A DNA stretch of 64,000 nt, taken from positions 24 to 64,023 of the forward strand of contig JAQUEL010000004.1 in NCBI GenBank assembly GCA_028685295.1, given 5' to 3'. This document shows positions 1 through 64,000 of this stretch, piece after piece; positions within the stretch are counted from its first letter, which is position 1, and the number at the start of each line of letters is the position of its first letter. A program made the translations under genes and the position numbers. The notes under the pieces are model-generated. The model was not told where the DNA came from. It saw only the letters and a program-made list of their open reading frames with translations, and made no database searches. This DNA comes from a bacterium (GTDB lineage: Bacteria > UBP13 > UBA5359).

Positions 1-103
1 CGAGTCAATGTAATTCTTCCTTCTTTCATGCTTTGCATTTTATTTCAAAAAGGGACATTATCTCAAGTGAATTACATAGTGACATTATCACAAGTTAACC
101 ACA
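1..103. repeat. Left arm of a perfect inverted repeat of at least 103 bp (partner at 63878..63980). It may extend beyond the window start.
   Basis: The reverse complement of 1..103 is identical base-for-base to 63878..63980. It lies just upstream of the tRNA-Tyr/tRNA-Thr promoter. Confidence 0.9.
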
Positions 104-120
104 AGGCCGGTTACAGCTGC

Positions 121-149
121 TTGACAAAAGAATACGGATTATGTAAAAT
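121..149 (+). promoter_or_regulatory. Sigma-70-like promoter for the tRNA-Tyr/tRNA-Thr/tuf transcription unit (TTGACA-17-TAAAAT)
   Basis: TTGACA at 121-126, a 17-nt spacer, and TAAAAT at 144-149. The first tRNA begins about 50 nt downstream. Confidence 0.5.
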
Positions 150-200
150 TCCTTTGTCGTGCTGACTGGTTATTTCCGGTCTTTAATAATCTGACGACAT

Positions 201-287
201 GGAGGGGTTCCCGAGTCTGGTCAAAGGGGGCAGACTGTAAATCTGTTGGCTACGCCTTCGGAGGTTCAAATCCTCCCCCCTCCACCA
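201..287 (+). tRNA. tRNA-Tyr(GTA), long variable arm, CCA encoded
   Basis: Acceptor stem GGAGGGG pairs with CCCCTCC. The anticodon loop is cuGUAaa. It has a long variable arm, a GGTTCAAATCC T-arm and a terminal ACCA. Confidence 0.8.
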
Positions 288-301
288 TTTTTTGTTTATT
301 C

Positions 302-377
302 GCCCACGTAGCTCAGTAGGTAGAGCGTATCCTTGGTAAGGATAAGGTCACCGGTTCAATTCCGGTCGTGGGCTCCA
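302..377 (+). tRNA. tRNA-Thr(GGT), CCA encoded
   Basis: Acceptor stem GCCCACG pairs with CGTGGGC. The anticodon loop is uuGGUaa. It has a GGTTCAATTCC T-arm and a terminal CCA. Confidence 0.8.
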
Positions 378-410
378 TCTCTATAAAGTTTATGAGAGGA
401 GACGGAAGAA

Positions 411-1613
411 ATGGCAAAGTCAAAGTATGAGAGGACAAAACCGCACGTCAACGTAGGAACGATTGGTCACGTAGACCATGGTAAGACGACATTGACGGCA
501 GCGATCACCAGGGCGCTAAGTAATACGGGGCAGGCTTCTTTCAGAAGCTACGATGAGATTGACAATGCGCCGGAAGAGAAGGCTAGAGGAATAACTATTG
601 CCACGACACACGTGGAATATGAGACAGAGACGAAGCACTATGCACACGTAGACTGTCCGGGGCACGCCGACTATATCAAGAACATGATCACTGGAGCGGC
701 GCAAATGGATGGAGCCATTCTGGTGGTATCTGCAGCAGACGGGCCTATGCCGCAGACCAGGGAGCACATATTGTTGGCACGTCAGGTAGGGGTGCCGTAT
801 ATTGTAGTTTTCATGAATAAGGCGGATATGGTAGATGATCCGGAGCTGTTGGAGCTGGTAGAGATAGAGATAAGGGATCTGCTGAACAGCTATGAGTTTC
901 CCGGAGATGATACGCCGATAATAGCGGGTTCTGCGTTAAAGGCTCTGGAGTGCGGATGTGGTAAGAATGAGTGCGAGTGGTGTGGACCTATATGGAAGTT
1001 ATTGTCAGCACTGGACAGCTATATACCTGCTCCTGAGAGAGATGTAGACAAGCCGTTTTTGATGCCTATAGAGGATGTTTTCAGCATCACAGGGCGAGGG
1101 ACGGTAGTAACGGGAAGAGTAGAGCGCGGCAAGGTAAGAGTAGGAGAAGAGGTAGAGATAGTAGGTTTGGCCCCGCAGAGCCGCAAGACGGTAGCAACGG
1201 GAGTGGAGATGTTCCGTAAGTTACTGGATGAAGGCATAGCAGGAGACAACATAGGAGTATTGCTGCGTGGAGTGGATAAGAATGATGTAGAGCGTGGTCA
1301 GGTATTGGCCAAGCCCGGCTCGATCAAGCCGTATACAAAGTTCAAAGCCAACGTATATATTCTATCCAAGGAGGAAGGCGGCAGGCATACTCCGTTCTTT
1401 AACGGTTATCGTCCGCAGTTCTATTTCAGGACAACGGACGTAACGGGAGTGGCGACACTGCCGGAGGGCGTAGAGATGGTAATGCCTGGCGACAACGTGG
1501 CGTTGTCGGCAGAGCTGATAACGCCGATAGCGATGGAAGAGGGGCTGAGGTTCGCTATACGAGAGGGCGGACATACGGTCGGTGCCGGAGTTATCAGCGC
1601 TATTGACGGGTAA
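411..1613 (+). CDS. tuf: Elongation factor Tu, copy 1
   Basis: 400 aa with the P-loop [14 protein letters not shown] and NKAD motifs. A Shine-Dalgarno (GAGAGGAGA) lies upstream. It is near-identical to the copy at 16973..18175. Confidence 0.97.
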
Positions 1614-1654
1614 TCAGGCAAAATAACCGGTCTGAATATTTTAAGAATTTAAGG

Positions 1655-1676
1655 CTGGGCGGCTTAAGCCGCCCAG
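1655..1676 (+). terminator. GC-rich 9-bp hairpin (CTGGGCGGC-TTAA-GCCGCCCAG) after tuf; the U-tract is weak
   Basis: Perfect palindrome 42 nt after the tuf stop. No clean T-run follows, so intrinsic termination is uncertain. Confidence 0.35.
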
Positions 1677-1687
1677 AGCTATTGACA

Positions 1688-1716
1688 TTGACTATGTGAA
1701 GTAAATATGCTAGATT
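1688..1716 (+). promoter_or_regulatory. Candidate promoter for rpmG-tRNA-Trp-secE-nusG (TTGACT-17-TAGATT)
   Basis: TTGACT at 1688-1693, a 17-nt spacer, and TAGATT at 1711-1716. An overlapping TTGACA lies at 1682-1687. Confidence 0.3.
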
Positions 1717-1750
1717 AGACTGGCGTCATCGGACGCATGAGGTGAGCAGT

Positions 1751-1912
1751 ATGGCCAAAGACGATCGCAAGACAATATCATTATCGTGTAATGAATGCAA
1801 ACGCCGTAATTATTCCACTACCAAAAATAGAAAGAATATTACCGGGCGGATGGAGCTCAAGAAATACTGCAGCTTCTGTAGACAGCACACGGTACATAGA
1901 GAAGTTCGTTAG
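1751..1912 (+). CDS. rpmG: 50S ribosomal protein L33, zinc-ribbon (C+) form. Not in the ORF track because it is under 60 aa.
   Basis: ATG at 1751, 53 aa: [53 protein letters not shown]. It has CxxC...CxxC and sits between tuf and tRNA-Trp/secE, as in Firmicutes. Confidence 0.85.
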
Positions 1913-1943
1913 TATAGAGTATAATGTATAGATTAGGCGGCAC

Positions 1944-2020
1944 AGGCCTGTAGCTCCAATTGGTAGAGCACCGGACTCCAAATCCGGGTGTTGGGGGTTC
2001 GAATCCCTCCAGGCCTGCCA
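1944..2020 (+). tRNA. tRNA-Trp(CCA)
   Basis: Acceptor stem AGGCCTG pairs with CAGGCCT. The anticodon loop is cuCCAaa. It has a GGTTCGAATCC T-arm and a terminal GCCA. Confidence 0.8.
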
Positions 2021-2036
2021 AGGATGTGAAAACGTT

Positions 2037-2288
2037 TTGAGTCAAAGTAGAGTAAATCATGGCACCGTAAAAAAGGTTGCCTTTTCCAGGGTTATTAAGG
2101 ACTTCTTCTCAGGAGTCTGGGCGGAGATGAAAAAGGTAGCCTGGCCAAACCGGAAGGAACTGACATCTTCCACTATACTGGTAATAGTCAGCATAATAGT
2201 TGTGGCTGTTTTTATAGCCATACTGGATTTTGTTTACGGCTATGCCTTCAAGCTTCTGGGAAATTTTAGCGGTGGAATGGGTGGCTAG
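2037..2288 (+). CDS. secE: Preprotein translocase subunit SecE
   Basis: Small protein with one C-terminal TM helix and a KKVxWP motif. It starts with TTG after an AAGGATGTGA Shine-Dalgarno. Its position before nusG matches secE. Confidence 0.8.
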   Translation: MSQSRVNHGTVKKVAFSRVIKDFFSGVWAEMKKVAWPNRKELTSSTILVIVSIIVVAVFIAILDFVYGYAFKLLGNFSGGMGG

Positions 2289-2302
2289 CCGGTGCTCCAT
2301 CG

Positions 2303-2860
2303 TTGATGGAGAATGAGGTTATGGTGGAAAAAAACAAAGAGAAAAGGTGGTACGTGCTTCATACTCACTCCGGTTACGAGGCTAAGGCAAAGGCTAGTCT
2401 CGAACGGAGGATACAGTCTATGGGGCTGGAGGACAGGATCTCTCAAGTGGTTATCCCCACGGAGGAAGAGATAGAAATAAAAGACGGTAAGAAGAAGCGT
2501 ACCAAGAAAAAAATATTTCCCGGTTATATTATGATCGAGATGGCCATGGATAATGATATCTGGCAATTAGTTCGCAATACTACCGGAATAACCGGTTTTA
2601 TCAGCTCCGGTTCCAAGCCTGTCCCTTTACAGGAGCGTGAGGTCCAGACCATCTTGCATCAGATGGGTATGGCAGCGCCTAAGATAAAGGTGGCCTGGGA
2701 CCCCGGAGATTCTATCAGGGTTATATCCGGTCCCTTTATGAATTTCACGGGCGTTATTGAGGATATATATCCGGAACAGGGAAAACTCAGAGCATTGCTC
2801 ACCATTTTTGGCAGAGAAACGCCGGTTGAATTGGAATTTTACCAGGTCGAGAAGCTTTAG
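2303..2860 (+). CDS. nusG: Transcription termination/antitermination factor NusG
   Basis: 185 aa with an NGN domain (WYVLHTHSGYE) and a KOW motif. It follows secE. Confidence 0.92.
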   Translation: MMENEVMVEKNKEKRWYVLHTHSGYEAKAKASLERRIQSMGLEDRISQVVIPTEEEIEIKDGKKKRTKKKIFPGYIMIEMAMDNDIWQLVRNTTGITGFISSGSKPVPLQEREVQTILHQMGMAAPKIKVAWDPGDSIRVISGPFMNFTGVIEDIYPEQGKLRALLTIFGRETPVELEFYQVEKL

Positions 2861-2939
2861 CCGCAGTTGATAGGATGACTGCTCATAACACTGTAGTGTC
2901 ATCACGAAGCATATAAAAAAGTAGCGGGCATTTTAAGGC

Positions 2940-2968
2940 TTGCTATAGGGTTTTGAAACTGATATAGT
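2940..2968 (+). promoter_or_regulatory. Candidate promoter for rplK-rplA (TTGCTA-17-TATAGT) followed by a short leader hairpin (2975-2989)
   Basis: The -35/-10-like hexamers have 17-nt spacing. The leader hairpin is GTGCC-TACAG-GGCAC. Confidence 0.3.
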
Positions 2969-3017
2969 GGCATCGTGCCTACAGGGCACATTTTCTGGAC
3001 AGGAGAGGTAGCGTAGA

Positions 3018-3443
3018 ATGGCAAAGAAAATTAAAGGCATAATCAAGCTTCAGATAGCGGCTGGTAAAGCTACACCGGCCCCTCCGGTAGGTCCTGCACT
3101 AGGACAGCACGGCGTTAATATTATGGAGTTCTGCAAGAGCTACAATGAGAAAACTGCTGATAAGGCCGGCGAGATCATACCTGTTGAAATAACGGTATAT
3201 GAAGATAGGTCTTTTACGTTTGTTACTAAGACACCTCCAGCTGCAGAGCTTATAAAAAAAGCTGCCGGTATAGCTACCGCCTCCGGCACTCCTAATAAGA
3301 TTAAAGTCGGCAAGCTGACTAAAGCTCAGGTAAAGCAGATTGCGGAGCAGAAAATGCCGGATCTGAATGCTAACGATGTCGATGCTGCTATGCTGATGAT
3401 AGAAGGCACTGCTCGCAGTATGGGCATTGAAGTGGAAGGCTGA
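3018..3443 (+). CDS. rplK: 50S ribosomal protein L11
   Basis: 141 aa: [34 protein letters not shown]. Confidence 0.96.
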
Positions 3444-3584
3444 TCCGAAAGTTTGATAATAAAATTCAAACATGATAATTATGTTTGAAAGGCATTAACG
3501 CCGGGCTCGAATTAAGTCGGGCATTATGCCTTGAATAAGTGGAAGGGCTTTTGCCCGTTATTACCACGGGAGGTATATGCAGAT

Positions 3585-4292
3585 ATGTCAAAAAGAGGAA
3601 AGCGATATCAGGATGCCTTAAAGCAGTATGATGTTAATGCTGCTTACGATCCTAAAGAAGCTGTCGAGCTGTTAAAAAAGATTGTCGTAACAAAGTTCAA
3701 TGAAAGTGTGGAAGTATCTATAAGGCTCGGTGTAGATCCGCGTCATGCAGACCAACAGGTGCGAGGTACGGTTGTGCTGCCCCATGGCACCGGAACCGAA
3801 AAGCGTGTTCTTGTTTTTGCCAAGGGTGATAAGGCTAAGGAAGCTGAGCAGGCTGGTGCTGATTACGTAGGCGCTGATGATCTGGCTGCCAAGATACAGG
3901 CTGGTTGGTTTGATTTTGATGTGGCTGTAGCTACCCCTGATATGATGAGTGTTGTGGGGAAAATGGGCAAGTTGCTTGGGCCCAGGGGACTTATGCCTAA
4001 TCCTAAGACGGGTACGGTTACCTTTGATCTTGATAGAACAATAAAGGAGATCAAAGCCGGTAAGGTTGAATACCGGGTGGATCGTTATGGAATCATTCAC
4101 TCTGTTATCGGCAAGGCATCCTTTGATGTGCAACAATTATTGGATAATTTCAGGGCATTGATGGGAGCGGTCATAAAGGCGCGACCCGCAGCGGCTAAGG
4201 GGACTTACCTCAAGAGTGTGGTTCTTTCTTCAACAATGAGCCCTGGTGTGAAAGTGGATGTCCAGAAGGCTGCGGCAACTGTAGAGAAGTAG
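3585..4292 (+). CDS. rplA: 50S ribosomal protein L1
   Basis: ATG at 3585 (MSKRGKRY...) with a GGGAGG Shine-Dalgarno 12 nt upstream. The ORF-track N-terminal extension from 3531 was rejected. Confidence 0.93.
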
Positions 4293-4484
4293 TGATATAA
4301 AGAAGTTGGAATTCAGAACAGCCGGAGAACGTTTTGAGCAAGTATTAGCTCTCTTTCGGCTGCTGAGCTCTAATGTGCTTGAATACTTGAATATTGTGGG
4401 CCTGAGACAGTGGGTGGAAACTTAAATGACCGGTTACGGTCAACCCGCCGAGGCTGGAGTGAGACGATTAGGATTGTTCTCTAA

Positions 4485-4509
4485 GACCTCCGGCCGGAGG
4501 TCTTTTTTT
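4485..4509 (+). promoter_or_regulatory. rplJ leader hairpin with U-tract (GACCTCCGG/CCGGAGGTC + TTTTTTT). Likely the L10(L12)4 autoregulatory leader attenuator.
   Basis: An 18-nt perfect palindrome followed by T7 lies inside the roughly 300-nt untranslated leader upstream of rplJ. Confidence 0.45.
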
Positions 4510-4611
4510 GCCCATGTATTGATTAAGAAGGCGAAACATGAAAAAGGCATTATATGCAGGACACGCGATGTAGAAATCCCGGGCCCGGCATTTGAAATGG
4601 AGGTGAGATTA

Positions 4612-5130
4612 GTGGCTACAGTTGAAAAAAGAGAAATGGTGGAAAATATTAAAACGATGCTTCCTGCGGCTAAGGCTACATTGGTGACAAATCACACCGG
4701 GCTGAATGTCGAGGAAATCAATAGCCTGCGTAACCAGCTTAGAAAAGAAGACGTGGAATTTCATGTTGTTAAGAACACTTTGGCAAGGATAGCGGCTACC
4801 GAGACGGGATATGAATGCCTCAATGCTTATCTGGAAGGCCCAACGGCAATAGCTTTTGTTAAGAATGATCCGGTAACGGCAGCAAAGTTGCTGGTTAAGT
4901 TTATCAAGGAACATAAAAAGCTGGCATTGAAGGGTGGCCTTCTCGAAGGTAAGATCATAAGTGCGGAAGAAATCAGGGCGGTTGCAGATTTGCCGTCAAG
5001 AGAGGTTCTTCTGGCAAGGCTGGCTGGTACGATGATGAAACCGCTCAGCGATATGGCCAGTGTTCTTTCCGGACCTATCAGAAGCTTTGCTTATGCATTG
5101 CAAGCGGTTCAGCAACAAAAGGCGGAGTGA
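4612..5130 (+). CDS. rplJ: 50S ribosomal protein L10
   Basis: GTG at 4612 with a GGAGGTGA Shine-Dalgarno 6 nt upstream gives a 172-aa protein. The N-terminal region aligns to the L10 family. Confidence 0.85.
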   Translation: MATVEKREMVENIKTMLPAAKATLVTNHTGLNVEEINSLRNQLRKEDVEFHVVKNTLARIAATETGYECLNAYLEGPTAIAFVKNDPVTAAKLLVKFIKEHKKLALKGGLLEGKIISAEEIRAVADLPSREVLLARLAGTMMKPLSDMASVLSGPIRSFAYALQAVQQQKAE

Positions 5131-5271
5131 TTAATTATAATGATCTAGCAGTTTAGGAATTTAGCTGTTTAGTAGAACGCGAAGAACGTAAAAAGCAGAA
5201 TAACCTATGTGAAGGCTACTAACAAGCTAAATAGCTAATAAGGCTAAAAAGCTATTGGGGAGGTGAGATGA

Positions 5272-5661
5272 ATGGCAGAAACATTGACAAAGGACCAGAT
5301 ACTTGATGCTGTAAAGCAGATGAGTGTACTGGAGCTTTCAGAATTAGTCAAGGCTTTTGAAGAGGAGTTTGGCGTATCGGCTGCTCCTGTAGCTGCCGTA
5401 GCCGCTGCTCCTGTAGCCGGGGCTGCTGCTGCTGAAGAAGCTGAAGAGAAGACAGCTTTTGACGTTATTCTGGTTAGCGCCGGTGAGAAAAAGATACCTG
5501 TTCTTAAGGTTGTACGCGAGGTGACCAGCCTTGGACTCAAGGAGGCAAAGGAGCTTGTTGATAATGCTCCCAAGCCTATAAAGGAAGGTATCAAGAAGGA
5601 AGAGGCTGATGAGCTTAAGGCCAAGCTTGAAGAGGCCGGAGCAACAGTCGAAATTAAATAA
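5272..5661 (+). CDS. rplL: 50S ribosomal protein L7/L12
   Basis: 129 aa with an Ala/Glu-rich hinge and the C-terminal KEAKELV...GATVEIK. Confidence 0.96.
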
Positions 5662-5899
5662 TATTTATTGCCGGGGGGAGAATGGATTACCTTTCTCCTC
5701 CAACGGCAGATTGCTGAACAATGGAATTATGTTTGTCTACAGATATGATAAGGGTTGCGTCTTCCCTTTTTATTGTTTTGACAAACATATTTCTTTATGC
5801 TAACATTAAAATTTGTCACCTTAAGCGATGAGGAGCTGTACCCTTCAAGGGGGTATTTATGCTTTTTTTCATAATACTCGAACGTTGGGAGTGGAGTGC

Positions 5900-8800
5900 A
5901 TGACGATAGCGGCCAACAAGCGTGAGAGGGTTAGTTATGCTAAGATACCTACGGTTCTGGAACTGCCTAACCTTATAGAATTACAGCGAAATGCATATCA
6001 GTGGTTTATCGATACCGGGCTGAGGAATTTGCTTGACAGCTTTTCCCCTATTCAGGATTTTACCGGTAATCTGGTATTGGAATTTTTGGATTACACCTTT
6101 GATGAGCCGAAATATACCGTCGACGAATGTCGTGAACGGGATATGACCTATTCTGCACCGTTAAAAGTGCAGGTGCGTCTTATAAATCGTGTAAACGGAG
6201 AGGTCAAGGAGCAGGAAGTCTTTATGGGAGATTTTCCGCTGATGACATCAAAGGGTACCTTTGTAATAAACGGAGCTGAGCGGGTGATTGTCAGCCAGTT
6301 GGCCAGATCTCCCGGTGTCTATTTTAAATCGGAACTGGATCCGCATGGAAATGATCTTTATTCCGCAACTTTAATACCCAATAGGGGAGCCTGGATAGAA
6401 TTGGAGTTCGATGCCAACGGCATCATGTGGGTGAGGGTGGACAGGACTAGAAAGATCCCTGCTACCATACTTCTGCGGGCCCTTGGTTATAGAATTGTTT
6501 CCGATCAGGGAACTTATATCAATCGTATAACCGAATCATCCAAGCCTAAGAAGGGGCTTATCGGTCTTGAATTGGCAGAGGATGTGGTTGATCCTGATAC
6601 CGGTGACGTTTTGGCTGTCAGGGGTGCGGTTCTGGATGAGGCGGCGATTACTGCTTTAAAAGATGCAAGGGTGAAGGAGGTTTCCATCATCCGGGAGGAA
6701 AAGGTTGCCGTTCAGCAGGAAATCGGTGTCTTCGATCAGCAGGAGGTTATCTATTCCATTAAGGATCATGATCGTATAAGCGGCAAGGTTCTGGCTGATG
6801 ATGTAACAGATGCTCATACCGGTGAGGTTCTGGTTGAGAAGGACAGCAAGCTGACCGGCAGGGTTATCGGCAAGCTGAATAAAGCAGGCATAAGCGAAGT
6901 AAAGATTTATGAAGAGATAAAGGTCATGGAGATTGAGGAGTGGATGCGTCTGACTTTGGAAAAAGACAGCACCTCTGATTCCGATGAGGCCATCGTGGAG
7001 ATATATAGAAAATTGCGTCCCGGGGAGCCTCTTACCATGGATGGAGCGAAGATGCTCTTCAGATCTCTCTTTTTCGACCAGAAGAGATATGATTTGGCTC
7101 ATGTAGGCCGTTATAAGCTCAACAAGAAGCTGGGTCTAGATATAGATCCTATGCAACATGTTCTTACTAGGATGGATATCATCGAAACCGTGCGGTATCT
7201 TAAGAATCTGCCGCAGGGTGAGGGAAATATTGATGACATCGATCATCTTGGCAATCGACGGGTACGTGCGGTTGGCGAATTGCTTCTGAATCAGTTTAGA
7301 GTCGGCCTGTTGAGAATGGAACGCGTGATCAGAGAACGTATGATTATTCAGGAAACAGAGACGTTGACACCACAGGCCCTGATAAATATACGGCCTGTTG
7401 TTGCCGCTATAAAGGAGTTCTTTGGCAGCAGCCAGTTGTCTCAGTTTATGGATCAGACCAACCCTCTGGCTGAATTGACCCATAAGCGGCGGCTCAGCGC
7501 TCTGGGCCCCGGTGGTTTGAGCCGGGAGCGTGCAGGCTTTGAGGTGCGAGACGTGCATCACTCTCACTATGGGCGCATATGTCCCATAGAAACCCCCGAA
7601 GGTCCGAATATCGGTCTTATCGGGTCAATGGCTACCTATGCCCGGGTAAATGAGTACGGTTTTATCGAAACCCCGTATCGCAAGGTAGTAAATCGTTGTG
7701 TTTTGAACGAGATAGTTTATCTATCTGCTGATGAAGAAGACAACTACATCCTGGCACAAGCCAATGAGCCGATCGATGAAAACGGATATCTGATAAAAGA
7801 CAAGGTGCCGACCAGGGCCAGGGATATTATCGAAGCTGTGCAGGCCGATAAGGTGGATTTTATGGATGCCTCGCCTAAGCAGCTGGTCAGCGTTGCTACG
7901 GCGCTTATTCCATTCCTGGAGAATGACGATGCCAACCGTGCTCTTATGGGATCGAACATGCAGCGTCAGGCTGTTCCTCTGCTGCGTACGGAAGCTCCCA
8001 TGGTGGGAACCGGTATGGAGCGTAAGGTTGCTATGGATTCCGCTGCGGTGATTATTGCTGAGAGAGCCGGCGTGGTAAAGGCCATGTCCGCTGAAAGAAT
8101 TATCATCCAGACGGATGATGGTGAGTTGGATACATATAAAGTATACAAATTTATGCGTTCCAACCAGGGAACCGCTATTAATCAGCATCCGATTGTTTCG
8201 CTGGGACAGCGTATTGAAAAGGGAGAGGTCATTGCCGATGGCGCCAGCACGGATCATGGCGAGTTAGCTTTGGGGCGCAACGTCCTGGTCGCTTTCATGC
8301 CATGGAAGGGATACAATTATGAGGATGCCATTCTTCTTAGCGAGCGAATGGTCAAGGAAGATGTTTTCACTTCTATTCATATAGAGGAATATGAGTTGGA
8401 AGCCCGGGATACCAAGCTTGGCCCGGAAGAAATAACTCGAGATATTCCGAACGTTTCCGAGGATGTTCTGAAAGACCTTGATGAAAGAGGTATCATACGT
8501 ATTGGTGCTGAGGTAAGGGCTGAGGATATTCTGGTAGGAAAGGTTACTCCTAAGGGTGAAACCGAATTGACGCCTGAAGAGCGTTTGTTGAGGGCGATAT
8601 TCGGAGAGAAAGCACGCGAAGTAAGGGATACCTCTTTGCGGGTGCCTCACGGCGAAAAAGGACGCGTTGTCGATGTCAAGGTGTTTAAGCGTGAGAGCGG
8701 TGACGAGCTCTCTCCCGGGGTTAATGAGCTTGTCAGGGTCTATATAGCTCAGAAGAGAAAGATCCTGGAAGGCGATAAAATGGCCGGACGCCATGGAAAC

Positions 8801-9799
8801 AAGGGTGTTATCGCCCGTATTCTGCCGGAAGCGGATATGCCGTTCCTGCCGGACGGCACTGCAGTAGATATTGTGCTGAATCCCTTGGGTGTTCCTTCGC
8901 GTATGAATATAGGCCAGATATTGGAAACGCACTTCAGTCTGGCTGCCAAGGAATATGGTCTTGTACTTGAGAATCCGGTCTTTGATGGAGCTACCGAGGT
9001 AGAAATAACTAAAAGTGTTATCCAGGTAGTGGAAAGCAAGAAGCGCAGTATACTGAAAGAGTATATATCCACTGAATTGATGCTGGAGATACCGACTGAG
9101 CTGGACGAAAGACCTATCGATGAGATTCCCGTATTGCTTGACAGCATACTCACCGGTATGGAGAATGAAGATCTTTTAAAGCTGGCGCATAATGTTGCCA
9201 TGGAGGTTGATGAAGGCAGCTTCCAGGTTACCACCGGCAGCCGTCGGCAAGATATCGAGATACTGGTAGCAAAGATTATGGAACGTGCCTATGCCAGAGT
9301 AGGTTTACTACCCAGCGGCAAGGCAATTTTGCGAGATGGCATGACTGGGGAACCCTTTGATCATCCTGTGACGGTAGGTTACCTCTATATGATGAAGCTG
9401 GCCCATCTGGTTGATGATAAAATCCATGCCAGGTCTACCGGTCCATACTCACTGGTGACTCAGCAGCCGTTGGGCGGAAAGGCTCAGTTCGGCGGCCAGC
9501 GTTTCGGTGAGATGGAAGTCTGGGCGCTTGAGGCGTATGGTGCAGCCTTTACGCTGCAGGAATTGCTGACCATAAAATCCGATGATGTTATGGGACGTGT
9601 CAAGGCTTATGAGGCTATTGTCAAGGGCGAGAACGTTCAGGAGCCGGGAGTGCCGGAATCCTTCAAGGTCTTGATCAAGGAGCTTCAAAGCCTGGGCCTT
9701 GACGCCAGGATACTATCCGAAGAGGCTAAAGAGGTCATTATTAAAGACGACGAAATAGATCTATCTGAGACCGCTCGCGAACTGGGCGTAGAGGTCTGA
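5900..9799 (+). CDS. rpoB: DNA-directed RNA polymerase subunit beta
   Basis: ATG at 5900 ([17 protein letters not shown]...) with an upstream Shine-Dalgarno. About 1299 aa with conserved beta-subunit motifs. Confidence 0.97.
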
Positions 9800-9824
9800 A
9801 AAGAGTACTAAGGAGGAATTCACC

Positions 9825-12800
9825 TTGCTGGATGCCAAAAACTTTGAAATGTTGAAAATTGGCATAGCTTCACCAGATCAGGTAAAGGCCTGGTCACACG
9901 GCGAGGTTAAAAAACCGGAAACCATAAACTATCGTACGCTCAAGCCTGAACGCGACGGGCTCTTTTGCGAGAGGATCTTTGGGCCTATAAAGGATTGGGA
10001 ATGCCATTGCGGTAAATACAAACGCATACGTTTTAAAGGTGTGGTTTGTGATCGCTGTGGTGTGGAAGTAACTAAGGCCAAGGTACGTCGCGAGCGTATG
10101 GGGCATATTGAATTGGCTACGCCGGTATCGCATATCTGGTATTTCAAAGGTGTTCCCAGCCGGATAGCTCTTCTATTGGATATTTCACCGCGTAGCTTGG
10201 AAAAGGTTCTTTATTATGCTTCCTACATAGTGCTTGATGCAGGTGAGAGGACTGATCTAAAGTATAAGCAGATACTTTCCGAAACGGAGTATCGTGAAGC
10301 ACAGGAGCGTTATAAAAACGCCTTTCAAGCCGAGATGGGTGCAGTTGCTATCAAGGCACTCCTGTCTCAGCTGGATTTGGTCACTATGTCCAAAGATCTC
10401 AGAATGGAGTTAAAGGAAGTATCCGGACAAAAACGTATAAAAATTATCAAGCGGCTTGAAGTTGTTGAAGCCTTCCGTAAATCGGGGAACAGGCCGGAGT
10501 GGATGATAATGAATGTTATACCCGTAATCCCGCCGGAAGTTCGTCCTATGGTACAATTGGATGGCGGCCGTTTTGCTACTTCTGATCTTAATGATCTTTA
10601 TCGTAGAGTGATCAATCGCAATAACCGTCTCAAAAAGCTGCTTGAGCTGGGTGCGCCTGAGGTCATAGTCCGCAATGAAAAGCGTATGCTTCAGGAAGCT
10701 GTGGATGGCCTTATTGATAACGGTCGTCGCGGTCGTCCCGTGACCGGTCCTAATAACAGGCCGCTTAAATCGCTTAGCGATATGTTGAAGGGTAAGCAGG
10801 GGCGTTTTCGTCAGAATCTTCTGGGTAAGCGTGTTGATTATTCCGGTCGTTCCGTTATTGTGGTTGGCCCTAATTTGAAGCTCAATCAGTGCGGATTGCC
10901 CAAGGAAATGGCTCTGGAGCTCTTCAAGCCCTTTGTAATGAAGAAATTAGTTGATAACGGCCTGGCGCATAATATTAAGAGTGCCAAGCGAATGGTGGAA
11001 CGTGCCAAGACAGAAGTATGGGATGTTTTGGACAGGGTCATCAGGGAGCATCCTGTCCTGCTTAACCGTGCTCCGACATTGCACCGTCTGGGCATACAGG
11101 CATTTGAGCCTGTAATGGTTGAAGGAAAGGCCATTCAGATACATCCATTGGTCTGTGCCGCCTATAATGCAGATTTTGACGGCGATCAGATGGCTGTGCA
11201 TGTGCCGCTCTCATCGAGTGCACAGGCAGAGGCCAGGTTGTTGATGATGTCCACATCAAATTTGCTTTCACCTGCAGATGGTCGCCCGGTAGTGAGCCCC
11301 ACCCAGGATATTGTTTTGGGATGTCACTATCTGACTATCCGGCGGGAAGGCGTTAAAGGAGAAGGAAAGGCCTTCAGCAGCTTCAATGAAGCTATTCTGG
11401 CTTATGATAACGGAGTAGTGGATCTTCATGCCGTTATCAAGGTCAAACACGATGGGCAATTGTTGGAAACGACGGCAGGCCGCCTGTTATTCAATGAAGC
11501 GTTGCCGCCTGCGCTGCGGTATATCAATGATGTTATGGATAAACGTGAGTTGGGGCAGCTCGTTTCACGCTGCTATAGGTTGCTTGGTCCTACTGAGACC
11601 GTAACTTTGGTAGATAACATGAAGAGTCTCGGCTTCAAATACGGTACCAAGGCCGGTTCGACCATATCCGTTACCGATATCATGGTGCCGGAGGCAAAAA
11701 AACAGATACTGGACTCGGCCGGGCAAGAGGTGGATCAGATAGAGAAGCAGTACCGGCGTGGTTTGATAACCGCGGATGAACGCTATCAAAAGGTTATCGA
11801 TATCTGGACTCAGGCTACGGAAGATGTTACCGATGCTACCATTGAGAATATGGATGAATATAATCCCGTATATATGATGGCTACGTCCGGTGCTCGTGGC
11901 AATATACAGCAGATAAGGCAGTTGGCCGGCATGCGCGGTCTTATGGCCGATCCGTCAGGACGTATTATCGATTTGCCGATTACGGCCAATTTCCGTGAGG
12001 GATTGACGGTTCTCGAATACTTTATTTCTACGCACGGTGCACGTAAGGGCCTGGCTGATACGGCGCTTAGAACAGCCGATTCCGGTTATCTGACCCGACG
12101 GCTTATTGATGTGGCACAGGAGGTCATTATCCGAATTCCCGATTGCGGAACCACATCAGGCATAGTAGTCAAGGATATCAAGGAAGGCCAGGAGATAATA
12201 GAGGCTTTGCGTGACCGTGTGTTGGGCAGAGTATCGCTTGAAACAATTCTTCACCCTGAAACGGGAGATCTTATTCTGGAGAATAATAAAATAATCGATG
12301 AAGATGCTGCTCTGGCCATTGAGAAGGCCGGGATAAAGGCTGTAAAGGTCCGTTCAGCCTTAACTTGCCGTGCGCGGTCCGGATTATGTGCAGCCTGTTA
12401 CGGCCGTGACCTGGCAACCGGAAGCATGGTCGAAATCGGTGAGGCAGTAGGAACTATTGCTGCTCAATCCATCGGCGAACCGGGAACTCAGCTGACTATG
12501 AGGACATTCCATACCGGCGGCGTAGCCTTGAGAGGTGAGGATATTACCCAGGGCCTGCCTCGTGTCGAAGAGTTATTTGAGGCACGTAAGCCTAAAGGAC
12601 TGGCGATTGTCAGTGACATAAACGGTATAGTTGAGATTACCGAAACTAAAGGCGTTCGTAAGATTATTATTAAAGCTGATGATGGTGAAGAGAAGGCCTA
12701 TACTGTTCCTTACGGCGCTCGCCTGGAAGTGGTTGACGGTGATGAAGTCCTGGCTGGAGATCGCTTGACTGAAGGCTCAATTAACCCTCATGACGTACTC

Positions 12801-13439
12801 AATATCAGGGGTATTCAGGAAGTGCAGAGCTATATGGTCCGCGAAGTGCAATCTGTTTATCGTTCTCAGGGAGTTGATATCAACGACAAGCATATTGAGG
12901 TGGTAGTGCGCCAGATGTTGCGGAAGGTGCGTGTTGAGGAGATAGGAAATACCGATTTCCTGCCGGGAGAGCTGGTCGATACCTTTGCCTTCGAAGATGA
13001 GAACGACAGGGTTCTGGCTAAAGGCGGCGAACCTGCCAGCGCTAAGCCTGTTTTGTTGGGCATTACCAAAGCATCGCTGGCTACCGACAGCTTCCTGTCG
13101 GCAGCATCATTCCAGGAGACGACCAGAGTGTTAACGGATGCCTCCACCAAGGGCAAGGGCGATTCTCTGATCGGTCTTAAGGAGAACGTCATAATCGGGA
13201 AGCTGATACCTGCAGGCACCGGAATGTCGTGCTATAAGAACATTGATATCTTTGTACCCGGTGCGCAAAGCTTGGAAGAGAAAATAGAGAAAGAACTTGG
13301 GCAGGATGCCGTTACTGATGAAGCTGTTGAGAAAATGGCTGATCAGGGGCTGGAGCTCGATGTAAAGTTAATTAAAGAACCTGTCAGCGCTGCTGAAGAG
13401 GAAACGGTGCAATCCGTACCGGAACCTGAGAGCGTTTAA
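9825..13439 (+). CDS. rpoC: DNA-directed RNA polymerase subunit beta'
   Basis: TTG start 8 nt after an AGGAGG Shine-Dalgarno. It has a zinc-binding CxxC...CxxC and the NADFDGD catalytic motif. Confidence 0.96.
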
Positions 13440-13482
13440 GGCAAAAGGATTGAATGCCTTTAATGGCTGCCTAAAAAAAGCG

Positions 13483-13511
13483 TTGACAGCCTTGAACGCT
13501 CATGATAATAT
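13483..13511 (+). promoter_or_regulatory. Strong candidate promoter for the str operon rpsL-rpsG-fusA-tuf (TTGACA-17-TAATAT)
   Basis: Consensus -35 at 13483-13488, a 17-nt spacer, and TAATAT at 13506-13511. A roughly 270-nt leader follows before rpsL. Confidence 0.5.
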
Positions 13512-13783
13512 AGGTAAGTCCATTTGGCGCTTAAATGATCGAACCTTGCGTCAGGAGCACAATTTCGGTGTTTCCCCGGCATAGCCGGAGGTAGCGATCA
13601 AAACGGGTGGGGAGTTTTTGCAACCGTCCGATAAGGGATATATGATAGATTACATTACCGATGCGTAGCGTCTCAAGCTTGCCGTGATTAAGCATGCTAT
13701 CGAGCCCCTTATGCGTTGCGTGAGGGGCTTAATTTATTTGGCCGTCCTCCAAGAGGAAGACGGATGACGAAGGGAGTCTGGGT

Positions 13784-14155
13784 ATGCCGACCATAGCACA
13801 ACTGGTCAGAAAGAATAGGGAGTCCATTATTAGAAAGACCGATGCTCCTGCTTTGAAGGGATCGCCACAGAAGCGAGGCGTATGTACCAGGGTTTATACC
13901 ACTACGCCTAAAAAGCCGAACTCGGCTTTGCGTAAGGTTGCCAGGGTACGACTCACCAATGGAATAGAGGTTACAGCTTATATTCCCGGTATAGGGCATA
14001 ATCTACAGGAACACTCCGTAGTGCTTATACGCGGTGGCAGAGTTAAGGATTTGCCTGGTATCCGTTACCACATTATCAGAGGTACGCTGGATACTGCCGG
14101 TACGACTGACAGACGCCAGGGGCGTTCGAAATACGGTACCAAGAGGCCGAAATAA
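13784..14155 (+). CDS. rpsL: 30S ribosomal protein S12
   Basis: 123 aa: [10 protein letters not shown]...[11 protein letters not shown]. Confidence 0.97.
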
Positions 14156-14184
14156 TTTTGTTTGTAAAAGTAGGGGGTTGAATA

Positions 14185-14655
14185 ATGCCAAGAAAAGGCG
14201 CGGTTCCCAAAAGAGAGATTACACCGGACCCTGTTTATAACAGTCAGTTAGTGGGGCGGTTTATCAACAGTCTGATGCAACGAGGTAAAAAAAGTATAGC
14301 TGAAGGTATATTCTATCAGTCTATGGAAATAATCCGAGAAAAGAGCGGTCGTGATCCGATAGAAGTTTTCGAAGATGCTATTAAGAATGCAGCTCCGGTT
14401 ATAGAAGTCAAGTCTCGGCGCGTAGGTGGCGCTACATACCAGGTGCCGGTTGAAGTCAGAGCGGATCGCAGGGTTGCTCTTGCTATCAGGTGGATGTTGG
14501 GATTCGCTCGTAAGCGTTCCGGGAAGAGCATGCAGGAGAAATTATCCGCAGAGTTTATGGATGCTGCTCAGGGCGTGGGTTCTACCATCAAGAAGCGTGA
14601 GGATACTCATAAGATGGCTGAAGCCAATAAGGCTTTTGCCCATTATAGATGGTGA
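14185..14655 (+). CDS. rpsG: 30S ribosomal protein S7
   Basis: 156 aa: [12 protein letters not shown]... Confidence 0.97.
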
Positions 14656-14821
14656 TCCTGTAGCACAAAATATGGAATTCAGTGGTCAGAATAATGATAG
14701 CTGATCTACAAGGTGTGTAGACAAGGTGTGCGGATGTATATTCAAGCCATTTTACTTTCCGGCTTCTTGTTTATAAAGTTGACTGAAGATATGAGATGTA
14801 AGATAGAGGTAATGTGTCCTA

Positions 14822-16900
14822 ATGGCGAGAGTTTTTGATCTGAATAAAATACGGAATATTGGAATCGCTGCGCATATAGATGCCGGAAAGACTACGACTA
14901 CCGAGCGTATACTCTTCTATACCGGAAAGGTACATCGTATCGGCGAAGTTCATGAGGGCGCAGCCACTATGGACTGGATGGTTCAGGAGCAAGAGCGTGG
15001 TATTACCATTACCTCTGCAGCTACGTCATGCCTTTGGCAAGGGCATAATATAAATATTATCGATACTCCCGGACACGTTGATTTTACCGTTGAAGTTGAG
15101 CGCTCTCTCAGGGTTCTGGATGGCGTTGTAGCTGTGTTCTGCGCTGTTGGCGGTGTTCAGCCACAATCAGAAACGGTATGGCGCCAGGCTAACCGTTACG
15201 CTGTGCCTCGGGTAGCATTCGTAAATAAGATGGATAGAACGGGTGCGGATTTCGCTAAAGTAGTCGATAGCATACGTAACAGACTGGGAAGCAATGCTTT
15301 GGCAATGCAATTACCTATAGGTGCAGAAGAGTCCTTTAAAGGCATGATAGATCTTGTAACGATGAAGGCGTATATCTACGCTGAAGCGTTGGGAACAGAA
15401 TTCAAGGTTCGGGATGTGCCGGAAGAGATGAGGGCTGATGCTCTGGCAGCCAGGGAGCGTATACTCGAAGTTGCTGCTGAGGCTGATGATCTTCTAATGG
15501 TCAAGTATCTTGAAGGTGAAGAGCTGACCGATGATGAGATCAGGCATGGTGTAAGGCTGGCCACGCTGAGCGCCCAGGTGGTGCCTGTGTTTTGCGGCTC
15601 TTCCTTTAAGAATAAAGGCATTCAGCCGTTGCTGAACGCAGTAATAGATTATCTCCCATCTCCGCTGGATATAGCCGATGTTGAGGGAATGGATCCTCAC
15701 TCCAATGAGGTTATTGTGCGCAAGTCTTCTGATGATGAGCCTTTCAGCGCATTGGCCTTTAAGATTGCTACCGATCCTTATGTGGGTAAATTGACGTTTT
15801 TCAGAATTTATTCCGGTACGCTGGCAAGCGGATCATACGTATATAATTCCGTCAAGGGCAAACGCGAACGTATTGGACGTATTCTCAGAATGCATGCCAA
15901 TAAGCGCGAAGAGATCGATGTTGCTTATGCCGGGGATATATTGGGAGCGGTCGGACTTAAAATTACCTCCACCGGAGATACGCTTTGTGCAGAAAATGCG
16001 CCTGTTATTCTAGAAGCTATCGAGTTTCCCGAGCCGGTTATTTCTGTAGCCATCGAGCCTAAAACGAAGGCTGATCAGGATAAGATGGGCATGGCTCTGG
16101 TAAAGCTGTCAGAGGAAGATCCTACTTTTAGAACCTTTGTGGATGAGGAGACCGGTCAGACTATCATAAGGGGCATGGGTGAATTGCACCTGGAGGTAAT
16201 CATTGACAGGTTGATGCGTGAATTTAATGTGGATGCCAACGTCGGTACTCCGCAGGTCAACTATAAAGAGACCATCACCACTGCAGCTAAGGCAGAGGGA
16301 CGTTTTATTCGTCAGACCGGTGGCCGCGGCCAGTTTGGTCATGTCTGGCTGGAAGTGGAACCCCTTGAGCCCGGTAAAGGCTTTGAATTTGTCAGCGCTA
16401 TCGTTGGCGGCGTTGTTCCAAGGGAATATATACCTGCGGTTGAGGCTGGTGTCAGGGAAGCCTTGGAAAGAGGCGTTCTGGCAGGTTATAATCTGATAGA
16501 TATTAAGGTTACCTTATATGATGGGTCCTTCCATCCGGTGGATTCATCCGAGATGGCCTTTAAAATTGCCGGTTCTATGGCTTTACAGGCGGCTGTTAAG
16601 AAAGCAGGCCCAATTATCAAGGAACCTGTTATGAGAGTTGAGGTTACTACTCCGGAGGATTACCTGGGAGATGTTATGGGTGACCTTAACTCCAGAAGAG
16701 GCCATGTGGAGCAGATGCGGCAGCCGATGAGCGGTGTGCACGAGGTTGTTGCAGTTGTCCCGTTGGCTAAAATGTTTGGCTATGCTACGGATCTGCGTTC
16801 CAGAACGCAGGGCAGAGCTACATATAGCATGGAATTTGCGCACTTTGCGGAGGTTCCGGCAGGCATAGCGCAAGAAATTATTGGCGATATAAAGAGATAA
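14822..16900 (+). CDS. fusA: Elongation factor G (canonical)
   Basis: 692 aa with [17 protein letters not shown] and NKMD motifs, a G' insertion, and the domain IV tip SFHPVDSS. Confidence 0.97.
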
Positions 16901-16972
16901 TGTACTTATAATATCGAATTTTGATGCGGGGCGCTATGTATTCCCCTATAATCAAAGGAGGAGACAGAAGGA

Positions 16973-18175
16973 ATGGCAAAGTCAAAGTATGAGAGGACAA
17001 AACCGCACGTCAACGTAGGAACGATTGGTCATGTAGACCATGGTAAGACGACATTGACGGCAGCGATCACCAGGGCGCTAAGTAATACGGGGCAGGCTTC
17101 TTTCAGAAGCTACGATGAGATTGACAATGCGCCGGAAGAGAAGGCTAGAGGAATAACTATTGCCACGACACACGTGGAATATGAGACAGAGACGAAGCAC
17201 TATGCACACGTAGACTGTCCGGGGCACGCCGACTATATCAAGAACATGATCACTGGAGCGGCGCAAATGGATGGAGCCATTCTGGTGGTATCTGCAGCAG
17301 ACGGGCCTATGCCGCAGACCAGGGAGCACATATTGTTGGCACGTCAGGTAGGGGTGCCGTATATTGTAGTTTTCATGAATAAGGCGGATATGGTAGATGA
17401 TCCGGAGCTGTTGGAGCTGGTAGAGATAGAGATAAGGGATCTGCTGAACAGCTATGAGTTTCCCGGAGATGATACGCCGATAATAGCGGGTTCTGCGTTA
17501 AAGGCTCTGGAGTGCGGATGTGGTAAGAATGAGTGCGAGTGGTGTGGACCTATATGGAAGTTATTGTCAGCACTGGACAGCTATATACCTGCTCCTGAGA
17601 GAGATGTAGACAAGCCGTTTTTGATGCCTATAGAGGATGTTTTCAGCATCACAGGGCGAGGGACGGTAGTAACGGGAAGAGTAGAGCGCGGCAAGGTAAG
17701 AGTAGGAGAAGAGGTAGAGATAGTAGGTTTGGCCCCGCAGAGCCGCAAGACGGTAGCAACGGGAGTGGAGATGTTCCGTAAGTTACTGGATGAAGGCATA
17801 GCAGGAGACAACATAGGAGTATTGCTGCGTGGAGTGGATAAGAATGATGTAGAGCGTGGTCAGGTATTGGCCAAGCCCGGCTCGATCAAGCCGTATACAA
17901 AGTTCAAAGCCAACGTATATATTCTATCCAAGGAGGAAGGCGGCAGGCATACTCCGTTCTTTAACGGTTATCGTCCGCAGTTCTATTTCAGGACAACGGA
18001 CGTAACGGGAGTGGCGACACTGCCGGAGGGCGTAGAGATGGTAATGCCTGGCGACAACGTGGCGTTGTCGGCAGAGCTGATAACGCCGATAGCGATGGAA
18101 GAGGGGCTGAGGTTCGCTATACGAGAGGGCGGACATACGGTCGGTGCCGGAGTTATCAGCGCTATTGATGAGTAA
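16973..18175 (+). CDS. tuf: Elongation factor Tu, copy 2 (str operon copy)
   Basis: 400 aa, identical to copy 1 except the last residue (E in place of G). The DNA has only a few substitutions. Confidence 0.97.
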
Positions 18176-18225
18176 TGCCTCTGCCGGCTAAGCCGGGAAG
18201 GGTACCTGAATCAAGGGAGTAAGAG

Positions 18226-18534
18226 ATGGCAAAGCAGAAGATAAGAATACGCCTTAAAGCGTATGACCACAAATTGCTCGATCAGTCGGCCAAGACTATA
18301 GTTGATACGGCAAGAAGAACAGGAGCGTCGGTAGCAGGGCCTGTGCCGTTGCCGACAGAGAAGAACGTATACTGTGTTTTACGTTCGCCGCATGTCGATA
18401 AGGAATCCCGCGAGCACTTCGAGATGAGGATTCATAAGCGATTGATCGACATCTTGAGCCCGGCAGCTAAAACGGTTGATGCATTAATGCGATTGGATTT
18501 GCCGGCCGGTGTGGATATAGAGATTAAGCTCTGA
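18226..18534 (+). CDS. rpsJ: 30S ribosomal protein S10
   Basis: 102 aa: [21 protein letters not shown]... Confidence 0.97.
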
Positions 18535-18729
18535 GTCATTGCTCGGGCAGACAGGCGATATTAGGTTCAAGGGGCCAAAAGCTCAGGGTTCAAGGTTACT
18601 AGGCATGATTGCAGGGGCTTTATCCTGAAAGAGTTAAGCTTCTCATCAATGTAACTTCTGAACGATGAGCGTTGAATTTGGAACTTGGCTGTGTTATCCG
18701 CCTTCGGCCTGATATGAGAGGTTAAGATT

Positions 18730-19353
18730 ATGGCAATCGGGATTATAGGAAAAAAATTGGGCATGACCCAGATTTTTAGTAGCGACGGCAGAGTTGTTCC
18801 GGTAACCGTTATTGAAGCCGGACCATGCAAGGTGGTCCAGGTGAAGAACCAGGATAAGGATGGCTATTCAGCTGTACAGCTTGGCTTCGGAACAATAAAG
18901 GAGCGCAAGGCAATAAAGCCTTTGAAGGGGCATTATGCCAGGGTGAATTTGAAGCCTATGCGTTATCTCAAGGAGTTCAGGCTGAAAGATGTATCGGCCT
19001 ATGAAAGTGGGCAGGATATTACTCCATCCATTTTTAGTGAGGGTGAGAAAGTCAGTGTCACCGGTATCTCTAAAGGTAAGGGGTTTGCCGGTAGCATAAA
19101 GCGCTATCACTTCAGGAGCGGGCCTACCAGCCACGGCTCCATGCACCATCGTAAGCCGGCCTCAGCCGGTGCTACGGATGCAGCGAGGGTCTTCAAGGGA
19201 AAGCGTAGTCCGGGACGCATGGGCTGCGATCAGGTAACGGTTAAAGGGCTGAAAGTAGTAAGAGCAGATGTAGAGCGCAACTTGTTGCTGATAAAGGGTG
19301 CCGTCCCCGGACCGACGGGCGGATTGGTCGTAGTCCGTAAAGCAAGTGAGTAG
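18730..19353 (+). CDS. rplC: 50S ribosomal protein L3
   Basis: 207 aa L3 family. Confidence 0.96.
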
Positions 19354-19370
19354 TTTAGGAGGAAGCCGTT

Positions 19371-19997
19371 ATGCCTCAGGTTTCTGTATATGATATAAAA
19401 GGTGAAGTAATCGGCACCAGAGATCTCAGTAATGCAGTCTTTGGAGCGGAAGTGAACCGCGATGCTGTTCATAGCTCCGTTGTCCGGCAGTTGGCAGGAA
19501 GACGCACCGGTAATGCCGATACCAAAACAAGAGGAGAAGTCAGCGGCGGCGGCAAGAAGCCGTGGCGTCAGAAAGGAACCGGAAGAGCGAGACATGGAAG
19601 CACTAGATCACCTATATGGACCGGTGGTGGTACTGTCTTTGGACCGCACACTCGTTCCTATGTCAAGAGCTTGCCCAAGAAAGTCCGGCGTCTGGCTCTG
19701 ATATCGGCTCTTTCTGATAAGGCCGGCAAAGGCGCTGTAAAAATCATGGATGGTCTTGCTATGGATAAACCGAAGACAAATACTATGGCGGCATTGTTGG
19801 ATAAGCTTGATGTAAGCGGTAATGTACTGCTGGTGCTTGGTGGGCGTGATGTCAATATAGAGAAATCCGTCGCCAATATTCCCTGGATAAAGTCCATTCT
19901 GGTTGACAATTTAAATGTTTTTGATATTCTGAACAGCGAATTATTGCTATTAACCAAAGAGGCCGCCGACAGGCTTGAGGAGGCGTACGTATCATGA
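19371..19997 (+). CDS. rplD: 50S ribosomal protein L4
   Basis: 208 aa L4 family. Confidence 0.96.
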
Positions 19998-20281
19998 AGT
20001 CAGCCAGAGATATAATTATCAGGCCTATCGTGTCAGAAAAGAGTATGCGAGAGGCCGAGATTGGAAAGTATGTATTTGAGGTGGATAAAACGGCCAATAA
20101 AATAGAGATCAAGCAGGCCGTTGAAGAGATCTTTAAAGTCAAGGTTAAGAGCGTCAATACTATGACTATACCCGGCAAGATGAAGAGAGTCCGTTTTCAG
20201 GCCGGCAAGACGCCGGATTGGAAAAAGGCTGTTGTTACGCTGGTGGAAGGTCATAAGATAGAGCTGTTTGAGGGCGCTTGA
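19994..20281 (+). CDS. rplW: 50S ribosomal protein L23
   Basis: 95 aa. ATGA overlap with rplD. Confidence 0.95.
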
Positions 20282-20295
20282 AAGGAGTTTAAGAG

Positions 20296-21120
20296 ATGGC
20301 CGTTAAGAAGTTCAAACCGACATCTCCCGGCAGAAGGTTCATGGTAGCGCCGGCTTATGATGATATTACGGTGGCAAGTCCGGAGAAGTCGTTGACGGCT
20401 CCACTGAAGAAAACCGGCGGCAGAAATGCTCAAGGCAGGATAACTGCAAGGCACCGTGGGGGAGGCAATAAGCGCCTTTATCGTATAATTGATTTTAAGC
20501 GTGATAAGCAGGGCATACCTGCCAAGGTAGTTACGATTGAGTATGACCCGAACCGGTCGGCTAGAATAGCGTTGCTTAATTATGTCGATGGCGAAAAGAG
20601 ATATATTATAGCGCCACAGGGATTAAAGGTAGGGGCTACGGTTATTTCAGGTACCGGCGTGGATATAAACCCCGGAAACAGTATGCCGTTGAGATACATA
20701 CCTTCCGGTAGTTTTATCCATAATATTGAGCTGAAGCCCGGACGTGGTGGACAGATAGTGCGTTCGGCCGGAGGATCAGCGCAGCTTCTAGCCAAAGAGG
20801 GTAACTATGCTCACCTCAGGTTGCCGTCCGGTGAAGTACGATTGGTGCATCTTGACTGTATGGCCACTGTAGGCCAAATAGGCAATATGGAGCACAGTCT
20901 CATATCGCACGGCAAAGCCGGTAAGAAACGCTGGCTTGGGTCGAGACCGGCAGTACGTGGAGTTGTGATGAATCCTAATGATCACCCGCATGGCGGTGGT
21001 GAAGGCAAGGCGCCTATTGGGCGCAAAAGCCCAGTGTCACCCTGGGGTAAGCCGACACTGGGTTATAAAACCCGCAAAAGCAAGCCCAGTGACAGCATGA
21101 TTGTCAGAAAGCGTAAATAA
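20296..21120 (+). CDS. rplB: 50S ribosomal protein L2
   Basis: 274 aa L2 family with GGGxxxxxRxxDFKRD. Confidence 0.97.
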
Positions 21121-21132
21121 GGAGGCAGGGCT

Positions 21133-21417
21133 TTGAGTAGATCCTTGAAAAAGGGCCCTTATGTTGAAGAGAGCCTGATGAAAAAGATTGAAGAGATGAA
21201 TGCCAAGAACGAGAAGCGTCTTGTGAAAACTTGGTCACGCCGTTCAACCGTATTCCCACAGATGATTGGCCACACTATAGCCATTCATGATGGGCGTAAG
21301 CATGTGCCGATCTATATTTCCGATAATATGGTCGGTCATAAGCTGGGTGAATTTGTGCCGACACGCTTCTTTAGAGGTCATGGATCTCATACAGAGCGTT
21401 CGACGTCTTTGAAATAA
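21133..21417 (+). CDS. rpsS: 30S ribosomal protein S19
   Basis: 94 aa with a TTG start: [10 protein letters not shown]... Confidence 0.95.
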
Positions 21418-21550
21418 CCGGTATCTGCTTGTAAGCGGCAGGTTGGCTTGTAGCTTACGGCCCGCAACTCACACTTCAGGCATGGATCAGTGCTTAAGAT
21501 GAGTAGCGAGCGCTGAGCATCAAGCTTGAGTAAATGTGGAGGTAAGCGTT

Positions 21551-21883
21551 ATGGAGGCAAAGGCCAGCGCAAAATATGTGCGGATAGCCCCCAGAAAAGT
21601 TCGTTTTGTTATGGAGCTTATCAGGGGGAAACGTGTTGACGATGCTATAAATATTTTAAAATTCACGCCTAATATGGCTGCTAAGGCTATTGAAAAGGTA
21701 GTGCAATCGGCTGCCGCTAATGCCGAGCATAATATGGCTGCTGATCGAGAGCGTCTTTCGATAAGCCGAGCCTTTGTAGATGAAGGCCCGACGATGAAGC
21801 GTTTCCTGCCCAGAGCGCACGGCAGAGCCAACAGAATAAGAAAACGTACCAGCCATATAACGGTGGTAGTAAGCGATAAATGA
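21551..21883 (+). CDS. rplV: 50S ribosomal protein L22
   Basis: ATG at 21551 ([16 protein letters not shown]...) after a GGAGGT Shine-Dalgarno. The ORF-track start at 21536 overlaps the Shine-Dalgarno. Confidence 0.93.
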
Positions 21884-22003
21884 GCGTATAATGGCGGATG
21901 CGAATTGCTGCATAGTATGAACTGAAGGCAAATAATGCAAATGTGGAGCGTTAGGTTGAGAGAAAAACACTAGGGCTTCGCATTTGAAATGGAGGAAACG
22001 GAT

Positions 22004-22699
22004 TTGGGACAGAAGGTACATCCTTACGGGTTACGACTGGGAATTATAAAAGGCTGGAAGAGCAAGTGGTTCGATAAGCGTAACTACACGGAGAACCTGC
22101 ATGAGGATTTGGGTCTAAGAAAATATATCAAGGAACGTCTCTATAATGCAGGTATTGCTGATATATTGATCGAGCGTCCGGGTAACAAGCTCAAGATAAC
22201 CATAATTGCGGCTAAGCCCGGTATGGTAATCGGACGTGGAGGTAAGGGTGTCGACGAGCTCAAATTGGCGCTTGAAAAGCAGGTAGGTAAGCCCGTTTCT
22301 CTTAATATTGAAGAGATAAAGAAGGCCGATCTTGATGCTCAATTGGTAGCTGAGAGCATTGCCGCACAGCTGGAAAAGCGAACATCCTTCAGGCGTGCTA
22401 TGAAACAAGCGGTTTCAAGGGCTATGAAGATGGGAGCTAAGGGTGTGAAAGTGGCATGTAGCGGTCGTTTGGGTGGTGCGGAAATGTCCCGTAGCGAGAG
22501 CTATAAAGAAGGTAAGATACCGCTGCACACTCTGCGTGCCGACATTGATTATGGTAACACGGAGGCCGTTACCACTTATGGTCAGATAGGAATTAAGGTT
22601 TGGATATATAAGGGCGAGGTGCTGCCTGAATTGAAGAAGCCTGCAGGTCCGGTCGTTGCGGAACAGGTTCCGGCGGCTGTTTCTGCCGGAAAGGAGTAA
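22004..22699 (+). CDS. rpsC: 30S ribosomal protein S3
   Basis: TTG at 22004 ((M)[13 protein letters not shown]...) 6 nt after a GGAGGA Shine-Dalgarno. The KH domain and S3 C-terminus are present. The upstream ATG at 21989 is embedded in the Shine-Dalgarno. Confidence 0.9.
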
Positions 22700-22705
22700 G
22701 CGGTT

Positions 22706-23140
22706 ATGTTGATGCCCAAGAGAGTAAAGCATCGTAAGGTGCATCGCGGCAATATGAGGGGCGATGCCAGGGGCGGATTTGAAGTAACATTTGGCGATTA
22801 TGGGATTAAGGCCCTTGAGCCTGGCTGGGTTACAAGCCAACAAATAGAAGCCGCGCGTATTGCAATCAACCGATATGTAAGGCGTGGCGGTAAGGTCTGG
22901 ATAAGGATATTTCCGGATAAATCGGTAACTGCCAAGCCTGCTGAAACCCGTATGGGCAGCGGTAAGGGGGCGCCTGAATACTGGGTAGCCGTAGTAAGAC
23001 CCGGGCGCGTACTGTTCGAAATATCCGGTGTAGAGCATGATGTCGCCAAGGAAGCGATGCGTTTGGCATCGCACAAGCTTCCTATAAAGACGAAGTTTGT
23101 AGCCCGAGAAGAGATGGGTGGTGGCGTTAATGAAGCGTAG
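22706..23140 (+). CDS. rplP: 50S ribosomal protein L16
   Basis: 144 aa L16 family. Confidence 0.96.
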
Positions 23141-23324
23141 TCAGTTTAAAAATCAGTTAAAAGATATGAATTTGCAGGAGTTAGCGCTAAAATTGGCTGA
23201 GGCCAAGGAAGAGCTGTTTAATCTCCGTTTCAAAAGAGCAACCGGTAATCTTGAAAATCCTTCACGTATGGGAACGGTGAAGAAGGAGATTGCCAGGATA
23301 ATGACCGCAATGGCGGGAAAGTAA
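23130..23324 (+). CDS. rpmC: 50S ribosomal protein L29
   Basis: ATG at 23130 ([22 protein letters not shown]...) overlaps the rplP 3' end. Confidence 0.9.
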
Positions 23325-23397
23325 GATACAGGTTAGCAATTAATGCTTGGAACATACAGCAGCGGCGGTGTTCCGATACGATCAGGGGGATATTGGA

Positions 23398-23655
23398 ATG
23401 GAAAAGCGTGCGTTACGCAAAGTAAGAGAAGGTGTGGTAGTGAGTGATAAGATGGATAAGACCATCACAGTAGCTGTTGAAACGCGCGTTCAGCACCCTC
23501 TCTACAAAAAGTTTATTCGTAAAACCACAAAGTTTAAGGCGCATGATGGAGAGAATCAGGCTCGCAATGGCGATGTTGTCCGACTAATGGAAACCAGGCC
23601 GCTAAGTAAGGATAAGCGATGGCGGTTGGTTCAGATTCTCAAGAAAGCAGAGTGA
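23398..23655 (+). CDS. rpsQ: 30S ribosomal protein S17
   Basis: ATG at 23398 ([25 protein letters not shown]...), 85 aa. Confidence 0.92.
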
Positions 23656-23667
23656 CGGAGGCAGGCA

Positions 23668-24039
23668 ATGATACAATCACAGACCAGACTAAGGGTTGCA
23701 GATAACTCTGGCGCACGTGTACTGATGTGTATACGGGTCCTAAAGGGTTCAGGCGCTCGTTATGCCGGAGTGGGCGATATAATTGTCGGAGTGGTAAAGC
23801 AGGCCATACCTAATGCCCCCGTAAAGAAGGGTGAAGTAGTCAAAGCGGTTGTGGTGCGTACAAACAAAATTACCAAGCGTTCTGATGGTTCGTCCATACG
23901 ATTTGATGATAATGCCGCGGTTATAATCAATGAACAGAAGAACCCCCGTGGCACTCGTATCTTTGGGCCGGTAGCCAGAGAGCTTAGAGAAACGGGAGAT
24001 TTCTCCAAGATTATATCTCTGGCACCTGAAGTTCTTTAA
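23668..24039 (+). CDS. rplN: 50S ribosomal protein L14
   Basis: 123 aa: [17 protein letters not shown]... Confidence 0.97.
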
Positions 24040-24164
24040 AAGGTGTATAGGCGGTAGCTGTTCTGGCTGTTAGGGCAATACGAAGTTTAGGCTTAATTAT
24101 GGGTTAACATTGCCGAACTGCTAAATGCCTACAGCCTGGAAAGCTGGAAAAAGAGGTGTAAAGA

Positions 24165-24497
24165 TTGGGCACAAATAACAGAGTGCATGTAAAGAAAGGC
24201 GACACGGTTGCAGTCCTGGCAGGTAAAGATAAAGGTAAGCAGGGTAAGGTTACGCGTGTCCTGCCAAAGGCCGATAAAGTCATTGTTGAAGGTGTTAACC
24301 TGGTAAAGAAACACCTCAAGGCCGGACCTAAAGTACGTCAGGCCGGAATTGTTTCCCAGGAGGCACCGTTGCATAGCAGCAATGTAATGTTGATATGCTC
24401 GAAATGTGGTGTCCCGTCAAGAGTCGGTTTCACCGTAACGGATGGCAGGAAAGCAAGGGTTTGCAGAAAGTGCGGCGAGATAGCCGATAAGGTCTGA
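24165..24497 (+). CDS. rplX: 50S ribosomal protein L24 with a C-terminal CxxC...CxxC zinc ribbon
   Basis: The KOW region ([23 protein letters not shown]) and C-terminal ICSKCG...VCRKCG motifs are present. Confidence 0.93.
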
Positions 24498-24523
24498 GCA
24501 GGCGGACACGCGGGGAGGAAGAT

Positions 24524-25066
24524 ATGTCTAGATTAAAAGATAAGCATTTAAAGGAAGTCGTACCTGCCATGATGGAGCAATTCGGGTTTAAGAATATCAT
24601 GCAGGTTCCGAAGGTAACAAAGATAGTTGTCAATATGGGTGTTGGGGATGCCATTTTGGATCCCAAGCTCCTCGATGCGGCTGTGAATGATCTGGCGCTT
24701 ATAACCGGGCAGCGGCCGTTGGTTACCAAAGCCAAGAAATCCATTGCCAGCTTTAAAATCCGTGAGGGTATGTCTATTGGCTGTAAGGTGACGCTGCGCG
24801 GCGAAACTATGTATAACTTTCTTGATAAATTAATAAATGCAGTTTTACCACGTGTACGTGATTTTAGCGGGGTTTCTCCTAAATCATTTGACGGCAGAGG
24901 AAATTATGCTCTCGGCTTGAAGGAGCAATTGATATTCCCTGAGATAGATTATGACAAAGTAGTCAAAACAAGGGGAATGGATATAATTATTGTTACCAGC
25001 AGTGATAATGACGATCAGGCCCGAGCATTGCTTGCAAAGATGGGTATGCCTTTCAGGGAAAGCTGA
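24524..25066 (+). CDS. rplE: 50S ribosomal protein L5
   Basis: 180 aa L5 family. Confidence 0.96.
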
Positions 25067-27149
25067 GGAGGGGATTACGACGGAACGCTTTGATATCGAT
25101 CATCTGAGGAATATTGCTGTTGTCGGTCATAGTGGGTGTGGTAAAACAACTTTAGTGGAGTCGTTGTTATACAACTCCGGAATGGTCGACAGATTAGGTA
25201 AAGTGGATGAGGGCAATACAGTTTCCGATTATGATCCGGAAGAGGTAAAGCGCCGCATCTCGATTAACACCACGGTAGAGCCAGTTATCTGGAAGGGATG
25301 GAAAGCCAATATCCTGGACACTCCGGGGTATGCGGATTTCATTGGTGAAGTAAAGAGTGCTCTTCGTGTGGTGGAAGGCACGCTGATTACGGTTTGTGCT
25401 GTTTCAGGCGTTGAGGTAGGCACTGAAAATGTCTGGTCACTGTCGGCTGATAGGAACATGTCCAGAGTGTTCTTTATTAATAAGATGGATCGTGAAAATG
25501 CGAATTTTGTCGGAACTCTTTCTCAACTCAGGGATGGATTTGGCAATAATGTTGTGCCGTTACAGTTGCCGATTGGATCGGAGCAAGATTTCAAGGGTGT
25601 TGTAGATCTGTTACAGATGAAAGCAATTCTGTACACAGATGGAAAGGATTACACCATTACGGATATTCCTTCTGAGCTGATGGACGAGGCGACCGCCAAT
25701 AGGGAGAAAGTAATAGAACTGGCTGCGGAAGGTGACGATGATCTTCTGATGAAGTATCTGGAGGGTGAGGATCTGACCGCTGATGAAGTTATTTATGGAA
25801 TGAAGCGTGCTATTAGTGCTGGAAACGTATTTCCGGTTTTTTGTGGGTCAGCTGCGACAGGTATAGGCGTTCAGTCGCTGATGGAGGCATTGATCGAGTG
25901 GATACCTGCACCGGTAGCCACGGTTACAGGTACTGATCCCAAAACCGATGATGCAATTGAAATTGATACGGATAAGCTGGCGGCGTTGGTATATAAAACT
26001 ATGGCTGATCCTTATGTTGGTAAGCTCACATATTTTAGAGTCTTTACCGGTACATTGAAATCTGATTCCCACGTTTACAATCCTCTGCATGAACATGCCG
26101 ATGAGCGTGTAGGCCAGGTGTTTTATACCACCGGTAAGAAGCAAGAGGCTACAGATGGTGTGGGTGCCGGTGATTTTGGTGCGGTAGCAAAGCTGCAGGT
26201 AACGGTAACCGGTGATACATTGTGTGATAAGGATAAGCAGATCGTAATTCCCGGCATAAGCTTTCCGCACCCAATAATGTCGGCTGCTGTTTATCCTAAG
26301 ACAAAAGGCGATGAAGACAAGCTTGGGGCGGCACTGCAGCGCATGGTGGATGAAGACCCTACATTACATGTTCGACGAGATACGGAGACCGGGGAAACGC
26401 TGCTTTCCGGTATGGGTGAAACGCATATTGATATAGCTGTTGATCGTTTGAAACGTAAGTTCGGTGTTGATGTGGCAGTAGCCGTACCGAAGATACCGTA
26501 TCGTGAAACGGTAACTGCTCAGGCCAAATCGGAATATAAACATAAGAAGCAATCCGGTGGTCGCGGTCAATACGGACATTGTGTTATAGAGATCGAACCT
26601 ATGCCGCGAGGTGAAGGGTTTGAGTTTGTTGATAAGATATTTGGCGGTGCTGTACCCAGGCAGTATATTCCTGCAGTGGAGAAGGGTGTGCGTGAAGCTA
26701 TGCAGGAAGGCATTCTGGCTGGATACAATGTTGTGGATGTCAAGGTGACGCTGGTCGACGGATCCTTCCATCCGGTTGATTCATCGGAGATGGCTTTTAA
26801 GATTGCCGGCTCTATGGCCTTCAAAAAAGGGTTTGCCGATGCCGCGCCTGTTCTACTGGAGCCGGTCATGAACGTTGAAGTGAATGTGCCGGATGCCAAT
26901 ACCGGTGATATAATCAGCGATCTGAACACCAAGCGAGGCCGTATACTTGGTATGGAACCGCAAGGTAGCGGCCGTACGGTGGTAAAGGCCATAGTGCCTC
27001 TGGCTGAAATGCAGAGATATAGCATTGACCTGACCTCGATAACGCAGGGACGCGGTAGCTTTATCATGGAAGAGTCGCATTTTGAAGAGGTGCCGGCACA
27101 TACGGCTGAGCGAATCATTGCTGAAGCCGCAAAAGCGAAGAAGGAATAG
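25008..27149 (+). CDS. Divergent EF-G paralog (EF-G2-like translational GTPase) embedded in the spc operon. The start codon is uncertain: ATG 25008 inside rplE or a non-canonical start near 25074.
   Basis: All five EF-G domains are present. The G1 motif is [10 protein letters not shown]3 is DTPGYADF (Tyr replaces the catalytic His), G4 is NKMD, a G' insertion is present, and the domain IV tip SFHPVDSS is identical to fusA. An AGGAGG Shine-Dalgarno at 25066-25071 is followed in frame only by ATT/ACG codons, and the first in-frame ATG is 56 nt inside rplE. Confidence 0.8.
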
Positions 27150-27220
27150 TTGTTTAGGCGAGGGGAATTCAGAAATTTGGACCCCCTGGCTCCTGACTTC
27201 TGATAAGATGGAGGTAAGAA

Positions 27221-27406
27221 GTGGCTAAGAAGAGTCTGGTAAATAAGACAAATGCGCAGCCGAAGTTTTCTGTAAGACAACACAGCCGCTGTCGTATATG
27301 CGGGAGACCACGTGGTTTTATGCGTAAGTTCGGTATGTGCCGGATCTGTTTCAGAACGCTGTCACATCGTGGCATGATACCCGGTATTACCAAGTCAAGC
27401 TGGTAA
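27221..27406 (+). CDS. rpsN: 30S ribosomal protein S14 type Z (zinc-binding)
   Basis: 61 aa with CRICGRP...CRICFR. Confidence 0.95.
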
Positions 27407-27452
27407 CCGTAAGATTATGCAATAGTGCAAGTGTGAGTGGAGGGTGATAATC

Positions 27453-27845
27453 GTGACCGATCCTATAGCTGATATGCTGACAAGGATACGTAATGCCAGC
27501 AGGGCCAATCATGATGTTGTAGAGGTCCCTGCATCAAAGATAAAGATGGCGCTTGCGGATATATTGAAGGAAGAGGGATTCATTAATCGTTTTGAGGTCA
27601 GTAAGCGTAAACCTCAGGATGTTATTAGGATTCACCTGAAATACGGGCCCAAGCGTGAAGCCGTTATAACCGGTATTACCAGAGTTAGTAAACCAGGCAT
27701 AAGGGTGTATGCCCGTCATGCCGAGGTGCCTAAAGTTCTTAACGGGCTTGGAGTGGCTGTTTTGTCTACCTCCAAGGGTATTCTCACCGACAAAGCTGCC
27801 AGAGCAGCCGGTGTCGGCGGCGAAGTTCTATGTTATGTCTGGTAG
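27453..27845 (+). CDS. rpsH: 30S ribosomal protein S8
   Basis: GTG at 27453 ((M)[14 protein letters not shown]...) 8 nt after a GGAGGG Shine-Dalgarno. The ORF-track GTG at 27444 overlaps the Shine-Dalgarno. Confidence 0.92.
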
Positions 27846-27861
27846 AATGGAGGTATGACCG

Positions 27862-28407
27862 ATGTCAAGAATTGGGAAAATGCCTATTCCCATCCCGGCA
27901 GGGGTCGGAATTAAGGTTGAAAATAGTATAGTAACCGTTGAAGGGCCTAAAGGTAAATTGACACAGCATTTGAACCCTGATATGAAGGTTGTTGTGGAAG
28001 ATAGCGTTGTCCGGGTAGAAAGGCCGACTGACAGTAAGTTGCACAGAGCCTTGCACGGCTTAAGCAGGTCCTTAGTCGCCAATATGGTTGAGGGTGTGAC
28101 CAATGGTTATACCAGGCGGTTGGTTATTACCGGTGTGGGTTATCGTGTGCAAAAGCAGGGTAATGACCTAGTATTGCAGGTGGGTTTCTCACATCCTGTT
28201 GAAGTCACGCCGATGGAAGGCATTGAATTGAACGTAGAAGGAAATAACCGGATAATAGTTCAGGGTATTGATAAGCAGCGCGTTGGAGAGATGGCTGCCA
28301 ATATCAGGGCCATATTGCCGCCTGAGCCGTATAAAGGCAAGGGTATAGCTTATGAGGGCGAGCGTATCCGCAGGAAGGCCGGTAAAGCCGGCAAGGTTGG
28401 TAAATAG
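27862..28407 (+). CDS. rplF: 50S ribosomal protein L6
   Basis: 181 aa L6 family. Confidence 0.96.
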
Positions 28408-28429
28408 GCTGAGTTGAAGGAGTTAGGCG

Positions 28430-28798
28430 ATGGGTAATACAGCAAAAAAAGTAATAGCCAGACAAAAAAGGCATTTTCGGGTTAGAAACAAGGTATCCGG
28501 TACGCCGCAACGGCCAAGGCTTAATGTTTTTAGAAGTCTATGCCATATATATGCACAAGTTATAGATGATCAGGCGGGCAATACGCTGTGTGCAGCTTCT
28601 ACGATAGACCCGGAGATCAAGGGTGACATTGAGAATGGCGGAAATATCCAGGCTGCCGCTGCGGTAGGCAATCTTATCGCCAAGCGTTGCCTTGATACCG
28701 GAGTAAGCGAAGTAGTTTTTGATAGAGGCGGCTATCTCTATCATGGCCGCGTGAAGGCTCTGGCTGAAGCTGCACGCGAAGCCGGATTGAAGTTCTAG
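28430..28798 (+). CDS. rplR: 50S ribosomal protein L18
   Basis: 122 aa L18 family. Confidence 0.95.
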
Positions 28799-28813
28799 CA
28801 TGGAGGAGAAGTA

Positions 28814-29314
28814 ATGGCTAAGATAGATCCTAATACACTTGTGCTTACCGAAAAGGTAGTCAAGATCAACAGGGTTGCCAAAGTACTTAAAGGCGGCCGT
28901 AAGTTTAGCTTCAGTGCGCTGGTGGTCGTGGGTGATGGTCAGGGACATGTGGGAGCAGGGCTGGGAAAGGCCGGTGAGGTACCAGAGGCGATTCGTAAGG
29001 GTATTGAAGATGCCAAAAAGAACCTTATAAAACTTCCACTTGTGGGAACGACGATTCCCCATGAAATCAGTTGGACATTAGGCGCCGGCAAGGTTATATT
29101 GAAGCCTGCTGCTCCAGGAACAGGCGTTATTGCCGGTGGACCTGTGCGTGCCGTCCTTGAGGCTGCCGGTGTCAAGGATATCCTAACTAAGTCCCTGGGG
29201 ACATCCAATGCTATCAACGTTGTAAGGACTGTTATGGATGCTTTGCAGCATATACGTTCTGCAGAGGATGTAGCCAGGATACGCGGCAAGAAAGTCGAAG
29301 ACCTGGCCGGTTAG
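28814..29314 (+). CDS. rpsE: 30S ribosomal protein S5
   Basis: 166 aa S5 family. Confidence 0.96.
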
Positions 29315-29334
29315 AGGAACGGAGGTAAATTAGA

Positions 29335-29517
29335 ATGGCGAGGCTGAAGGTTACTCTGAAAAAGAGCGCTATCGGAGCGCCTAAAGATCACAAAGCCACT
29401 ATAGCAGCTCTCGGCTTGCGTAAGCTGAATGCGGTAAGATATCATAATGATCACCCTCAGGTGATAGGGATGATCAACAAGGTGCGCTATATGCTGGAAG
29501 TGGAAAAGGAAGACTGA
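29335..29517 (+). CDS. rpmD: 50S ribosomal protein L30
   Basis: 60 aa: [32 protein letters not shown]. Confidence 0.93.
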
Positions 29518-29631
29518 GAATATATTTAGCGGTTATTTGTATCTGGATATCGTAAATTATTATGGTAAAATAGAAAGGCTGATGATTGAGACATAGCCTG
29601 AGAAAGTTGTTTAACGTTCAGTTGAAAGTAG

Positions 29632-30078
29632 GTGCGAGCATTGGAATTACATGATCTGCGTCCGGCAAAGGGTGCGAGACATAGTATAAAGCGTGTCGGC
29701 CGCGGCACAGGTTCCGGTCACGGGAAAACGTCCTGTCGTGGACAGAAGGGACAGAAAGCTCGTGGCAGTGTGCGTCCGGGTTTTGAAGGCGGGCAGACGC
29801 CTCTCTACAGACGTCTTCCCAAATTAAGGGGATTCACTAATATATTCTCGGTCGATTATGCTGAAATAAATGTGGCGGACCTTAATCGCTTTGATAATGG
29901 TACTGAGGTATCGCCGGAATTACTGTTGGGACTGGGAATGGTTAACGATCTGAAAGACGGACTCAAGATTCTGGGCGATGGTGCGTTGGAGCGTAACCTC
30001 ACTGTAAAGGCAAATCGTTTTACAAAGTCCGCTGCGGAGAAGATTGAATCTGCCGGCGGCAAGGTAGAGGTGATATAG
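29632..30078 (+). CDS. rplO: 50S ribosomal protein L15
   Basis: 148 aa L15 family with a GTG start. A TTG 9 nt downstream is an alternative. Confidence 0.93.
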
Positions 30079-31356
30079 ATGTTGGCCTCTCTTTTGAGTG
30101 CCTTCAAGATTCCCGAACTGCGTAAGCGTATATTATATGTTTTCGGGATGATAGGAATTTTCGTTCTGGGATTACATATAGCGGTTCCCGGAATTGACAG
30201 GGTAGCCATGGAGAAGCTCTTCTCCAGCGGTGGCCTTCTTGGTTTGATGGACGTGTTTTCCGGCGGTGCATTACGCAAGTTTTCAATTTTTGCTATGGGT
30301 ATAGCACCGTACATTAACGCCTCCATTATTATGCAGCTTCTTACAATTGCTGTGCCCACTTTGGAAGAGATGTCCAAAGAGGGCGAATCCGGTCGTAAGA
30401 AGATAACACAATATACCCGCTATCTGACGGTAGTGTTGGCCTTTTTTCAAGGCGGGGGTATATGTCTGTGGCTGTACAAATCGAATATTCTTTCAGTTTC
30501 AACTGTAACATTCCCCATGATTGTTGTTACTCTGGTAGCTGGAACAGCCTTTCTTATGTGGCTGGGTGAACAGATCACAGAGAAGGGGATCGGTAACGGT
30601 ATTTCGCTGTTGATCTTCACCGGTATTCTGGCCAGGATGCCTAGTGACATCAGCCAGGTTATTCAAAGTATACGGGCGCATGCCGTGACCCTCTTTGATG
30701 TTCTGCTCTTCCTGGCAATTTTTGTTGCTATGGTAGTGGGTATAATATTTATCCAGCAGGGGCAGCGTCGTATACCTGTTCAGTATGCCAAGCGTGTGGT
30801 TGGACGCAGGATGTACGGCGGTCAGAGTACTTTTATTCCGTTGAAGGTTAATCAATCGGGGGTTATTCCTATAATCTTTGCGGTCTCGGTGCTTCTCTTC
30901 CCAGCTACTGTTGCTCAGTTTGCGCCGCAGGTTGGAGCATTGGGCAGCGTAATGACTTGGATTAAGAATATATTTTCACCCGGATCGTTTTGGTACTCCT
31001 TCTTTTACGCGATATTGGTAGTGCTCTTTACTTTCTTTTACACTGCCGTTATCTTCAACCCGGTTGAGGTTGCCGATAACATGAAGAAATATGGCGGCTT
31101 TGTTCCCGGTATAAGACCCGGCCGGCCGACGGCAGAGTATCTCAATAAAGTAATTACAAGAATTACCATGGCTGGAGCGTTTTTCCTGGCATTTATAGCC
31201 GTTGTGCCTACATATCTTATGAATCTGACGCATATACAGATATACTATATGTATGGAGGCACTTCGCTTTTGATTATGGTTGGTGTGGCATTGGAGACCA
31301 TGCAGCAGATCGAGGCTCATCTGCTTATGCGTAATTACGAGGGCTTCATAAAATAA
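30079..31356 (+). CDS. secY: Preprotein translocase subunit SecY
   Basis: 425 aa with 10 TM segments and SecY signature regions. Confidence 0.96.
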   Translation: MLASLLSAFKIPELRKRILYVFGMIGIFVLGLHIAVPGIDRVAMEKLFSSGGLLGLMDVFSGGALRKFSIFAMGIAPYINASIIMQLLTIAVPTLEEMSKEGESGRKKITQYTRYLTVVLAFFQGGGICLWLYKSNILSVSTVTFPMIVVTLVAGTAFLMWLGEQITEKGIGNGISLLIFTGILARMPSDISQVIQSIRAHAVTLFDVLLFLAIFVAMVVGIIFIQQGQRRIPVQYAKRVVGRRMYGGQSTFIPLKVNQSGVIPIIFAVSVLLFPATVAQFAPQVGALGSVMTWIKNIFSPGSFWYSFFYAILVVLFTFFYTAVIFNPVEVADNMKKYGGFVPGIRPGRPTAEYLNKVITRITMAGAFFLAFIAVVPTYLMNLTHIQIYYMYGGTSLLIMVGVALETMQQIEAHLLMRNYEGFIK

Positions 31357-31390
31357 ATGCGGGATTGTATTCGCATTTGGCAGGAGTGCA

Positions 31391-32068
31391 ATGAGAATAA
31401 TATTATTAGGAGCACCCGGCTCCGGTAAAGGTACCGTGGCCAAGGTGTTGGTTGAGAGAACCGGCACGCCGCATATTTCTACAGGGGATATGTTGCGTGC
31501 CGCCCTAGCCGCCGGAACGCCGTTGGGAGCCAGAGCCCGTGAGTATATGGAAAGCGGGCGGCTTGTGCCTGATAATATTGTAATTGGGCTGATACGTAAT
31601 AGACTCGGTCAATCTGATTGCCTGTCGACAGGATATATACTTGATGGATTTCCAAGAACTGTTCCACAGGCTGAAGAGCTGGGAGTGGTGCTGTCGGACT
31701 TAGAGTCGAATGTCCAGGCTGTTTTTAATCTGCAAGTTAGTCGGCAGCTACTGGTGGAGCGACTTTCCGGACGACGTATTTGCAAGAGTTGCGGTGCCAT
31801 ATACCATGCAGTTAATATGCCGCCCAGAACAGAAGGCATCTGCGATATTTGTGGTGGTGAGCTATATCAGAGAGTTGATGACCAGCCGGCCACCGTTGAA
31901 AATAGGCTGAATGTTTATGAGGCGCAGACAAAGCCTCTGATTGAATACTACAGAAACATGGGTTTGCTCTATCCCGTTGAAGGAGATAAAGGAGTGCAGG
32001 CGGTTTTTGAAATGATAATACATACCCTTGATAATATCCGGAAGACGGCTTGTGACCAGGCACAATGA
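31391..32068 (+). CDS. adk: Adenylate kinase with a zinc-binding LID (CxxC...CxxC)
   Basis: GAPGSGKGT P-loop with CKSCG...CDICGG. Confidence 0.96.
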   Translation: MRIILLGAPGSGKGTVAKVLVERTGTPHISTGDMLRAALAAGTPLGARAREYMESGRLVPDNIVIGLIRNRLGQSDCLSTGYILDGFPRTVPQAEELGVVLSDLESNVQAVFNLQVSRQLLVERLSGRRICKSCGAIYHAVNMPPRTEGICDICGGELYQRVDDQPATVENRLNVYEAQTKPLIEYYRNMGLLYPVEGDKGVQAVFEMIIHTLDNIRKTACDQAQ

Positions 32069-32811
32069 TCATACGAAAGAACAAAGCCGAGATCAAGAAG
32101 ATGCGTTGTGCAGGGCAAATTGTTGCCGCTACGTTGCAAAAAGTCAGTGCCGCCGTATACCCAGGTGTAATGACCGTAGAACTGGATACACTGGCTGAGA
32201 CCAGCCTTAGAGAGGCTGGAGCTATACCGGCATTTAAAGGATATCGCGGGTATCCTGCTACTTTATGTACGTCAGTAAACGATGAAGTTGTGCATGGTAT
32301 ACCCGGGGAGAGGGTTCTTTGTGAAGGTGATATCATCAGCCTCGATCTGGGAGCGAATTTTGATGGGTTTTATGCAGATGCAACGGTGACCTGCCCCGTT
32401 GGGGCCATATCGGTAGAAGCAGAAAGGCTGATAAGGGTTACCCGCGAAGCCTTTTATAAAGGGATTGAAAAGGCAACTCCCGGTAGGCGGTTAGGAGATG
32501 TGGGAGCGGCAATACAGCAATATGCCGAGATGAACGGCTATAGCGTAGTTCGGGATCTTGTCGGCCACGGCATAGGACGTTCTCTGCACGAAGATCCGCA
32601 GGTGCCTAATTACGGCAGGCCCGGGCATGGAACGTTGCTTAAGGAAGGCATGACGCTGGCTATAGAGCCGATGATCAATGCAGGCGGTTATGGTATACGC
32701 CAGCTTGCTGACGGCTGGACCATTATAACTGCGGATCAGAGCCTGTCGGCGCATTATGAACACACTGTAGCGCTCGTTAGCGACGGCGCAACAATATTGA
32801 CGGAATTGTGA
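32065..32811 (+). CDS. map: Methionine aminopeptidase type I
   Basis: 248 aa with the MetAP metal-binding D, D, H, E, E pattern. Confidence 0.95.
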   Translation: MIIRKNKAEIKKMRCAGQIVAATLQKVSAAVYPGVMTVELDTLAETSLREAGAIPAFKGYRGYPATLCTSVNDEVVHGIPGERVLCEGDIISLDLGANFDGFYADATVTCPVGAISVEAERLIRVTREAFYKGIEKATPGRRLGDVGAAIQQYAEMNGYSVVRDLVGHGIGRSLHEDPQVPNYGRPGHGTLLKEGMTLAIEPMINAGGYGIRQLADGWTIITADQSLSAHYEHTVALVSDGATILTEL

Positions 32812-32842
32812 GGCTTGAATAGAGTTTGGAGGTAGAAGCTTA

Positions 32843-33064
32843 ATGTCCAAAAAAGAGGGAGTTATCGAGATGGAGGGCAAGATCCTAGAAACATTGCCCA
32901 ATGCCATGTTCAGGGTCATGTTGGATAATGGCCATAATATACTGGCGCATGTCTCGGGCAAGATCCGGATGCATTTCATCCGCATACTTCCGGGTGACAG
33001 AGTAAAGGTCGAGCTGTCACCGTATGATTTGAACCGCGGCAGGATTGTATATAGATTCAAGTAA
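32843..33064 (+). CDS. infA: Translation initiation factor IF-1
   Basis: 73 aa S1-like: [26 protein letters not shown]. Confidence 0.96.
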
Positions 33065-33229
<165 letters not shown>

Positions 33230-33320
33230 GAGTATTACGTCTACTGTTGCTTAAGAACAGATTTTACAAGGCCATTGGAGCGGCTGGTTGCTCCAAGCGA
33301 ATACAGGGGGGTGTAAGAAT

Positions 33321-33692
33321 TTGGCAAGAATAGCGGGCGTTGATCTGCCAAGAGATAAGAGGGTGGATGTTGCTTTAACCTATATTTATGGTGTGGGCAA
33401 GACCACAAGTGATGCTGTTATTACAAAATCCGGCGTAGAGGCATCTACCCGGGTAAGGGATCTTACTGAAGAAGAGATCGGTCGTTTGCGAGAAATTCTT
33501 GATAAGGAATATATGGTTGAGGGTGATCTCAGACGCGAAGTTACGATGAATATAAAGCGCCTGATCGATATTGGCTCGTATAGAGGATTGCGTCATCGTC
33601 GCGGTCTTCCCGTTCACGGGCAGCGCACAAGCACCAATGCCAGGACACGCAAAGGTCCGAGACGTACGGTGGGGATCAGAAGAAAGAAATAA
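33321..33692 (+). CDS. rpsM: 30S ribosomal protein S13
   Basis: TTG at 33321 ((M)[14 protein letters not shown]...) after a G-rich Shine-Dalgarno. The ORF-track 5' extension was rejected. Confidence 0.92.
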
Positions 33693-33788
33693 TTCAAGGG
33701 TACGGCTGGTTGTAACATCGGCCGTAACTTTGCGTGTCGGCGGGGATAGCTTAAAGCATGAACCCGTGTTAAGATTGGAGGTTTAAAG

Positions 33789-34184
33789 TTGGCGAGGAGA
33801 ACAGGAGCCCAGAAGGTAAAAAAGAGAGAACGTAAGAATATTTTGGAAGGTATGGCACATATCCATTCCACCTTTAATAACACACTGGTAACGATTACGG
33901 ATACGCATGGTGCTGTAATTTCATGGGCCAGTGCAGGCGGTATGGGATTTAAAGGATCACGAAAAGGCACTCCTTTTGCCGCCCAGACTGCTGCCGAATC
34001 TGTGGCTAAAAAAGCTATAGAGCATGGCATGCGTCAGGTAGAGGTCTATGTTAAGGGACCTGGTGCAGGACGTGAAGCGGCTATTAGATCGCTTCAGGCT
34101 GCAGGTTTGAACGTCAGCCTTATTAAAGACGTTACGCCGATACCTCATAATGGTTGTCGGCCACCTAAGAGAAGAAGAGTTTGA
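33789..34184 (+). CDS. rpsK: 30S ribosomal protein S11
   Basis: 131 aa S11 family. Confidence 0.95.
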
Positions 34185-34204
34185 AAAGCAGGGGGTGAAG
34201 AAAT

Positions 34205-34834
34205 ATGGCACGTTATTCTGGACCGGTATGTAGATTATGTCGCCGCGAGGGTAATAAGCTCTTTTTGAAGGGCGAGCGGTGTTATATGGCTAAGTGTACC
34301 GTTGAGCGTCGTGCAGGCGCTCCGGGTGATAAGAAGAGAGCCGTGCGTTCCAAGTTCACGGAATACGGTATTCAGTTGAGAGAAAAGCAGAAAGTACGCC
34401 GCATATACGGGGTTTTGGAGCGTCAATTCCGCAATTATTTTGAAGATGCTGAGCGTATGAAGGGAGTTGCAGGTGAAAATCTGCTTTTCCTTCTGGAGCG
34501 AAGGCTTGACAACGTTATCTTCAGAATGGGTTTTGCCGCTTCCAGGCGAGAGGCCAGGCAATTGGTGCGTCACGGTCATTTCGCTGTGAATGGCAGCAAG
34601 GTGGATATCCCCTCTTATATTGTAAAGCCTGGCGATACAATTGAAGTTCGTGAAGGCAGCAGGGATATAGAAGAGATCAAGGCATCTGTTGAGTCGGCTG
34701 TGCAGAGGCAGATTCCCGCCTGGCTGGAGCTTAATGCTGAGGAGATGAAGGGCAAGGTTGTCAGAAATCCTGTCCGCGAAGATATTGATGTTCCTATCCA
34801 GGAGCAGTTGATTGTTGAGTTCTACTCCAGATAA
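34205..34834 (+). CDS. rpsD: 30S ribosomal protein S4 (zinc-finger form)
   Basis: 209 aa with N-terminal CRLCRREG...C..KC and an S4 domain. Confidence 0.96.
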
Positions 34835-34867
34835 AGCTCTGACTGGTTTGATAAAGGGGAGGTACAT

Positions 34868-35806
34868 ATGGCTGAAATAATGGCCAAGATAGAGTGTCTG
34901 GTATCTGATGAAAGATATATGAAATTGGTAATCGAGCCGCTGGAGCGCGGATTCGGTAACACCATAGGAAACGCATTACGTCGTACATTGATGTCCTCGC
35001 TTCCCGGAGCAGCAATCACGGCTGTAAAAATTGAGGGTGTTTTACATGAGTTCTCAACCTTACCGGGTGTTGCCGAGGATGTAACCGAGATAGTTCTTAA
35101 TATGAAGGAACTGGCTGTCAAACTGAGTGGTGATGAGCCTAGATCCATGCGTATTGAGGCTGAAGGGATAGGAGAGGTTAAAGCTTCCGATATAATTGTG
35201 CCGGCGGAAGTCGAGATATGTAATCCCGACTTACACATAGCCGAACTGACTGAGAAGAATGCTCGACTCTTCATGGATATAATCGTTGAGCGTGGTGCCG
35301 GGTATGTTCCGGCCGAGAAGCATCGTCGTTTCGGACATCAGGTGGGGATAATTCCTATTGACTCTATCTTTACACCGGTACAAAGGATGAATTATATAGT
35401 TGAGGATACTCGTGTCGGCCAGGTGACCGATTACGATAAGCTGATACTGGAAGTCTGGACGAATGGTTGCCTAAAGCCGGAAGAGGCAATGGGTTTTGCC
35501 GCCAGATTGCTGCATGACCATCTAAAGCTTTTCTTTGATTTCTCCGGTGTCACATTTGAGGGCACGGAAGCAAAAGAGGTTGAAACTGAGAGCAAAAAAA
35601 TCAAGGAACTTACTCTTGAGGAGCTGGGCCTGTCCGTCAGGCCTTATAATTGCCTTAAGAGGGCAGGCATAAATACAGTGGAAGAATTGCTGACCAAAAC
35701 TGATAGCGAAATAACCGGCGTCAGGAATTTTGGTAAGAAATCACTTGAAGAGATAAAAGAGAAGCTGGCCGAGCATGGATTGACGTTAAAGGAATCGGCT
35801 GAGTAG
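34868..35806 (+). CDS. rpoA: DNA-directed RNA polymerase subunit alpha
   Basis: 312 aa with N-terminal and C-terminal domains. Confidence 0.96.
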   Translation: MAEIMAKIECLVSDERYMKLVIEPLERGFGNTIGNALRRTLMSSLPGAAITAVKIEGVLHEFSTLPGVAEDVTEIVLNMKELAVKLSGDEPRSMRIEAEGIGEVKASDIIVPAEVEICNPDLHIAELTEKNARLFMDIIVERGAGYVPAEKHRRFGHQVGIIPIDSIFTPVQRMNYIVEDTRVGQVTDYDKLILEVWTNGCLKPEEAMGFAARLLHDHLKLFFDFSGVTFEGTEAKEVETESKKIKELTLEELGLSVRPYNCLKRAGINTVEELLTKTDSEITGVRNFGKKSLEEIKEKLAEHGLTLKESAE

Positions 35807-35817
35807 GAGGTTGTTAA

Positions 35818-36168
35818 ATGAGACATAGGATAGCCGGCAGGAAGCTGAACAGGCCGACAGATGAGCGTATTGCACTATTCAGGAGCCTGGTAACCTCTCT
35901 GTTTAAATATGGAAAGATCAATACTACGGAGATGAAGGCAAAGGAGATAAGGCCAATCGCCGAAAAGCTGATAACTCTGGCTGCTAAAAATGATCTCCAT
36001 GCCAGACGACAGGTAATTGCTTACCTTTATGATAAAGAAGTTGCCGGTAAGCTTTTCAGTGAGATTGGTCCGCGCTATAAGGATAGACAAGGCGGATATA
36101 CTCGTATTCTCAAAATGGGGTTCAGGCGTGGTGATGCTTCGCCTATGGCGATAATAGAGTTGGTGTAG
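35818..36168 (+). CDS. rplQ: 50S ribosomal protein L17
   Basis: 116 aa L17 family. Confidence 0.96.
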
Positions 36169-36221
36169 CAGCGCAACGGCCTTTAATGAGAGTGCTATGT
36201 GTTATGCAAAAACAGGCAGAG

Positions 36222-36256
36222 GGGACACAGGGTTTTACCAGTGTCCCTTTGTCATT
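36222..36256 (+). terminator. Intrinsic terminator after rplQ (GGGACAC-loop-GTGTCCC + TTTGTCATT)
   Basis: A 7-bp perfect stem lies about 55 nt after the rplQ stop and is followed by a T-rich tract. Confidence 0.45.
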
Positions 36257-36329
36257 ACCAGGGGTGGCATTGGTTTGAAATCCTATTTGACGATAAAAAA
36301 CATATATCATTGAAAACTTAGAGGCTTGT

Positions 36330-37157
36330 ATGGGGATCTTAAAACCGATAACCGATAATAAACAACCGGCAACTGCATCCGCAGGGCGTAATCTGGCGGT
36401 GTTGTTGGAATATGACGGCACAGATTTCTGTGGATACCAGTATCAGCCGCAAGTGCGAACAATCCAGGGGGAGCTGGAAAACGCCTTGAAACGCCTATTT
36501 GGCCGTCCTTTCCGGGTAAACGCTTCCGGCAGAACCGATGCCGGGGTGCATGCACTGGGTCAGGTAGCCGGCTTCATATTGGAGCATGATATTCAGGTAG
36601 AGCGGTTACCGCTTGCATTAAACAGCGTTCTTCCCCGGGACATTGTTGTTAAGCGTGCGGCAGAGGCGAAGCTTTCATTTCATCCCCGCTACTCAGCCGT
36701 TGGCAAGATTTATCGGTACTGCATAATAAACCGGGCGCAACCTTCGGCTTTACTGCGAAATTATACGGCTTTTATCCCCTATAAACTTGATATCGATGCT
36801 ATGAAAAGAGCCTGTAGTCATCTTGTGGGGGAACGGAATTTTGCTTCCATGATGTCTTCCGGCAGTCCGGTAAAGAGTACTGTGCGTAATCTAAGACGCC
36901 TGGAAGTGAAATGCCGGAGCGATGGACTATTGATATTTACAGCCGAGGCAAATGGCTTCCTTTATCAGATGGTAAGAAATATTGTCGGTACCTTGGTAGA
37001 TGTAGGACGAGGAAGGCTTCTTCCGGAAGAGATACCGCATATTCTGGAGGCTGGGGATCGTAAAGCGGCAGGCCCGGCTGCACCACCGCAGGGACTCTAT
37101 CTGCAGCAGGTTATATATCCTGAAAAGATAATAAGGTGGTGTAAAGATAATGCGTAA
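36330..37157 (+). CDS. truA: tRNA pseudouridine(38-40) synthase TruA
   Basis: 275 aa: LLEYDGTDFCGYQYQP...RTDAGVHA. It sits in the conserved position after rplQ. Confidence 0.9.
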   Translation: MGILKPITDNKQPATASAGRNLAVLLEYDGTDFCGYQYQPQVRTIQGELENALKRLFGRPFRVNASGRTDAGVHALGQVAGFILEHDIQVERLPLALNSVLPRDIVVKRAAEAKLSFHPRYSAVGKIYRYCIINRAQPSALLRNYTAFIPYKLDIDAMKRACSHLVGERNFASMMSSGSPVKSTVRNLRRLEVKCRSDGLLIFTAEANGFLYQMVRNIVGTLVDVGRGRLLPEEIPHILEAGDRKAAGPAAPPQGLYLQQVIYPEKIIRWCKDNA

Positions 37158-38334
37158 AAGATTAATGTTGCTTATCATAGTTAGTTGCTGTATCGTGCTA
37201 TGGATATTCCAGTCTGATATTTGTACCCGGCTGCTTCCGGTCAAAGCCGGTGAAATATCCGGTTTAAAAGAGGAGGAGGCTATCAGGCTGCCGCGGCACC
37301 TGCCGCGGGGAGTCATTCTGATGATTGGTGACGGCATGGGCTTTGAGCATATCAAGGCAACTCGTCTCAGTCTGAAGAACGCTAAACTGGAAATGGAGAA
37401 GCTGCCGGTCAGCGGCAGCTTGACAACATATTCATATGGCGGCGCTGTTACCGATTCAGCTGCTGCTGCCACAGCGCTGGCTACTGGTGTGAAGACGAGT
37501 AACGGATATTTGGGGATGTCTCCCAAAGGGATACTACTGGAAAACGTATCTGAGGTAGCTTCTCGAACCGGCAGGCGTGTAGGTCTGGTCACTACCGTAA
37601 CTGTTACTCATGCCACTCCTGCAGCATTTGCAGTTCATGTCAATGCACGTAAAGATGAAGCTTCCATTGCAACAGCCATGATACTTAAACGTCTGGACCT
37701 GATATGGGGCGGGGGTTACGGTTTTTTTGTTCCGGAATATGTTTCCGATAGCCTGCGTAAGGATAATACCGATGTGATTAAGCTGGCGAAGAATAATGGA
37801 TATAAATTGTTAAGAAAGAGATCCGAGATGGCGCAAAGCGATTCTCTGCCTTCATTAGGGCTCTTCAGCAGAGGTGCTTTAAACGGCGGCAAGCACGAGC
37901 CGGATTTGGCTGAGATGACGGTTAAAGCTGCCGATTTGCTTGCTAAAGATAAGAGAGGCTTTTTTCTAATGGTGGAGGGCGGAAAGATAGATTGGGCTGC
38001 GCATGTTCATGACCTGCCGGGCGTTATCAGGGAAATAGCATCCTTTGACAAAGCTATATCTGAAGCAGTGCGCTTTGCAGAGGCGCGGGGCGATGTTATG
38101 GTATTGGTCGTTGCCGATCATGAAACCGGAGGGTTGGATCTTCTGGATAAGAATGGTGTAATATCGGCTGATTGGACTACTTTTGGCCACACTGACAGAG
38201 ATGTTCCTCTTTATGGTTATGGGCCGGGTGCGAAGATGTTTGCCGGAAAGCATGATAATACATATATCGGCCGCATGCTGATTCAATATTTTACAACTGT
38301 TGAGAAATATACTAAAATCCTACTGAGTGCTTGA
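37150..38334 (+). CDS. Alkaline phosphatase family protein (PhoA-like), N-terminal membrane anchor/signal
   Basis: GDGMGFEH, DSAAAATALATGVKT, VTHATPAAF and DHETGG motifs follow an N-terminal hydrophobic segment. Confidence 0.8.
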   Translation: MRKRLMLLIIVSCCIVLWIFQSDICTRLLPVKAGEISGLKEEEAIRLPRHLPRGVILMIGDGMGFEHIKATRLSLKNAKLEMEKLPVSGSLTTYSYGGAVTDSAAAATALATGVKTSNGYLGMSPKGILLENVSEVASRTGRRVGLVTTVTVTHATPAAFAVHVNARKDEASIATAMILKRLDLIWGGGYGFFVPEYVSDSLRKDNTDVIKLAKNNGYKLLRKRSEMAQSDSLPSLGLFSRGALNGGKHEPDLAEMTVKAADLLAKDKRGFFLMVEGGKIDWAAHVHDLPGVIREIASFDKAISEAVRFAEARGDVMVLVVADHETGGLDLLDKNGVISADWTTFGHTDRDVPLYGYGPGAKMFAGKHDNTYIGRMLIQYFTTVEKYTKILLSA

Positions 38335-38352
38335 TTGATTATGGAGGTAAAT

Positions 38353-39822
38353 ATGCGATATCTTGCTTTTGATCTTGGCGCTGAAAGCGGTAGGGCAATT
38401 GTTGGAACGGTGAAGAACGGCAGGCTGCTACTGGAAGAAGTATATCGTTTCCAAAACAGGCCCTTGCTGGTACAGGGGCATCTTCACTGGGATGTATACC
38501 GTCTCTTTGAAGAGTTGAAATTCGGTCTTCAGGCAGCTACGGCAAGATACAAGGATATAGTGAGCCTGGCCATAGATACCTGGGGCGTGGATTTCGGCCT
38601 GCTTACGGAAGACGGCATCCTGATAGGACTGCCCATGATGTATCGCGATCCTATAACCGAGGGTATTCCGGAAGAGATCTACGGTCTGATATCTCGTGAA
38701 GAGCTCTATCGCATAACAGGTTTACAGACCATGCGTTTTGATACGCTCTTTCAACTCTATGCCCTGGAAAAGCGATCTCCCGGATATCTTAAAGCTGCCC
38801 ATAGCCTATTATTTATGCCCAATCTCTTGGGTTATCTCTTTACTGGCCAGGGGGCAGCTGATCTCTCCATCGCTTCTACCAGTCATTTCTATAATCCGTC
38901 GTTTCATCGGTGGGCGACCAGCCTTTTGGAACGGTTGGGATTGCCGGCTGATATCCTTCCAAGCTTGGTCTATCCCGGTACTATTATCGGTCCTCTTCTT
39001 AAGGAGATCGCCGAGGAGTGCAATGCCTCTGGTATGGAGTTGATATGTGTCGGCTCTCATGATACCGCCAGTGCCGTGGCCTCTGTACCGGCGCAGGGTG
39101 AGCGCTGGGCGTATATCAGCAGCGGCACATGGTCATTAATGGGTGCTGAATTGGAGAAGCCTTTGATAAACGATGAAGGCATGCAATATGATTTTACCAA
39201 CGAAGTAGGCTACGGAGGAAGCATACGTTATCTTAAGAATATAGTGGGGTTGTGGTTGCTGCAAGGTATCAGGCGTTCGCTTGAGAGCAGGGGAATTCCG
39301 ATGTCCTACCCGGAGATGGTGGCGGCGGCTGAAAAGACGGCTCCGCTACAAGTTCTTATTGATGTCGACGAGCCTGATTTCATGAATGTGGGCGATATGA
39401 TGGATAAAGTAGATGCCTTCTGCCGCAAAACGGGACAGCCTCTTCCTGAGGGTGCTGGAGGATACGCCAGATGTGTATTGGAGAGCCTGGCCCTCAGGTA
39501 CCGTGAGGTTATGGCTCTGTTGAAAAAGCTTACCGGAGCGGATTACGAGACTCTGCATATCGTGGGGGGCGGCTCCAAGAACATTATGCTCAACTCCTTT
39601 ACGGCTTCAGCCTGCCATATGCAGGTGCTGGCAGGCCCGGATGAGGCTACTGCAGCCGGAAATATACTGGTCCAGGCAATAACTCGAGGTGAGATAGCCT
39701 CTCTGGCAAATGCACGGGAGGTAGTCGGTAATTCCTTTGATCTGATAGAGTATCTGCCGCAGAATCCGGAAATCTGGGACAGAGCCTATGAGAAATATAG
39801 AACATTGAAGGAGAGGATTTAA
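38353..39822 (+). CDS. FGGY-family carbohydrate kinase, rhamnulokinase-like
   Basis: DLGAESGR, DTWGVDFGLL, GSHDTASAV, SGTWSLMG and HIVGGGSKN motifs align along RhaB. ATG at 38353 follows a GGAGGT Shine-Dalgarno. Confidence 0.8.
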   Translation: MRYLAFDLGAESGRAIVGTVKNGRLLLEEVYRFQNRPLLVQGHLHWDVYRLFEELKFGLQAATARYKDIVSLAIDTWGVDFGLLTEDGILIGLPMMYRDPITEGIPEEIYGLISREELYRITGLQTMRFDTLFQLYALEKRSPGYLKAAHSLLFMPNLLGYLFTGQGAADLSIASTSHFYNPSFHRWATSLLERLGLPADILPSLVYPGTIIGPLLKEIAEECNASGMELICVGSHDTASAVASVPAQGERWAYISSGTWSLMGAELEKPLINDEGMQYDFTNEVGYGGSIRYLKNIVGLWLLQGIRRSLESRGIPMSYPEMVAAAEKTAPLQVLIDVDEPDFMNVGDMMDKVDAFCRKTGQPLPEGAGGYARCVLESLALRYREVMALLKKLTGADYETLHIVGGGSKNIMLNSFTASACHMQVLAGPDEATAAGNILVQAITRGEIASLANAREVVGNSFDLIEYLPQNPEIWDRAYEKYRTLKERI

Positions 39823-39823
39823 A

Positions 39824-40585
39824 TTGGAGAGGAACCAAATAGCAGCTCAGCTTTACACCATCAGGGAGTACCTCAAGACACCGTCGGATATTGCCGCCAG
39901 CCTGAAAAGAGTCAGAGATATCGGTTATCAGGCGGTGCAGATATCCGGAATGGGGCCGATAGGGCCGGCGGAATTGAAAAAAATGACTGATGACCTGGGA
40001 TTAGAGATCTGTAATACCCATATAGATTATAAGCGGATGGAAGAGGATCTGGCCGGCGTTATTGAAGAGCATGAAATTTACGGATGCCGTTATATCGGTA
40101 TCGGCGGATTACCGGGTGAGTATCGTAATGCAGACGGCTATCACCGCTTTGCCGTAGCTGCTTCAAAGATTGCCGCTGCTTTAGCGGCAGAAGGGTTTAT
40201 CTTTATTTATCATAACCACAGCTTTGAACTGGAGCGATACGGAGACAGAACGGGATTGCAGATACTCTATGAAGATAGCGATCCGACCGTCTTCATGGCC
40301 GAGATAGATGTTCACTGGATACAGCGTGGCGGAGCCGACCCGGCCGCCTGGATCCGGAGTCTGTCCGGCAGGATACCGACTGTCCACCTCAAAGATATGG
40401 CAGTTCGGGATAACGCCCCGATCATGGCGGAAATCGGAGAAGGCAACCTCAACTGGGAGGCTATTCTTTCTGCCTGCGAAGATGCAGGGGTTGAATGGTA
40501 TATCGTGGAGCAGGATGACGATTTTAAGGAAGATCCCTTTACAAGCCTAAAAATCAGCTACCGGAATCTTCTTCGTATGATCTGA
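39824..40585 (+). CDS. Sugar phosphate isomerase/epimerase (xylose-isomerase-like TIM barrel)
   Basis: 253 aa TIM-barrel family with a TTG start after a GAAGGAGAGG Shine-Dalgarno. Confidence 0.7.
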   Translation: MERNQIAAQLYTIREYLKTPSDIAASLKRVRDIGYQAVQISGMGPIGPAELKKMTDDLGLEICNTHIDYKRMEEDLAGVIEEHEIYGCRYIGIGGLPGEYRNADGYHRFAVAASKIAAALAAEGFIFIYHNHSFELERYGDRTGLQILYEDSDPTVFMAEIDVHWIQRGGADPAAWIRSLSGRIPTVHLKDMAVRDNAPIMAEIGEGNLNWEAILSACEDAGVEWYIVEQDDDFKEDPFTSLKISYRNLLRMI

Positions 40586-40608
40586 AATAGGCAGCATTGA
40601 AGTACAGA

Positions 40609-40644
40609 AAAGTGCCGGTAGCCAGAACGGAATACCGGCACTTT
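40609..40644. terminator. Bidirectional terminator between the convergent isomerase (+) and groES (-) genes
   Basis: AAAGTGCCGGTA-loop-TACCGGCACTTT is a 12-bp perfect stem flanked by T-rich sequence on both strands. Confidence 0.5.
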
Positions 40645-40669
40645 CTATTTAAAGTTTATCGAACAGCAT

Positions 40670-40951
40670 CTATCTGATAGCCAAAACATCGCTCTCACGC
40701 ATAATGAGATACTCGTCTCTTCCCACTTTAACTTCAGTCCCGCTGTATCTGGCGTAAATAACGGTATCGCCGATCTTTATTTCCATTGGACCGCGTTTTC
40801 CGTTCTCCAGTAATTGGCCGCTGCCTACAGCAACAACTTCACCCTCCTGCGGCCTCTCTCTGGCTGTATCGGGCAGGACAATGCCGCTGACAGTCATCGC
40901 CTCCGCCTTAGCCGGTCTAACTACTATGCGATCTCCCAATGGTTGAATCAT
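40670..40951 (-). CDS. groES: Co-chaperonin GroES (10-kDa chaperonin). No adjacent groEL.
   Basis: MIQPLGDRIVVRP...GDTVIYARYSGTEVKVGRDEYLIMRESDVLAIR. An internal Met was chosen to give about 93 aa. Downstream on the same strand there is no GroEL, only a terminator and a convergent gene. Confidence 0.85.
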   Translation of the reverse strand: MIQPLGDRIVVRPAKAEAMTVSGIVLPDTARERPQEGEVVAVGSGQLLENGKRGPMEIKIGDTVIYARYSGTEVKVGRDEYLIMRESDVLAIR

Positions 40952-41086
40952 TAAGCTTAAACCTCCCTGGATTCCAAACTTACAAATGCAACTTAATGTC
41001 GAATTATCAGCATGAAGCTTGCCAAGTTTAAAAAAACGCTTGCTAGGGAATAAAGCTATAGCATGGCTATACGTTAACGACATATA

Positions 41087-42754
41087 GTGGAGCGTTTTGT
41101 GATTTATTTTCTTTTCATTCTAGTCATAATCGGTCGCATAATGACCTTCGGAAGATTACATGGCGTCAGCTCGGATGAATATTTCTATACTCTTGTAGGA
41201 AGGGAGATACTAGCATCAATTACCGGTGATCAAATAGACCTCAAAACCATCGATGCTCTACATCCGCCTTTATTTCCATATATACTGGCCTGGGTATATA
41301 GGTTGGCAGGAGAAAATACTATCGAAATAGGAAGAATTCTGGGGATAGCTCTCAATCTTGGCGCCGTAATATTTTTCTACAAAATAACGCTGCTTCATTT
41401 CAAATCTTCCCGGCAGGCATTGTGGGCTACAGCACTATTTGCTTTCATTCCAGCTCTTTGGCGTGATGCCGACAGGGTATGGGCGGATAATCTGGCTCTC
41501 TTTCTGGTAACTGTTGCTATTTATGCGGTTTGTTTGAGCTTCCGCTCAAATAAGGGGCGATACTGGTTGCCGGCATGGCTGCTTCTGGCTGCCGCTACAC
41601 TGACTAAGGAATACCTTGGAATCGTATTGCTGCCGGCATTTCTAGTTGCACTAATCTTATGGGCTTGTAAGAACAGTAATAGAAGGTACGGCTTTATACT
41701 GATCGGCGCTATGCTCTTTGTGCCGGTACTAGCGGTGGTTTGGCAATTAAAGATGGCTGGATGGCCTAGAGCAGGCTATCTGGAGCAGATGCTCTCACCT
41801 GCATTGCTTGCACAAAGATGCTCTTATCTTGGTATAGGGGGACCGGATTTACGTAAGCTGTATGTTCAGAATCTTAATCAGCGTGATTTTCCCTGGTCGT
41901 ATATTCTTCTAGTCTTTGCTCTGCCATTCAGCGGTAAATTGAAAGGTTTGGCCGGATCTTTAGCCGATCAAGGCTCCGCCGGCAGTGTTTACGCCTTTCA
42001 TACAGTTCTTGCCATTAGCCTGCTAACCTACATCAGCCTCATGGGACATCAGTACGGTTCCCGGCTGATTTTTCCGGCTTTGCCTTCACTAACGCTAATG
42101 ATTTCTTTAGCCTTCTTCCAGATAAGCAGATATACGCCTATAATTTTTTATTCACTTTTGGCTACCATTTTTAGTCTCTGGTCATGGCCGATGCAGGGAC
42201 AGCTGGAATCTCTGCTGTCTTTGGGACTGGTGACAACGCTCGTATTTTATATGGCTTTAAAGCCGATCAGCAGAAATATCGCTCTGCGCAGCTTCCTAGC
42301 CACAATTGTAATACTGGCATTTATAACCAATTCATTTATAGTTCTTTCCTGTGATGCAGCTAAACAAAAACGTATAATCAGCAATTACGGTGAACTGCAG
42401 GGGATGACAGGAGTTGCGCGTTGGCTGCGCAAAAACACCCGTTCCAAGGAGCGCCTGTTAACCTTTAATCCCAGGCAGACAGCCTGCTTGCTCGATTATC
42501 CCTACAGATACTTTGCCGATTTGAGCTGGTGGGATATTGAGCAGCCGTTACCGCAGATCAGCCGGGAATACCTGGTTAAAAACAGAATAGATTGGATCAT
42601 TATCAGCCGCCCTGAAGCTTACGGCCCTTTAAGGCAAGGGCTCTATCAAAAGATGCGCCGGTCGGATTACTTGGTACAGGTATATCTGGAAACCACTGCT
42701 GGCGGAGAGGTGATTGCGGCTATATTCAAGCTGCGGAAAGAAAGGAAGATCTGA
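41087..42754 (+). CDS. Polytopic membrane glycosyltransferase, GT39/ArnT/PMT-like (putative)
   Basis: 555 aa with more than 10 predicted TM helices and an N-terminal loop with a D/E-rich motif typical of GT-C enzymes. It overlaps the downstream GT2 gene by 1 nt. Confidence 0.55.
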   Translation: MERFVIYFLFILVIIGRIMTFGRLHGVSSDEYFYTLVGREILASITGDQIDLKTIDALHPPLFPYILAWVYRLAGENTIEIGRILGIALNLGAVIFFYKITLLHFKSSRQALWATALFAFIPALWRDADRVWADNLALFLVTVAIYAVCLSFRSNKGRYWLPAWLLLAAATLTKEYLGIVLLPAFLVALILWACKNSNRRYGFILIGAMLFVPVLAVVWQLKMAGWPRAGYLEQMLSPALLAQRCSYLGIGGPDLRKLYVQNLNQRDFPWSYILLVFALPFSGKLKGLAGSLADQGSAGSVYAFHTVLAISLLTYISLMGHQYGSRLIFPALPSLTLMISLAFFQISRYTPIIFYSLLATIFSLWSWPMQGQLESLLSLGLVTTLVFYMALKPISRNIALRSFLATIVILAFITNSFIVLSCDAAKQKRIISNYGELQGMTGVARWLRKNTRSKERLLTFNPRQTACLLDYPYRYFADLSWWDIEQPLPQISREYLVKNRIDWIIISRPEAYGPLRQGLYQKMRRSDYLVQVYLETTAGGEVIAAIFKLRKERKI

Positions 42755-43434
42755 TGCTGCTTTCGGTTATCATTCCGGTCTTTAATGAGCAGGAATATAT
42801 AGTGGACGTTATCAATTGTATAAGGCGGCAGCCATTACGAAAAGAGATAATTGTTGTTGATGACGGTTCTACCGACGGCACCAGGGAGAAGGTTAGAGCT
42901 ATGACCGCTGAAGGGAAGGTACGCCTGATAGAGCAGCCGGTAAATCGGGGCAAAGGAGCGGCGTTAAGGCGGGGATTGCCGGAAGCAAAGGGTGATATAA
43001 TTATTTTTCAGGATGCAGATCTGGAGCTTGATCCCCATGATTACCCAGCCTTGATAGAACCCATCGTCAGTGGAAATACCGAGGTGGTTTACGGTTCACG
43101 CTTTCTGAACCGGCGTAATCGCATACCGCTACCCAATCTGCTGGCCAACAAAGCTCTGACGGCTATGACAAACCTGCTTTACAGGGCCAGGCTCACGGAT
43201 GAAGCTACGGCCTATAAGGTATTCCGCAGAGAGGTTATAGCGTCAATTCCACTTTACAGCAATGGCTTTGAGATCTGCCCGGAGATAACTGCAAAGCTGC
43301 TGAAAGCCGGGTACAGCATAATCGAGGTGCCCATTGCCTATCACCCAAGAAGCAGGCAAGAAGGCAAAAAGCTAAACTGGACAGACGGCGTTATAGCCGT
43401 GGCCACGCTTCTGCGTTTTCGTTTCACGGCCTAA
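42754..43434 (+). CDS. GT2-family glycosyltransferase, polyprenol-phosphate sugar synthase-like (Dpm1/ArnC-like)
   Basis: VIIPVFNE, VVDDGSTDGT and DADLELDP motifs, 226 aa. Confidence 0.8.
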   Translation: MLLSVIIPVFNEQEYIVDVINCIRRQPLRKEIIVVDDGSTDGTREKVRAMTAEGKVRLIEQPVNRGKGAALRRGLPEAKGDIIIFQDADLELDPHDYPALIEPIVSGNTEVVYGSRFLNRRNRIPLPNLLANKALTAMTNLLYRARLTDEATAYKVFRREVIASIPLYSNGFEICPEITAKLLKAGYSIIEVPIAYHPRSRQEGKKLNWTDGVIAVATLLRFRFTA

Positions 43435-45250
43435 TAAACCGGATAGTAGTCTCTTTGATAAAATTTTCCATAGTTTTTATATCAGGGCAAATGAGTTTTG
43501 GCCTATCCGACATATTAACGGAAGCCTCTTTTATCCGAGCTTGATATTGCTTATCCATCTTCCCTGTTGATAAATATAACGGCAACACCTGTCGACAAAG
43601 ATGAGCTGCCTTCTCTAGTCGCTCCAGCAGGGGAGAGAGCTCATCCATAAGCTGCCGGTTATCAATGCTCTGCCGTAGCCTGGCAGAGTTCCGCAGCAGG
43701 CAAGCAAGCCAGACATCGGCTTCAAACACTGCCTGTTCAGCATTACCGGCGTTATAATCATTTTGCAATCGATCAAGCCTGGCTGCAAGATCGCGACTAT
43801 AACCTTCCGGCCAGTGGGCTGATCCTGATAACCTGACGGCTATCTCCTCCAGAAAGGGTAGAGCTTCAGTGCCTCCTATCTCTTCCAAGGATTTTTGCCA
43901 GGCAGTGCCGGCGATATAGGTTTTGCTGTTCCAAAGATATGATGCAGCAGTATAGAGCGCTATCTTGGAGGCCTCCGCCTGATTCATGGCGTTCATCACC
44001 AGACCGGCCGAACAGCGTTCTAATCCGTTTTGGCGATTGAATAGAGGACCGAGGTGGAGGCGTGAGCTTATATAATCATTAACGGGAAAATTATCCCAGT
44101 AGAGAGGTTTTCTTCCCAGAACATTGCCTATTCTGACGGCATCAGCCTGAGTTATAGATGGGGAGTAAACACGGGTACCCGTCCAGAATATTTCCATATC
44201 CGCCGGCAGGCCTTTGCCGATGGTGACCAGATAATCGGATTTTTCCGGCTCTGTGCCGAAATACTTTGTTGGGCAAAAGAAGAGCCTGATACCAGGGTGC
44301 AGCTTTTTCAAGTCGGCATGCAGACGTTGAACTAGCGCAACTTGAGCTTTGCCCAATGTTCCGAAGGATCTTTTGTCATTTTTATTCTTCAATTCCCAGC
44401 TGATGTCATCCATCAGGAGAGCGATATTAAAGATGCCCAGATGCAGGACCGATTTAACTTTGTTCAGCAGAGCGTTGTAATCCTCCCGGCTGCTGTAGCA
44501 GATGGATTTTCCTGGCGCAATGCCGTAAACCAGATGGATTTTTTGTGATTCTGCTTTGTCCAACAGTATCCGAAAGGAAGCCAACTCTTCATTGGAATGA
44601 GGACGCCGCCATTCATCTCTGTGTGAGGGAACTGCTTTAGGAGCCCAGAAGTAGTAGTTTAAACGTGTACGTCCCATAAAATGCAACATTTCTATCCGTT
44701 CCTGTTCGCTCCAGGGGCGTCCGTAGAATCCCTCTATTACTCCACGGATCGGAAAGGAGGGATAATCGAGCAGTCTGGAGATGGATATGGTACGATTACC
44801 ATTGCTATTATCGACATATTCATCCAATCTCTGCAGACCGCTGGATAAGCCGTAATCAGAATTTGCCGCCACTACCAGCCGCGAAGGGTTCCCCTTCAAA
44901 AAGGTTACGGCACATGCCTCCGAACCTAGCCTGGACAGACCGCTCAGATCCAAGCCGGTAACCCTTTCTATTGTACCTGACAAGCCCACGAATACTTCGG
45001 TTCTTTTGACATCTCCACGCTCATTTCCAGATGCGGGCCTCTGTTGGCCCAGGATATTGATAAGGCGTGTCTGCAATGCTGGCGGAACGACCTTATATAT
45101 CGGTTCCGCCAGTGTAACGGGAGCAATCCTCTCTACCTGTTGCGGCTCGGCTGGTATAAAGCGATATCGCTCTGCTGCGGCAACGGAAGGCAGCGATGCA
45201 ATCAGCAGTATAAACAAGATAAGAACTCTGTATCTGAACATATTCATCAC
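43424..45250 (-). CDS. Secreted GH84-family beta-N-acetylglucosaminidase (O-GlcNAcase/NagJ-like)
   Basis: Signal peptide, RGVIEGFYGRPWS, and catalytic LLMDDIS (DD pair), 608 aa. Confidence 0.8.
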   Translation of the reverse strand: MMNMFRYRVLILFILLIASLPSVAAAERYRFIPAEPQQVERIAPVTLAEPIYKVVPPALQTRLINILGQQRPASGNERGDVKRTEVFVGLSGTIERVTGLDLSGLSRLGSEACAVTFLKGNPSRLVVAANSDYGLSSGLQRLDEYVDNSNGNRTISISRLLDYPSFPIRGVIEGFYGRPWSEQERIEMLHFMGRTRLNYYFWAPKAVPSHRDEWRRPHSNEELASFRILLDKAESQKIHLVYGIAPGKSICYSSREDYNALLNKVKSVLHLGIFNIALLMDDISWELKNKNDKRSFGTLGKAQVALVQRLHADLKKLHPGIRLFFCPTKYFGTEPEKSDYLVTIGKGLPADMEIFWTGTRVYSPSITQADAVRIGNVLGRKPLYWDNFPVNDYISSRLHLGPLFNRQNGLERCSAGLVMNAMNQAEASKIALYTAASYLWNSKTYIAGTAWQKSLEEIGGTEALPFLEEIAVRLSGSAHWPEGYSRDLAARLDRLQNDYNAGNAEQAVFEADVWLACLLRNSARLRQSIDNRQLMDELSPLLERLEKAAHLCRQVLPLYLSTGKMDKQYQARIKEASVNMSDRPKLICPDIKTMENFIKETTIRFIRP

Positions 45251-45391
45251 CTGTCATCAGTATAGCATGGCGCAGGCATTCGTTTAAGGACAAGGGCCGG
45301 CCAGACTGCTTATATTGCCTGATCATCCCTTCGCAGGTATAATAAAGCAGGAGAATTCTCCTCCGGCAATTTCTTGAAAGTGGGGTATTAT

Positions 45392-46018
45392 ATGCCTTTT
45401 CGTAAAGTTCCTGCGCTGACGGTGTCCAGGTTGTCCGTCTATCACAGAGCCTTATCTACATTGCCCGACGAGTGGATTATATCTTCTGAGGAAATATCTG
45501 ATCTTACCGGCTATACAGCGGCGCAGATACGCCGTGACCTTACTTACTTCGGCCAGTTCGGTACACCGGGCAGAGGCTATATAGTGGCGGAACTTAGGCA
45601 ACGTATCGGCCATATATTGGGTATAGATCAGGATTGGAAGGTTGCCCTGGTGGGGATAGGTCATCTCGGTTCAGCTTTACTGGCTTATCAGGGTTTCTGT
45701 GAGCGCGGTTTTAATATAGTAGCTGCTTTCGATAACGATATCACCAAGATCGGCAAGAAGTGGGAGGGCATAGTTATTGAAGATATTTCCCGGCTGGCGG
45801 AGTCTGCTGTTGAAAAGGATATTCAAATGGGCATCCTGGCCGTGCCCGCCAAAGCGGCTCGGGAGGCCTTTGATCTGGCTGTTGCCGCCGGTATTAAGGC
45901 TATACTCAATTTTGCTCCCGTTAGACTTACTCCTCCGGAAGGTATTCAACTGATAAATGTGGATCTGGCTGCGGAAATGGAGCGTCTCTCCTTCTTTCTA
46001 GCCAGAAGCCGGAGTTGA
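45392..46018 (+). CDS. rex: Redox-sensing transcriptional repressor Rex
   Basis: Winged-helix N-terminus (SRLSVYHRAL...AAQIRRDLTYFG) and a Rossmann NAD(H) domain (VALVGIGHLG...AILNFAP). ATG at 45392. Confidence 0.88.
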   Translation: MPFRKVPALTVSRLSVYHRALSTLPDEWIISSEEISDLTGYTAAQIRRDLTYFGQFGTPGRGYIVAELRQRIGHILGIDQDWKVALVGIGHLGSALLAYQGFCERGFNIVAAFDNDITKIGKKWEGIVIEDISRLAESAVEKDIQMGILAVPAKAAREAFDLAVAAGIKAILNFAPVRLTPPEGIQLINVDLAAEMERLSFFLARSRS

Positions 46019-46092
46019 TATTTGGATTTAGTCAGGCGTAAAGAGCAGGCACGGTCTTGATAAAAGAGAGGGTTCGTCTTGCAGTTTGGCGC

Positions 46093-46887
46093 TTATGCTG
46101 AGAGGAAACCGCCATCCACCGGAAGCAATGCTCCCTGGATATAACAGGATAAATCGCTGGCAAGAAAAAGGACTGCTCTGGCTACGTCATCCGGCTCTCC
46201 CCAATGTCCGATCGGCAGACGATTATTAAAGAGATAGCTTGTTTTTGCTAATCTTATCTTAAATTTAAAAATTGCTTCCAGCATCAAAGATTTGGTGGTT
46301 GGAGTTTTTATAGCTCCGGGCAATATGGTATTGACGCGAAAGCCGTTCTTGGCATAATCTCTAGCCAGAGAACGGCTTAAAGCAATAATGCCTGCTTTGC
46401 TGATACTATATGAAACCATATTCTCTTTAAAGGGAAGTATGGCTTCTATGGAAGAAATATTTATAATAATACCACCTTGTTTTCTACGCTGCTTTATAAA
46501 GTTTCTGCACATCCAGAAGGAGGCGTTTAAGTTTACATCAAGTATTTTTTTGTAGGCATCTGCAGTCATCTCAAGATAGTCCAGAAAGGGATATACCCCG
46601 GCATTGTTGATGAGTATATCGGGTTTATCCTCTTTAAAATCGCGCCATAGTGCATCTATAGCCTCTTTTTTAGATAGATCGACCGTCATGCAGAGGGCAT
46701 TTACTGAGGCGCATCTTTCTTTTCTTACTCTTTCCAGCTTTTTTCGATTAATATCTACCAGTATCAAGGAGGCTCCGGCCTGGGCAAGCCTGGAAACGAT
46801 CGCTTCTCCGATGCCTTGGGAGCAACCGGTTACCAGTGCTGTCCTTCCTTTCAGAGAAATTAATTCATTTATCGATTTATGCCGCAT
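46093..46887 (-). CDS. Short-chain dehydrogenase/reductase (SDR) family oxidoreductase
   Basis: TGCSQGIG, NNAG and YSISK motifs. An internal Met start was chosen; the ORF extends to 46956. Confidence 0.8.
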   Translation of the reverse strand: MRHKSINELISLKGRTALVTGCSQGIGEAIVSRLAQAGASLILVDINRKKLERVRKERCASVNALCMTVDLSKKEAIDALWRDFKEDKPDILINNAGVYPFLDYLEMTADAYKKILDVNLNASFWMCRNFIKQRRKQGGIIINISSIEAILPFKENMVSYSISKAGIIALSRSLARDYAKNGFRVNTILPGAIKTPTTKSLMLEAIFKFKIRLAKTSYLFNNRLPIGHWGEPDDVARAVLFLASDLSCYIQGALLPVDGGFLSA

Positions 46888-47113
46888 GATACCGCCGTCA
46901 TTTTTTATATAATTATTCCCTCTATGCAAGAAGTATAACGAGATAGGATATTGCAAGCAATGATCAAGGATTAAATCATTCTTGATAAAGATGCTTGCCG
47001 AATGGTATAGAATGTCCAGACTGCCGCATTATTAAAGCAGAATAACCCTCTCGTTTACCCAGTAATTTTGCCGGGTATTATTAATGAAACGGTTTATAGT
47101 GGAGGTCGATCTC

Positions 47114-48337
47114 ATGAGGAACACAACACGGGAAGAGCAATTGGCGGAGCGAGCGCGGACTTACATACCCGGCGGAGCTATGAATCATGCCAAAGAGCCG
47201 CGGCAGGATATGCTGGGATATATGCCTTGGTACATAGAACGGGCGGAAGGATGTTATCTCTATGATATAGAAGGCCGTGAATTCATAGATTATAGCTCTT
47301 CTTATGGACCGGTAATCCTGGGTTACAGGTATCCTCCCATTGAAGAAGCGGTAAGGGCACAGATGGAGAAGGGGGTTCTTTTCAGTATGCCCTCTCCTCT
47401 TGAGGGGGAGTGGGCGGAAATGCTGGCAAACGTGGTGCCGTGTGCGCAGATGGTACGTGCAATGAAAACCGGCAGCGCCGCTACCGCCGCCGCTGTAAGG
47501 GTGGCTCGAGCTGCCACCGGTCGAGAAAAGGTTATTTCTTGCGGCTATAACAGCTGGCATGATTGGTGGGTAGCCAAGGAGGGAGTGGGCATCAGCAAGG
47601 GAATACCATCCTGCCTAGAGGGAAATATATATGACCTTGAATATGGTAACCTGGCCTTTGCTGAACAGCTTTTTCAGGAACATGGCAAGGAGATTTCCTG
47701 CCTTATAACCATTCCTTATGACTTTCGAGGGAAACCCTGCTTATCTTTTCTGCGTCGTTTACGAAGTCTGACAAAGGAATATGGTGCAGTACTTATCTTC
47801 GATGAGATAATTACCGGCTTTAGGTTATCGTTGGGCGGAGCACAGGAACTTTTTGAGATTTCTCCTGATATGTGTACTCTTGCCAAGGCTATGGGCAACG
47901 GCTATCCGCTATCCGCCTATGCCGGCAAAGCGGATTTGATGAAACTGGTGCCTGAACTACAGATAGATACTACTTATGCCGGAGAGGCCTTATCTCTGGC
48001 TGCATCTCTGGCCGTTATCCGAGAGATGCGTGATAAGCCTGTGCTGGAGATGATATGGCACCGTGGAGAAGAACTTATGACCGGCCTGAGAAGGATATTC
48101 AGCAATAACGGAGAAATTCTAAGTGTGGAGGGGTTGCCTCCGGCTATGACAATAAATCCGGCGACGGATAATCCGGGGGCTGCGCACTTTAAAAACCTCT
48201 TTATTAAACATCTTTACGGACAGGGTGTTTTCTATCATTCTCCGCTCTTTGTCACTTTCTCACATACGGAAAAGGATATAGAGTGTACCCTGGAAGCGGC
48301 GGAAAATGCCGTTAACAAGGCTGCGAAAGAGATGTAA
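47114..48337 (+). CDS. Class III PLP-dependent aminotransferase, glutamate-1-semialdehyde aminomutase-like
   Basis: FDEIITGFR...TLAKAMGNGYP motifs. ATG at 47114 after a GGAGGT Shine-Dalgarno. Confidence 0.8.
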   Translation: MRNTTREEQLAERARTYIPGGAMNHAKEPRQDMLGYMPWYIERAEGCYLYDIEGREFIDYSSSYGPVILGYRYPPIEEAVRAQMEKGVLFSMPSPLEGEWAEMLANVVPCAQMVRAMKTGSAATAAAVRVARAATGREKVISCGYNSWHDWWVAKEGVGISKGIPSCLEGNIYDLEYGNLAFAEQLFQEHGKEISCLITIPYDFRGKPCLSFLRRLRSLTKEYGAVLIFDEIITGFRLSLGGAQELFEISPDMCTLAKAMGNGYPLSAYAGKADLMKLVPELQIDTTYAGEALSLAASLAVIREMRDKPVLEMIWHRGEELMTGLRRIFSNNGEILSVEGLPPAMTINPATDNPGAAHFKNLFIKHLYGQGVFYHSPLFVTFSHTEKDIECTLEAAENAVNKAAKEM

Positions 48338-48352
48338 GCGTAGAGTGCGTAT

Positions 48353-49336
48353 TTGTCGCTTAGGAAGGGTGGGGTTGTTTTGCGCCTGACTATATTTTTA
48401 ATGGTATTGCTTCTTTGCGCTTCCCCGGCTATGGCAGCCGAAAGCAGCCCGGAGGAATGTCTCGATTACGTTAACAGCTATCTGCTGGATAAAGATTATG
48501 CTAATGCCATGGCCTGGGTGGATTATGGCTTGAGAAATTACCCTGGAAATCTCAAATTAGAGATTGTTCGTTTTAAAGTTGCTATCAATGATATGGATAA
48601 GAAGAATGATACGTTAGCTCGTGATAGATTGAAATCTCTGTTATCCGGCAGAAGCAATGAGCTTAATGATGCCGTCTTCAATGCACTTATAGATTCGGGT
48701 TATTACAGGCCCAATATGCGACTGGTCCTTCCGACAAATAGCAAGGGTATTGATTATTTCCTTTCGGTAGTGCCATTGGATGTTATTGCTGTTGGGATAA
48801 ACCGTATTATTCCCAAGATGCCTGAAGATGCAGACGTCAAGGTAGCCTTGCCGGTAATGTGGCAGCCGGTAATCTGGGTAAGGAATGTTTCAGATTACAC
48901 TGTCAAGTCAGCTCGGGTATCCATCGATTTGGGACAGGCTTCTCAGTCAGCTGCAGATACAGAGCCGTTGCCAGCCACACCGGTGCAGTCGGTCCGGGGA
49001 GGCAAAGATGATGCTGCAGGTCCGGGCGGTATAAAGGCATCACGCCAGCCTATGGATATGCCGACTGATCTTCCGGAGGCAGACCGACCTGAACAACCTT
49101 CCAGCAGTGGCAGCAGCCAGGCTACCAGTGAGTTTACCATCAGGCCCGGCGATATGAAGAAGGTTGTCCTGATTACACCGCTTGCTTTTCAAGGAGAAAG
49201 ACTTACTCAGCCGCTACAATGCACCATCTCCTGGATAAATAGGGAGGAAGATCGGACCTCTCCGTTGCTGATAGCCGATAGGATAGATCCGGACGATGTG
49301 CCGGTATTTAATCTGAACGCTCTGGAGAAGCCTTAA
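48353..49336 (+). CDS. Secreted hypothetical protein (signal peptide; Ser/Pro/Gln-rich C-terminal region)
   Basis: N-terminal LRLTIFLMVLLLCASPAMA-AE signal peptide with no recognisable domain. The start codon is uncertain (TTG 48353, TTG 48380 or ATG 48401). Confidence 0.5.
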   Translation: MSLRKGGVVLRLTIFLMVLLLCASPAMAAESSPEECLDYVNSYLLDKDYANAMAWVDYGLRNYPGNLKLEIVRFKVAINDMDKKNDTLARDRLKSLLSGRSNELNDAVFNALIDSGYYRPNMRLVLPTNSKGIDYFLSVVPLDVIAVGINRIIPKMPEDADVKVALPVMWQPVIWVRNVSDYTVKSARVSIDLGQASQSAADTEPLPATPVQSVRGGKDDAAGPGGIKASRQPMDMPTDLPEADRPEQPSSSGSSQATSEFTIRPGDMKKVVLITPLAFQGERLTQPLQCTISWINREEDRTSPLLIADRIDPDDVPVFNLNALEKP

Positions 49337-49394
49337 CGGTTGCTCAATTTATTGACAAATCCGGTCTGCCTGATATAATACTAGATATTCACGT

Positions 49395-49470
49395 GGGGCT
49401 GTGGCGCAGCTGGGAGCGCGCTTCCTCGGCATGGAAGAGGCCAGGGGTTCGAATCCCCTCAGCTCCACCA
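49395..49470 (+). tRNA. tRNA-Ala(GGC) with G3:U70; the anticodon loop reads UCGGCAU (apparent C33)
   Basis: Acceptor stem GGGGCTG pairs with CAGCTCC, including the G3:U70 Ala identity pair. The anticodon stem CTTCC pairs with GGAAG. It has a TTCGAATCC T-loop and a terminal ACCA. Confidence 0.7.
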
Positions 49471-49586
49471 TCCTTCGCTTCAAAGTGAAGTGGAGAAATG
49501 AACAGGCTGAAGAGTTTGAATATAAGTGCAGACGGCAATATTGGAAGACGGGATGAAGCCAGCCTAAGAAGCAAAGATAGTCATTT

Positions 49587-49622
49587 AATAAGTGATTAAA
49601 ATAACTCAGGTTCTCTGAGTTA
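49587..49622 (+). terminator. Strong intrinsic terminator (AAAATAACTCAG-GTTCT-CTGAGTTATTTT + TG) about 70 nt upstream of leuS
   Basis: A 12-bp perfect stem followed by a U-tract. It ends an unexplained roughly 115-nt segment downstream of tRNA-Ala. Confidence 0.6.
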
Positions 49623-49692
49623 TTTTTGTAAGTACCGATAGATTAAGTCTGATAAATACAAGTTAATAAATATTACCTCACAGGAGAAAATC

Positions 49693-52170
49693 ATGAAAAA
49701 GTACGATTTTCGAGCTATTGAAGAGAAATGGCAGCGTCGCTGGGAGGATGAGGATACCTTCAAGGTCGAATTACAACCTGAGCAGCCGAAATACTATCTG
49801 TTGGAGATGTTCCCATATCCCTCCGGGCGTATACATATGGGGCATGTTCGCAATTATTCCATCGGCGATGTAATGGCCCGTTATCGTCATATGCGTGGGT
49901 ACAATGTACTCCATCCTATGGGTTGGGATGCCTTTGGATTACCTGCGGAGAACGCCGCCATCCAGCATGGCGTACACCCGGCCGAATGGACTCTAAGCAA
50001 TATAGCCAATATGCGTAAGCAACTTAAATCATTAGGCTATAGCTATGCTTGGCATCGTGAGGTGACAACCTGTCTGCCGGATTACTACAAATGGACACAG
50101 TGGTTTTTTACCAAGCTCTGGGAAAAGGATCTGGTTTACCGGGCTTCGGGTCAGGTTAACTGGTGCGAAGCCTGCGCCACTGTGCTGGCTAATGAGCAGG
50201 TAGCAAATGGAGAGTGCTGGCGTTGCGGCACCCCTGTGATTCAAAAGGAACTGGAACAATGGTACTTGAAGATCACCGCTTATGCAGAAGAACTCCTGAA
50301 TGATCTGGATACGCTGGAGGGGTGGCCGGAGCGCGTTCGTATTATGCAATCCAACTGGATAGGACGCAGCGAGGGGGCACGTATAGATTTCCGTTTACCG
50401 AATGATAAGATATTGCCCGTATTCACTACTCGTCCGGATACCGTCTACGGTGTAACCTATCTGGCCCTGGCAGCTGAAAATCCGTTGGCAAAAGAGCTTT
50501 CCAGCGGTACCCCTCAGGAAGAAGAAGTCAGGGCGTTTATTGAGCGCATGCAGCATCGGACCACTGCTCAACGTGGCGATACCGCTGAGAAGGAAGGCGT
50601 TTTTACCGGTGCATATGCGATAAATCCGCTTAACGGTACCAAGGTTCCCATATGGGTGGCTAATTATGTATTGATGGAATATGGCACCGGAGCCGTTATG
50701 GCTGTGCCGGCACATGATCAGAGAGACTTTGAATTTGCTCAGCAGTACGGCCTGGCGGTGCGTCGCGTCATTGCCGGTCCCGATACATCCCGGGATGAAA
50801 TGGCCCAGGCCTATGTGGATGACGGCGTTATGATGAATTCCGGGCACTTTAACGGACGTAATAACCGGGAGGCTATGTCCGATATCATTGATTACATTGC
50901 CGTACAGGGCTTTGGCGAACGTAATGTCAATTACCGGCTGCGCGATTGGCTGATATCACGTCAGCGTTATTGGGGAGCGCCTATTCCCATGGTATACTGC
51001 GAGAAATGCGGCTGGAAGGCAGTGCCGGAGGAGAGCCTGCCGGTGATACTGCCGGAAAACGTGGCTTTTTCTCCAGAAGGGCAATCACCATTAACCGAAG
51101 CACGCGAATTTATTGATGTGGATTGCCCTGTTTGCAGTGGTCCCGCTTACAGAGAGACCGATACCATGGATACGTTTATCGATTCGTCTTGGTATTTTTT
51201 GCGTTATGCAGACCCTCATAACGATAGAACGCCGTTTAGTCGCGATTGTGCTGACCACTGGTTACCTGTCGACCAATATATCGGTGGTATTGAGCATGCA
51301 GTTATGCATCTGCTCTATGCCCGTTTCTTCACCAAGGTCATACGCGATATAGGACTGACGAGCGTATCGGAACCCTTTGCCAATCTGCTTACTCAGGGCA
51401 TGGTTATCAAAGATGGTTCCAAAATGTCTAAATCCAAGGGCAATGTAGTGCATCCCAATGAGATCATAGAGCGCTATGGTGCCGATACTGCACGCCTCTT
51501 TATCTTGTTTGCTTCACCGCCGGAACGCGATCTGGAGTGGAGTGACCGTGGCGTGGAGGGATCTTTCCGTTTCCTCAGCCGTATCTGGCGATTGGTAAAC
51601 AGTGCATTGCCTGTGTTGAACGGCTGCCAGGGGACTGATGTCAGTAATGATGCGGCTGATCTCGGCAAGCTACGACGATATATTCACAGCACCATAAAGC
51701 GCGTCAGTGAAGATATTGAGATCAGGCTGCATTTCAATACCGCCATCAGCGCGATTATGGAACTGGTAAATATGATGGCTGACAAGCTGCCGCATCTGGA
51801 AAGCGGTCGGGCCTCGGCAGATTATGCGGCTGAATACCGTAACGGCCTGGAAACCATAGTGATGCTGCTTGTACCTTTCACGCCGCATATTTCTGAAGAG
51901 CTCTGGCAAAAGTTGGGGCATGAGACTATGGCATATCTTCAGCCCTGGCCGACATGGCGTGAGGAATATCTGCATCGTGAAGAGATTACCATTGTTGTCC
52001 AGATAAACGGCAAGGTGCGTGACAGGCTGACGGTGGAGAGCGGTATCAGCGAGGAAGGTCTTAAAGAAGCAGCGCTGTCGTCAGAGCGAACGGCCAAGTT
52101 TCTAAGTGGATTGACAGTGCGAAAAGTAGTTGTAGTTCCCGGCAGGCTGGTTAATATAGTAGCTTCCTGA
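49693..52170 (+). CDS. leuS: Leucine--tRNA ligase
   Basis: 825 aa with HMGH and KMSKS motifs and an editing domain. Confidence 0.97.
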   Translation: MKKYDFRAIEEKWQRRWEDEDTFKVELQPEQPKYYLLEMFPYPSGRIHMGHVRNYSIGDVMARYRHMRGYNVLHPMGWDAFGLPAENAAIQHGVHPAEWTLSNIANMRKQLKSLGYSYAWHREVTTCLPDYYKWTQWFFTKLWEKDLVYRASGQVNWCEACATVLANEQVANGECWRCGTPVIQKELEQWYLKITAYAEELLNDLDTLEGWPERVRIMQSNWIGRSEGARIDFRLPNDKILPVFTTRPDTVYGVTYLALAAENPLAKELSSGTPQEEEVRAFIERMQHRTTAQRGDTAEKEGVFTGAYAINPLNGTKVPIWVANYVLMEYGTGAVMAVPAHDQRDFEFAQQYGLAVRRVIAGPDTSRDEMAQAYVDDGVMMNSGHFNGRNNREAMSDIIDYIAVQGFGERNVNYRLRDWLISRQRYWGAPIPMVYCEKCGWKAVPEESLPVILPENVAFSPEGQSPLTEAREFIDVDCPVCSGPAYRETDTMDTFIDSSWYFLRYADPHNDRTPFSRDCADHWLPVDQYIGGIEHAVMHLLYARFFTKVIRDIGLTSVSEPFANLLTQGMVIKDGSKMSKSKGNVVHPNEIIERYGADTARLFILFASPPERDLEWSDRGVEGSFRFLSRIWRLVNSALPVLNGCQGTDVSNDAADLGKLRRYIHSTIKRVSEDIEIRLHFNTAISAIMELVNMMADKLPHLESGRASADYAAEYRNGLETIVMLLVPFTPHISEELWQKLGHETMAYLQPWPTWREEYLHREEITIVVQINGKVRDRLTVESGISEEGLKEAALSSERTAKFLSGLTVRKVVVVPGRLVNIVAS

Positions 52171-52244
52171 TTCGGAAGCTACAAAGCGTTGAGGCCTGTT
52201 TATAATACTTGTAAAAGCTTGTTTGTTAGCTTGGAGGGCATCTT

Positions 52245-52844
52245 TTGCTGAGTAATCTTAGCAGACAACAGCAGATAGCGCTTGTGGCGGTGGCAGCGGT
52301 GGTCCTGGCTCTTATCGGGCACCGAACGCTGATTAAGCACGGGGGTGAAACTCTGCCGCTGGAAACTATATCCCCTGCTGTATTGAATACCGACAAAATT
52401 ATTGCGGAGCAGGATAATACTATCTGCCTGGTGCATGTTTGCGGTGCCGTTTTGCGGCCGGGTGTTTATCGTCTATCTAAGGGCAGTCGGGTTTACCAGG
52501 CTATTGAGACGGCTGGAGGAGCTACCGGTTGGGCAGACACTTCAGCCTTGAATATGGCTGCGCCGGTGCATGATGGACAAAGGATAGAGATTCCGGTCAG
52601 GGGAACCGGCGCCTCGGCTCAATCCTCCGGGAAGGGGGCATTATCAAACGGGCCTGTTGACTTGAATACTGCCGATGAAGAACAGCTCGACACCCTGCCG
52701 GGAGTAGGTCCGGCTACAGCCAGGAAAATTATAGAATACAGGGATAAGAACGGCTCCTTTCGCCATACCGATGATCTGATGAAAATCCCCGGCATAGGCC
52801 GTAAGAAATACGATAAGCTCAAAGATCACGTTTGCATAAATTGA
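52245..52844 (+). CDS. comEA: ComEA-family DNA-binding competence protein (N-terminal TM, SLBB, C-terminal tandem HhH)
   Basis: DLNTADEEQLDTLPGVGPATARKIIEYRDKNGSF...IPGIGRKK. Confidence 0.85.
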   Translation: MLSNLSRQQQIALVAVAAVVLALIGHRTLIKHGGETLPLETISPAVLNTDKIIAEQDNTICLVHVCGAVLRPGVYRLSKGSRVYQAIETAGGATGWADTSALNMAAPVHDGQRIEIPVRGTGASAQSSGKGALSNGPVDLNTADEEQLDTLPGVGPATARKIIEYRDKNGSFRHTDDLMKIPGIGRKKYDKLKDHVCIN

Positions 52845-52851
52845 GGCTGTC

Positions 52852-55125
52852 ATGAATCCCTTGCTATGGCCGGCTGTATCGCTTGTTTCAGGCATAATAA
52901 TCCAGCCTTATTTGTCTTTGACGGCTGTTGCCTGGATATTGATAGCGTTGTTTGCCTTATCAGGTGCGGCTATCTGTCTATGGGCCGATAAAAAAGGAAC
53001 TGCTTCTCTTTTTAATGATAATCGGTTATTTCCACTTTTTATAATATTGCTTTTCATTGCTATAGGCGCTGCACGCTCGGAGAGCTATGGCCGGACCGTT
53101 ACTCCGCCAGGTCAGAATGGAGAGGTTGAGCTTCTCTTCAAAGTGACGGAGAATCCGGTGAAGAGGGAAGGAAAGCTCTATATCACCGGCCGAGCGTTGA
53201 AACTCTGGCATGAGGGCAGAGAGAACCATTGGGAGGCTCCATTACGTCTGATAATCAGGGGGGCTGAATTGCCTGCCTGGAATGATTTGCTGCAAGTCAA
53301 CGGACGCCTGATCTCCTTTGGACATGGCCGTTATCTTCTGCTGGGCGACTATATGGAGATCACCGGGCAAGCTGCTTCCAGTGCCTGGAATAGAGGATTG
53401 CACAGGCTAAGGCAGCGTCTTCTGGATATTAACAGGCGTACGCTGGGGCAGGAGCAGGCAGCTCTGATGAACGCTATGGTGCTGGGGGATGGTTCAGCTA
53501 TAGATACAGAGCTGTCAGATGCTTTCCGTAGAACAGGAACAATCCATACATTGGTAGTGTCCGGTCTTCATGTGGCATTTATTCTGGGCTGTGTCATTGC
53601 CGGTTTTAGATGCCTGGGGTTCTCTGCACGTACTGCCGCTGCTGGTGCTGCACTCGTTATTTTGCTTTATGCTATAATAGTAGGCAGGCAGCCATCAATA
53701 GCCCGGGCTGCCGTTATGGCGCTGATCGGTCTGGCAGGAATAGTTTTTGGGCGCCGTGGTAATAATCTGAACAGTCTGGCTGGGGCGGCCTTGTTGATTT
53801 TGCTCTTCAACCCCTGGTCTCTTTACGAGCCGGGCTTTCAGCTCTCCTTTTCCGCCGTTTTGGGTTTGATAACTCTGACCCCTGTCCTGGAGCGTTACCT
53901 CTGTTTTATGCCCCGCTGGATTGCTTTGGCGCTGGCAGCTTCTGCCGGAGCACAGTTAGCTGTAATGCCCATTATTGCCAGGCATTTTGGAACAATATCG
54001 CCGCTCTCACCTTTGGCAAATCTGCTGGTGGTTCCCCTTATCTCGCCTGCAGTTCCCTTGGGGCTGGCGGCGGATCTGCTGGGCCTGATCAGTTTATCAC
54101 CGGCACAGGGAGTGAACCTGGTCAATCAGGGATTGCTGGTGTTGGTGGCTGCCCTGATACGGTTGCTGGACAAGGTACCCTTTATGTCTTTGACTATAGC
54201 TTCACCGTCGCTTTGGACGATAGGATGCTATTATCTCTGTCTGGCTGCCCTGGTCCGCTACGGTTCTGATGTGAGGAAGAATCGTAAGTTGAACAAAGTG
54301 ATCATATATGCACTGCTGATTATTGTAGCCATGGTTGTAACCGGATACTATGCTGACAGATTTGACAGCCGTCTGCAAGTAACCTTTCTCGATGTAGGCC
54401 AGGGTGACGCGGTGCTCATTCGTTTGCCAAACGGTGAAAAGGTTCTTATTGACGGCGGGCAAACACCACTGGCAACACGGCTCAGAAGTATGGGTATCGG
54501 CCGGCTCAGAGCCGTTATTCTGACACATCCGCATTATGATCATTTGGGTGGACTGCTCTCTGTTGTTAGTGGAATAAAGGTCGATGAGGTTCTTGATAGT
54601 TGTCGGCCGCACAGTTCATCAGCTTACAAGCGCTTTCTTCTGGAGATAAAGAAAAGACACATTCCGTTTAGACAGGCGAAACGGGGACTGGTTCTATCCG
54701 GCGGTGGCGCTGTCATAACTGTGCTTAGTCCAAGTAAGGAGCTCTTACAAGGCATGGATTTTAATCTTAATAACGGCTCCATAGTTTGCCGTCTGGATTA
54801 CGGCAAGGCATCTTTTCTCTTTACCGGTGATATCGAGCAGGCTGGAGAAGAAGCTCTGTCCGGATGCCGGCTTGGCGCCCGGGTATTGAAAGTGCCTCAT
54901 CACGGTAGTAGAATATCATGTAGCACATCATTTCTAAAAGCGGTCAGGCCGATGGCTGCCATTATCTCCGTAGGCCGCAATAATGATTACGGGCATCCCG
55001 ATAGAGAAGTTCTGCAACGATTACAGCAAGCGGGTGTCAGGATTTATCGCACGGACCAACATGGCAGTGTAATTGTAGATACAGATGGTCGGAGCCTGAA
55101 GATAAGGAGTGAGCGGGAACGATGA
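52852..55125 (+). CDS. comEC: DNA internalization-related competence protein ComEC/Rec2 (polytopic membrane protein with a C-terminal metallo-beta-lactamase domain)
   Basis: 757 aa with multiple TM helices and THPHYDHLGG...HHGS MBL motifs. Confidence 0.88.
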   Translation: MNPLLWPAVSLVSGIIIQPYLSLTAVAWILIALFALSGAAICLWADKKGTASLFNDNRLFPLFIILLFIAIGAARSESYGRTVTPPGQNGEVELLFKVTENPVKREGKLYITGRALKLWHEGRENHWEAPLRLIIRGAELPAWNDLLQVNGRLISFGHGRYLLLGDYMEITGQAASSAWNRGLHRLRQRLLDINRRTLGQEQAALMNAMVLGDGSAIDTELSDAFRRTGTIHTLVVSGLHVAFILGCVIAGFRCLGFSARTAAAGAALVILLYAIIVGRQPSIARAAVMALIGLAGIVFGRRGNNLNSLAGAALLILLFNPWSLYEPGFQLSFSAVLGLITLTPVLERYLCFMPRWIALALAASAGAQLAVMPIIARHFGTISPLSPLANLLVVPLISPAVPLGLAADLLGLISLSPAQGVNLVNQGLLVLVAALIRLLDKVPFMSLTIASPSLWTIGCYYLCLAALVRYGSDVRKNRKLNKVIIYALLIIVAMVVTGYYADRFDSRLQVTFLDVGQGDAVLIRLPNGEKVLIDGGQTPLATRLRSMGIGRLRAVILTHPHYDHLGGLLSVVSGIKVDEVLDSCRPHSSSAYKRFLLEIKKRHIPFRQAKRGLVLSGGGAVITVLSPSKELLQGMDFNLNNGSIVCRLDYGKASFLFTGDIEQAGEEALSGCRLGARVLKVPHHGSRISCSTSFLKAVRPMAAIISVGRNNDYGHPDREVLQRLQQAGVRIYRTDQHGSVIVDTDGRSLKIRSERER

Positions 55126-55349
55126 AAGGGAAGAGTATCATCGCCGTAGTCGATCGCATTGAGAACGATAAAGTCATCCTCATAACTAATAAAGGTGCGG
55201 AAATTGCAATTGCTTCTTCTGTTCTGCCAGAGGCCGAGGAAGGAGACGTCATTTATTGTCTTCTGAGACTGGATAAAGTTATCGGGCATAGACGGAAGAA
55301 GGATGTGCAGGAGCTTCTCAAGGAACTTGGAGCATCAGATGAAGATTGA
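55122..55349 (+). CDS. Small conserved protein, DUF3006-like (commonly follows comEC)
   Basis: 75 aa overlapping the comEC stop. The family assignment rests on the size and context pattern. Confidence 0.5.
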   Translation: MKGKSIIAVVDRIENDKVILITNKGAEIAIASSVLPEAEEGDVIYCLLRLDKVIGHRRKKDVQELLKELGASDED

Positions 55350-56427
55350 TGCTTATAATGCAGTTGCTTTTCTTAAAAAGGAAGCAGTAATGCCCATATA
55401 TTTGCTGGCCGGTCCCGGAGATTTTCCCTATGAGGGACTGCTGCGCATGATTGCATCTCGTGTCATCGGCCCGGATACGGGGCTCAGGGATATGGATAAT
55501 CTGAATCTGAGCGTATCCGGGTTGGCCGATGCTTTGGACGAAGCTTCTACGCTGTCACTCTTTGGAGGTGGGCAGGTGCTGTTATTGCGCTCACCGCAAG
55601 CTATCAGTGATGCTGATATCAAGCTTTTGGAGCAATATTTAGAAAGCCCCGATCCGGCTACTGTTATAGTCATTCTCTTCACTTATGATAGGGAAGATGA
55701 GCAAGGCGGGCGCATCCCTGCGCCCAAAGCATCTCTGGCCCGCCTGGTGGAAAAGAGAGGGGTTTACATTAATCTTACCTTTGCCAGCGGTAAGAAATAC
55801 GGCCATGATGCACAGGAAACAGAGCGCCTGCTGCGGCTGATAGGTGAACGCGGACGACGTGCCGGCAAGCGTTTCAGCCGGTCTGCTGCTCAAATGCTTA
55901 TTGATATGGCCGGAGGTAGCGCAGGACTGCTCTTCTCTGAAGCCGACAAGGCGATAGCCTATGTTGGTGCTGAAGAGGAGATAAAACCAGCGGATATCGT
56001 CGCTATCGGCTGCCATAATGCTGAAGCCGATATCTTTGAAATGATAGATGGCCTGGGACAAGGAAAACGAGCGCAGGCATTGAAGATCTTTTCACGCCTG
56101 TGGGAGATGCTGCCCATGCCGGACAGCGGCAAGGCTATCTATATCGTTACCATGCTGGCCAGGCATTTTCGCTTTCTGTTGCAAGGAGCAGCCTTGAAAA
56201 GGGAAGAGAAGGGCAAGTTTTTGCCTGAGGATAAAAAAATATCGCTGGCGGCTCAGCATCCCTTTGTCCAACGTAAAATAGCTTTGCAGGCTGCGCATTA
56301 CGGCCTGCGACGAGCCGCACAGGCGTTGGTAAAGTTTCATCAACTGGATAGAGATCTAAAATCCGGTGCAGTTATCGATGAACGTTCTTCTATTGAACTT
56401 CTTCTGGTAAGTCTTCAGTCTGAGTAG
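55339..56427 (+). CDS. holA: DNA polymerase III subunit delta
   Basis: About 362 aa from ATG 55339. The conserved comEC-holA arrangement is present, with a clamp-loader delta-like N-terminal domain. Confidence 0.8.
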   Translation: MKIDAYNAVAFLKKEAVMPIYLLAGPGDFPYEGLLRMIASRVIGPDTGLRDMDNLNLSVSGLADALDEASTLSLFGGGQVLLLRSPQAISDADIKLLEQYLESPDPATVIVILFTYDREDEQGGRIPAPKASLARLVEKRGVYINLTFASGKKYGHDAQETERLLRLIGERGRRAGKRFSRSAAQMLIDMAGGSAGLLFSEADKAIAYVGAEEEIKPADIVAIGCHNAEADIFEMIDGLGQGKRAQALKIFSRLWEMLPMPDSGKAIYIVTMLARHFRFLLQGAALKREEKGKFLPEDKKISLAAQHPFVQRKIALQAAHYGLRRAAQALVKFHQLDRDLKSGAVIDERSSIELLLVSLQSE

Positions 56428-57296
56428 CAGCAGTTATCCTGGGTGTTAACCCCGGGAGGGCAGGCCCGGTAAGCCAGTGGAGAGCATCCGTAAGTCTTGC
56501 GAAAGGCCTTGGAGAAGACCAGTTGATCGCCATATCCCACCGACACAGCTACTTCATTTACAGTTAGTTCGGTGCTTTTAAGCAGATTAGCGGCTCTGCG
56601 CATGCGTACGTTCAGCAGGTATGACATGGGGGGGAGCCCCGTGCCTTCCTTGAAGATACGACAGAAATAACTGCGGTTCAGCCCGGCCTGAGCGGCAATA
56701 TCAGCGATTCTCAAGCGCTTATAGTAGTTGGCCTCAATAAAGTTTCTAGCCCAATTCACGTAAAGGCGTTCTTCGCCCTTTTCGTTCTGCTCTGCGGGTG
56801 TCTGTGACGCTTCATCCATTAGCGATGAAATGAAGAGATTGAGCATGCCCTGTAAATGGAGAATGTCGCTCTGTTTGATAGCTATGGCCCCCTGCATCTG
56901 CAGCAGAAGCTGAAGTGTTCGGCTCTTTGTATCAAAATTAACGATAGGTTTTTCTTTTGACAATCCTGCAACTGCCAGATAATCAGCTGCCATAATACCG
57001 CCAAAGCCAAGCCAGGCATATGTCCAGGGATCGGCAGCGTCAGCCTCATAATACGTCAAGACATCCGGGTATATTAGAAAGCCTTGTCCCTGGTGAAGTT
57101 CCCATATCTGATCACCAAGGCGGAATATCCCTTTGCCGTTTATGATCAGATGGATAAGATAATTGCCCCTGACTGCAGGACCAAAGGAATGCGACGGAGT
57201 ACATGCCTCCATACCGCAAAAGAGAAAATGAAGATCAATACTTCTGTATATACGGCGCTTACCCGGTGTGGTGCCGGTGCTTTTAATAGTATGCAT
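56415..57296 (-). CDS. AraC-family transcriptional regulator (cupin sensor plus C-terminal HTH), divergent from melA
   Basis: N-terminal cupin (HSFGPAVRGNYLIHLI) and C-terminal AraC HTH (IADIAAQAGLNRSYFCRIFKEGTG). Confidence 0.85.
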   Translation of the reverse strand: MHTIKSTGTTPGKRRIYRSIDLHFLFCGMEACTPSHSFGPAVRGNYLIHLIINGKGIFRLGDQIWELHQGQGFLIYPDVLTYYEADAADPWTYAWLGFGGIMAADYLAVAGLSKEKPIVNFDTKSRTLQLLLQMQGAIAIKQSDILHLQGMLNLFISSLMDEASQTPAEQNEKGEERLYVNWARNFIEANYYKRLRIADIAAQAGLNRSYFCRIFKEGTGLPPMSYLLNVRMRRAANLLKSTELTVNEVAVSVGYGDQLVFSKAFRKTYGCSPLAYRACPPGVNTQDNCCYSD

Positions 57297-57422
57297 AAGT
57301 CACATTTTACCATAAAGAGTCAACATAATGGAATATTTTATAGATATGCAATCTGATATAATACAATCACAGCATTAATAACTGCGCATAAAATGTGCAA
57401 ATTAAGAGAGAGGAAGATAGAT

Positions 57423-58763
57423 ATGCCGAAAAAAATAGCCTTTATAGGAGCCGGAAGTTTTGGATTTACCAGAAGGCTGGTCAATGATATATTGACCTAT
57501 CCGGCTTTATCCGATGCCGTCATTACCCTTATGGATATAGATGCCGAACGACTGTCTTTTATCAAGGCGGCGGTAGATAAGATAGTGGCGGCCGGCAATT
57601 ATTCTGCTCGGGTGGAGGCAACCCTGGACAGGGGAGAAGCCCTTACCGGAGCCGATGGTGTAATCTGCACCATCTTGCAGGGCGGGGTAGAAGTCTTCCG
57701 TAAAGACGTGGAGATCCCTAAAGAATATGGCGTTGATATCAACGTAGGGGATACCAGAGGGCCGGCCGGCATTTTTAGAGCGTTACGTACTATCCCGGTG
57801 ATGCTGGATATCTGCAGGGATATAGAACGCTATTGCCCGCAAGCTGTCTTTCTTAATTACACCAATCCTATGGCTATGCTCTGCCGGGCTATGCAGGAGA
57901 AATTCCCGGAATTGACTATCAGCGGACTCTGCCACAGTGTACAGGGAACAGCTGAAATGCTTGCCAAATGGATAGGCGCACCTATGGAAGAGGTAACCTT
58001 TCTTTGTGCCGGTATAAATCACCAGGCCTGGTATCTTGATTACAAGTGGAACGGTCGGGATGCTTATCCTCTGCTCAGGGAGGCGATCAAAAAACCTGAG
58101 ATATACAAGGAGGAACAGGTTCGTAACGAGATGTTCATCCATCTGGGCTACTATGTTACCGAATCCAGTGGGCATAACTCCGAATACAATGCCTGGTTTA
58201 GGAAGCGTCCGGATCTGATAGAGAAATATTGCACACACGGCACGGGATGGAATCCCGGAATTTATGCTTATATCCGAGATCATTACCTGGAAACAGCGAA
58301 CACCTGGCGGAATAATATCAAAGAAGAACTGGCCAAGCCGATTGAGCTGCAGAGAGGAAATGAGTATGCCTCCAGTATCTTCAATGCCGTCATAGGCGAT
58401 GGTACCCCATATGAGTTTAATGGCAACGTGCGCAATTTCGGCCTGATAGATAATCTACCTGAAGGCTGTTGTGTGGAGGTGCCGGTCCTGGCTTCACACC
58501 GTGGGCTGGATCCTTTACATGTTGGGAAATTGCCGCCACAACTGGCCCTGATGAACAATATCAGCGCCAGATGCGAGGAATTAGCGGTAGAAGGAAGCCT
58601 GGCAGGAGACAAGGAGATGATCTACCAGGCGATATATTTTGACCCGCTGACCTCCGCCGTGCTCAGCCTGGCTGAGATCAGGGAGATGGTGGATAAGATG
58701 TTTGCAGCCAATGCTGATTGGCTGACGCAGTTCAAGCCGGCAAAAGTTTCGATAAGGATCTGA
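57423..58763 (+). CDS. melA: GH4-family NAD+/Mn2+-dependent alpha-galactosidase (MelA-like)
   Basis: [34 protein letters not shown] and [20 protein letters not shown] motifs align with MelA. Confidence 0.88.
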
Positions 58764-58901
58764 TGAAACATTTACCTGCAGGCAAGGATAAAGTATAATT
58801 ATGTCCTTGCCTGCAGGCAGATCGAGTTTTCTGATATTTGCATTGACATAAGCTTATGCCGATGATAAAATAATCAAGCTTCCTTTGAAATGGGAGCGTG
58901 T

Positions 58902-58977
<76 letters not shown>

Positions 58978-58996
58978 TTTTTTTCATAGTGGTATT

Positions 58997-59036
58997 GCGG
59001 GTTTCGAGGTTTTCCTGAAACCCGCTTATTTTTTAT
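58997..59036 (+). terminator. Intrinsic terminator after tRNA-Phe (GCGGGTTTC-loop-GAAACCCGC + TTATTTTTTAT)
   Basis: A 9-bp perfect stem followed by a T-run. Confidence 0.6.
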
Positions 59037-59388
59037 CTTTTCCATTTACAACAGAACTTACAACAAAATGGGGCAGTAATTTATCGGAAAGACTGGCTAC
59101 AGCACGGGCTTTCATATCGGGGAAGATATGCGTGTAGATGTTGGCGGTAGTGCCTATATCGGCATGGCCTAGATAATCGCTGACCTGCTTTATGTCCTGC
59201 ACGTCCTCATATAAGAGTGTGGCGCAGGTGTGGCAAAAAGCATGCAGACGGGGCTTTTCCGGCAGCCGTATATCATCCTCTGTCCAGCTTTTTTGTTGTA
59301 AGCGGCAACGATTGCCTTGAAGCGCCGGCGGATATTTTTTGTCTGGAGGATTTACTATATGGATAGGGGTATTATCAGGGTTAAATTT
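59029..59388 (-). pseudogene. Tyrosine recombinase (phage-type integrase) 3' remnant: catalytic C-terminal region only, no start codon
   Basis: The minus-strand frame encodes ...RLHAFCHTCATLLYEDVQDIKQVSDYLGHADIGTTANIYTHI... (box II with the catalytic Tyr). The HxxR Arg is replaced by Cys. There is no in-frame Met upstream and the frame runs into the tRNA terminator. Confidence 0.7.
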
Positions 59389-59450
59389 TTACCCCTTAAG
59401 GGATTGACAAAAGAACAAGTGTTTGCTATCCTGCCATGGGAGGTATCGAT

Positions 59451-59675
59451 ATGGCAAAAATAAACGTTTCTTTACCTAATGAAGTTATCGTTTGTCTTGA
59501 TGAAGATGCTCGCCGGCATGGTCTGACCAGGTCAGAGTATATTCGCCGGTCTGTAGAGCTGTATGCGCGTTACCTGCATTTAGAGGAGAAGGTGGAAAAG
59601 AGAATACAGACTTTGAAAAATGCTGTCACAAAGCAGGACACTTTGGCCGAGCGTCTGGCAGAATATGTTGCCTGA
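59451..59675 (+). CDS. Ribbon-helix-helix (CopG/VapB-like) antitoxin
   Basis: MAKINVSLPNEVIVCLDEDARRHGLTRSEYIRRSVELY. TTGACA-17-TATCCT and a GGGAGG Shine-Dalgarno lie upstream. The 3' end overlaps the downstream gene. Confidence 0.7.
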   Translation: MAKINVSLPNEVIVCLDEDARRHGLTRSEYIRRSVELYARYLHLEEKVEKRIQTLKNAVTKQDTLAERLAEYVA

Positions 59676-59691
59676 AGGTGATGAGGAGGTA

Positions 59692-60195
59692 ATGCACGTG
59701 AGCAAAGACGGGTTGTTGCGCTATATTCTGTATGAGAATGCCGCGAAGGCGGATGGGGAATATTCTTCAGGCTATATTTATCTCATTAAGCCGGTATATA
59801 TACTGGATCCCAGCGTAGTTTCCCGCTGGTTTATCCGTGACGAGGTCTCCGGAGCTGCTCTCAAGGTAAGAGAGGATTATGTCAGAGGCCATATCTCTTT
59901 GATTGTGCCGGATTGCATTCTTTTTCATCTGGCTGATCTTCTGCAAAAGCACGGCGGACTTACCGGAATGGATATAGCCGCTGCTTTGAAGACTATGTAT
60001 GATATGCATATAATTATGCCTCTACGTGCCCAGAGTGCTTGCCGGGCAGTGGAGATGGCTGTAGCAGATGGTCTGGAGATGAGTAAGGCCGTTTATCTGG
60101 CCGAAGCAGAATTGAGCGGAGCCAGGCTCCTGACCAATGATAAAGAGATAGCCTCCAAATATTATGCTGCCATACATATTAGCAATTATCAGTGA
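59692..60195 (+). CDS. Putative PIN-domain (VapC-like) toxin with an N-terminal extension
   Basis: YILDPSVV...(acidic residues)...LLTNDKEI pattern. It overlaps the RHH gene in another frame. The start is ATG 59692 or GTG 59698. Confidence 0.45.
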   Translation: MHVSKDGLLRYILYENAAKADGEYSSGYIYLIKPVYILDPSVVSRWFIRDEVSGAALKVREDYVRGHISLIVPDCILFHLADLLQKHGGLTGMDIAAALKTMYDMHIIMPLRAQSACRAVEMAVADGLEMSKAVYLAEAELSGARLLTNDKEIASKYYAAIHISNYQ

Positions 60196-60611
60196 AGTGA
60201 ATAGCTTATATATGCACCTCTCATAAATCAAGAATGCAGATGCAGAAGTTCAGAAACATATTGGACTCTGAACTGCTTTTTTCACCTTGGGCCGGACGAT
60301 TAAGTTCGCGTCTTTGCGCTCTGGCTTCAAATATTGGACAGCTTCATATACCTGGTCTTTGTAACATACCTTCATTCCAACTCTTGGCCCAAGCAAGACT
60401 TCAATTTCTTTTCTGGCGGGGACAAGTGGATAGCCTTGCGTATCTATCTTGAACAACCTGCCTTTGAAGGAGAAGCAGCTTGAAGCATCTGTTTTTCGTT
60501 TCTTTTTAATACAGAGAATGGTGTCTATATCAATGTTTGACCTGAGAGGGACGAAGATGGATTCTCCTTTGGCGGGCAGAGCCGCAGGGCGGCAGGTATG
60601 GCCGAAGAAAT

Positions 60612-60723
60612 AAAAAAGCCCACAAAAGTGAGCTGTCCGGCCGGTCCACCACGCCCGGCGTCTTCCTGGACTGGCCCGCGTTAGCGGGACTCAGTGTGTG
60701 AGAAGGTGTTCCTCACCTCGGAC
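60612..60723 (-). ncRNA. Candidate small structured RNA of about 112 nt with its own promoter and intrinsic terminator. Family unknown.
   Basis: On the minus strand, TTTACT (60758-60753), a 17-nt spacer and TATAAT (60735-60730) place the +1 near 60723. The terminator is GCUCAC-UUUU-GUGGGC plus U6 (60633-60612). The transcript is GC-rich with a 5'/3' closing helix (UGUCCG/CGGACA) and internal hairpins (CCCGC-UAAC-GCGGG). No coding potential. Confidence 0.4.
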
Positions 60724-60916
60724 ACTTTAATTATATACTCGTTTCGGGGCAAAGTAAATATTCGAGGAGTGAGCATTAGGGGATGTCCCTTCGTCCCCCG
60801 CTGGACCTCTACAATTCATTGACAGGCTATATGGCCGATGCTAGAATACGCCTGTGTATTACCTTACATAATCGATGCGTAGATTGCCGCTGTCGATATA
60901 TGAGAGAGGAAATGAT

Positions 60917-61732
60917 ATGCGCTTACAAATTCTTGGAACTGCCGCCGGGGAGGCATGGCCGGCGATATTTTGCGGATGCGATACTTGCAAGCGTGCGCAA
61001 GCTGCAGGCGGCAAGGATCTGCGGAGCCGGTCATCTCTGCAAATAAACGATAAATATAAGATAGACCTTCCGCCGGATACATACCACCACATAGTTACTC
61101 AAGGTTTGAACCTCTCCAGACTCTCTCACCTTTTTATCACTCATTCTCATTCAGACCATTTTGACCTTGCTTTAATAAATATGATGAACCCGCCATTTGC
61201 ACATAATCTTGAGCATGCCCCCGTCAAAATTCTAGGAAATAATACGGTGATAGAAAAGATAAACGCCGCGTTTAATGAAAGTGATCTTTCCTTTAATGCG
61301 ACGGCTATAGAACCGTTTGTACCTGTTGCAGCCGGGGAGCTTGCTTTCACGCCCATACTTGCCGCTCATATGACGCATGAGGATTGCTTAAACTACGTGA
61401 TAAGCTCCGAGGAAGCTACCGTCCTTTATGCATCCGATACGGGTGCCTACCCGGAGAGAACGATAAATTATCTTTGTAAATTGAAGTTCGATCTGCTTGT
61501 TATTGAGTGTACCTCCGGCACGCTGAATATTCCACCCACGGTACATATGAATTTTGAAACTGTGCTTGATCTTGTAAACAGGCTAAAGTCCGCAGGAGCA
61601 GTCTCTTCCCGTACAAGAGTAGTAATTACACACTTTTCCCATAACATGGGATTGCTGCATAAAGAGCTGGAAGCAATTGCCAAGCCTCACAATATAGAGG
61701 TAGCCTACGATGGCATTGTTTTGGATATCTGA
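60917..61732 (+). CDS. Metallo-beta-lactamase-fold hydrolase, PhnP-like
   Basis: ILGTAAGEAWP...CGCDTC and THSHSDH motifs. ATG at 60917 after a GAGAGAGGAAATG Shine-Dalgarno. Confidence 0.75.
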   Translation: MRLQILGTAAGEAWPAIFCGCDTCKRAQAAGGKDLRSRSSLQINDKYKIDLPPDTYHHIVTQGLNLSRLSHLFITHSHSDHFDLALINMMNPPFAHNLEHAPVKILGNNTVIEKINAAFNESDLSFNATAIEPFVPVAAGELAFTPILAAHMTHEDCLNYVISSEEATVLYASDTGAYPERTINYLCKLKFDLLVIECTSGTLNIPPTVHMNFETVLDLVNRLKSAGAVSSRTRVVITHFSHNMGLLHKELEAIAKPHNIEVAYDGIVLDI

Positions 61733-61773
61733 AATTATTCACGCAAAAAACGCGCTCCGTACGGAGCAGCGCT

Positions 61774-62817
61774 CTACGATAAGACTACCGGCCTTCCCTT
61801 CTCAGCCGATTCATAAATATAGCGGCATAGCTCAATAGATTTACGGCCTTCCAAACCATTTACCAGCGGTTCGCGGTCCTGAGTTATGGCATCGCACATA
61901 TCCTGTATCTGTGCCTTATGCCAAGTTATGGGAAAGGCCATGGGATCGCTGGCACCGGTGCCGGTAACCTCTTCCACATCGCCAGGTTCATCATTCTCTG
62001 TAGCATTCATAATATTCCAAGAGGATAGGCTGCCCTGTTCCAGCGTGATAGTTCCTCTGGTACCGTGCAGTTCCAGACGCTCTGGTAAACCCGGATAAAG
62101 ACAAGTAGAAGCCTCGATAATGCCCATAGCACCATTCCTGAATTTAAGATTGATTACAGCCAGGTTCTCAATTTCAATATTTCGATGCACAGGCATTATG
62201 GCGGTACGAGCATAGACCTCGGCCACCGGGCCAAAAACCCAAAGCAACAAATCGATGGAATGCAAAGCTTGATTAATGAGAACTCCGCCGCCCTCCGTGG
62301 ATAGTTTGCCGCGCCATTCATCCTTATCAAAATATGCCTGCGGGCGATACCACTTAACATGGACCCCGCCATAAAGCAACTGCCCAAGCCCACCGGCATG
62401 GCAATATTCCCTAGCACGACGTACCGCCTTCTTGAATCTGTTTTGAAAGATCACCGCCAACTTTACTCCATTGGCCTGACAAGCCTCGATGAGCGCATCG
62501 CACTTCTCCAGCCTGATATCCATGGGCTTCTCCACTATAACATGTTTGCCCTGCCGCGCAGCCTCTATCCCCATATCGGCATGGCAAAAAGGCGCCGTAG
62601 TGATATCCACTATATCGATGTCATCCCGCCCCAACACCTCACCGTAATCGCAAGTCCAAGGAACGCCATATCTATCTGCAAATTGCCTGGCCCGTTCTTC
62701 TGTCCTCGAATAAACCAACTTCAGATCGGTCTCATCCAGTTGCACAATAGAGTCAGCATGCGCTGCAGATACCATACCGGCCCCTACCAGAGCAACGCCG
62801 TATTTTCGCTTATACAA
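61774..62817 (-). CDS. Gfo/Idh/MocA-family NAD(P)-dependent oxidoreductase
   Basis: N-terminal Rossmann GVALVGAGMVSAAHA, an EKP motif and a C-terminal alpha/beta domain. Confidence 0.8.
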   Translation of the reverse strand: MYKRKYGVALVGAGMVSAAHADSIVQLDETDLKLVYSRTEERARQFADRYGVPWTCDYGEVLGRDDIDIVDITTAPFCHADMGIEAARQGKHVIVEKPMDIRLEKCDALIEACQANGVKLAVIFQNRFKKAVRRAREYCHAGGLGQLLYGGVHVKWYRPQAYFDKDEWRGKLSTEGGGVLINQALHSIDLLLWVFGPVAEVYARTAIMPVHRNIEIENLAVINLKFRNGAMGIIEASTCLYPGLPERLELHGTRGTITLEQGSLSSWNIMNATENDEPGDVEEVTGTGASDPMAFPITWHKAQIQDMCDAITQDREPLVNGLEGRKSIELCRYIYESAEKGRPVVLS

Positions 62818-63072
62818 TATACCTGCCTCCGTACTTTTTTATTTATCGTAGCATAGATGCAAGGCTTTTCACGCTCTCTTTTCTTCTGCTGCTAAGGGAC
62901 TGTCTTGCTTCTGCTTAAGCTTATCATATAATAAAATATCACCTTTTGGCTAGTATACGGAATATCCGGAATTGATGGCAATTCCATATACAGGCATAAA
63001 GCATGATCAAAATGTTTTATTTATCTGAAAGTATGGTAAATATTTTTAGACATATCGATCAGGAGCGATATC

Positions 63073-63756
63073 ATGCTGATAAAGGGCATTTTTCTCGTTA
63101 TATGTTTTTGTTTAATCCCACTTTCAACCGCAGCCGCAAAAGCTGAAACATATTCCATTGTCGCTGTACCTGCTATGCAAGCCAAAGCAAAGAAGGCGCC
63201 GCTTTATATAACGGATGCACATAGGTTGGGTGAACTACAATCAGATTATGATTCTATTAGTGTAGAAGCAGTCAGAATTTATCAATATGGAAAATCAAAA
63301 CCTTTTTATAAAGGCATAACGCTTATCTTTACAGATTCAATAGTAACGTTAAATATTGACGAAGCAAAAGCCTTATCCGCAACCATACCAGATCTGATAA
63401 AAATAGGTACTGAATGGGCAGAGATAGAAAAGGAATCCGCAGAGGCAGATATATTCGTGGGAGGCCCTGATTATATATTTAATGTAGGATTTTATCAGCA
63501 AGGTAATAAAAGGATTATTTATATGTCCAGCCTCGAAGCCACAGTAATGCTTAAATCGCTAGATGATGTTTTAAATTTCAAAGATTTAGTTGATCAAGGA
63601 TTAATATGGCTGTCACGCAATAAAAGTGTCAACCTATCGCAAAGCAATAAAAACGATTTGATAACATTAGTTACCAAGAAAGGCTGTCATAATAAAAACG
63701 GGTTCCGGCAAAACACCAGAACCCGCATAAATACTGGAGCCGACGAGCGGGATTGA
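63073..63756 (+). CDS. Hypothetical secreted protein in a low-GC patch. The 3' end overlaps tRNA-Thr on the opposite strand.
   Basis: Signal peptide (LVICFCLIPLSTAAAKA), no known domain, local GC about 38% against about 49% elsewhere. Confidence 0.4.
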   Translation: MLIKGIFLVICFCLIPLSTAAAKAETYSIVAVPAMQAKAKKAPLYITDAHRLGELQSDYDSISVEAVRIYQYGKSKPFYKGITLIFTDSIVTLNIDEAKALSATIPDLIKIGTEWAEIEKESAEADIFVGGPDYIFNVGFYQQGNKRIIYMSSLEATVMLKSLDDVLNFKDLVDQGLIWLSRNKSVNLSQSNKNDLITLVTKKGCHNKNGFRQNTRTRINTGADERD

Positions 63757-63810
63757 ACCGCTGGCCTACGCATTACGAGTGCGTCGCTCTACCAGCTGAG
63801 CTACGTCGGC
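63735..63810 (-). tRNA. tRNA-Thr(CGT)
   Basis: Minus-strand acceptor stem GCCGACG pairs with CGTCGGC. The anticodon loop is cuCGUaa. It has a GGTTCAATCCC T-arm and a terminal TCCA. Confidence 0.8.
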
Positions 63811-63830
63811 GAATCGTCTTAGGCTATCAG

Positions 63831-63860
63831 ATTTTATCATTACAGAGCCATCAGTGTCAA
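63831..63860 (-). promoter_or_regulatory. Promoter for tRNA-Thr(CGT) on the minus strand (TTGACA-18-TAAAAT with a TG extended -10)
   Basis: The reverse complement reads TTGACActgatggctctgtaatgaTAAAAT. It lies between the right arm of the inverted repeat and the tRNA. Confidence 0.45.
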
Positions 63861-63877
63861 TTCCCGGAGTCATATAG

Positions 63878-63980
63878 TGTGGTTAACTTGTGATAATGTC
63901 ACTATGTAATTCACTTGAGATAATGTCCCTTTTTGAAATAAAATGCAAAGCATGAAAGAAGGAAGAATTACATTGACTCG
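63878..63980. repeat. Right arm of the perfect inverted repeat of at least 103 bp (partner at 1..103)
   Basis: Exact reverse complement of 1..103. Confidence 0.9.
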
Positions 63981-64000
63981 AACCCAATTAAAACAACTAA

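What the first reader, a model, noticed from the sequence alone, without database searches (positions are those of the whole stretch)
1..103. Perfect inverted repeat of at least 103 bp at both window ends, bracketing the entire ribosomal-protein/RNA-polymerase supercluster
Positions 1..103 are the exact reverse complement of 63878..63980, with zero mismatches. Each copy lies immediately upstream of an inward-facing tRNA promoter: tRNA-Tyr/Thr/tuf on the left, tRNA-Thr(CGT) on the right. The match runs to the window edge, so the repeat probably extends further and may belong to larger inverted duplicated units outside the window, for example divergently oriented rRNA or tRNA operons. Perfect identity implies recent duplication or ongoing gene conversion. 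Inverted repeats of this kind are substrates for RecA-mediated inversion of the intervening roughly 64 kb, which would flip the whole translation supercluster relative to the replication origin.
Basis: seen in the sequence. Interest (0 to 1): 0.55.

Follow-up and report, generated by a model that had tools for sequence, protein, structure and literature searches.

The report
Two promoter-seeking insertion sequence copies
The perfect inverted repeat at the two window ends is the cut-off tips of two identical copies of a 1.6-kb jumping gene (an IS1202-family insertion sequence). Each copy sits exactly 17 bp upstream of a tRNA promoter because this element seeks out promoters, a habit that appears unreported for its family.

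Summary
Window 1-103 is the exact reverse complement of 63878-63980, and the repeat does run past the window edge. It is not part of an rRNA or tRNA operon.

Longer contigs of the same locus show two 100% identical copies of a 1617-bp insertion sequence (IS). It has TGT...ACA ends and one 448-aa HTH+DDE transposase (NCBIfam ISNCY_2, 389 bits against a cut-off of 250; IS1202 family, ISTde1-like).

Each copy has its own intact 17-bp target-site duplication. So these are two independent insertions, not a composite transposon and not a mis-assembly. No inversion of the 63.8-kb segment has been fixed.

The reason for the mirror arrangement:
- In 20 of 21 independent sites of this IS, in 7 of 7 sites of a 61%-identical Blautia relative, and in most sites of 36%-identical Paenibacillaceae relatives, the duplication directly abuts the -35 hexamer of a TTGACA-N17-TATAAT promoter.
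- In this IS and the Blautia relative the IRL end always faces the promoter. The two tRNA promoters here converge, so the two copies are inverted.

This geometry is known for TnGBS/ISLre2/ISKra4 (Mutator-type transposases). I found no report of it for the IS1202 family. As first described the finding is ordinary; the target specificity is moderately novel.

The parts
1..103 (-). Left IS copy: its first 103 nt (IS nt 103 to 1 when read on the + strand). Contains the IRL end TGTGGTTAAC... (tip at window 103), a transposase promoter-like site (66 to 37) and the transposase start (ATG at 38-36, or 29-27). The rest of the IS lies left of the window.
   Evidence: The full 1617-bp copy is seen in L009 and L048.
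104..120 (.). Inner copy of the 17-bp target-site duplication of the left IS (AGGCCGGTTACAGCTGC; GCAGCTGTAACCGGCCT in IS orientation).
   Evidence: The same 17-mer follows the IRR end on the outer side in L009 and L048.
121..149 (+). Sigma-70/sigmaA-type promoter TTGACA-17-TAAAAT of the tRNA-Tyr / tRNA-Thr / tuf unit. This is the target feature next to which the left IS inserted.
   Evidence: 11 of 12 matches. tRNA-Tyr 201-287 and tRNA-Thr 302-377.
63831..63860 (-). Promoter TTGACA-18-TAAAAT (TG-extended) of tRNA-Thr(CGT) (63735-63810, minus strand). This is the target feature of the right IS.
63861..63877 (.). Inner copy of the 17-bp target-site duplication of the right IS (TTCCCGGAGTCATATAG).
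   Evidence: The same 17-mer follows the IRR end in L047. Four short-read assemblies carry one extra G here, giving 18 bp.
63878..64000 (+). Right IS copy: its first 123 nt. IRL tip at 63878, transposase promoter-like site at 63915-63944, start codons at 63943 (MQSM...) and 63952 (MKEGRITLTRTQLKQL...).
   Evidence: The full copy is seen in L003 and L047.
60268..60569 (-). Internal 302-bp fragment of a third, decayed copy of the same IS (IS nt 1000-1301, 98.7% identical).
   Evidence: blastn.

Best explanation
The repeat is the IRL-proximal tip of two identical copies of a 1617-bp insertion sequence of the IS1202 family (ISNCY in NCBI naming), ISTde1-like, which generates 16-18 bp target duplications. 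The host is an uncultured bacterium whose SecY is closest, at 60-63% identity, to MAGs labelled Armatimonadota.

The two copies arrived by two separate copy-and-paste insertions. Each landed so that its 17-bp target duplication directly abuts the upstream edge of the -35 hexamer of a strong sigmaA-type promoter, with the IRL end and the divergently transcribed transposase gene facing the promoter. The tRNA-Tyr/Thr/tuf promoter and the tRNA-Thr(CGT) promoter point toward each other, so the element's fixed orientation relative to promoters puts the two copies in inverted orientation. They bracket 63.8 kb of translation and transcription genes.

Shown: the identity, extent, ends, duplications, transposase family, multicopy state and the promoter-adjacent, oriented insertion pattern.

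Inferred: the transposase (or its target-capture complex) recognises promoter DNA or RNA polymerase holoenzyme bound to it, and cuts at the -35 edge and 17 bp upstream. This leaves the core promoter intact and acts as a safe haven. The inverted pair is a possible substrate for homologous inversion, but no inversion has occurred.
For: - Repeat and extent: 103-nt perfect inverted repeat. Full 1617-bp copies are 100% identical to each other on one 248-kb contig (L047 and L048, Ga0534105_00499) and in an NCBI MAG (L003).
- Ends: three or more different flanks join at the same TGTGG tip, and IRR ends ...GTTATTGACA.
- Target duplications: left copy GCAGCTGTAACCGGCCT on both sides; right copy TTCCCGGAGTCATATAG on both sides.
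- Transposase: NCBIfam NF033594 ISNCY_2, 388.6 bits against a cut-off of 250. It has an HTH, D153..DD173/174..D213..E266 and Q at +7, and about 31% identity to ISKpn21-type elements. All of this matches the published IS1202-family signature (bioRxiv 10.1101/2022.12.17.520857).
- Multicopy: the exact protein occurs on 27 contigs, with at least 4 accessions in one MAG. Ten full copies were fetched and 13 metagenome contigs end in IRL.
- Promoter targeting: among 21 independent sites of this IS, 18 have TTG 16-18 nt from IRL. One more has TTG at 19 nt, one has TTC at 17 nt, and one has none. Across 30 junctions (29 genomic sites of this IS, the Blautia relative and one Paenibacillus site, plus one IS-IS junction), 21 pass a strict TTG-N3-N16-18-TAnnnT test, against a 0.28% background (binomial P about 3e-47).
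- The promoters look real: downstream of them lie tRNA genes (4 sites) or Shine-Dalgarno+ORF units reading away from the IS.
- Same pattern in relatives: a 61%-identical Blautia IS, 7 of 7 sites with 17-18 bp duplications; 36%-identical Paenibacillaceae ISs, 8 of 10 sites in either orientation.
- One Paenibacillus insertion lies inside an IS3-family transposase ORF, at an antisense TTGACC-17-TATAAT. This argues for recognition of the promoter rather than mere survival of intergenic insertions.
- Independent corroboration: an ISKra4-family IS (NF033572, 300 bits) sits at the same spot (16-17 bp from the -35; a long-read contig with an imperfect duplication) at the L046 promoter, and a 112-bp remnant of it follows the outer duplication of the right window copy. 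The ISKra4 group is known to insert 15-17 bp upstream of -35 (PMC3942029).
Against: - Promoters are consensus predictions. There are no transcription start data for this uncultured lineage.
- One site of this IS (L043, 3' end of bioY) and one Paenibacillaceae site (L064) have no promoter-like sequence, so the specificity is strong but not absolute.
- Two of ten full copies (L040, L041) lack a matching duplication. Either rearrangements or a mechanism detail is not understood.
- The left-copy and right-copy evidence comes from sister assemblies 99.1-99.9% identical to the window over the compared stretches, not from the window's own genome, whose outer flanks are not visible.
- A 30%-identical Vibrio member with a 16-bp duplication showed no promoter at its single site, so the trait is not family-wide.
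- Nothing here distinguishes DNA recognition from RNA-polymerase recognition.
Confidence: 0.9

Rival explanations
1. The repeat is the end of larger inverted duplicated cellular units, such as divergent rRNA or tRNA operons, kept identical by gene conversion.
For: The repeat touches the window edge and sits beside tRNA genes.
Against: The repeated unit ends after 1617 bp at a TGT...ACA boundary with 17-bp direct duplications. It encodes a transposase and holds no tRNA or Rfam RNA. The outer flanks are unrelated: MFS transporter side versus NlpC/P60 side.
Confidence: 0.01
2. It is an assembly artefact: one repeat copy wrongly placed at both ends, or a chimeric join.
For: Short-read contigs in this population do break or become chimeric at this IS (L002, L019, L011 starting at window 117).
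Against: Both copies with all four unique junctions lie on one 248-kb contig. The junctions recur in an NCBI MAG and in several independent metagenomes. Each copy has its own target duplication, which an artefact would not create.
Confidence: 0.02
3. The pair is a composite transposon, or the 63.8-kb segment has already been inverted by recombination between the copies.
For: Two inverted IS copies flanking a segment is the architecture of a composite transposon and of inversion substrates. Two other copies of this IS (L040, L041) lack target duplications, so IS-mediated rearrangements probably occur in this genome.
Against: Each copy has its own matching 17-bp duplication, and the two duplications differ from each other. 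A composite insertion would give one shared outer duplication, and an inversion would swap the partners. The segment holds essential r-protein and RNA polymerase genes with strong leading-strand GC skew.
Confidence: 0.03
4. The promoter adjacency is not active targeting. Instead it results from recognition of a short DNA word (TTGACA, which is also the IRR tip) plus purifying selection that removes intragenic insertions.
For: The IRR tip of this IS, of the Blautia relative and of the Paenibacillaceae relatives is itself TTGACA. The -35 hexamer is the most conserved target element, while the 17-bp duplication itself shows little conservation. L049 has a -35-like word with a poor -10.
Against: A correctly spaced -10 (often TG-extended) accompanies the -35 in most sites. 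It is also present at an intragenic antisense site inside an IS3 transposase gene, where selection for intergenic location cannot apply. Distance and orientation are fixed to within 1 bp, which selection alone does not produce.
Confidence: 0.25

Closest known systems
IS1202 family, ISTde1 subgroup (ISNCY in ISfinder/NCBI naming)
   Same: Single HTH+DDE (rve-type) transposase of about 450 aa with the D..DD..D..E..Q(+7) signature. TGT-initiated imperfect inverted repeats. Length about 1.4-1.7 kb. 15-17 bp target duplications. An extra 9-13 aa between the second D and E relative to a member with a 5-bp duplication. NCBIfam ISNCY_2 above cut-off.
   Different: No target specificity is described for this subgroup in the two family papers held in the library. 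Only the ISAba32 subgroup is reported to target XerC/D (dif-like) sites. Here the 16-18 bp duplication abuts promoter -35 hexamers. Not compared directly with ISTde1 itself, because no reference sequence was available.
TnGBS1/2, ISLre2 family and ISKra4-group elements (prokaryotic Mutator-like transposases)
   Same: Insertion 15-17 bp upstream of the -35 of sigmaA promoters. Fixed orientation when the two inverted repeats are dissimilar, and both orientations when they are similar (compare the Paenibacillaceae relatives). Found at the very same promoters here: an ISKra4-family copy and a remnant of one lie next to this IS.
   Different: Unrelated transposase class. The protein here matches ISNCY_2 and IS481/rve models, not the ISLre2 or ISKra4 models. 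The target duplication here fills the whole 17-bp gap up to the -35.
Ty3 and Dictyostelium TRE retroelements (my own knowledge, plus for the Ty3 analogy drawn by Guerillot et al.)
   Same: Position-specific integration just upstream of transcription units, including tRNA genes. Interpreted as a safe haven reached through the transcription machinery.
   Different: Those are eukaryotic retroelements targeting Pol III factors, with no sequence or mechanistic homology shown.

Membership tests
IS1202 family (ISNCY) | Transposase matches the curated family model | tested here: met
   NF033594 transpos_ISNCY_2: E 3e-116, 388.6 bits, cut-off 250, covering model positions 1-363 of 368.
IS1202 family (ISNCY) | [quoted passage not shown] | tested here: met
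   HTH_28 18-66 (weak). QIDAT (D153), IDDAT (D173, D174), YSDRHT (D213), GRIERLWDTLQ (E266, Q273), all invariant in alignment A1. Signature as described.
IS1202 family (ISNCY) | Imperfect terminal inverted repeats beginning 5'-TGT | tested here: met
   IRL TGTGGTTAACTTGTGATAATGTCAC; IRR (reverse complement) TGTCAATAACTTATGAAAATGTCCC; 19 of 25 identical.
ISTde1 subgroup of the IS1202 family | Target duplication of 15-17 bp | tested here: met
   Duplications of 16, 16, 17, 17, 17, 17 and 18 bp in seven of ten full copies; 17-18 bp in the Blautia relative.
ISTde1 subgroup of the IS1202 family | Subgroup-specific 5-10 aa insertion between the second D and E | tested here: inconclusive
   A 9-13 aa insertion (ADRLTVEEIIADK) is present relative to a Sphingobium member with a 5-bp duplication and a Vibrio member. 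No ISTde1 reference sequence was available for direct comparison.
TnGBS / ISLre2 / ISKra4 promoter-targeting elements | Mutator-like (p-MULT) DDE transposase | tested here: not met
   No hit to the ISLre2 or ISKra4 NCBIfam models. Hits are ISNCY_2, IS481 and IS630. The neighbouring IS in L046 does match ISKra4, which shows the models work.
TnGBS / ISLre2 / ISKra4 promoter-targeting elements | Oriented insertion 15-17 bp upstream of the -35 of sigmaA promoters | tested here: met
   The -35 hexamer starts 16-18 nt from IRL in 18 of 21 sites (plus one at 19 nt and one TTC), always on the IRL side. Definition from PMC3942029.
Composite transposon | One target duplication shared by the two outer ends, and none at the inner ends | tested here: not met
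   Each IS has its own duplication on both of its sides, and the two duplications differ.
Duplicated rRNA/tRNA operon | Repeat unit contains rRNA or tRNA genes | tested here: not met
   No tRNA (ARAGORN) and no Rfam family inside the IS or its outer flanks in L047 and L048.

The most novel reading that the evidence does not exclude
A lineage of the IS1202 family has independently evolved the same oriented, position-precise insertion as the unrelated Mutator-type TnGBS/ISLre2/ISKra4 elements: one cut at the upstream edge of the -35 hexamer of sigmaA promoters and the other 16-18 bp further upstream. This lineage has an rve/IS481-like DDE transposase and 16-18 bp duplications, and it carries a 9-13 aa insertion between the second D and E. 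On this reading, the unusual duplication length of at least this lineage of the ISTde1-like group reflects that geometry. The two transposase classes also compete for the very same promoter-upstream slots in one genome.
Probability: 0.55. Interest if true: 0.65.

Novelty: new variant of a known kind. Interest (0 to 1): 0.5.

Why it matters
- For this locus: the striking repeat is explained. It is neither a structural feature of the ribosomal supercluster nor an assembly error. It signals an active, multicopy IS that breaks short-read assemblies of this uncultured lineage.
- More generally: how TnGBS-type transposases find sigmaA promoters is still unresolved. Here an unrelated transposase class shows the same 16-18 bp geometry, and the orientation rule depends on lineage (fixed in this IS and the Blautia relative, either way in the Paenibacillaceae relatives). 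That gives a comparative handle on whether the shared determinant is promoter DNA shape or bound RNA polymerase.
- It also offers a possible explanation for the odd 15-17 bp duplications of the ISTde1-like group, at least in the lineages examined here.
- Promoter-upstream insertion leaves the core promoter intact, so it lets an IS multiply next to essential, highly expressed genes (tRNA, tuf) at apparently low cost. It also creates long inverted repeats around essential regions.
- Such elements could be useful as site-predictable insertion tools.

Tried and rejected
- The genome-contig scan with the IRL 40-mer found only two small, probably mis-binned MAG contigs (labelled Clostridiales and Acholeplasma). 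It did not find the source genome.
- The exact transposase could not be looked up directly at first. It worked after listing of cluster members gave it an id.
- A viral-contig scan for relatives gave 4 loci with no definable ends or duplications, so it was uninformative.
- The plasmid tblastn is dominated by members at about 30% identity, many of them annotated as ISKpn21-type. These served only as controls. A Sphingobium copy with a 5-bp duplication sits next to what looks by eye like a XerC/D (dif-like) site rather than a promoter (the Xer-site reading was not formally tested).
- I looked for a junction promoter (IRR TTGACA + 17 bp + IRL) in the putative circle junction. The IRL tip TGTGGT is a poor -10, so I make no claim.
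- I looked for sequence preference inside the 17-bp duplication. There is little (at most 0.65 bit per column), apart from an unexplained subset sharing GGACCTCTACAG.
- I looked for the recombination partners of the two duplication-less copies (L040, L041) among the held loci. None was found.
- No empty-site allele of either window insertion was found among the contigs fetched.

Full report
**Observation.** Positions 1-103 are the perfect reverse complement of 63878-63980 (pair I1; read directly). The match stops at a sharp boundary on the inner side (window 103/104 and 63877/63878) and runs off the window on the outer side. On the right, 20 further bases of the same element are visible up to 64000. 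Read outward, the repeat starts TGTGGTTAAC.... It contains a promoter-like TTGAGA-18-TAAAAT and then an ATG opening an ORF, MQSMKEGRITLTRTQLKQL..., that leaves the window. That looked like the 5' end of an insertion sequence.

**Extension.**
- Exact-protein look-ups with window genes near each end retrieved longer contigs of the same locus.
  - L009, L048 and L047 come from one 248-kb JGI contig (Ga0534105_00499).
  - L003 and L011 come from NCBI MAG GCA_050949125.1.
- These contigs are 99.1-99.9% identical to the window over the compared stretches, so they are sister strains rather than the same assembly.
- In them the repeat is a 1617-bp element, 100% identical between the left and right copies.
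- The ends are TGTGGTTAACTTGTGATAATGTCAC (IRL) and ...GGGACATTTTCATAAGTTATTGACA (IRR), 19 of 25 matching as inverted repeats.
- There is one 448-aa ORF. No tRNA or Rfam RNA lies inside or just outside the element.
- The MAG contig JBMNFD010000010.1 begins at window position 117, which is the usual short-read break at a repeat.

**Family.**
- The protein scores 388.6 bits on NCBIfam ISNCY_2 (cut-off 250). It scores more weakly on IS481, rve and HTH_28.
- It carries QIDAT / IDDAT / YSDRHT / GRIERLWDTLQ. That is the D..DD..D..E pattern with Q at +7 that Siguier and colleagues give as the IS1202-family signature.
- It is about 31% identical to ISKpn21-type elements.
- Seven of ten full copies have target duplications of 16-18 bp. 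This matches the ISTde1 subgroup (15-17 bp), as do the TGT termini and a 9-13 aa insertion between the second D and E relative to a member with a 5-bp duplication.

**Independent insertions, no inversion.**
- On the single JGI contig the left copy is flanked on both sides by GCAGCTGTAACCGGCCT. The right copy is flanked on both sides by TTCCCGGAGTCATATAG.
- A composite-transposon insertion would give one shared outer duplication. Recombination between the copies would swap the partners. Neither is seen.
- Four short-read assemblies carry one more G at the inner right junction (an 18-bp duplication), which is a minor polymorphism or error.
- The chimeric short contigs L002 and L019 do not have the flank combination expected from an inversion.
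- Inversion therefore remains only a theoretical possibility. The strong positive GC skew over the r-protein genes suggests it would be counter-selected. That last point is my inference.

**Why the copies sit where they sit.**
- In both window copies exactly 17 nt separate the IS tip from a TTGACA hexamer, which is followed 17-18 nt later by TAAAAT and then by tRNA genes.
- A metagenome scan with the IRL tip returned 13 contigs, ten of them from one sample and most ending about 120 nt into the IS. The exact transposase is recorded on 27 contigs, and ten full copies were fetched.
- Over 21 independent genomic sites of this IS:
  - 18 have TTG 16-18 nt from IRL.
  - One has TTG at 19 nt, one has TTC at 17 nt, and one (L043, inside the 3' end of bioY) has nothing.
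  - Nearly all have a TAnnnT-like -10 at 16-18 nt spacing, often TG-extended.
- A strict TTG/TAnnnT test passes in 21 of 30 junctions, against a 0.28% background in the window (binomial P about 3e-47). The 30 junctions are 29 genomic sites (this IS, the Blautia relative and one Paenibacillus site) plus one IS-IS junction.
- Downstream of these motifs are tRNA genes (four sites) or Shine-Dalgarno+ORF units reading away from the IS.
- IRL always faces the promoter. The two tRNA promoters in the window converge, and this rule by itself produces an inverted pair.

**Breadth.**
- A Blautia IS with a 61%-identical transposase shows the same pattern at 7 of 7 sites. Its ends are TGTTATTAAC... and ...GTTATTGACA, with 17-18 bp duplications.
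- Paenibacillaceae relatives (36% identity) show a promoter abutting the duplication at 8 of 10 sites: five on the IRL side and three on the IRR side. One insertion is intragenic with no promoter, and at one locus (L059) the IS ends could not be defined.
- One Paenibacillus insertion lies inside an IS3-family transposase ORF, at an antisense TTGACC-17-TATAAT. Removing the IS and one copy of the duplication restores a 310-aa ORF. This argues for recognition of a promoter-like site rather than mere survival of intergenic insertions.
- A Vibrio member (30% identity, 16-bp duplication, no D-E insertion) showed no promoter at its single site. A Sphingobium member with a 5-bp duplication sits next to what looks by eye like a XerC/D (dif-like) site, as published for the ISAba32 subgroup.

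**Corroboration from a known promoter-seeker.**
- Directly after the outer duplication of the right window copy lies a 112-bp remnant of the end of another IS.
- In L046 the complete version of that IS sits in the same relation to another copy of our IS. There it encodes an ISKra4-family transposase (300 bits, cut-off 205), 16-17 bp from a -35 (a long-read contig in which the duplication is imperfect).
- ISKra4-group, ISLre2 and TnGBS elements are the known elements that insert 15-17 bp upstream of sigmaA -35 boxes (PMC3942029). Two unrelated transposase classes therefore use the same slot at the same promoters.

**Mechanism.**
- Shown: cuts at the -35 edge and 16-18 bp upstream; fixed orientation in this lineage; the core promoter and 17 bp upstream of it preserved.
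- Inferred: target capture through promoter DNA or promoter-bound holoenzyme, by analogy with the proposal for TnGBS.
- A DNA-word-plus-selection model is a live rival (confidence about 0.25). It is favoured by the fact that the IRR tip is itself TTGACA. It is disfavoured by the co-occurring -10 and by the intragenic case.
- L019 contains IRR-17 bp-IRL, and the 17-mer equals the IRL-side flank of the L041 copy. This is what a copy-out circle or tandem dimer would look like, but it comes from one short-read contig only.

**Literature.** The two IS1202-family papers in the library report target specificity only for the ISAba32 subgroup (XerC/D sites). They do not mention promoters for the ISTde1 subgroup. 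Every paper mentioning ISTde1 was listed, and none of the titles or abstracts concerns target-site choice beyond those two papers. A large IS-context survey does not report it for ISNCY either. Absence from this library is not proof of novelty.

**Verdict.** The finding as written is a correctly observed but ordinary feature: two IS copies. The underlying element is a new variant of a known kind. It is an IS1202-family IS with TnGBS-like sigmaA-promoter targeting, and this targeting explains both the promoter adjacency and the inverted arrangement.

Noticed in passing
window 60268-60569 (-): A 302-bp internal fragment of the same IS (nt 1000-1301, 98.7% identical), with no ends. It is a decayed third copy inside the window, and several short-read contigs break there.
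   Followed up: partly
window 60803-60854 (+); also L017, L018, L040, L041, L019: The promoter TTGACA-17-TAGAAT of the Lactamase_B_2 gene is preceded by TGGACCTCTACAATTCA. The same GGACCTCTACAG-type 17-mer lies between IRL and the -35 at five IS sites, and weakly at the left window copy. At L040 and L041 it is not duplicated on the IRR side. It might be carried over from a donor site, or be a promoter-upstream motif of this organism. Unexplained.
   Followed up: partly
window 411-1613 and 16973-18175: Two tuf genes differ at 3 nt (1 aa), which is typical concerted evolution. Short-read contigs L010 and L013 collapse them into fusA-tuf-secE chimeras.
   Followed up: partly
window 24990-27149 (+): A full-length EF-G paralogue (all five EF-G domains) is embedded in the ribosomal-protein cluster, in addition to fusA at 14822-16900.
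   Followed up: no
window 58902-63700: tRNA-Phe is followed by a 112-aa integrase fragment (59026-59364, minus strand), an RHH protein (59451-59675) and a PIN-like protein (59692-60195). Then come the IS fragment, a Lactamase_B_2 / anti-Pycsar Apyc1-like gene and a Gfo/Idh/MocA gene. It looks like a decayed integrated island. GC content drops to 0.43 at 62-64 kb.
   Followed up: no
L047 4070-4181 and L046 4070-5500 (outside the window, beyond its right end): A 112-bp remnant of an ISKra4-family IS end lies immediately after the outer duplication of the right IS copy. A complete copy is present in L046 (transposase 445 aa, NF033572 300 bits).
   Followed up: yes
L019 1-120: IRR-CCCCTTGTAGAGGTCCA-IRL junction, where the 17-mer equals the IRL-side flank of the L041 copy. 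It may be an IS circle or a tandem dimer, but it comes from a single short-read contig.
   Followed up: partly
L004 1161-2716: In one Logan assembly, an IS1595-family transposase gene and an aminoglycoside nucleotidyltransferase-like gene are inserted between the 227-aa ORF and the Gfo/Idh/MocA gene. This is a strain-level variant of window region ~62817-63073.
   Followed up: no
L040 and L041 (contig Ga0534105_00688): Two further IS copies without matching target duplications. L041 also lacks the first 48 nt of IRL. This suggests IS-mediated rearrangement elsewhere in this genome.
   Followed up: partly
L009 19414-21203: rpoC is split into 350-aa and 859-aa ORFs in the JGI contig but is intact (1204 aa) in the window. 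This is probably a long-read frameshift error in that assembly. There is also a cluster of differences near window 5737.
   Followed up: no
window 4383-4517: Ribosomal protein L10 leader (RF00557, 46.9 bits, gathering threshold 44).
   Followed up: no

Follow-up and report, generated by a model that had tools for sequence, protein, structure and literature searches.

The EFG II subfamily of elongation factor G and its diagnostic positions were defined by Margus, Remm and Tenson (2011). The few members of EFG II, or EF-G2, that have been studied behave differently. EF-G2 of Mycobacterium smegmatis (PDB 9K0Z/9K10) is reported to be a stress-specific factor without ribosome-dependent GTPase activity. 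Slow, GTP-independent translation has been reported for EF-G2 of Bacteroides thetaiotaomicron (fusA2; PDB 7UVP/8DMF), also an EF-G paralog, which is induced by carbon limitation from a locus of its own. The EF-G-2 of Thermus thermophilus (PDB 1WDT/2DY1), according to the summary in a preprint, retains both ribosome-dependent GTPase and translocation activity.

Here we analyze a gene of this subfamily that, unlike that of Bacteroides, is wired to a ribosomal protein operon. The lineage is the uncultured candidate phylum UBP13, and the window is the whole 64,000-nt stretch of DNA that was studied. A preliminary description of the window had placed a five-domain EF-G paralog, distinct from fusA, between rplE and rpsN, with Tyr in place of the catalytic His and without a canonical start codon at the ribosome-binding site. 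All of this is borne out, and the motifs GHSGCGKT, DTPGY and SFHPVDSS lie where they had been placed. The features are:

24524..25066, + strand: rplE (uL5), the gene upstream of the EF-G homolog, with its stop TGA at 25064-66
25066..25071, + strand: Shine-Dalgarno AGGAGG, whose first base is also the last of the rplE stop; invariant in three lineages
25074..25076, + strand: ATT, a near-cognate codon in the EF-G frame and the second start candidate, at 2 nt from GGAGG; invariant
25080..25082, + strand: ACG, the favoured start candidate, at the orthologous start position, 8 nt after GGAGG, invariant in three lineages
25080..27149, + strand: EFG II (EF-G2-type) coding sequence, 689 codons from ACG 25080 or 691 from ATT 25074
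25125-25148, + strand: G1 / P-loop GHSGCGKT (G1 region to 25154), with the Gly and Leu of EFG II type
25251..25265, + strand: G2 RRISI, residues 60-64, the RxxSI Clostridia-type EFG II variant of RGITI
25317..25331, + strand: G3 DTPGY, with the Tyr codon TAT (25329-31) in place of the catalytic His
25479..25490, + strand: G4 NKMD, intact
25845-25856, + strand: G5 GSAA, intact
26544..26579, + strand: domain IV loop 1, including the EFG II type-II Lys-Lys
26763..26786, + strand: domain IV loop 2 SFHPVDSS, identical to that of the canonical fusA of the same window
27221..27406, + strand: rpsN (uS14, 61-aa four-Cys Zn-ribbon type), downstream of the EF-G homolog; its GTG start follows GGAGG by 6 nt

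The EF-G frame has an in-frame stop at 24984, is open from 24987 and ends with the stop at 27147-49. With respect to rplE it is the +1 frame, and it starts exactly at the G that follows the TGA. All five EF-G domains score above their Pfam cut-offs (GTP_EFTU, EF-G_D2, EFG_III, EFG_IV and EFG_C). The canonical fusA (14822..16900) follows rpsG and precedes tuf, as in the str operon, and is 47% identical to the spc-located protein; a second EF-G gene outside the str operon, beside an EFG I copy inside it, is characteristic of EFG II. The gene is most likely co-transcribed with the ribosomal protein genes of the spc operon, as had been proposed: no terminator-like site was found between 27149 and 27221, and promoter-like and terminator-like sites that could serve the gene on its own are not above chance.

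By profile scores and diagnostic positions, the homolog is a member of the known EFG II/EF-G2 subfamily and not a new clade. In profile searches it scores 958.5 bits with NF009381 and 746.6 with TIGR00484 (passing the cut-off of 659.4 of the latter), whereas the scores are reversed for the fusA of the window (1154 with TIGR00484 vs. 839 with NF009381). The type-I positions of Margus et al. are, in 1WDT, Gly16, Leu25, Ser61, Thr291, Gly333 and Lys/Arg352 (19, 28, 64, 316, 360 and 379 in T. thermophilus EF-G numbering). All six are of EFG II type here: G18, L27, S63, T309, G354 and K373, numbered from ATT 25074 in an ungapped or near-ungapped alignment to T. thermophilus EF-G. Among the seven type-II positions (Asp216, Val250, Leu264, Lys471, Lys472, Glu513 and Gly603), the two that were read, Lys471 and Lys472, are present as K491 and K492. 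RGITI of the G2 motif is relaxed to xxxSx in EFG II, and to RxxSI in its Clostridia group, to which RRISI conforms. The G domain had been called atypical, but its Gly-His P-loop, Leu after GKTT, RxxSI and DxPGY are the normal EFG II signature, shared along with the five domains, the co-resident canonical fusA of the str operon, the Thr, Gly and Lys at the type-I positions of domain II, and the Lys-Lys of domain IV. Within EFG II, the sub-subgroup is that of NCBIfam NF009381, which is Clostridia/Chloroflexi-like.

Other assignments were tried and rejected. Canonical EFG I does not fit, since DTPGY and GHSGCGKT replace DxPGH and AHxDxGKT and TIGR00484 is not the best-scoring model. A Tet(M)-like protein and a new clade had both been entertained, and the HMM scores and diagnostic positions rule them out: the Tet(M)/Tet(O) models stay far below their cut-offs (NF012153, 359 vs. 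775; NF033148, 233 vs. 1100), and TetM structures reach only about 197 bits. The three-residue switch I insertion "KDG" of spdEFG1 (spirochaete/planctomycete/delta) is absent, residues 5-107 aligning without a gap to T. thermophilus EF-G. The Thermus-type (NF009377, 683 vs. a cut-off of 890) and Bacteroides-type (NF058620, 610 vs. 1000) EF-G2 models are also not reached; those proteins belong broadly to the same subfamily, in another sub-subgroup. It should be noted that in bits the protein is closer to canonical Thermus EF-G (668) than to the EF-G2 structures of Mycobacterium, Bacteroides and Thermus (479-503).

The nucleotide-binding motifs and the domain IV tip are retained, and the catalytic His (His87 of T. 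thermophilus EF-G) is replaced by the Tyr typical of the family. The His is replaced in 120/120 of the best homologs, by Tyr or rarely by Phe. (Placement was examined in a neighbor-joining tree of these 120 best matches, rooted on the fusA of the window.) EF-G2 structures also have Tyr: G3 reads DAPGYGDF in the Thermus EFG II member (1WDT) and DTPGYADF in that of Mycobacterium (9K0Z), the latter identical to the UBP13 motif. The M. smegmatis protein is otherwise much more diverged (503 bits vs. 668 to canonical Thermus EF-G) and is not encoded in a ribosomal protein operon. The Tyr had been taken to predict slow or no hydrolysis. By itself it is no proof of lost GTPase, because Thermus EF-G-2, with Tyr, is reported to keep the ribosome-dependent activity, a warning against reading Tyr as "dead".

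The position of the gene distinguishes it from the tested members of the subfamily outside Armatimonadota and UBP13, which are scattered; in Bacillota, Chloroflexota and other tested homologs the gene is located elsewhere than between rplE and rpsN. Scans of 77 genome loci and 59 metagenome loci gave neither L5 nor S14 beside the homolog, with peptide patterns that did not sample the Armatimonadota clade. That the arrangement might be unique to UBP13 was overturned by direct look-up of the Armatimonadota-type matches, where the order rplE-EFG-rpsN was found in 5/5 homologs tested. In these orthologs (e.g., P0012, P0076, P0079, P0035 and P0041) the insertion point between rplE and the Zn-type rpsN is the same and the gene is routinely annotated "elongation factor G", which lowers the novelty claimed earlier. 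Among the open-access papers searched, nothing relevant was found on an EF-G gene in the spc operon.

The Armatimonadota orthologs are 57-60% identical to the UBP13 protein. This is within the range of the flanking ribosomal proteins (44-72%), and recent horizontal transfer from Armatimonadota is therefore unsupported. The best non-self matches of RpoB of the window lineage are from Bacillota, which would still be compatible with such a transfer, and by this similarity the lineage looks closer to Bacillota. The orthologs differ, apart from their phylum, in having canonical GTG, ATG or TTG starts. In the three junctions counted (L141, L144 and L147), GGAGG lies 8-9 nt before the canonical start, and in L141 the rplE stop overlaps GGAGG as it does in UBP13.

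By alignment, the start is the real oddity of the UBP13 gene, and also what sets it apart from EFG II in general: an ACG occupies the place where relatives have a canonical start codon. From the rplE stop to the P-loop the frame contains no ATG, GTG or TTG, and the next canonical codon is GTG 25155, past the P-loop. The AGGAGG noted earlier is present, only not after the rplE stop but sharing the last base of its TGA. The two downstream candidates named earlier, ATT 25074 and an ACG, are also there, but they are not the only ones, as ATC 25095, CTG 25104 and ATT 25113 are in frame as well. ATT or coupling to rplE had been preferred, whereas comparison points first to ACG 25080. This codon corresponds to position 1 of the NF009381 profile, and it aligns with ATG, GTG or TTG in about 100 of 125 homolog loci and with the starts of the Armatimonadota orthologs in the spc operon. 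All three lineages have it unchanged, whereas the preceding Thr codon varies (ACG/ACT/ACA). At real starts in the window the spacing from GGAGG is 5-11 nt, with a mode of 7-8; the ACG has 8, and the ATT, with 2, is outside the range. We favor ACG 25080 over ATT 25074 because of this comparative evidence, i.e., the orthologous start position.

The junction TGAGGAGGGGATTACNACG is common to independent assemblies of the three diverged lineages, and its RNA is less structured than 199 of 200 shuffles. A regulatory RNA structure was considered and rejected, the region being less structured than the shuffles and without an Rfam family. A special initiator tRNA for ACG was also looked for: the tRNA-Thr(CGU) of the window has G1-C72 and no anticodon-stem G-C run, and is an ordinary elongator.

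The E. coli genes infC and pcnB start with AUU, the better-documented bacterial near-cognate start, and we know of no confirmed natural ACG start in bacteria. The UBP13 gene resembles them in that a translation-related gene has a conserved non-canonical start, which plausibly limits or regulates output; the absence of a canonical start at a functional ribosome-binding site, conserved among relatives, is what marks infC-like genes. It differs in that the codon is probably ACG and that the start comes directly after a highly translated gene. In E. coli, both ACG and AUU give measurable initiation with fMet, ACG at only about 0.1-1% of AUG, and ATC and CTG belong to a 1-2% near-cognate class.

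We consider it probable that the gene encodes an EF-G2 with impaired GTPase, that it is transcribed together with ribosomal protein genes, and that its translation starts at a near-cognate codon, ACG 25080 or ATT 25074. By analogy with the EF-G2 proteins studied, the protein would occupy the EF-G site of the ribosome and hydrolyze little or no GTP, and it may serve either in slow translocation independent of GTPase or in stress or regulation. A stress role had been among the suggestions made at the outset, and the current view of the EF-G2 family is one of stress or slow translocation. To carry function over from the EF-G2 of Mycobacterium, Bacteroides and Thermus is a long reach. The position in the spc operon, in UBP13 as in Armatimonadota, would have the gene transcribed together with those of ribosomal proteins. 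At the orthologous position, the start codon of the UBP13 gene would have turned into ACG (25080), and initiation would still occur at the rplE junction, on this ACG or on ATT 25074. The drivers would be the strong, unstructured Shine-Dalgarno that overlaps the rplE stop and the ribosomes that terminate on rplE, and the weak codon would set EF-G2 output to a fraction of L5 output.

A bolder proposal, which we hold tentatively and with some doubt, is that natural selection has kept ACG 25080 as a genuine bacterial initiation codon, read by initiator tRNA. The context of the codon would be near-ideal (AGGAGG at a spacing of 8 nt, mRNA without structure, and a supply of ribosomes from a stop that overlaps the Shine-Dalgarno). 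Against the ACG are its low efficiency in E. coli, the equal invariance of ATT 25074 and the use by public annotations of canonical codons inside rplE.

Initiation at one of these rplE-internal codons is the best of the alternatives, and we regard it as unlikely. Four are in frame (TTG 24990, GTG 25002, ATG 25008 and TTG 25032), the ATG, correctly described as lacking a Shine-Dalgarno, being one of them. The protein would then have an N-terminal extension of 14-28 residues, encoded by the 3′ end of rplE in the +1 frame. The frame is open there, the codons are conserved in relatives, and most public annotations assume such a start (713 aa in NCBI, JGI and ENA; 705 aa in JGI). The synonymous sites of the last 15 rplE codons are also unusually conserved, with 13/15 third positions invariant against a background of 55% (P = 0.011). 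However, other gene junctions of the operon are conserved to a similar degree, so that the rplE-EF-G junction is like its other initiation regions, and the ATG is accounted for by Asp/Asn codons that are conserved for L5. At the few sites where the overlap varies, L5 is unchanged or changed conservatively, but the EF-G frame has radical replacements (P/L/H, G/R/E). None of the codons has a GGAGG-type Shine-Dalgarno, while a strong, conserved and unstructured one stands exactly at the position of that of the orthologs. The extension has no counterpart in any homolog, and 100 of about 125 homologs start at the ACG 25080 position.

A start further downstream, at ATC 25095 or CTG 25104, would shorten the N-terminus and is quite improbable. 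Both codons are in the E. coli class mentioned above, and three NCBI protein accessions begin MDHLRN (684 aa), i.e., at the ATC. But the ATC is 23 nt after GGAGG, far beyond the 5-11 nt of the window, and the seven residues skipped align with the conserved N-terminus of homologs, such as the aromatic residue at position 4. The annotation pipelines, with 713, 705 and 684 aa, give the gene three different N-termini, all of them probably wrong.

Recoding, either by a +1 shift at the AGC-UGA-G that ends rplE (an L5-EF-G2 fusion) or by C-to-U editing of ACG to AUG, is very improbable. The frame relation at the TGA would suit a shift, and a stop codon in the A site beside a Shine-Dalgarno-like sequence recalls prfB. 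In prfB, however, that element is upstream of the shift site and here it is downstream, and tRNA-Ser on AGC should be unable to re-pair on GCU. The Armatimonadota orthologs, with the same layout, have a start codon of their own and initiate independently; the tRNA-Thr(CGU) nearby is, as mentioned, an ordinary elongator; and to our knowledge C-to-U editing of mRNA does not occur in bacteria. Equally hard to credit is a recently silenced relic, an intact reading frame that lost translation along with the canonical start at the orthologous position, as the ACG is common to three lineages (dS about 0.4-1.2) in which the frame stayed intact, the Shine-Dalgarno and spacing are preserved, and dN/dS and a codon usage like that of ribosomal proteins speak for a working gene.

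Substitution patterns place the EF-G2 gene under strong purifying selection, with dN/dS 0.064-0.087, as in the neighboring ribosomal proteins, at dS values that reach about 1.2. The protein cluster is present on >20 contigs. A sequencing error or a pseudogene is rejected, the same junction being found in three diverged lineages and on many contigs at a dN/dS of 0.06-0.09.

The retention of EF-G2 in the spc operon of two lineages, UBP13 and Armatimonadota, is a new contextual clue, and it points to expression that goes with the making of ribosomes and not with stress. It could perhaps be put to the test, should the same gene order exist in cultured Armatimonadota. Should ACG 25080 be confirmed as the start, it would be a rare natural case in bacteria of initiation other than at AUG, GUG or UUG. 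As a true initiation codon it would lock EF-G2 synthesis to that of L5 at a fixed, sub-stoichiometric level. This would imply that EF-G2 of UBP13 and Armatimonadota is coupled to growth as a partner of new ribosomes, e.g., in the proofreading of assembly or as a maintenance translocase, and is not a starvation-induced factor as in Bacteroides.

Codon usage speaks for a functional gene and, in one respect, against a weak start. Codon adaptation of the EF-G2 gene (0.762) is like that of fusA (0.764) and of the ribosomal protein genes (0.72-0.79), the genes not involved in translation having 0.68-0.735. Such usage fits poorly with very low translation.

The reading frame between rplE and rpsN encodes a protein in which all five EF-G domains score above Pfam cut-offs. 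The window's canonical fusA is a different gene, located in the str operon (14822..16900; motifs AHIDAGKT and DTPGH), and the two products are 47% identical. The preliminary description of an EF-G paralog at this place is thus confirmed, and the P-loop, DTPGY and SFHPVDSS motifs were found where it had put them. The features of the region are as follows.

24524..25066, + strand: rplE, with its stop TGA at 25064-66
open from 24987, stop at 27147-49, + strand: reading frame of the paralog
ATT 25074, ACG 25077, ACG 25080, ATC 25095 and CTG 25104, + strand: near-cognate in-frame start candidates
25125-25148, + strand: P-loop GHSGCGKT of the paralog
25317-25331, + strand: G3 motif DTPGY of the paralog, Tyr codon TAT at 25329
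26763-26786, + strand: domain IV tip SFHPVDSS of the paralog
27221..27406, + strand: rpsN, 61 residues, four-cysteine (Zn-type), after the paralog

The G4 (NKMD) and G5 (GSAA) motifs are intact as well. Long antisense ORFs overlap the EF-G and rpsN genes (e.g., 238 aa at 26567-27283, - strand) and are most likely shadow ORFs of the coding strand.

The top NCBIfam model for the paralog is NF009381 (958 bits vs. 747 for the canonical equivalog TIGR00484); for the window fusA the order is reversed (839 vs. 1154), and two homologs score in the paralog-like order. The EF-G2 subfamily (EFG II) is defined by a Gly-His P-loop, a Leu following GKTT, a relaxed G2 motif that contains Ser (in the Clostridia group, RxxSI), and a domain II with Thr, Gly and Lys/Arg at three sites (Margus et al., PMC3150367). 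Aligned with T. thermophilus EF-G almost without gaps, the paralog (numbered from ATT 25074) carries G18, L27, S63 (RRISI), T309, G354 and K373, the EFG II type at six of six type-I positions, and the Lys-Lys of domain IV is also present. At the level of sequence, this establishes the paralog as an EFG II protein, and its nucleotide-binding motifs and domain IV tip are intact. A Tet(M)-type identity was rejected, the corresponding models falling far under cut-off, as was the spirochaete/planctomycete/delta type (spdEFG1), whose kind of switch I insertion the paralog lacks. The paralog scores 668 bits to Thermus EF-G vs. 479-503 to EF-G2 structures, and its sub-subgroup is the least diverged from canonical EF-G.

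The Tyr at the catalytic position is a family trait and no peculiarity of the paralog. The G3 comparison that the preliminary description had proposed gave Tyr or Phe after DxPG in all of the best 120 database homologs (Tyr in 117, Phe in 3). M. smegmatis EF-G2 (9K0Z) has the same DTPGYADF as the paralog, and the T. thermophilus EF-G-2 structure (1WDT) has DAPGYGDF. The catalytic His88 of mycobacterial EF-G1 becomes Tyr98 in EF-G2, and H88Y in EF-G1 nearly abolishes the GTPase; for Thermus EF-G-2, in contrast, both GTPase and translocation activity are reported (preprint 10.64898/2026.05.25.727771). Bacteroides EF-G2, induced by carbon limitation, is described as enabling GTP-independent translation (PMC10294740). 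Because of the H88Y, mycobacterial and Bacteroides reports, the earlier proposal of impaired hydrolysis is reasonable, being established for relatives, but it is not certain for the paralog's own sub-subgroup. Neither this type of protein nor its Tyr nor a probably impaired GTPase is new.

The genuinely unusual element of the paralog appears to be a conserved non-canonical start. From the rplE stop to GTG 25155, beyond the P-loop, there is no in-frame ATG, GTG or TTG. An AGGAGG at 25066-71 overlaps the rplE stop, and among the near-cognate codons that follow, homology, spacing and orthologs single out ACG 25080. About 100 of 125 homolog loci have, aligned with this ACG, an ATG (66), GTG (20) or TTG (14) that follows a Shine-Dalgarno sequence, and the ACG also corresponds to position 1 of the NF009381 profile. 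At real gene starts in the window the gap from GGAGG to the start is 5-11 nt (mode 7-8); it is 8 nt for ACG 25080, 5 nt for ACG 25077 and 2 nt for ATT 25074. In the Armatimonadota orthologs located in the spc operon the junction is arranged in the same way, but with a canonical codon in place of ACG 25080 (compare TAG-GAGG-ttcgacac-GTG in homolog locus L141 with TGA-GGAGG-ggattacg-ACG in the window).

Across three lineages the junction differs at two places only, the last base of the Thr codon ahead of ACG 25080 (ACG/ACT/ACA) and the first base of the codon after it; three counts only independent lineages, L002 and L038 being one population and L001 and L003 one contig. At the nucleotide level the other two lineages are 92% and 80% identical to the window. 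Conservation of the junction matches that of other initiation regions of the operon, and 199 of 200 shuffles have more structure than the junction RNA.

In a rough split among the possible starts, ACG 25080 is our tentative choice. ATT 25074, with its short spacing, is possible but doubtful. AUU-class codons reach ~1-2% of AUG initiation in E. coli, and ACG is in the 0.1-1% class, with N-terminal Met confirmed by mass spectrometry (10.1101/063800). A canonical codon inside rplE is unlikely, though public records for the same protein begin at two of them (713 aa from ATG 25008, 705 aa from TTG 25032). A start at ATC 25095, chosen in further records (684 aa), or at CTG 25104 is more improbable still, and recoding or no translation takes the small remainder. 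None of the three public N-termini (P0241-P0245, P0001, P0002; window 25008-27149) lies at the orthologous start position. The JGI call of the Armatimonadota-type homolog P0035 (680 aa; L147 2941-3003) begins at an internal TTG and is a truncated annotation: the real start is TTG at 2962, 8 nt after GGAGG, and does not provide a second non-canonical start. The ACG reader, tRNA-Thr(CGU) (63735-63810, - strand), is an ordinary elongator, not initiator-like: it pairs G1 with C72, and its anticodon stem lacks a G-C run.

The gene looks alive and is under strong purifying selection: dN/dS against the two other lineages is 0.064 (dS ~1.2) and 0.087 (dS ~0.4), indistinguishable from flanking ribosomal protein genes. 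The ACG is therefore older than the divergence of the lineages, and the ORF has been kept ever since. Codon adaptation to the ribosomal protein set (0.762; fusA 0.764) exceeds that of all non-translation genes in the window (0.68-0.735) and of secY, adk and map. This poorly fits a barely expressed gene, but is only suggestive because codon bias is weak across the genome. Promoter-like and terminator-like sites around the paralog are not above chance; most simply, it would belong to the operon transcript. One promoter-like site (24960-24987; TAGTCA, 16 nt, TATAAT; 10/12 matches) lies within the rplE 3′ end, ~90 nt upstream of the EF-G start. Its -10 is kept in relatives and coincides with conserved L5 codons, and such sites are below chance expectation in the region.

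What can be read from the DNA is a strong, accessible Shine-Dalgarno sequence, an ACG at the orthologous start position and a gene within the spc operon. Translation would begin at the junction on a near-cognate codon, assisted by ribosomes that finish rplE at its overlapping stop, and the weak codon would keep output below that of L5. By analogy with mycobacterial and Bacteroides EF-G2, the product may bind the ribosomal EF-G site and act with little GTP hydrolysis.

The preliminary description had also called for comparing rplE-rpsN synteny, and the arrangement proved common to Armatimonadota-type homologs and routinely annotated. All five looked up (P0012, P0076, P0079, P0035, P0041) have rplE-EFG-rpsN-rpsH, and confinement to close relatives was thus rejected. 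Five homologs outside that clade (P0065, P0063, P0045, P0100, P0016; three labelled Bacillota or Firmicutes) have the gene elsewhere. The 77 other genome loci and 59 metagenome loci scanned all lacked L5 and S14 near the homolog, an absence that is a sampling artefact. We found no published description of the operon position in the open-access literature. The 61-aa Zn-type rpsN was missed by gene finders, though intact by tblastn, at L002 2777-2959, L141 7095-7277, L144 5601-5783 and L148 ~4582; in these records the EF-G gene appears between rplE and rpsH.

In a neighbor-joining tree, the Armatimonadota proteins form a single clade, with the spc context confirmed in members of both first-splitting subclades, and the window clade stands apart on a long branch. 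The window lineage is candidate phylum UBP13 ('Ca. Dunuliota'; GC ~49%), with an RpoB most similar to Bacillota. Identity to Armatimonadota orthologs is 57-60% for EF-G2, within the 44-72% of the flanking ribosomal proteins, so nothing points to recent transfer. The insertion would be either ancestral to both phyla or transferred along with its flanks.

RpoB (5828-9799; 1323 aa) exceeds its best Bacillota relatives (1103-1160 aa) by ~200 residues and probably carries a lineage-specific insertion, since the best local alignments reach only ~53% of it. The two tuf genes (411-1613 and 16973-18175) encode identical proteins and differ at 3 of 1203 nucleotides, which suggests gene conversion between tufA- and tufB-like copies. 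An Rfam L10_leader match (46.9 bits; gathering score 44) lies at 4383-4517, upstream of rplJ.

What the first reader, a model, noticed from the sequence alone, without database searches (positions are those of the whole stretch)
60590..60780. Orphan promoter-to-terminator unit encoding a roughly 112-nt GC-rich structured RNA in an ORF-free islet next to tRNA-Phe
On the minus strand, a near-consensus promoter (TTTACT-17-TATAAT) is followed about 7 nt later by a transcript that ends at a canonical intrinsic terminator (GCUCAC-UUUU-GUGGGC plus U6). The predicted RNA is 5'-GUGUCCGAGGUGAGGAACACCUUCUCACACACUGAGUCCCGCUAACGCGGGCCAGUCCAGGAAGACGCCGGGCGUGGUGGACCGGCCGGACAGCUCAC-3'. It has no coding potential, is locally far more GC-rich than its surroundings, and shows a closing helix between its 5' and 3' ends plus several internal hairpins. 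It sits in a roughly 640-bp stretch with only implausible overlapping ORFs, between a degraded integrase/toxin-antitoxin islet and a PhnP-like gene. The nearest downstream minus-strand ORF is about 140 nt beyond the terminator, so a cis-acting riboswitch is unlikely. I could not match it by eye to SRP RNA, 6S, tmRNA or RNase P, although the AGGAAG segment and terminal helix loosely resemble a small SRP RNA.
Basis: seen in the sequence. Interest (0 to 1): 0.65.

Follow-up and report, generated by a model that had tools for sequence, protein, structure and literature searches.

The report
Divergent skipping-rope small RNA gene
The promoter-to-terminator unit is real and encodes a divergent copy of the "skipping-rope" RNA, a phage-associated small RNA of unknown function; in this copy two loops that appear to pair with each other have swapped sequences, which is what hid it from routine annotation.

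Summary
On the minus strand, TTTACT-17-TATAAT (60758..60730) is followed by about 115 nt that end at an intrinsic terminator (60634..60617 plus U6). Such promoter-to-terminator units are rare here: 3 in the window against 0.07 in shuffles, and one of the three is a tRNA gene.

The RNA is not an unknown class. Rfam missed it at gathering threshold and in a 601-nt scan. A scan of only 105 nt gave RF02924 skipping-rope RNA: full length, 30.7 bits (gathering 36.7), E=6e-6. A model I built from phage members alone ranks 60632..60726(-) as the best hit in the whole window (E=0.003).

All four helices and the junction nucleotides match. The two hairpin loops do not match in sequence, but they keep a 4-bp loop-loop pairing in the family's register with reversed polarity.

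In phage contigs, 25 of 81 loci carry a PBECR3 nuclease gene 42-70 nt upstream of the RNA. Other loci have PemK-like, DUF3800 or Panacea genes. None of these is in this window.

The copy abuts an IS junction in a segment that differs by an inversion from related contigs. No second reversed-loop member was found.

Verdict: a stand-alone, divergent variant of a known orphan RNA class. Its function is inferred, not shown.

The parts
60730..60758 (-). Sigma-70-type promoter: -35 TTTACT (60758..60753), 17-nt spacer, -10 TATAAT (60735..60730). The start site is predicted at about 60725..60723.
   Evidence: 10 of 12 matches; sequence. One of only 3 promoter-to-terminator units in the window, against 0.07 in shuffles.
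60632..60726 (-). Core of the RNA: full-length match to skipping-rope RNA (RF02924), a four-helix junction.
   Evidence: 30.7 bits, E=6.1e-6, model positions 1-80 of 80; own model R1 gives 18.6 bits, E=0.0027, the top hit in the whole window with filters off.
60634..60724 (-). P1 closing helix: 60724..60719 (UGUCCG) pairs with 60639..60634 (CGGACA).
   Evidence: pair probability 0.95; CM alignments.
60698..60716 (-). P2 hairpin: GUGAG / CUCAC, with 9-nt loop GAACACCUU (60711..60703). Loop bases CACC (60708..60705) are the proposed kissing segment.
   Evidence: these four bases are Watson-Crick complementary to GGUG in the P4 loop, at the family's register.
60665..60696 (-). P3. A C-G closing pair and ACUG/CAGU match the family. 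It has an extra GC-rich extension (CCCGC-UAAC-GCGGG) and a 4-nt 3' bulge CCAG.
   Evidence: The extension is modelled as an 18-nt insertion relative to the phage members.
60660..60664 (-). P3-P4 junction AAGAC. The family has AGAU, so this copy has one extra A and U changed to C.
   Evidence: Alignments, compared.
60640..60659 (-). P4 hairpin: GCCGG / CCGGC, with 10-nt loop GCGUGGUGGA (60654..60645). Loop bases GGUG (60650..60647) are the proposed partner of the P2 loop.
60611..60634 (-). Intrinsic terminator: AGCUCAC-UUUU-GUGGGCU followed by U6.
   Evidence: pair probability 1.0. The family is described as followed by such terminators (PMC5737381). T4+ follows P1 in 33 of 46 distinct phage contexts.
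60268..60569 (-). Context: an internal 302-nt fragment of an IS transposase gene (rve-type DDE). Its junction at 60569/60570 lies 47 nt after the terminator stem.
   Evidence: 98% identical to L001 7019-7320, which lies inside the full 448-aa gene. (rve domain).
60819..60847 (+). Context: divergent promoter (TTGACA-17-TAGAAT, with TG) for the PhnP-like MBL-fold gene. It sits back to back with the RNA promoter.
   Evidence: Homologues are about 14 aa shorter than the ORF, so the true start is probably at 60917.

Best explanation
IDENTITY (largely shown). Window 60611..60758(-) is a stand-alone gene for a divergent member of the skipping-rope RNA class (Rfam RF02924; Weinberg et al. 2017). A near-consensus sigma-70 promoter drives a transcript of about 115 nt. 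The transcript folds into a four-helix junction (P1 closing P2, P3 and P4) and ends at an intrinsic terminator directly after P1.

Compared with phage members:
- P2 and P4 have the same stem lengths (5 bp each), and P2 has the same loop length (9 nt). The P4 loop is 10 nt here against 8-9 in the family.
- The junction nucleotides are kept (G-AG-G, A-CAC, G-AGAY-G, C).
- P3 is longer, and a separate terminator hairpin follows P1.
- The sequences of the P2 and P4 loops are exchanged in polarity. The family has GGY in the P2 loop pairing with RCC in the P4 loop. Here CACC in the P2 loop pairs with GGUG in the P4 loop, at the same loop positions.

This keeps a loop-loop (kissing) contact that a covariance model cannot score, and it explains the sub-threshold Rfam score.

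MECHANISM (inferred, low confidence).
- The kissing contact would lock the junction into a compact cloverleaf. Its linker lengths are 2, 1 and 0 nt at three of the junctions, and 4 to 5 nt at the fourth. This layout recalls a tRNA.
- In phage contigs the RNA lies right next to toxin-like nuclease genes (PBECR3, PemK/MazF-like, DUF3800) or SocA/Panacea antitoxin-domain genes. I therefore propose that it acts in trans by binding such a protein, as an RNA antitoxin, decoy or cofactor.
- No partner gene is present here. This copy is either an orphan kept for cross-protection or a still-intact remnant of a lost mobile element.
- It borders an IS junction in a segment that differs by an inversion from related contigs. 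The DNA beyond the flanking IS looks like prophage remnants.
For: Homology:
- RF02924, minus strand, full length, 30.7 bits, E=6.1e-6.
- model R1, built only from 39 phage sequences, was run with filters off on all 64 kb and both strands. Its best hit is 60632..60726(-), E=0.0027.
- the phage sequences used are bona fide members (45-77 bits).

Structure:
- an independent MFE fold gives the same helices.
- across phage members all helices covary. The three loop-loop pairs are never unpaired (GC 39; GC 38 and GU 1; UA 22, UG 11, CG 6).
- in the window RNA the longest Watson-Crick run between the two loops is 4 bp, and it sits exactly at the family register. Shuffled loops reach this at that register in 0.6% of trials.

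Gene signals:
- promoter and terminator are on the same strand as the CM hit. Such units are rare by chance.
- PMC5737381: the class is followed by Rho-independent terminators, is rarely in 5' UTRs, and is associated with nearby protein genes linked to DUF3800.

Partner genes in phage loci:
- PBECR3 lies 42-70 nt upstream on the same strand in 25 of 81 loci.
- PemK-like genes occur in L059, L103, L068 and L115, DUF3800 in L089, and Panacea in 11 loci.

Context:
- IS junction and inversion.
- prophage-like genes lie beyond the IS.
Against: - The score is below Rfam's gathering threshold (30.7 against 36.7). Routine scans saw nothing.
- The two loop sequences, which are among the most conserved parts of the family, do not match.
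- Some 4-bp complementarity between two such loops at any register arises in 21% of shuffles.
- No second reversed-loop member was found in viral, genome or metagenome scans. The variant therefore rests on one sequence, identical in six metagenome contigs, and covariation within the variant cannot be tested.
- The core fold is not more stable than shuffles (z=-1.1).
- No PBECR3, PemK, DUF3800 or Panacea gene is in the window (tblastn best E=0.25). The neighbours were also scanned.
- The mechanism rests only on gene neighbourhood. Some phage loci already encode a Panacea antitoxin-domain protein beside the PemK-like toxin, so the RNA need not be the antitoxin.
- The Rfam tRNA model does not score canonical members.
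- Expression is untested.
Confidence: 0.78

Rival explanations
1. It is a true skipping-rope homologue but a dead relic. On this view it is the leftover of a mobile element whose partner gene was lost through IS-mediated rearrangement, and it no longer does anything useful, whether or not it is transcribed.
For: - No partner gene is nearby.
- An IS junction lies 47 nt after the terminator, and the surroundings are scrambled.
- The score is much lower than that of the phage members (30.7 against 45-77 bits).
- P1 is short, at 5-6 bp.
Against: - All four helices, the junction nucleotides, a 10-of-12 promoter and a clean terminator are intact.
- Keeping the loop-loop complementarity while reversing its polarity needs coordinated changes in both loops. 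That points to selection on the fold at least until recently.
Confidence: 0.25
2. The resemblance is due to chance. On this view the unit is an unrelated, lineage-specific small RNA (or a fortuitous promoter plus terminator around GC-rich DNA) that merely shares a four-way-junction shape with skipping-rope RNA.
For: - The score is below the gathering threshold and the loops do not match.
- The core fold has z=-1.1.
- Model R1 also gives weak hits to tRNAs, so it partly rewards any cloverleaf.
- There are no homologues of the exact sequence anywhere.
Against: - Two models agree on the same 95 nt and the same strand, with E=6e-6 locally and E=0.003 window-wide.
- The next-best window hits have E of 0.4 or more.
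- The match covers the family-specific junction nucleotides and the exact stem and loop lengths, not just the shape.
- A terminator follows P1 as in the family, and loop-loop pairing falls at the family register (p about 0.006).
Confidence: 0.12
3. It is a stranded riboswitch or 5' leader. On this view the RNA once controlled a downstream gene through its terminator, and that gene was removed by the IS-associated rearrangement at 60569/60570.
For: - The architecture is aptamer-like: P1 closes a multi-helix junction and a terminator follows directly.
- A rearrangement junction lies 47 nt after the terminator.
- The promoter sits back to back with that of the neighbouring gene.
Against: - There is no competing antiterminator. 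The best alternative fold is 7.7 kcal/mol worse, and the terminator has pair probability 1.0.
- The family it matches is reported to be only rarely in potential 5' UTRs (PMC5737381).
- In phage loci the RNA lies downstream of genes, not upstream.
- No riboswitch family matches.
Confidence: 0.04

Closest known systems
Skipping-rope RNA motif (Rfam RF02924; Weinberg et al. 2017, NAR 45:10811, PMC5737381)
   Same: - Four-helix junction with 5-bp P2 and P4 and a 9-nt P2 loop.
- Junction nucleotides G-AG-G, R-CAC, a 3' bulge on P3, and G-AGAY-G.
- P4 runs straight into P1 with no linker.
- A Rho-independent terminator follows directly.
- Not in a 5' UTR.
- Setting close to mobile-element remnants (IS copies and prophage-like genes).
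- Complementary P2 and P4 loops.
   Different: - The score is below Rfam's gathering threshold.
- The polarity of the loop-loop pairing is reversed (CACC:GGUG instead of GGY:RCC).
- P3 carries an extra GC-rich extension.
- The P3-P4 junction has one extra A, and U is changed to C.
- P1 is only 5-6 bp.
- The RNA has its own near-consensus promoter.
- No toxin-like, DUF3800 or Panacea gene is nearby.
- The host is an uncultivated, deep-branching, Bacillota-like bacterium.
[quoted passage not shown]
   Same: They are orphan structured RNAs that end in terminators, are not in 5' UTRs, and are linked to particular protein genes on mobile elements. Their function is unknown.
   Different: Their structures are different. 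None of these models matched the window RNA at E up to 10.
Type III toxin-antitoxin RNA antitoxins (ToxI/ToxN type; from established knowledge)
   Same: In phage loci a small structured RNA sits directly beside a small ribonuclease-like toxin gene, with no obvious protein antitoxin (PBECR3 loci).
   Different: - ToxI-type antitoxins are tandem repeats upstream of the toxin gene and are processed by the toxin.
- Skipping-rope is usually a single unit downstream of the gene.
- Some loci already encode a Panacea antitoxin-domain protein.
- Nothing has been tested experimentally.
- There is no toxin gene in this window.
tRNA and tRNA-like structures
   Same: - Cloverleaf layout, with linkers of 2 nt (P1-P2), 1 nt (P2-P3) and 0 nt (P4-P1).
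- A 5-bp last arm.
- Pairing between the first and last hairpin loops, as in the D-loop/T-loop elbow.
- tRNAs are the next-best hits of my model in the window.
   Different: - There is no 7-nt anticodon loop, no T-loop sequence and no CCA end.
- ARAGORN and the Rfam tRNA model do not recognise it.
- The likeness is in layout only.

Membership tests
Skipping-rope RNA (RF02924) | Four-helix junction: P1 closes three hairpins, with P2 and P4 of 5 bp and loops of about 9 nt | tested here: met
   CM alignments. An independent MFE fold gives the same helices.
Skipping-rope RNA (RF02924) | Conserved junction nucleotides: G-AG-G after P1, R-CAC entering P3, a 4-5-nt 3' bulge on P3, G-AGAU-G before P4, and C closing P1 | tested here: met
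   One search compared. GAGG, A-CAC, bulge CCAG, G-(A)AGAC-G and C are all present. There is one inserted A and one U-to-C change.
Skipping-rope RNA (RF02924) | Conserved loop sequences (P2 loop AAAnGGynn; P4 loop ...RCCGC) | tested here: not met
   The P2 loop is GAACACCUU and the P4 loop is GCGUGGUGGA.
Skipping-rope RNA (RF02924) | Complementarity between the P2 loop and the P4 loop. I derived this feature here from phage members; the published figure is not held. | tested here: met
   Family: the three pairs are never unpaired, and the third pair covaries. Window: 4 Watson-Crick pairs at the same loop positions with reversed polarity, reached by 0.6% of shuffles at that register.
Skipping-rope RNA (RF02924) | Rho-independent terminator directly 3' of the motif | tested here: met
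   PMC5737381. 33 of 46 phage contexts.
Skipping-rope RNA (RF02924) | Score at or above Rfam's gathering threshold (36.7 bits) | tested here: not met
   30.7 bits. It is absent from the gathering-threshold scan.
Skipping-rope RNA (RF02924) | A nearby gene of the associated kinds (in phage loci: PBECR3, PemK-like, DUF3800 or SocA/Panacea) | tested here: not met
   tblastn of the phage partner proteins against the window: best E=0.25, and not near the RNA. The original partner may have been lost at the IS junction.
Small SRP RNA | Match to the bacterial small SRP covariance model (helix 8 motif) | tested here: not met
   There is no SRP hit at E up to 10, and none at gathering threshold.
Terminator-type riboswitch or leader | Mutually exclusive antiterminator and terminator folds | tested here: not met
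   The terminator has pair probability 1.0. The forced alternative fold is 7.7 kcal/mol less stable.
Terminator-type riboswitch or leader | A regulated ORF directly downstream on the same strand | tested here: inconclusive
   The downstream DNA is an IS fragment that starts 47 nt after the terminator stem. The ancestral neighbour is unknown.
Type III antitoxin RNA (ToxI-like) | Tandem direct repeats next to the toxin gene | tested here: not met
   The RNA is single-copy in the window, and there is no toxin gene of the phage-locus kinds.
tRNA | Recognition by tRNA detectors (ARAGORN, RF00005) | tested here: not met
   (six tRNAs, none at this site). (no RF00005 hit on this RNA or on a canonical member).

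The most novel reading that the evidence does not exclude
Skipping-rope RNAs may be tRNA-shaped partner RNAs (antitoxins, decoys or cofactors) of small ribonuclease toxins carried by phages. Their fold would depend on a D-loop/T-loop-like kiss between the P2 and P4 loops. On this reading, the window copy is a natural double-sided compensatory 'experiment' that supports that tertiary contact, because both loops are reversed and pairing is preserved. It could also represent a free-standing RNA that a bacterium keeps for protection against incoming toxins.
Probability: 0.2. Interest if true: 0.7.

Novelty: new variant of a known kind. Interest (0 to 1): 0.45.

Why it matters
The skipping-rope class has been an orphan since 2017. 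It is well conserved and clearly structured, yet no function is known, and the self-cleavage test was negative.

This copy adds three things:
- It shows that routine Rfam annotation misses divergent members. The hit appeared only when 105 nt were scanned alone.
- Its reversed loop pair supports a loop-loop tertiary contact, because the complementarity is kept at the same positions although every base differs.
- Collecting phage members for comparison showed a very regular arrangement: PBECR3 lies 42-70 nt upstream on the same strand in 25 of 81 loci, and other loci carry PemK-like, DUF3800 or Panacea genes. That gives a concrete, testable idea of function as a partner RNA of ribonuclease toxins.

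For this genome alone the practical consequence is small. It is one more small-RNA gene, stranded by IS activity.

Tried and rejected
Searches that found nothing useful:
- Rfam at gathering threshold on the whole window, and at E up to 10 on 601 nt. Only a terminator-driven isrB hit appeared, at E=0.83.
- blastn (distant mode) against plasmids and phages: only terminator-like matches.
- Exact and degenerate pattern scans:
  - Genome contigs: 18 hits, all chance hits in high-GC genomes.
  - Metagenome contigs: only the same contig plus chance hits.
  - Five 18-mers tiling the RNA against viral contigs, plus one gapped pattern: chance hits only.
  - A pattern for reversed-loop variants: 17 hits, none with the helices.
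- Paralogue search in the window and in L001: none.

Synteny through the PhnP-like gene failed. The nearest homologues (59-71% identity) sit in unrelated contexts and lack the RNA.

Ideas considered and dropped:
- Stranded riboswitch: no antiterminator, and the family is not 5'-UTR-associated.
- Small ORF starting at GUG 60652, preceded by AGGAAG: it runs through the terminator and across the IS junction, so I treat it as an artefact.
- Link to the RHH/PIN pair: the adjacency may be secondary, because the segment is inverted relative to related contigs.
- A weak R1 hit in the related contigs (L139 2747-2802): Rfam does not confirm it.
- PADLOC gave nothing for the phage partner proteins or for the window neighbours.

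The supplementary text of Weinberg et al., which names the associated protein domain, is not held.
Full report
THE OBSERVATION

The minus strand carries TTTACT-17-TATAAT at 60758..60730. It ends at a 7-bp hairpin (60634..60617, loop UUUU) followed by six U.

Taken singly, promoter-like and terminator-like sites are no more frequent around here than in shuffles. I therefore counted strong promoters (at least 10 of 12) followed within 50-250 nt by a strict terminator on the same strand. There are three in the 64-kb window, against 0.07 per block shuffle. One of the other two is the tRNA-Thr gene at 63735..63810. So this signature marks real small-RNA genes in this genome.

The region is also in the top 1% of 100-nt windows for G+C (0.61 against a mean of 0.479). 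It has no credible ORF.

Two details need correcting:
- The fold of the 92-nt core is not unusually stable (z=-1.1). The z of -2.3 for the full RNA comes mostly from the terminator.
- Part of the 'ORF-free' stretch, 60268..60569, is an internal fragment of an IS transposase gene. A full copy of that gene starts just before the window's end.

HOW THE IDENTITY WAS FOUND

Standard routes failed:
- Rfam at gathering threshold found only tRNAs and an L10 leader.
- A permissive scan of 601 nt found only a terminator-driven isrB hit.
- blastn against plasmids and phages found only terminator look-alikes.
- Pattern scans of genome, metagenome and viral collections returned chance hits and the organism's own contig.

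The organism is an unclassified 'MAG: bacterium'. Its EF-G is about 70% identical to those of Moorella, Calderihabitans and similar Bacillota, and only one relative reaches 90%. A lack of close homologues therefore says little.

I then re-ran Rfam on only 60628..60732, where the speed filters are laxer. That gave RF02924, skipping-rope RNA, on the minus strand at 60632..60726. It covers model positions 1-80 of 80, with 30.7 bits (gathering threshold 36.7) and E=6.1e-6.

AN INDEPENDENT CHECK

- From the Rfam consensus I wrote a pattern and scanned viral contigs. It found 81 loci.
- Twenty of these loci were scanned with Rfam at gathering threshold. Nineteen carry skipping-rope RNA, at 45-77 bits. 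The twentieth, L090, is a chance match of the pattern.
- I aligned 39 distinct phage sequences and built a covariance model from them, without the window sequence.
- I searched the whole window on both strands with filters off. The best hit is again 60632..60726(-), with 18.6 bits and E=0.0027. The next hits (E 0.4-0.8) are two tRNAs.
- The helices in these alignments are the same ones the energy model predicts on its own.

ANATOMY COMPARED WITH THE FAMILY

A typical phage member reads:
P1 - AG - [GUCGG AAAUGGUUC CCGAC] - A - [CACUCU GAAA AGAGU, bulge ACCU, G] - AGAU - [GAUGG AUACACCGC CCAUC] - C - P1'.

The window RNA reads:
UGUCCG - AG - [GUGAG GAACACCUU CUCAC] - A - [CACUG ... CAGU, bulge CCAG, G] - AAGAC - [GCCGG GCGUGGUGGA CCGGC] - CGGACA.

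The features that match:
- The stem lengths of P2 and P4.
- The 9-nt P2 loop.
- The one-base and two-base linkers.
- The bulge on P3.
- The junction bases.
- The absence of any linker between P4 and P1.

The differences:
- P3 has an 18-nt GC-rich extension.
- The P3-P4 junction has one extra A.
- P1 is shorter.
- A separate terminator hairpin follows P1. Some phage members have this too, for example L046, L069 and L091. Others extend P1 and run straight into a U-tract.

THE LOOPS

The largest mismatch is in the two 9-10-nt loops, which are highly conserved in the family.

Across the phage members, P2-loop positions 5-7 (GGY) can pair with P4-loop positions 7-5 (RCC). In 39 sequences the three pairs are never unpaired:
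- first pair: GC in 39;
- second pair: GC in 38 and GU in 1;
- third pair: UA 22, UG 11, CG 6.
One subgroup extends the pairing to five pairs (GGCAC:GUGCC). The pattern I used fixed the GG, but it did not fix the CC or the third pair.

In the window RNA the P2 loop carries CACC at positions 4-7 and the P4 loop carries GGUG at positions 5-8. This is the longest Watson-Crick run possible between the two loops. It falls at the family's register with the polarity reversed.

Shuffled versions of the two loops reach four Watson-Crick pairs at that register in 0.6% of trials, and at any register in 21%.

I read this as a retained loop-loop contact. A covariance model scores loops by sequence and cannot see this pairing, which accounts for the sub-threshold score. 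Both loops also resemble the reverse complements of the canonical loops. I note that without explaining it.

The evidence has limits. It rests on one sequence, and a targeted scan for other reversed-loop variants in viral contigs found none.

WHAT THE FAMILY IS KNOWN TO BE

Weinberg et al. [quoted passage not shown] They report that:
- it is rarely in 5' UTRs, so it is an unlikely riboswitch;
- it showed no self-cleavage;
- it is associated with protein genes nearby in either orientation, with a possible link to DUF3800.

No function was proposed. I found no later functional study in the held library. The supplement that names the protein domain is not held.

PARTNER GENES IN THE PHAGE LOCI

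I clustered the ORFs around the 81 phage loci.
- The commonest neighbour is a protein of about 131 aa that matches PBECR3, a Barnase/EndoU/colicin-E5-D/RelE-like nuclease (E=4e-23).
- It is present in 25 loci, always on the same strand and 42-70 nt upstream of the RNA.
- Where the upstream region could be read, it shows a terminator and a promoter-like stretch rather than a partner protein gene.
- Other loci have PemK/MazF-like toxins (L059 and L103, overlapping the RNA's start by 9 nt; also L068 and L115).
- L089 has a DUF3800 protein 26 nt upstream.
- SocA/Panacea antitoxin-domain proteins occur in 11 loci.
- IscB-like or TnpB-like genes are also present. They look like secondary insertions.

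This gives the best available functional lead: the RNA works with small ribonuclease toxins of mobile elements. Whether it neutralises them, mimics their substrate or helps them is open. Some loci encode a Panacea antitoxin-domain protein as well, which argues against a simple two-part toxin-antitoxin scheme.

The cloverleaf layout and the loop-loop kiss recall a tRNA, and tRNAs are the runner-up hits of my model. The Rfam tRNA model does not score a canonical member. The likeness is one of layout only, and I hold the decoy idea at low confidence.

THE LOCAL SETTING

No PBECR3, PemK-like, DUF3800 or Panacea gene occurs in the window. The nearby genes are:
- a VapB-like RHH protein;
- a weak PIN-domain protein;
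- an integrase fragment;
- a PhnP-like MBL-fold hydrolase transcribed divergently from its own promoter.

Contigs from related bacteria were reached through the PIN-like protein. They match window 56345..60226 at 88-90% nucleotide identity. They then continue directly, in reverse orientation, with window 63862..63694, which is the tRNA-Thr region.

So 60227..63877 is inverted in this genome relative to those contigs. Inverted IS sequences flank the segment: the fragment at 60268..60569 on the minus strand, and a full copy from about 63878 on the plus strand. I think the inversion most likely arose in this lineage by recombination between the IS copies.

Three inferences follow:
- The RNA's closeness to the toxin-antitoxin pair may be a by-product of this rearrangement.
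- If so, its earlier neighbour, beyond an IS copy, was the region at L001 7500 onward. That region encodes an NlpC/P60 protein matching phage tail lysins, a weak SSB-like OB-fold protein and a cI-like repressor, which looks like prophage remnants.
- The IS junction lies only 47 nt after the terminator stem, so a partner gene could have been lost there.

VERDICT

It is a divergent, stand-alone member of the skipping-rope class rather than a new kind of RNA.
- Identity: confidence about 0.8.
- Still functional rather than a relic: uncertain. Intact signals and the compensated loops favour function, or at least recent function.
- Mechanism (partner RNA of toxin nucleases with a tRNA-like fold): inferred from neighbourhoods in phage contigs, and unproven.

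Noticed in passing
window 60227..63877; loci L139-L145; L001 6020-7500: This segment (IS fragment, the RNA, the PhnP-like gene, a GFO/IDH oxidoreductase, a 227-aa protein and tRNA-Thr) is inverted relative to related contigs, where the PIN gene abuts tRNA-Thr. In those contigs tRNA-Thr is followed by an intact integrase and prophage-like genes. Inverted IS copies flank the segment here.
   Followed up: partly
window 1..103: The first 103 nt of the window are the reverse complement of the left end of the same IS (L001 6020-6122). The genome therefore holds at least two full copies plus the 302-nt fragment.
   Followed up: no
window 13483..13730 (+): This is the third promoter-to-terminator unit in the window. 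It lies just after the large ORF 9825..13439 and has a 13-bp GC-rich hairpin (GAGCCCC...GGGGCUU). It could be that gene's terminator, a leader, or another small RNA.
   Followed up: no
window 60875..61732 (+): Homologues of the PhnP-like MBL-fold gene are about 14 aa shorter, so the true start is probably ATG 60917, which is preceded by GAGAGGAAA. Precomputed Pfam hits call it Anti-Pycsar Apyc1-like, but my own Pfam scan returned only Lactamase_B_2. Its closest homologues are 59-71% identical, and several more distant ones are labelled Armatimonadota.
   Followed up: partly
L072 54-240 (-); L053, L060 and L070: Two different skipping-rope subtypes occur in tandem in L072 (P2/P4 loops AAAUGGUUC/AUACACCGC, then AACAGGCAG/AGUGCCAC). 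In L053, L060 and L070 a truncated first copy is fused to a second-type copy.
   Followed up: partly
L103 3452-3670 (-): An RT-2 RNA (RF03077, 140 bits), a reverse-transcriptase-associated RNA, lies about 3 kb from a skipping-rope RNA on the same phage contig.
   Followed up: no
L112 1843-3390 and similar genes in L062, L066, L107, L114 and L116; L046 and L071: Genes with RRXRR plus HNH domains (Pfam-confirmed for L112 only; IscB-like, 467-515 aa) lie about 210 nt upstream of the skipping-rope RNA on the same strand. A 370-aa ORF that I judged TnpB-like by eye (not scanned) lies upstream of the RNA in L046 and L071. These may be IS200/605-type insertions at this spot.
   Followed up: no
L041, L045, L050, L072, L113 and others, 3' of the RNA: In many phage members P1 extends to about 14 bp (GCAUAAUUAUUUUG...CAAAAUAAUUAUGC) and runs straight into a U-tract. 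The whole cloverleaf's closing stem therefore seems to double as the terminator hairpin.
   Followed up: partly
window 60703..60711 and 60645..60654 (-): Both loops of the window RNA resemble the reverse complements of the canonical loops (GAACACCUU against GAACCAUUU; GCGUGGUGGA against GCGGUGUAU). It is as if each hairpin loop had been inverted between its stem arms. This could also be coincidence that follows from the reversed pairing.
   Followed up: partly
window 411..1613 and 16973..18175 (+): There are two 400-aa ORFs of equal length. By size and position (one follows the EF-G gene at 14822..16900) they are probably two EF-Tu copies. They were not scanned. The first lies next to a tRNA-Tyr and tRNA-Thr pair.
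   Followed up: no
L001 7450-7530: A long, nearly perfect inverted repeat (GCTATGCTGTGGTAGG...CCTACCGC...CAGCATAGG) lies just after the full IS transposase gene. It may be the IS end or a terminator.
   Followed up: no
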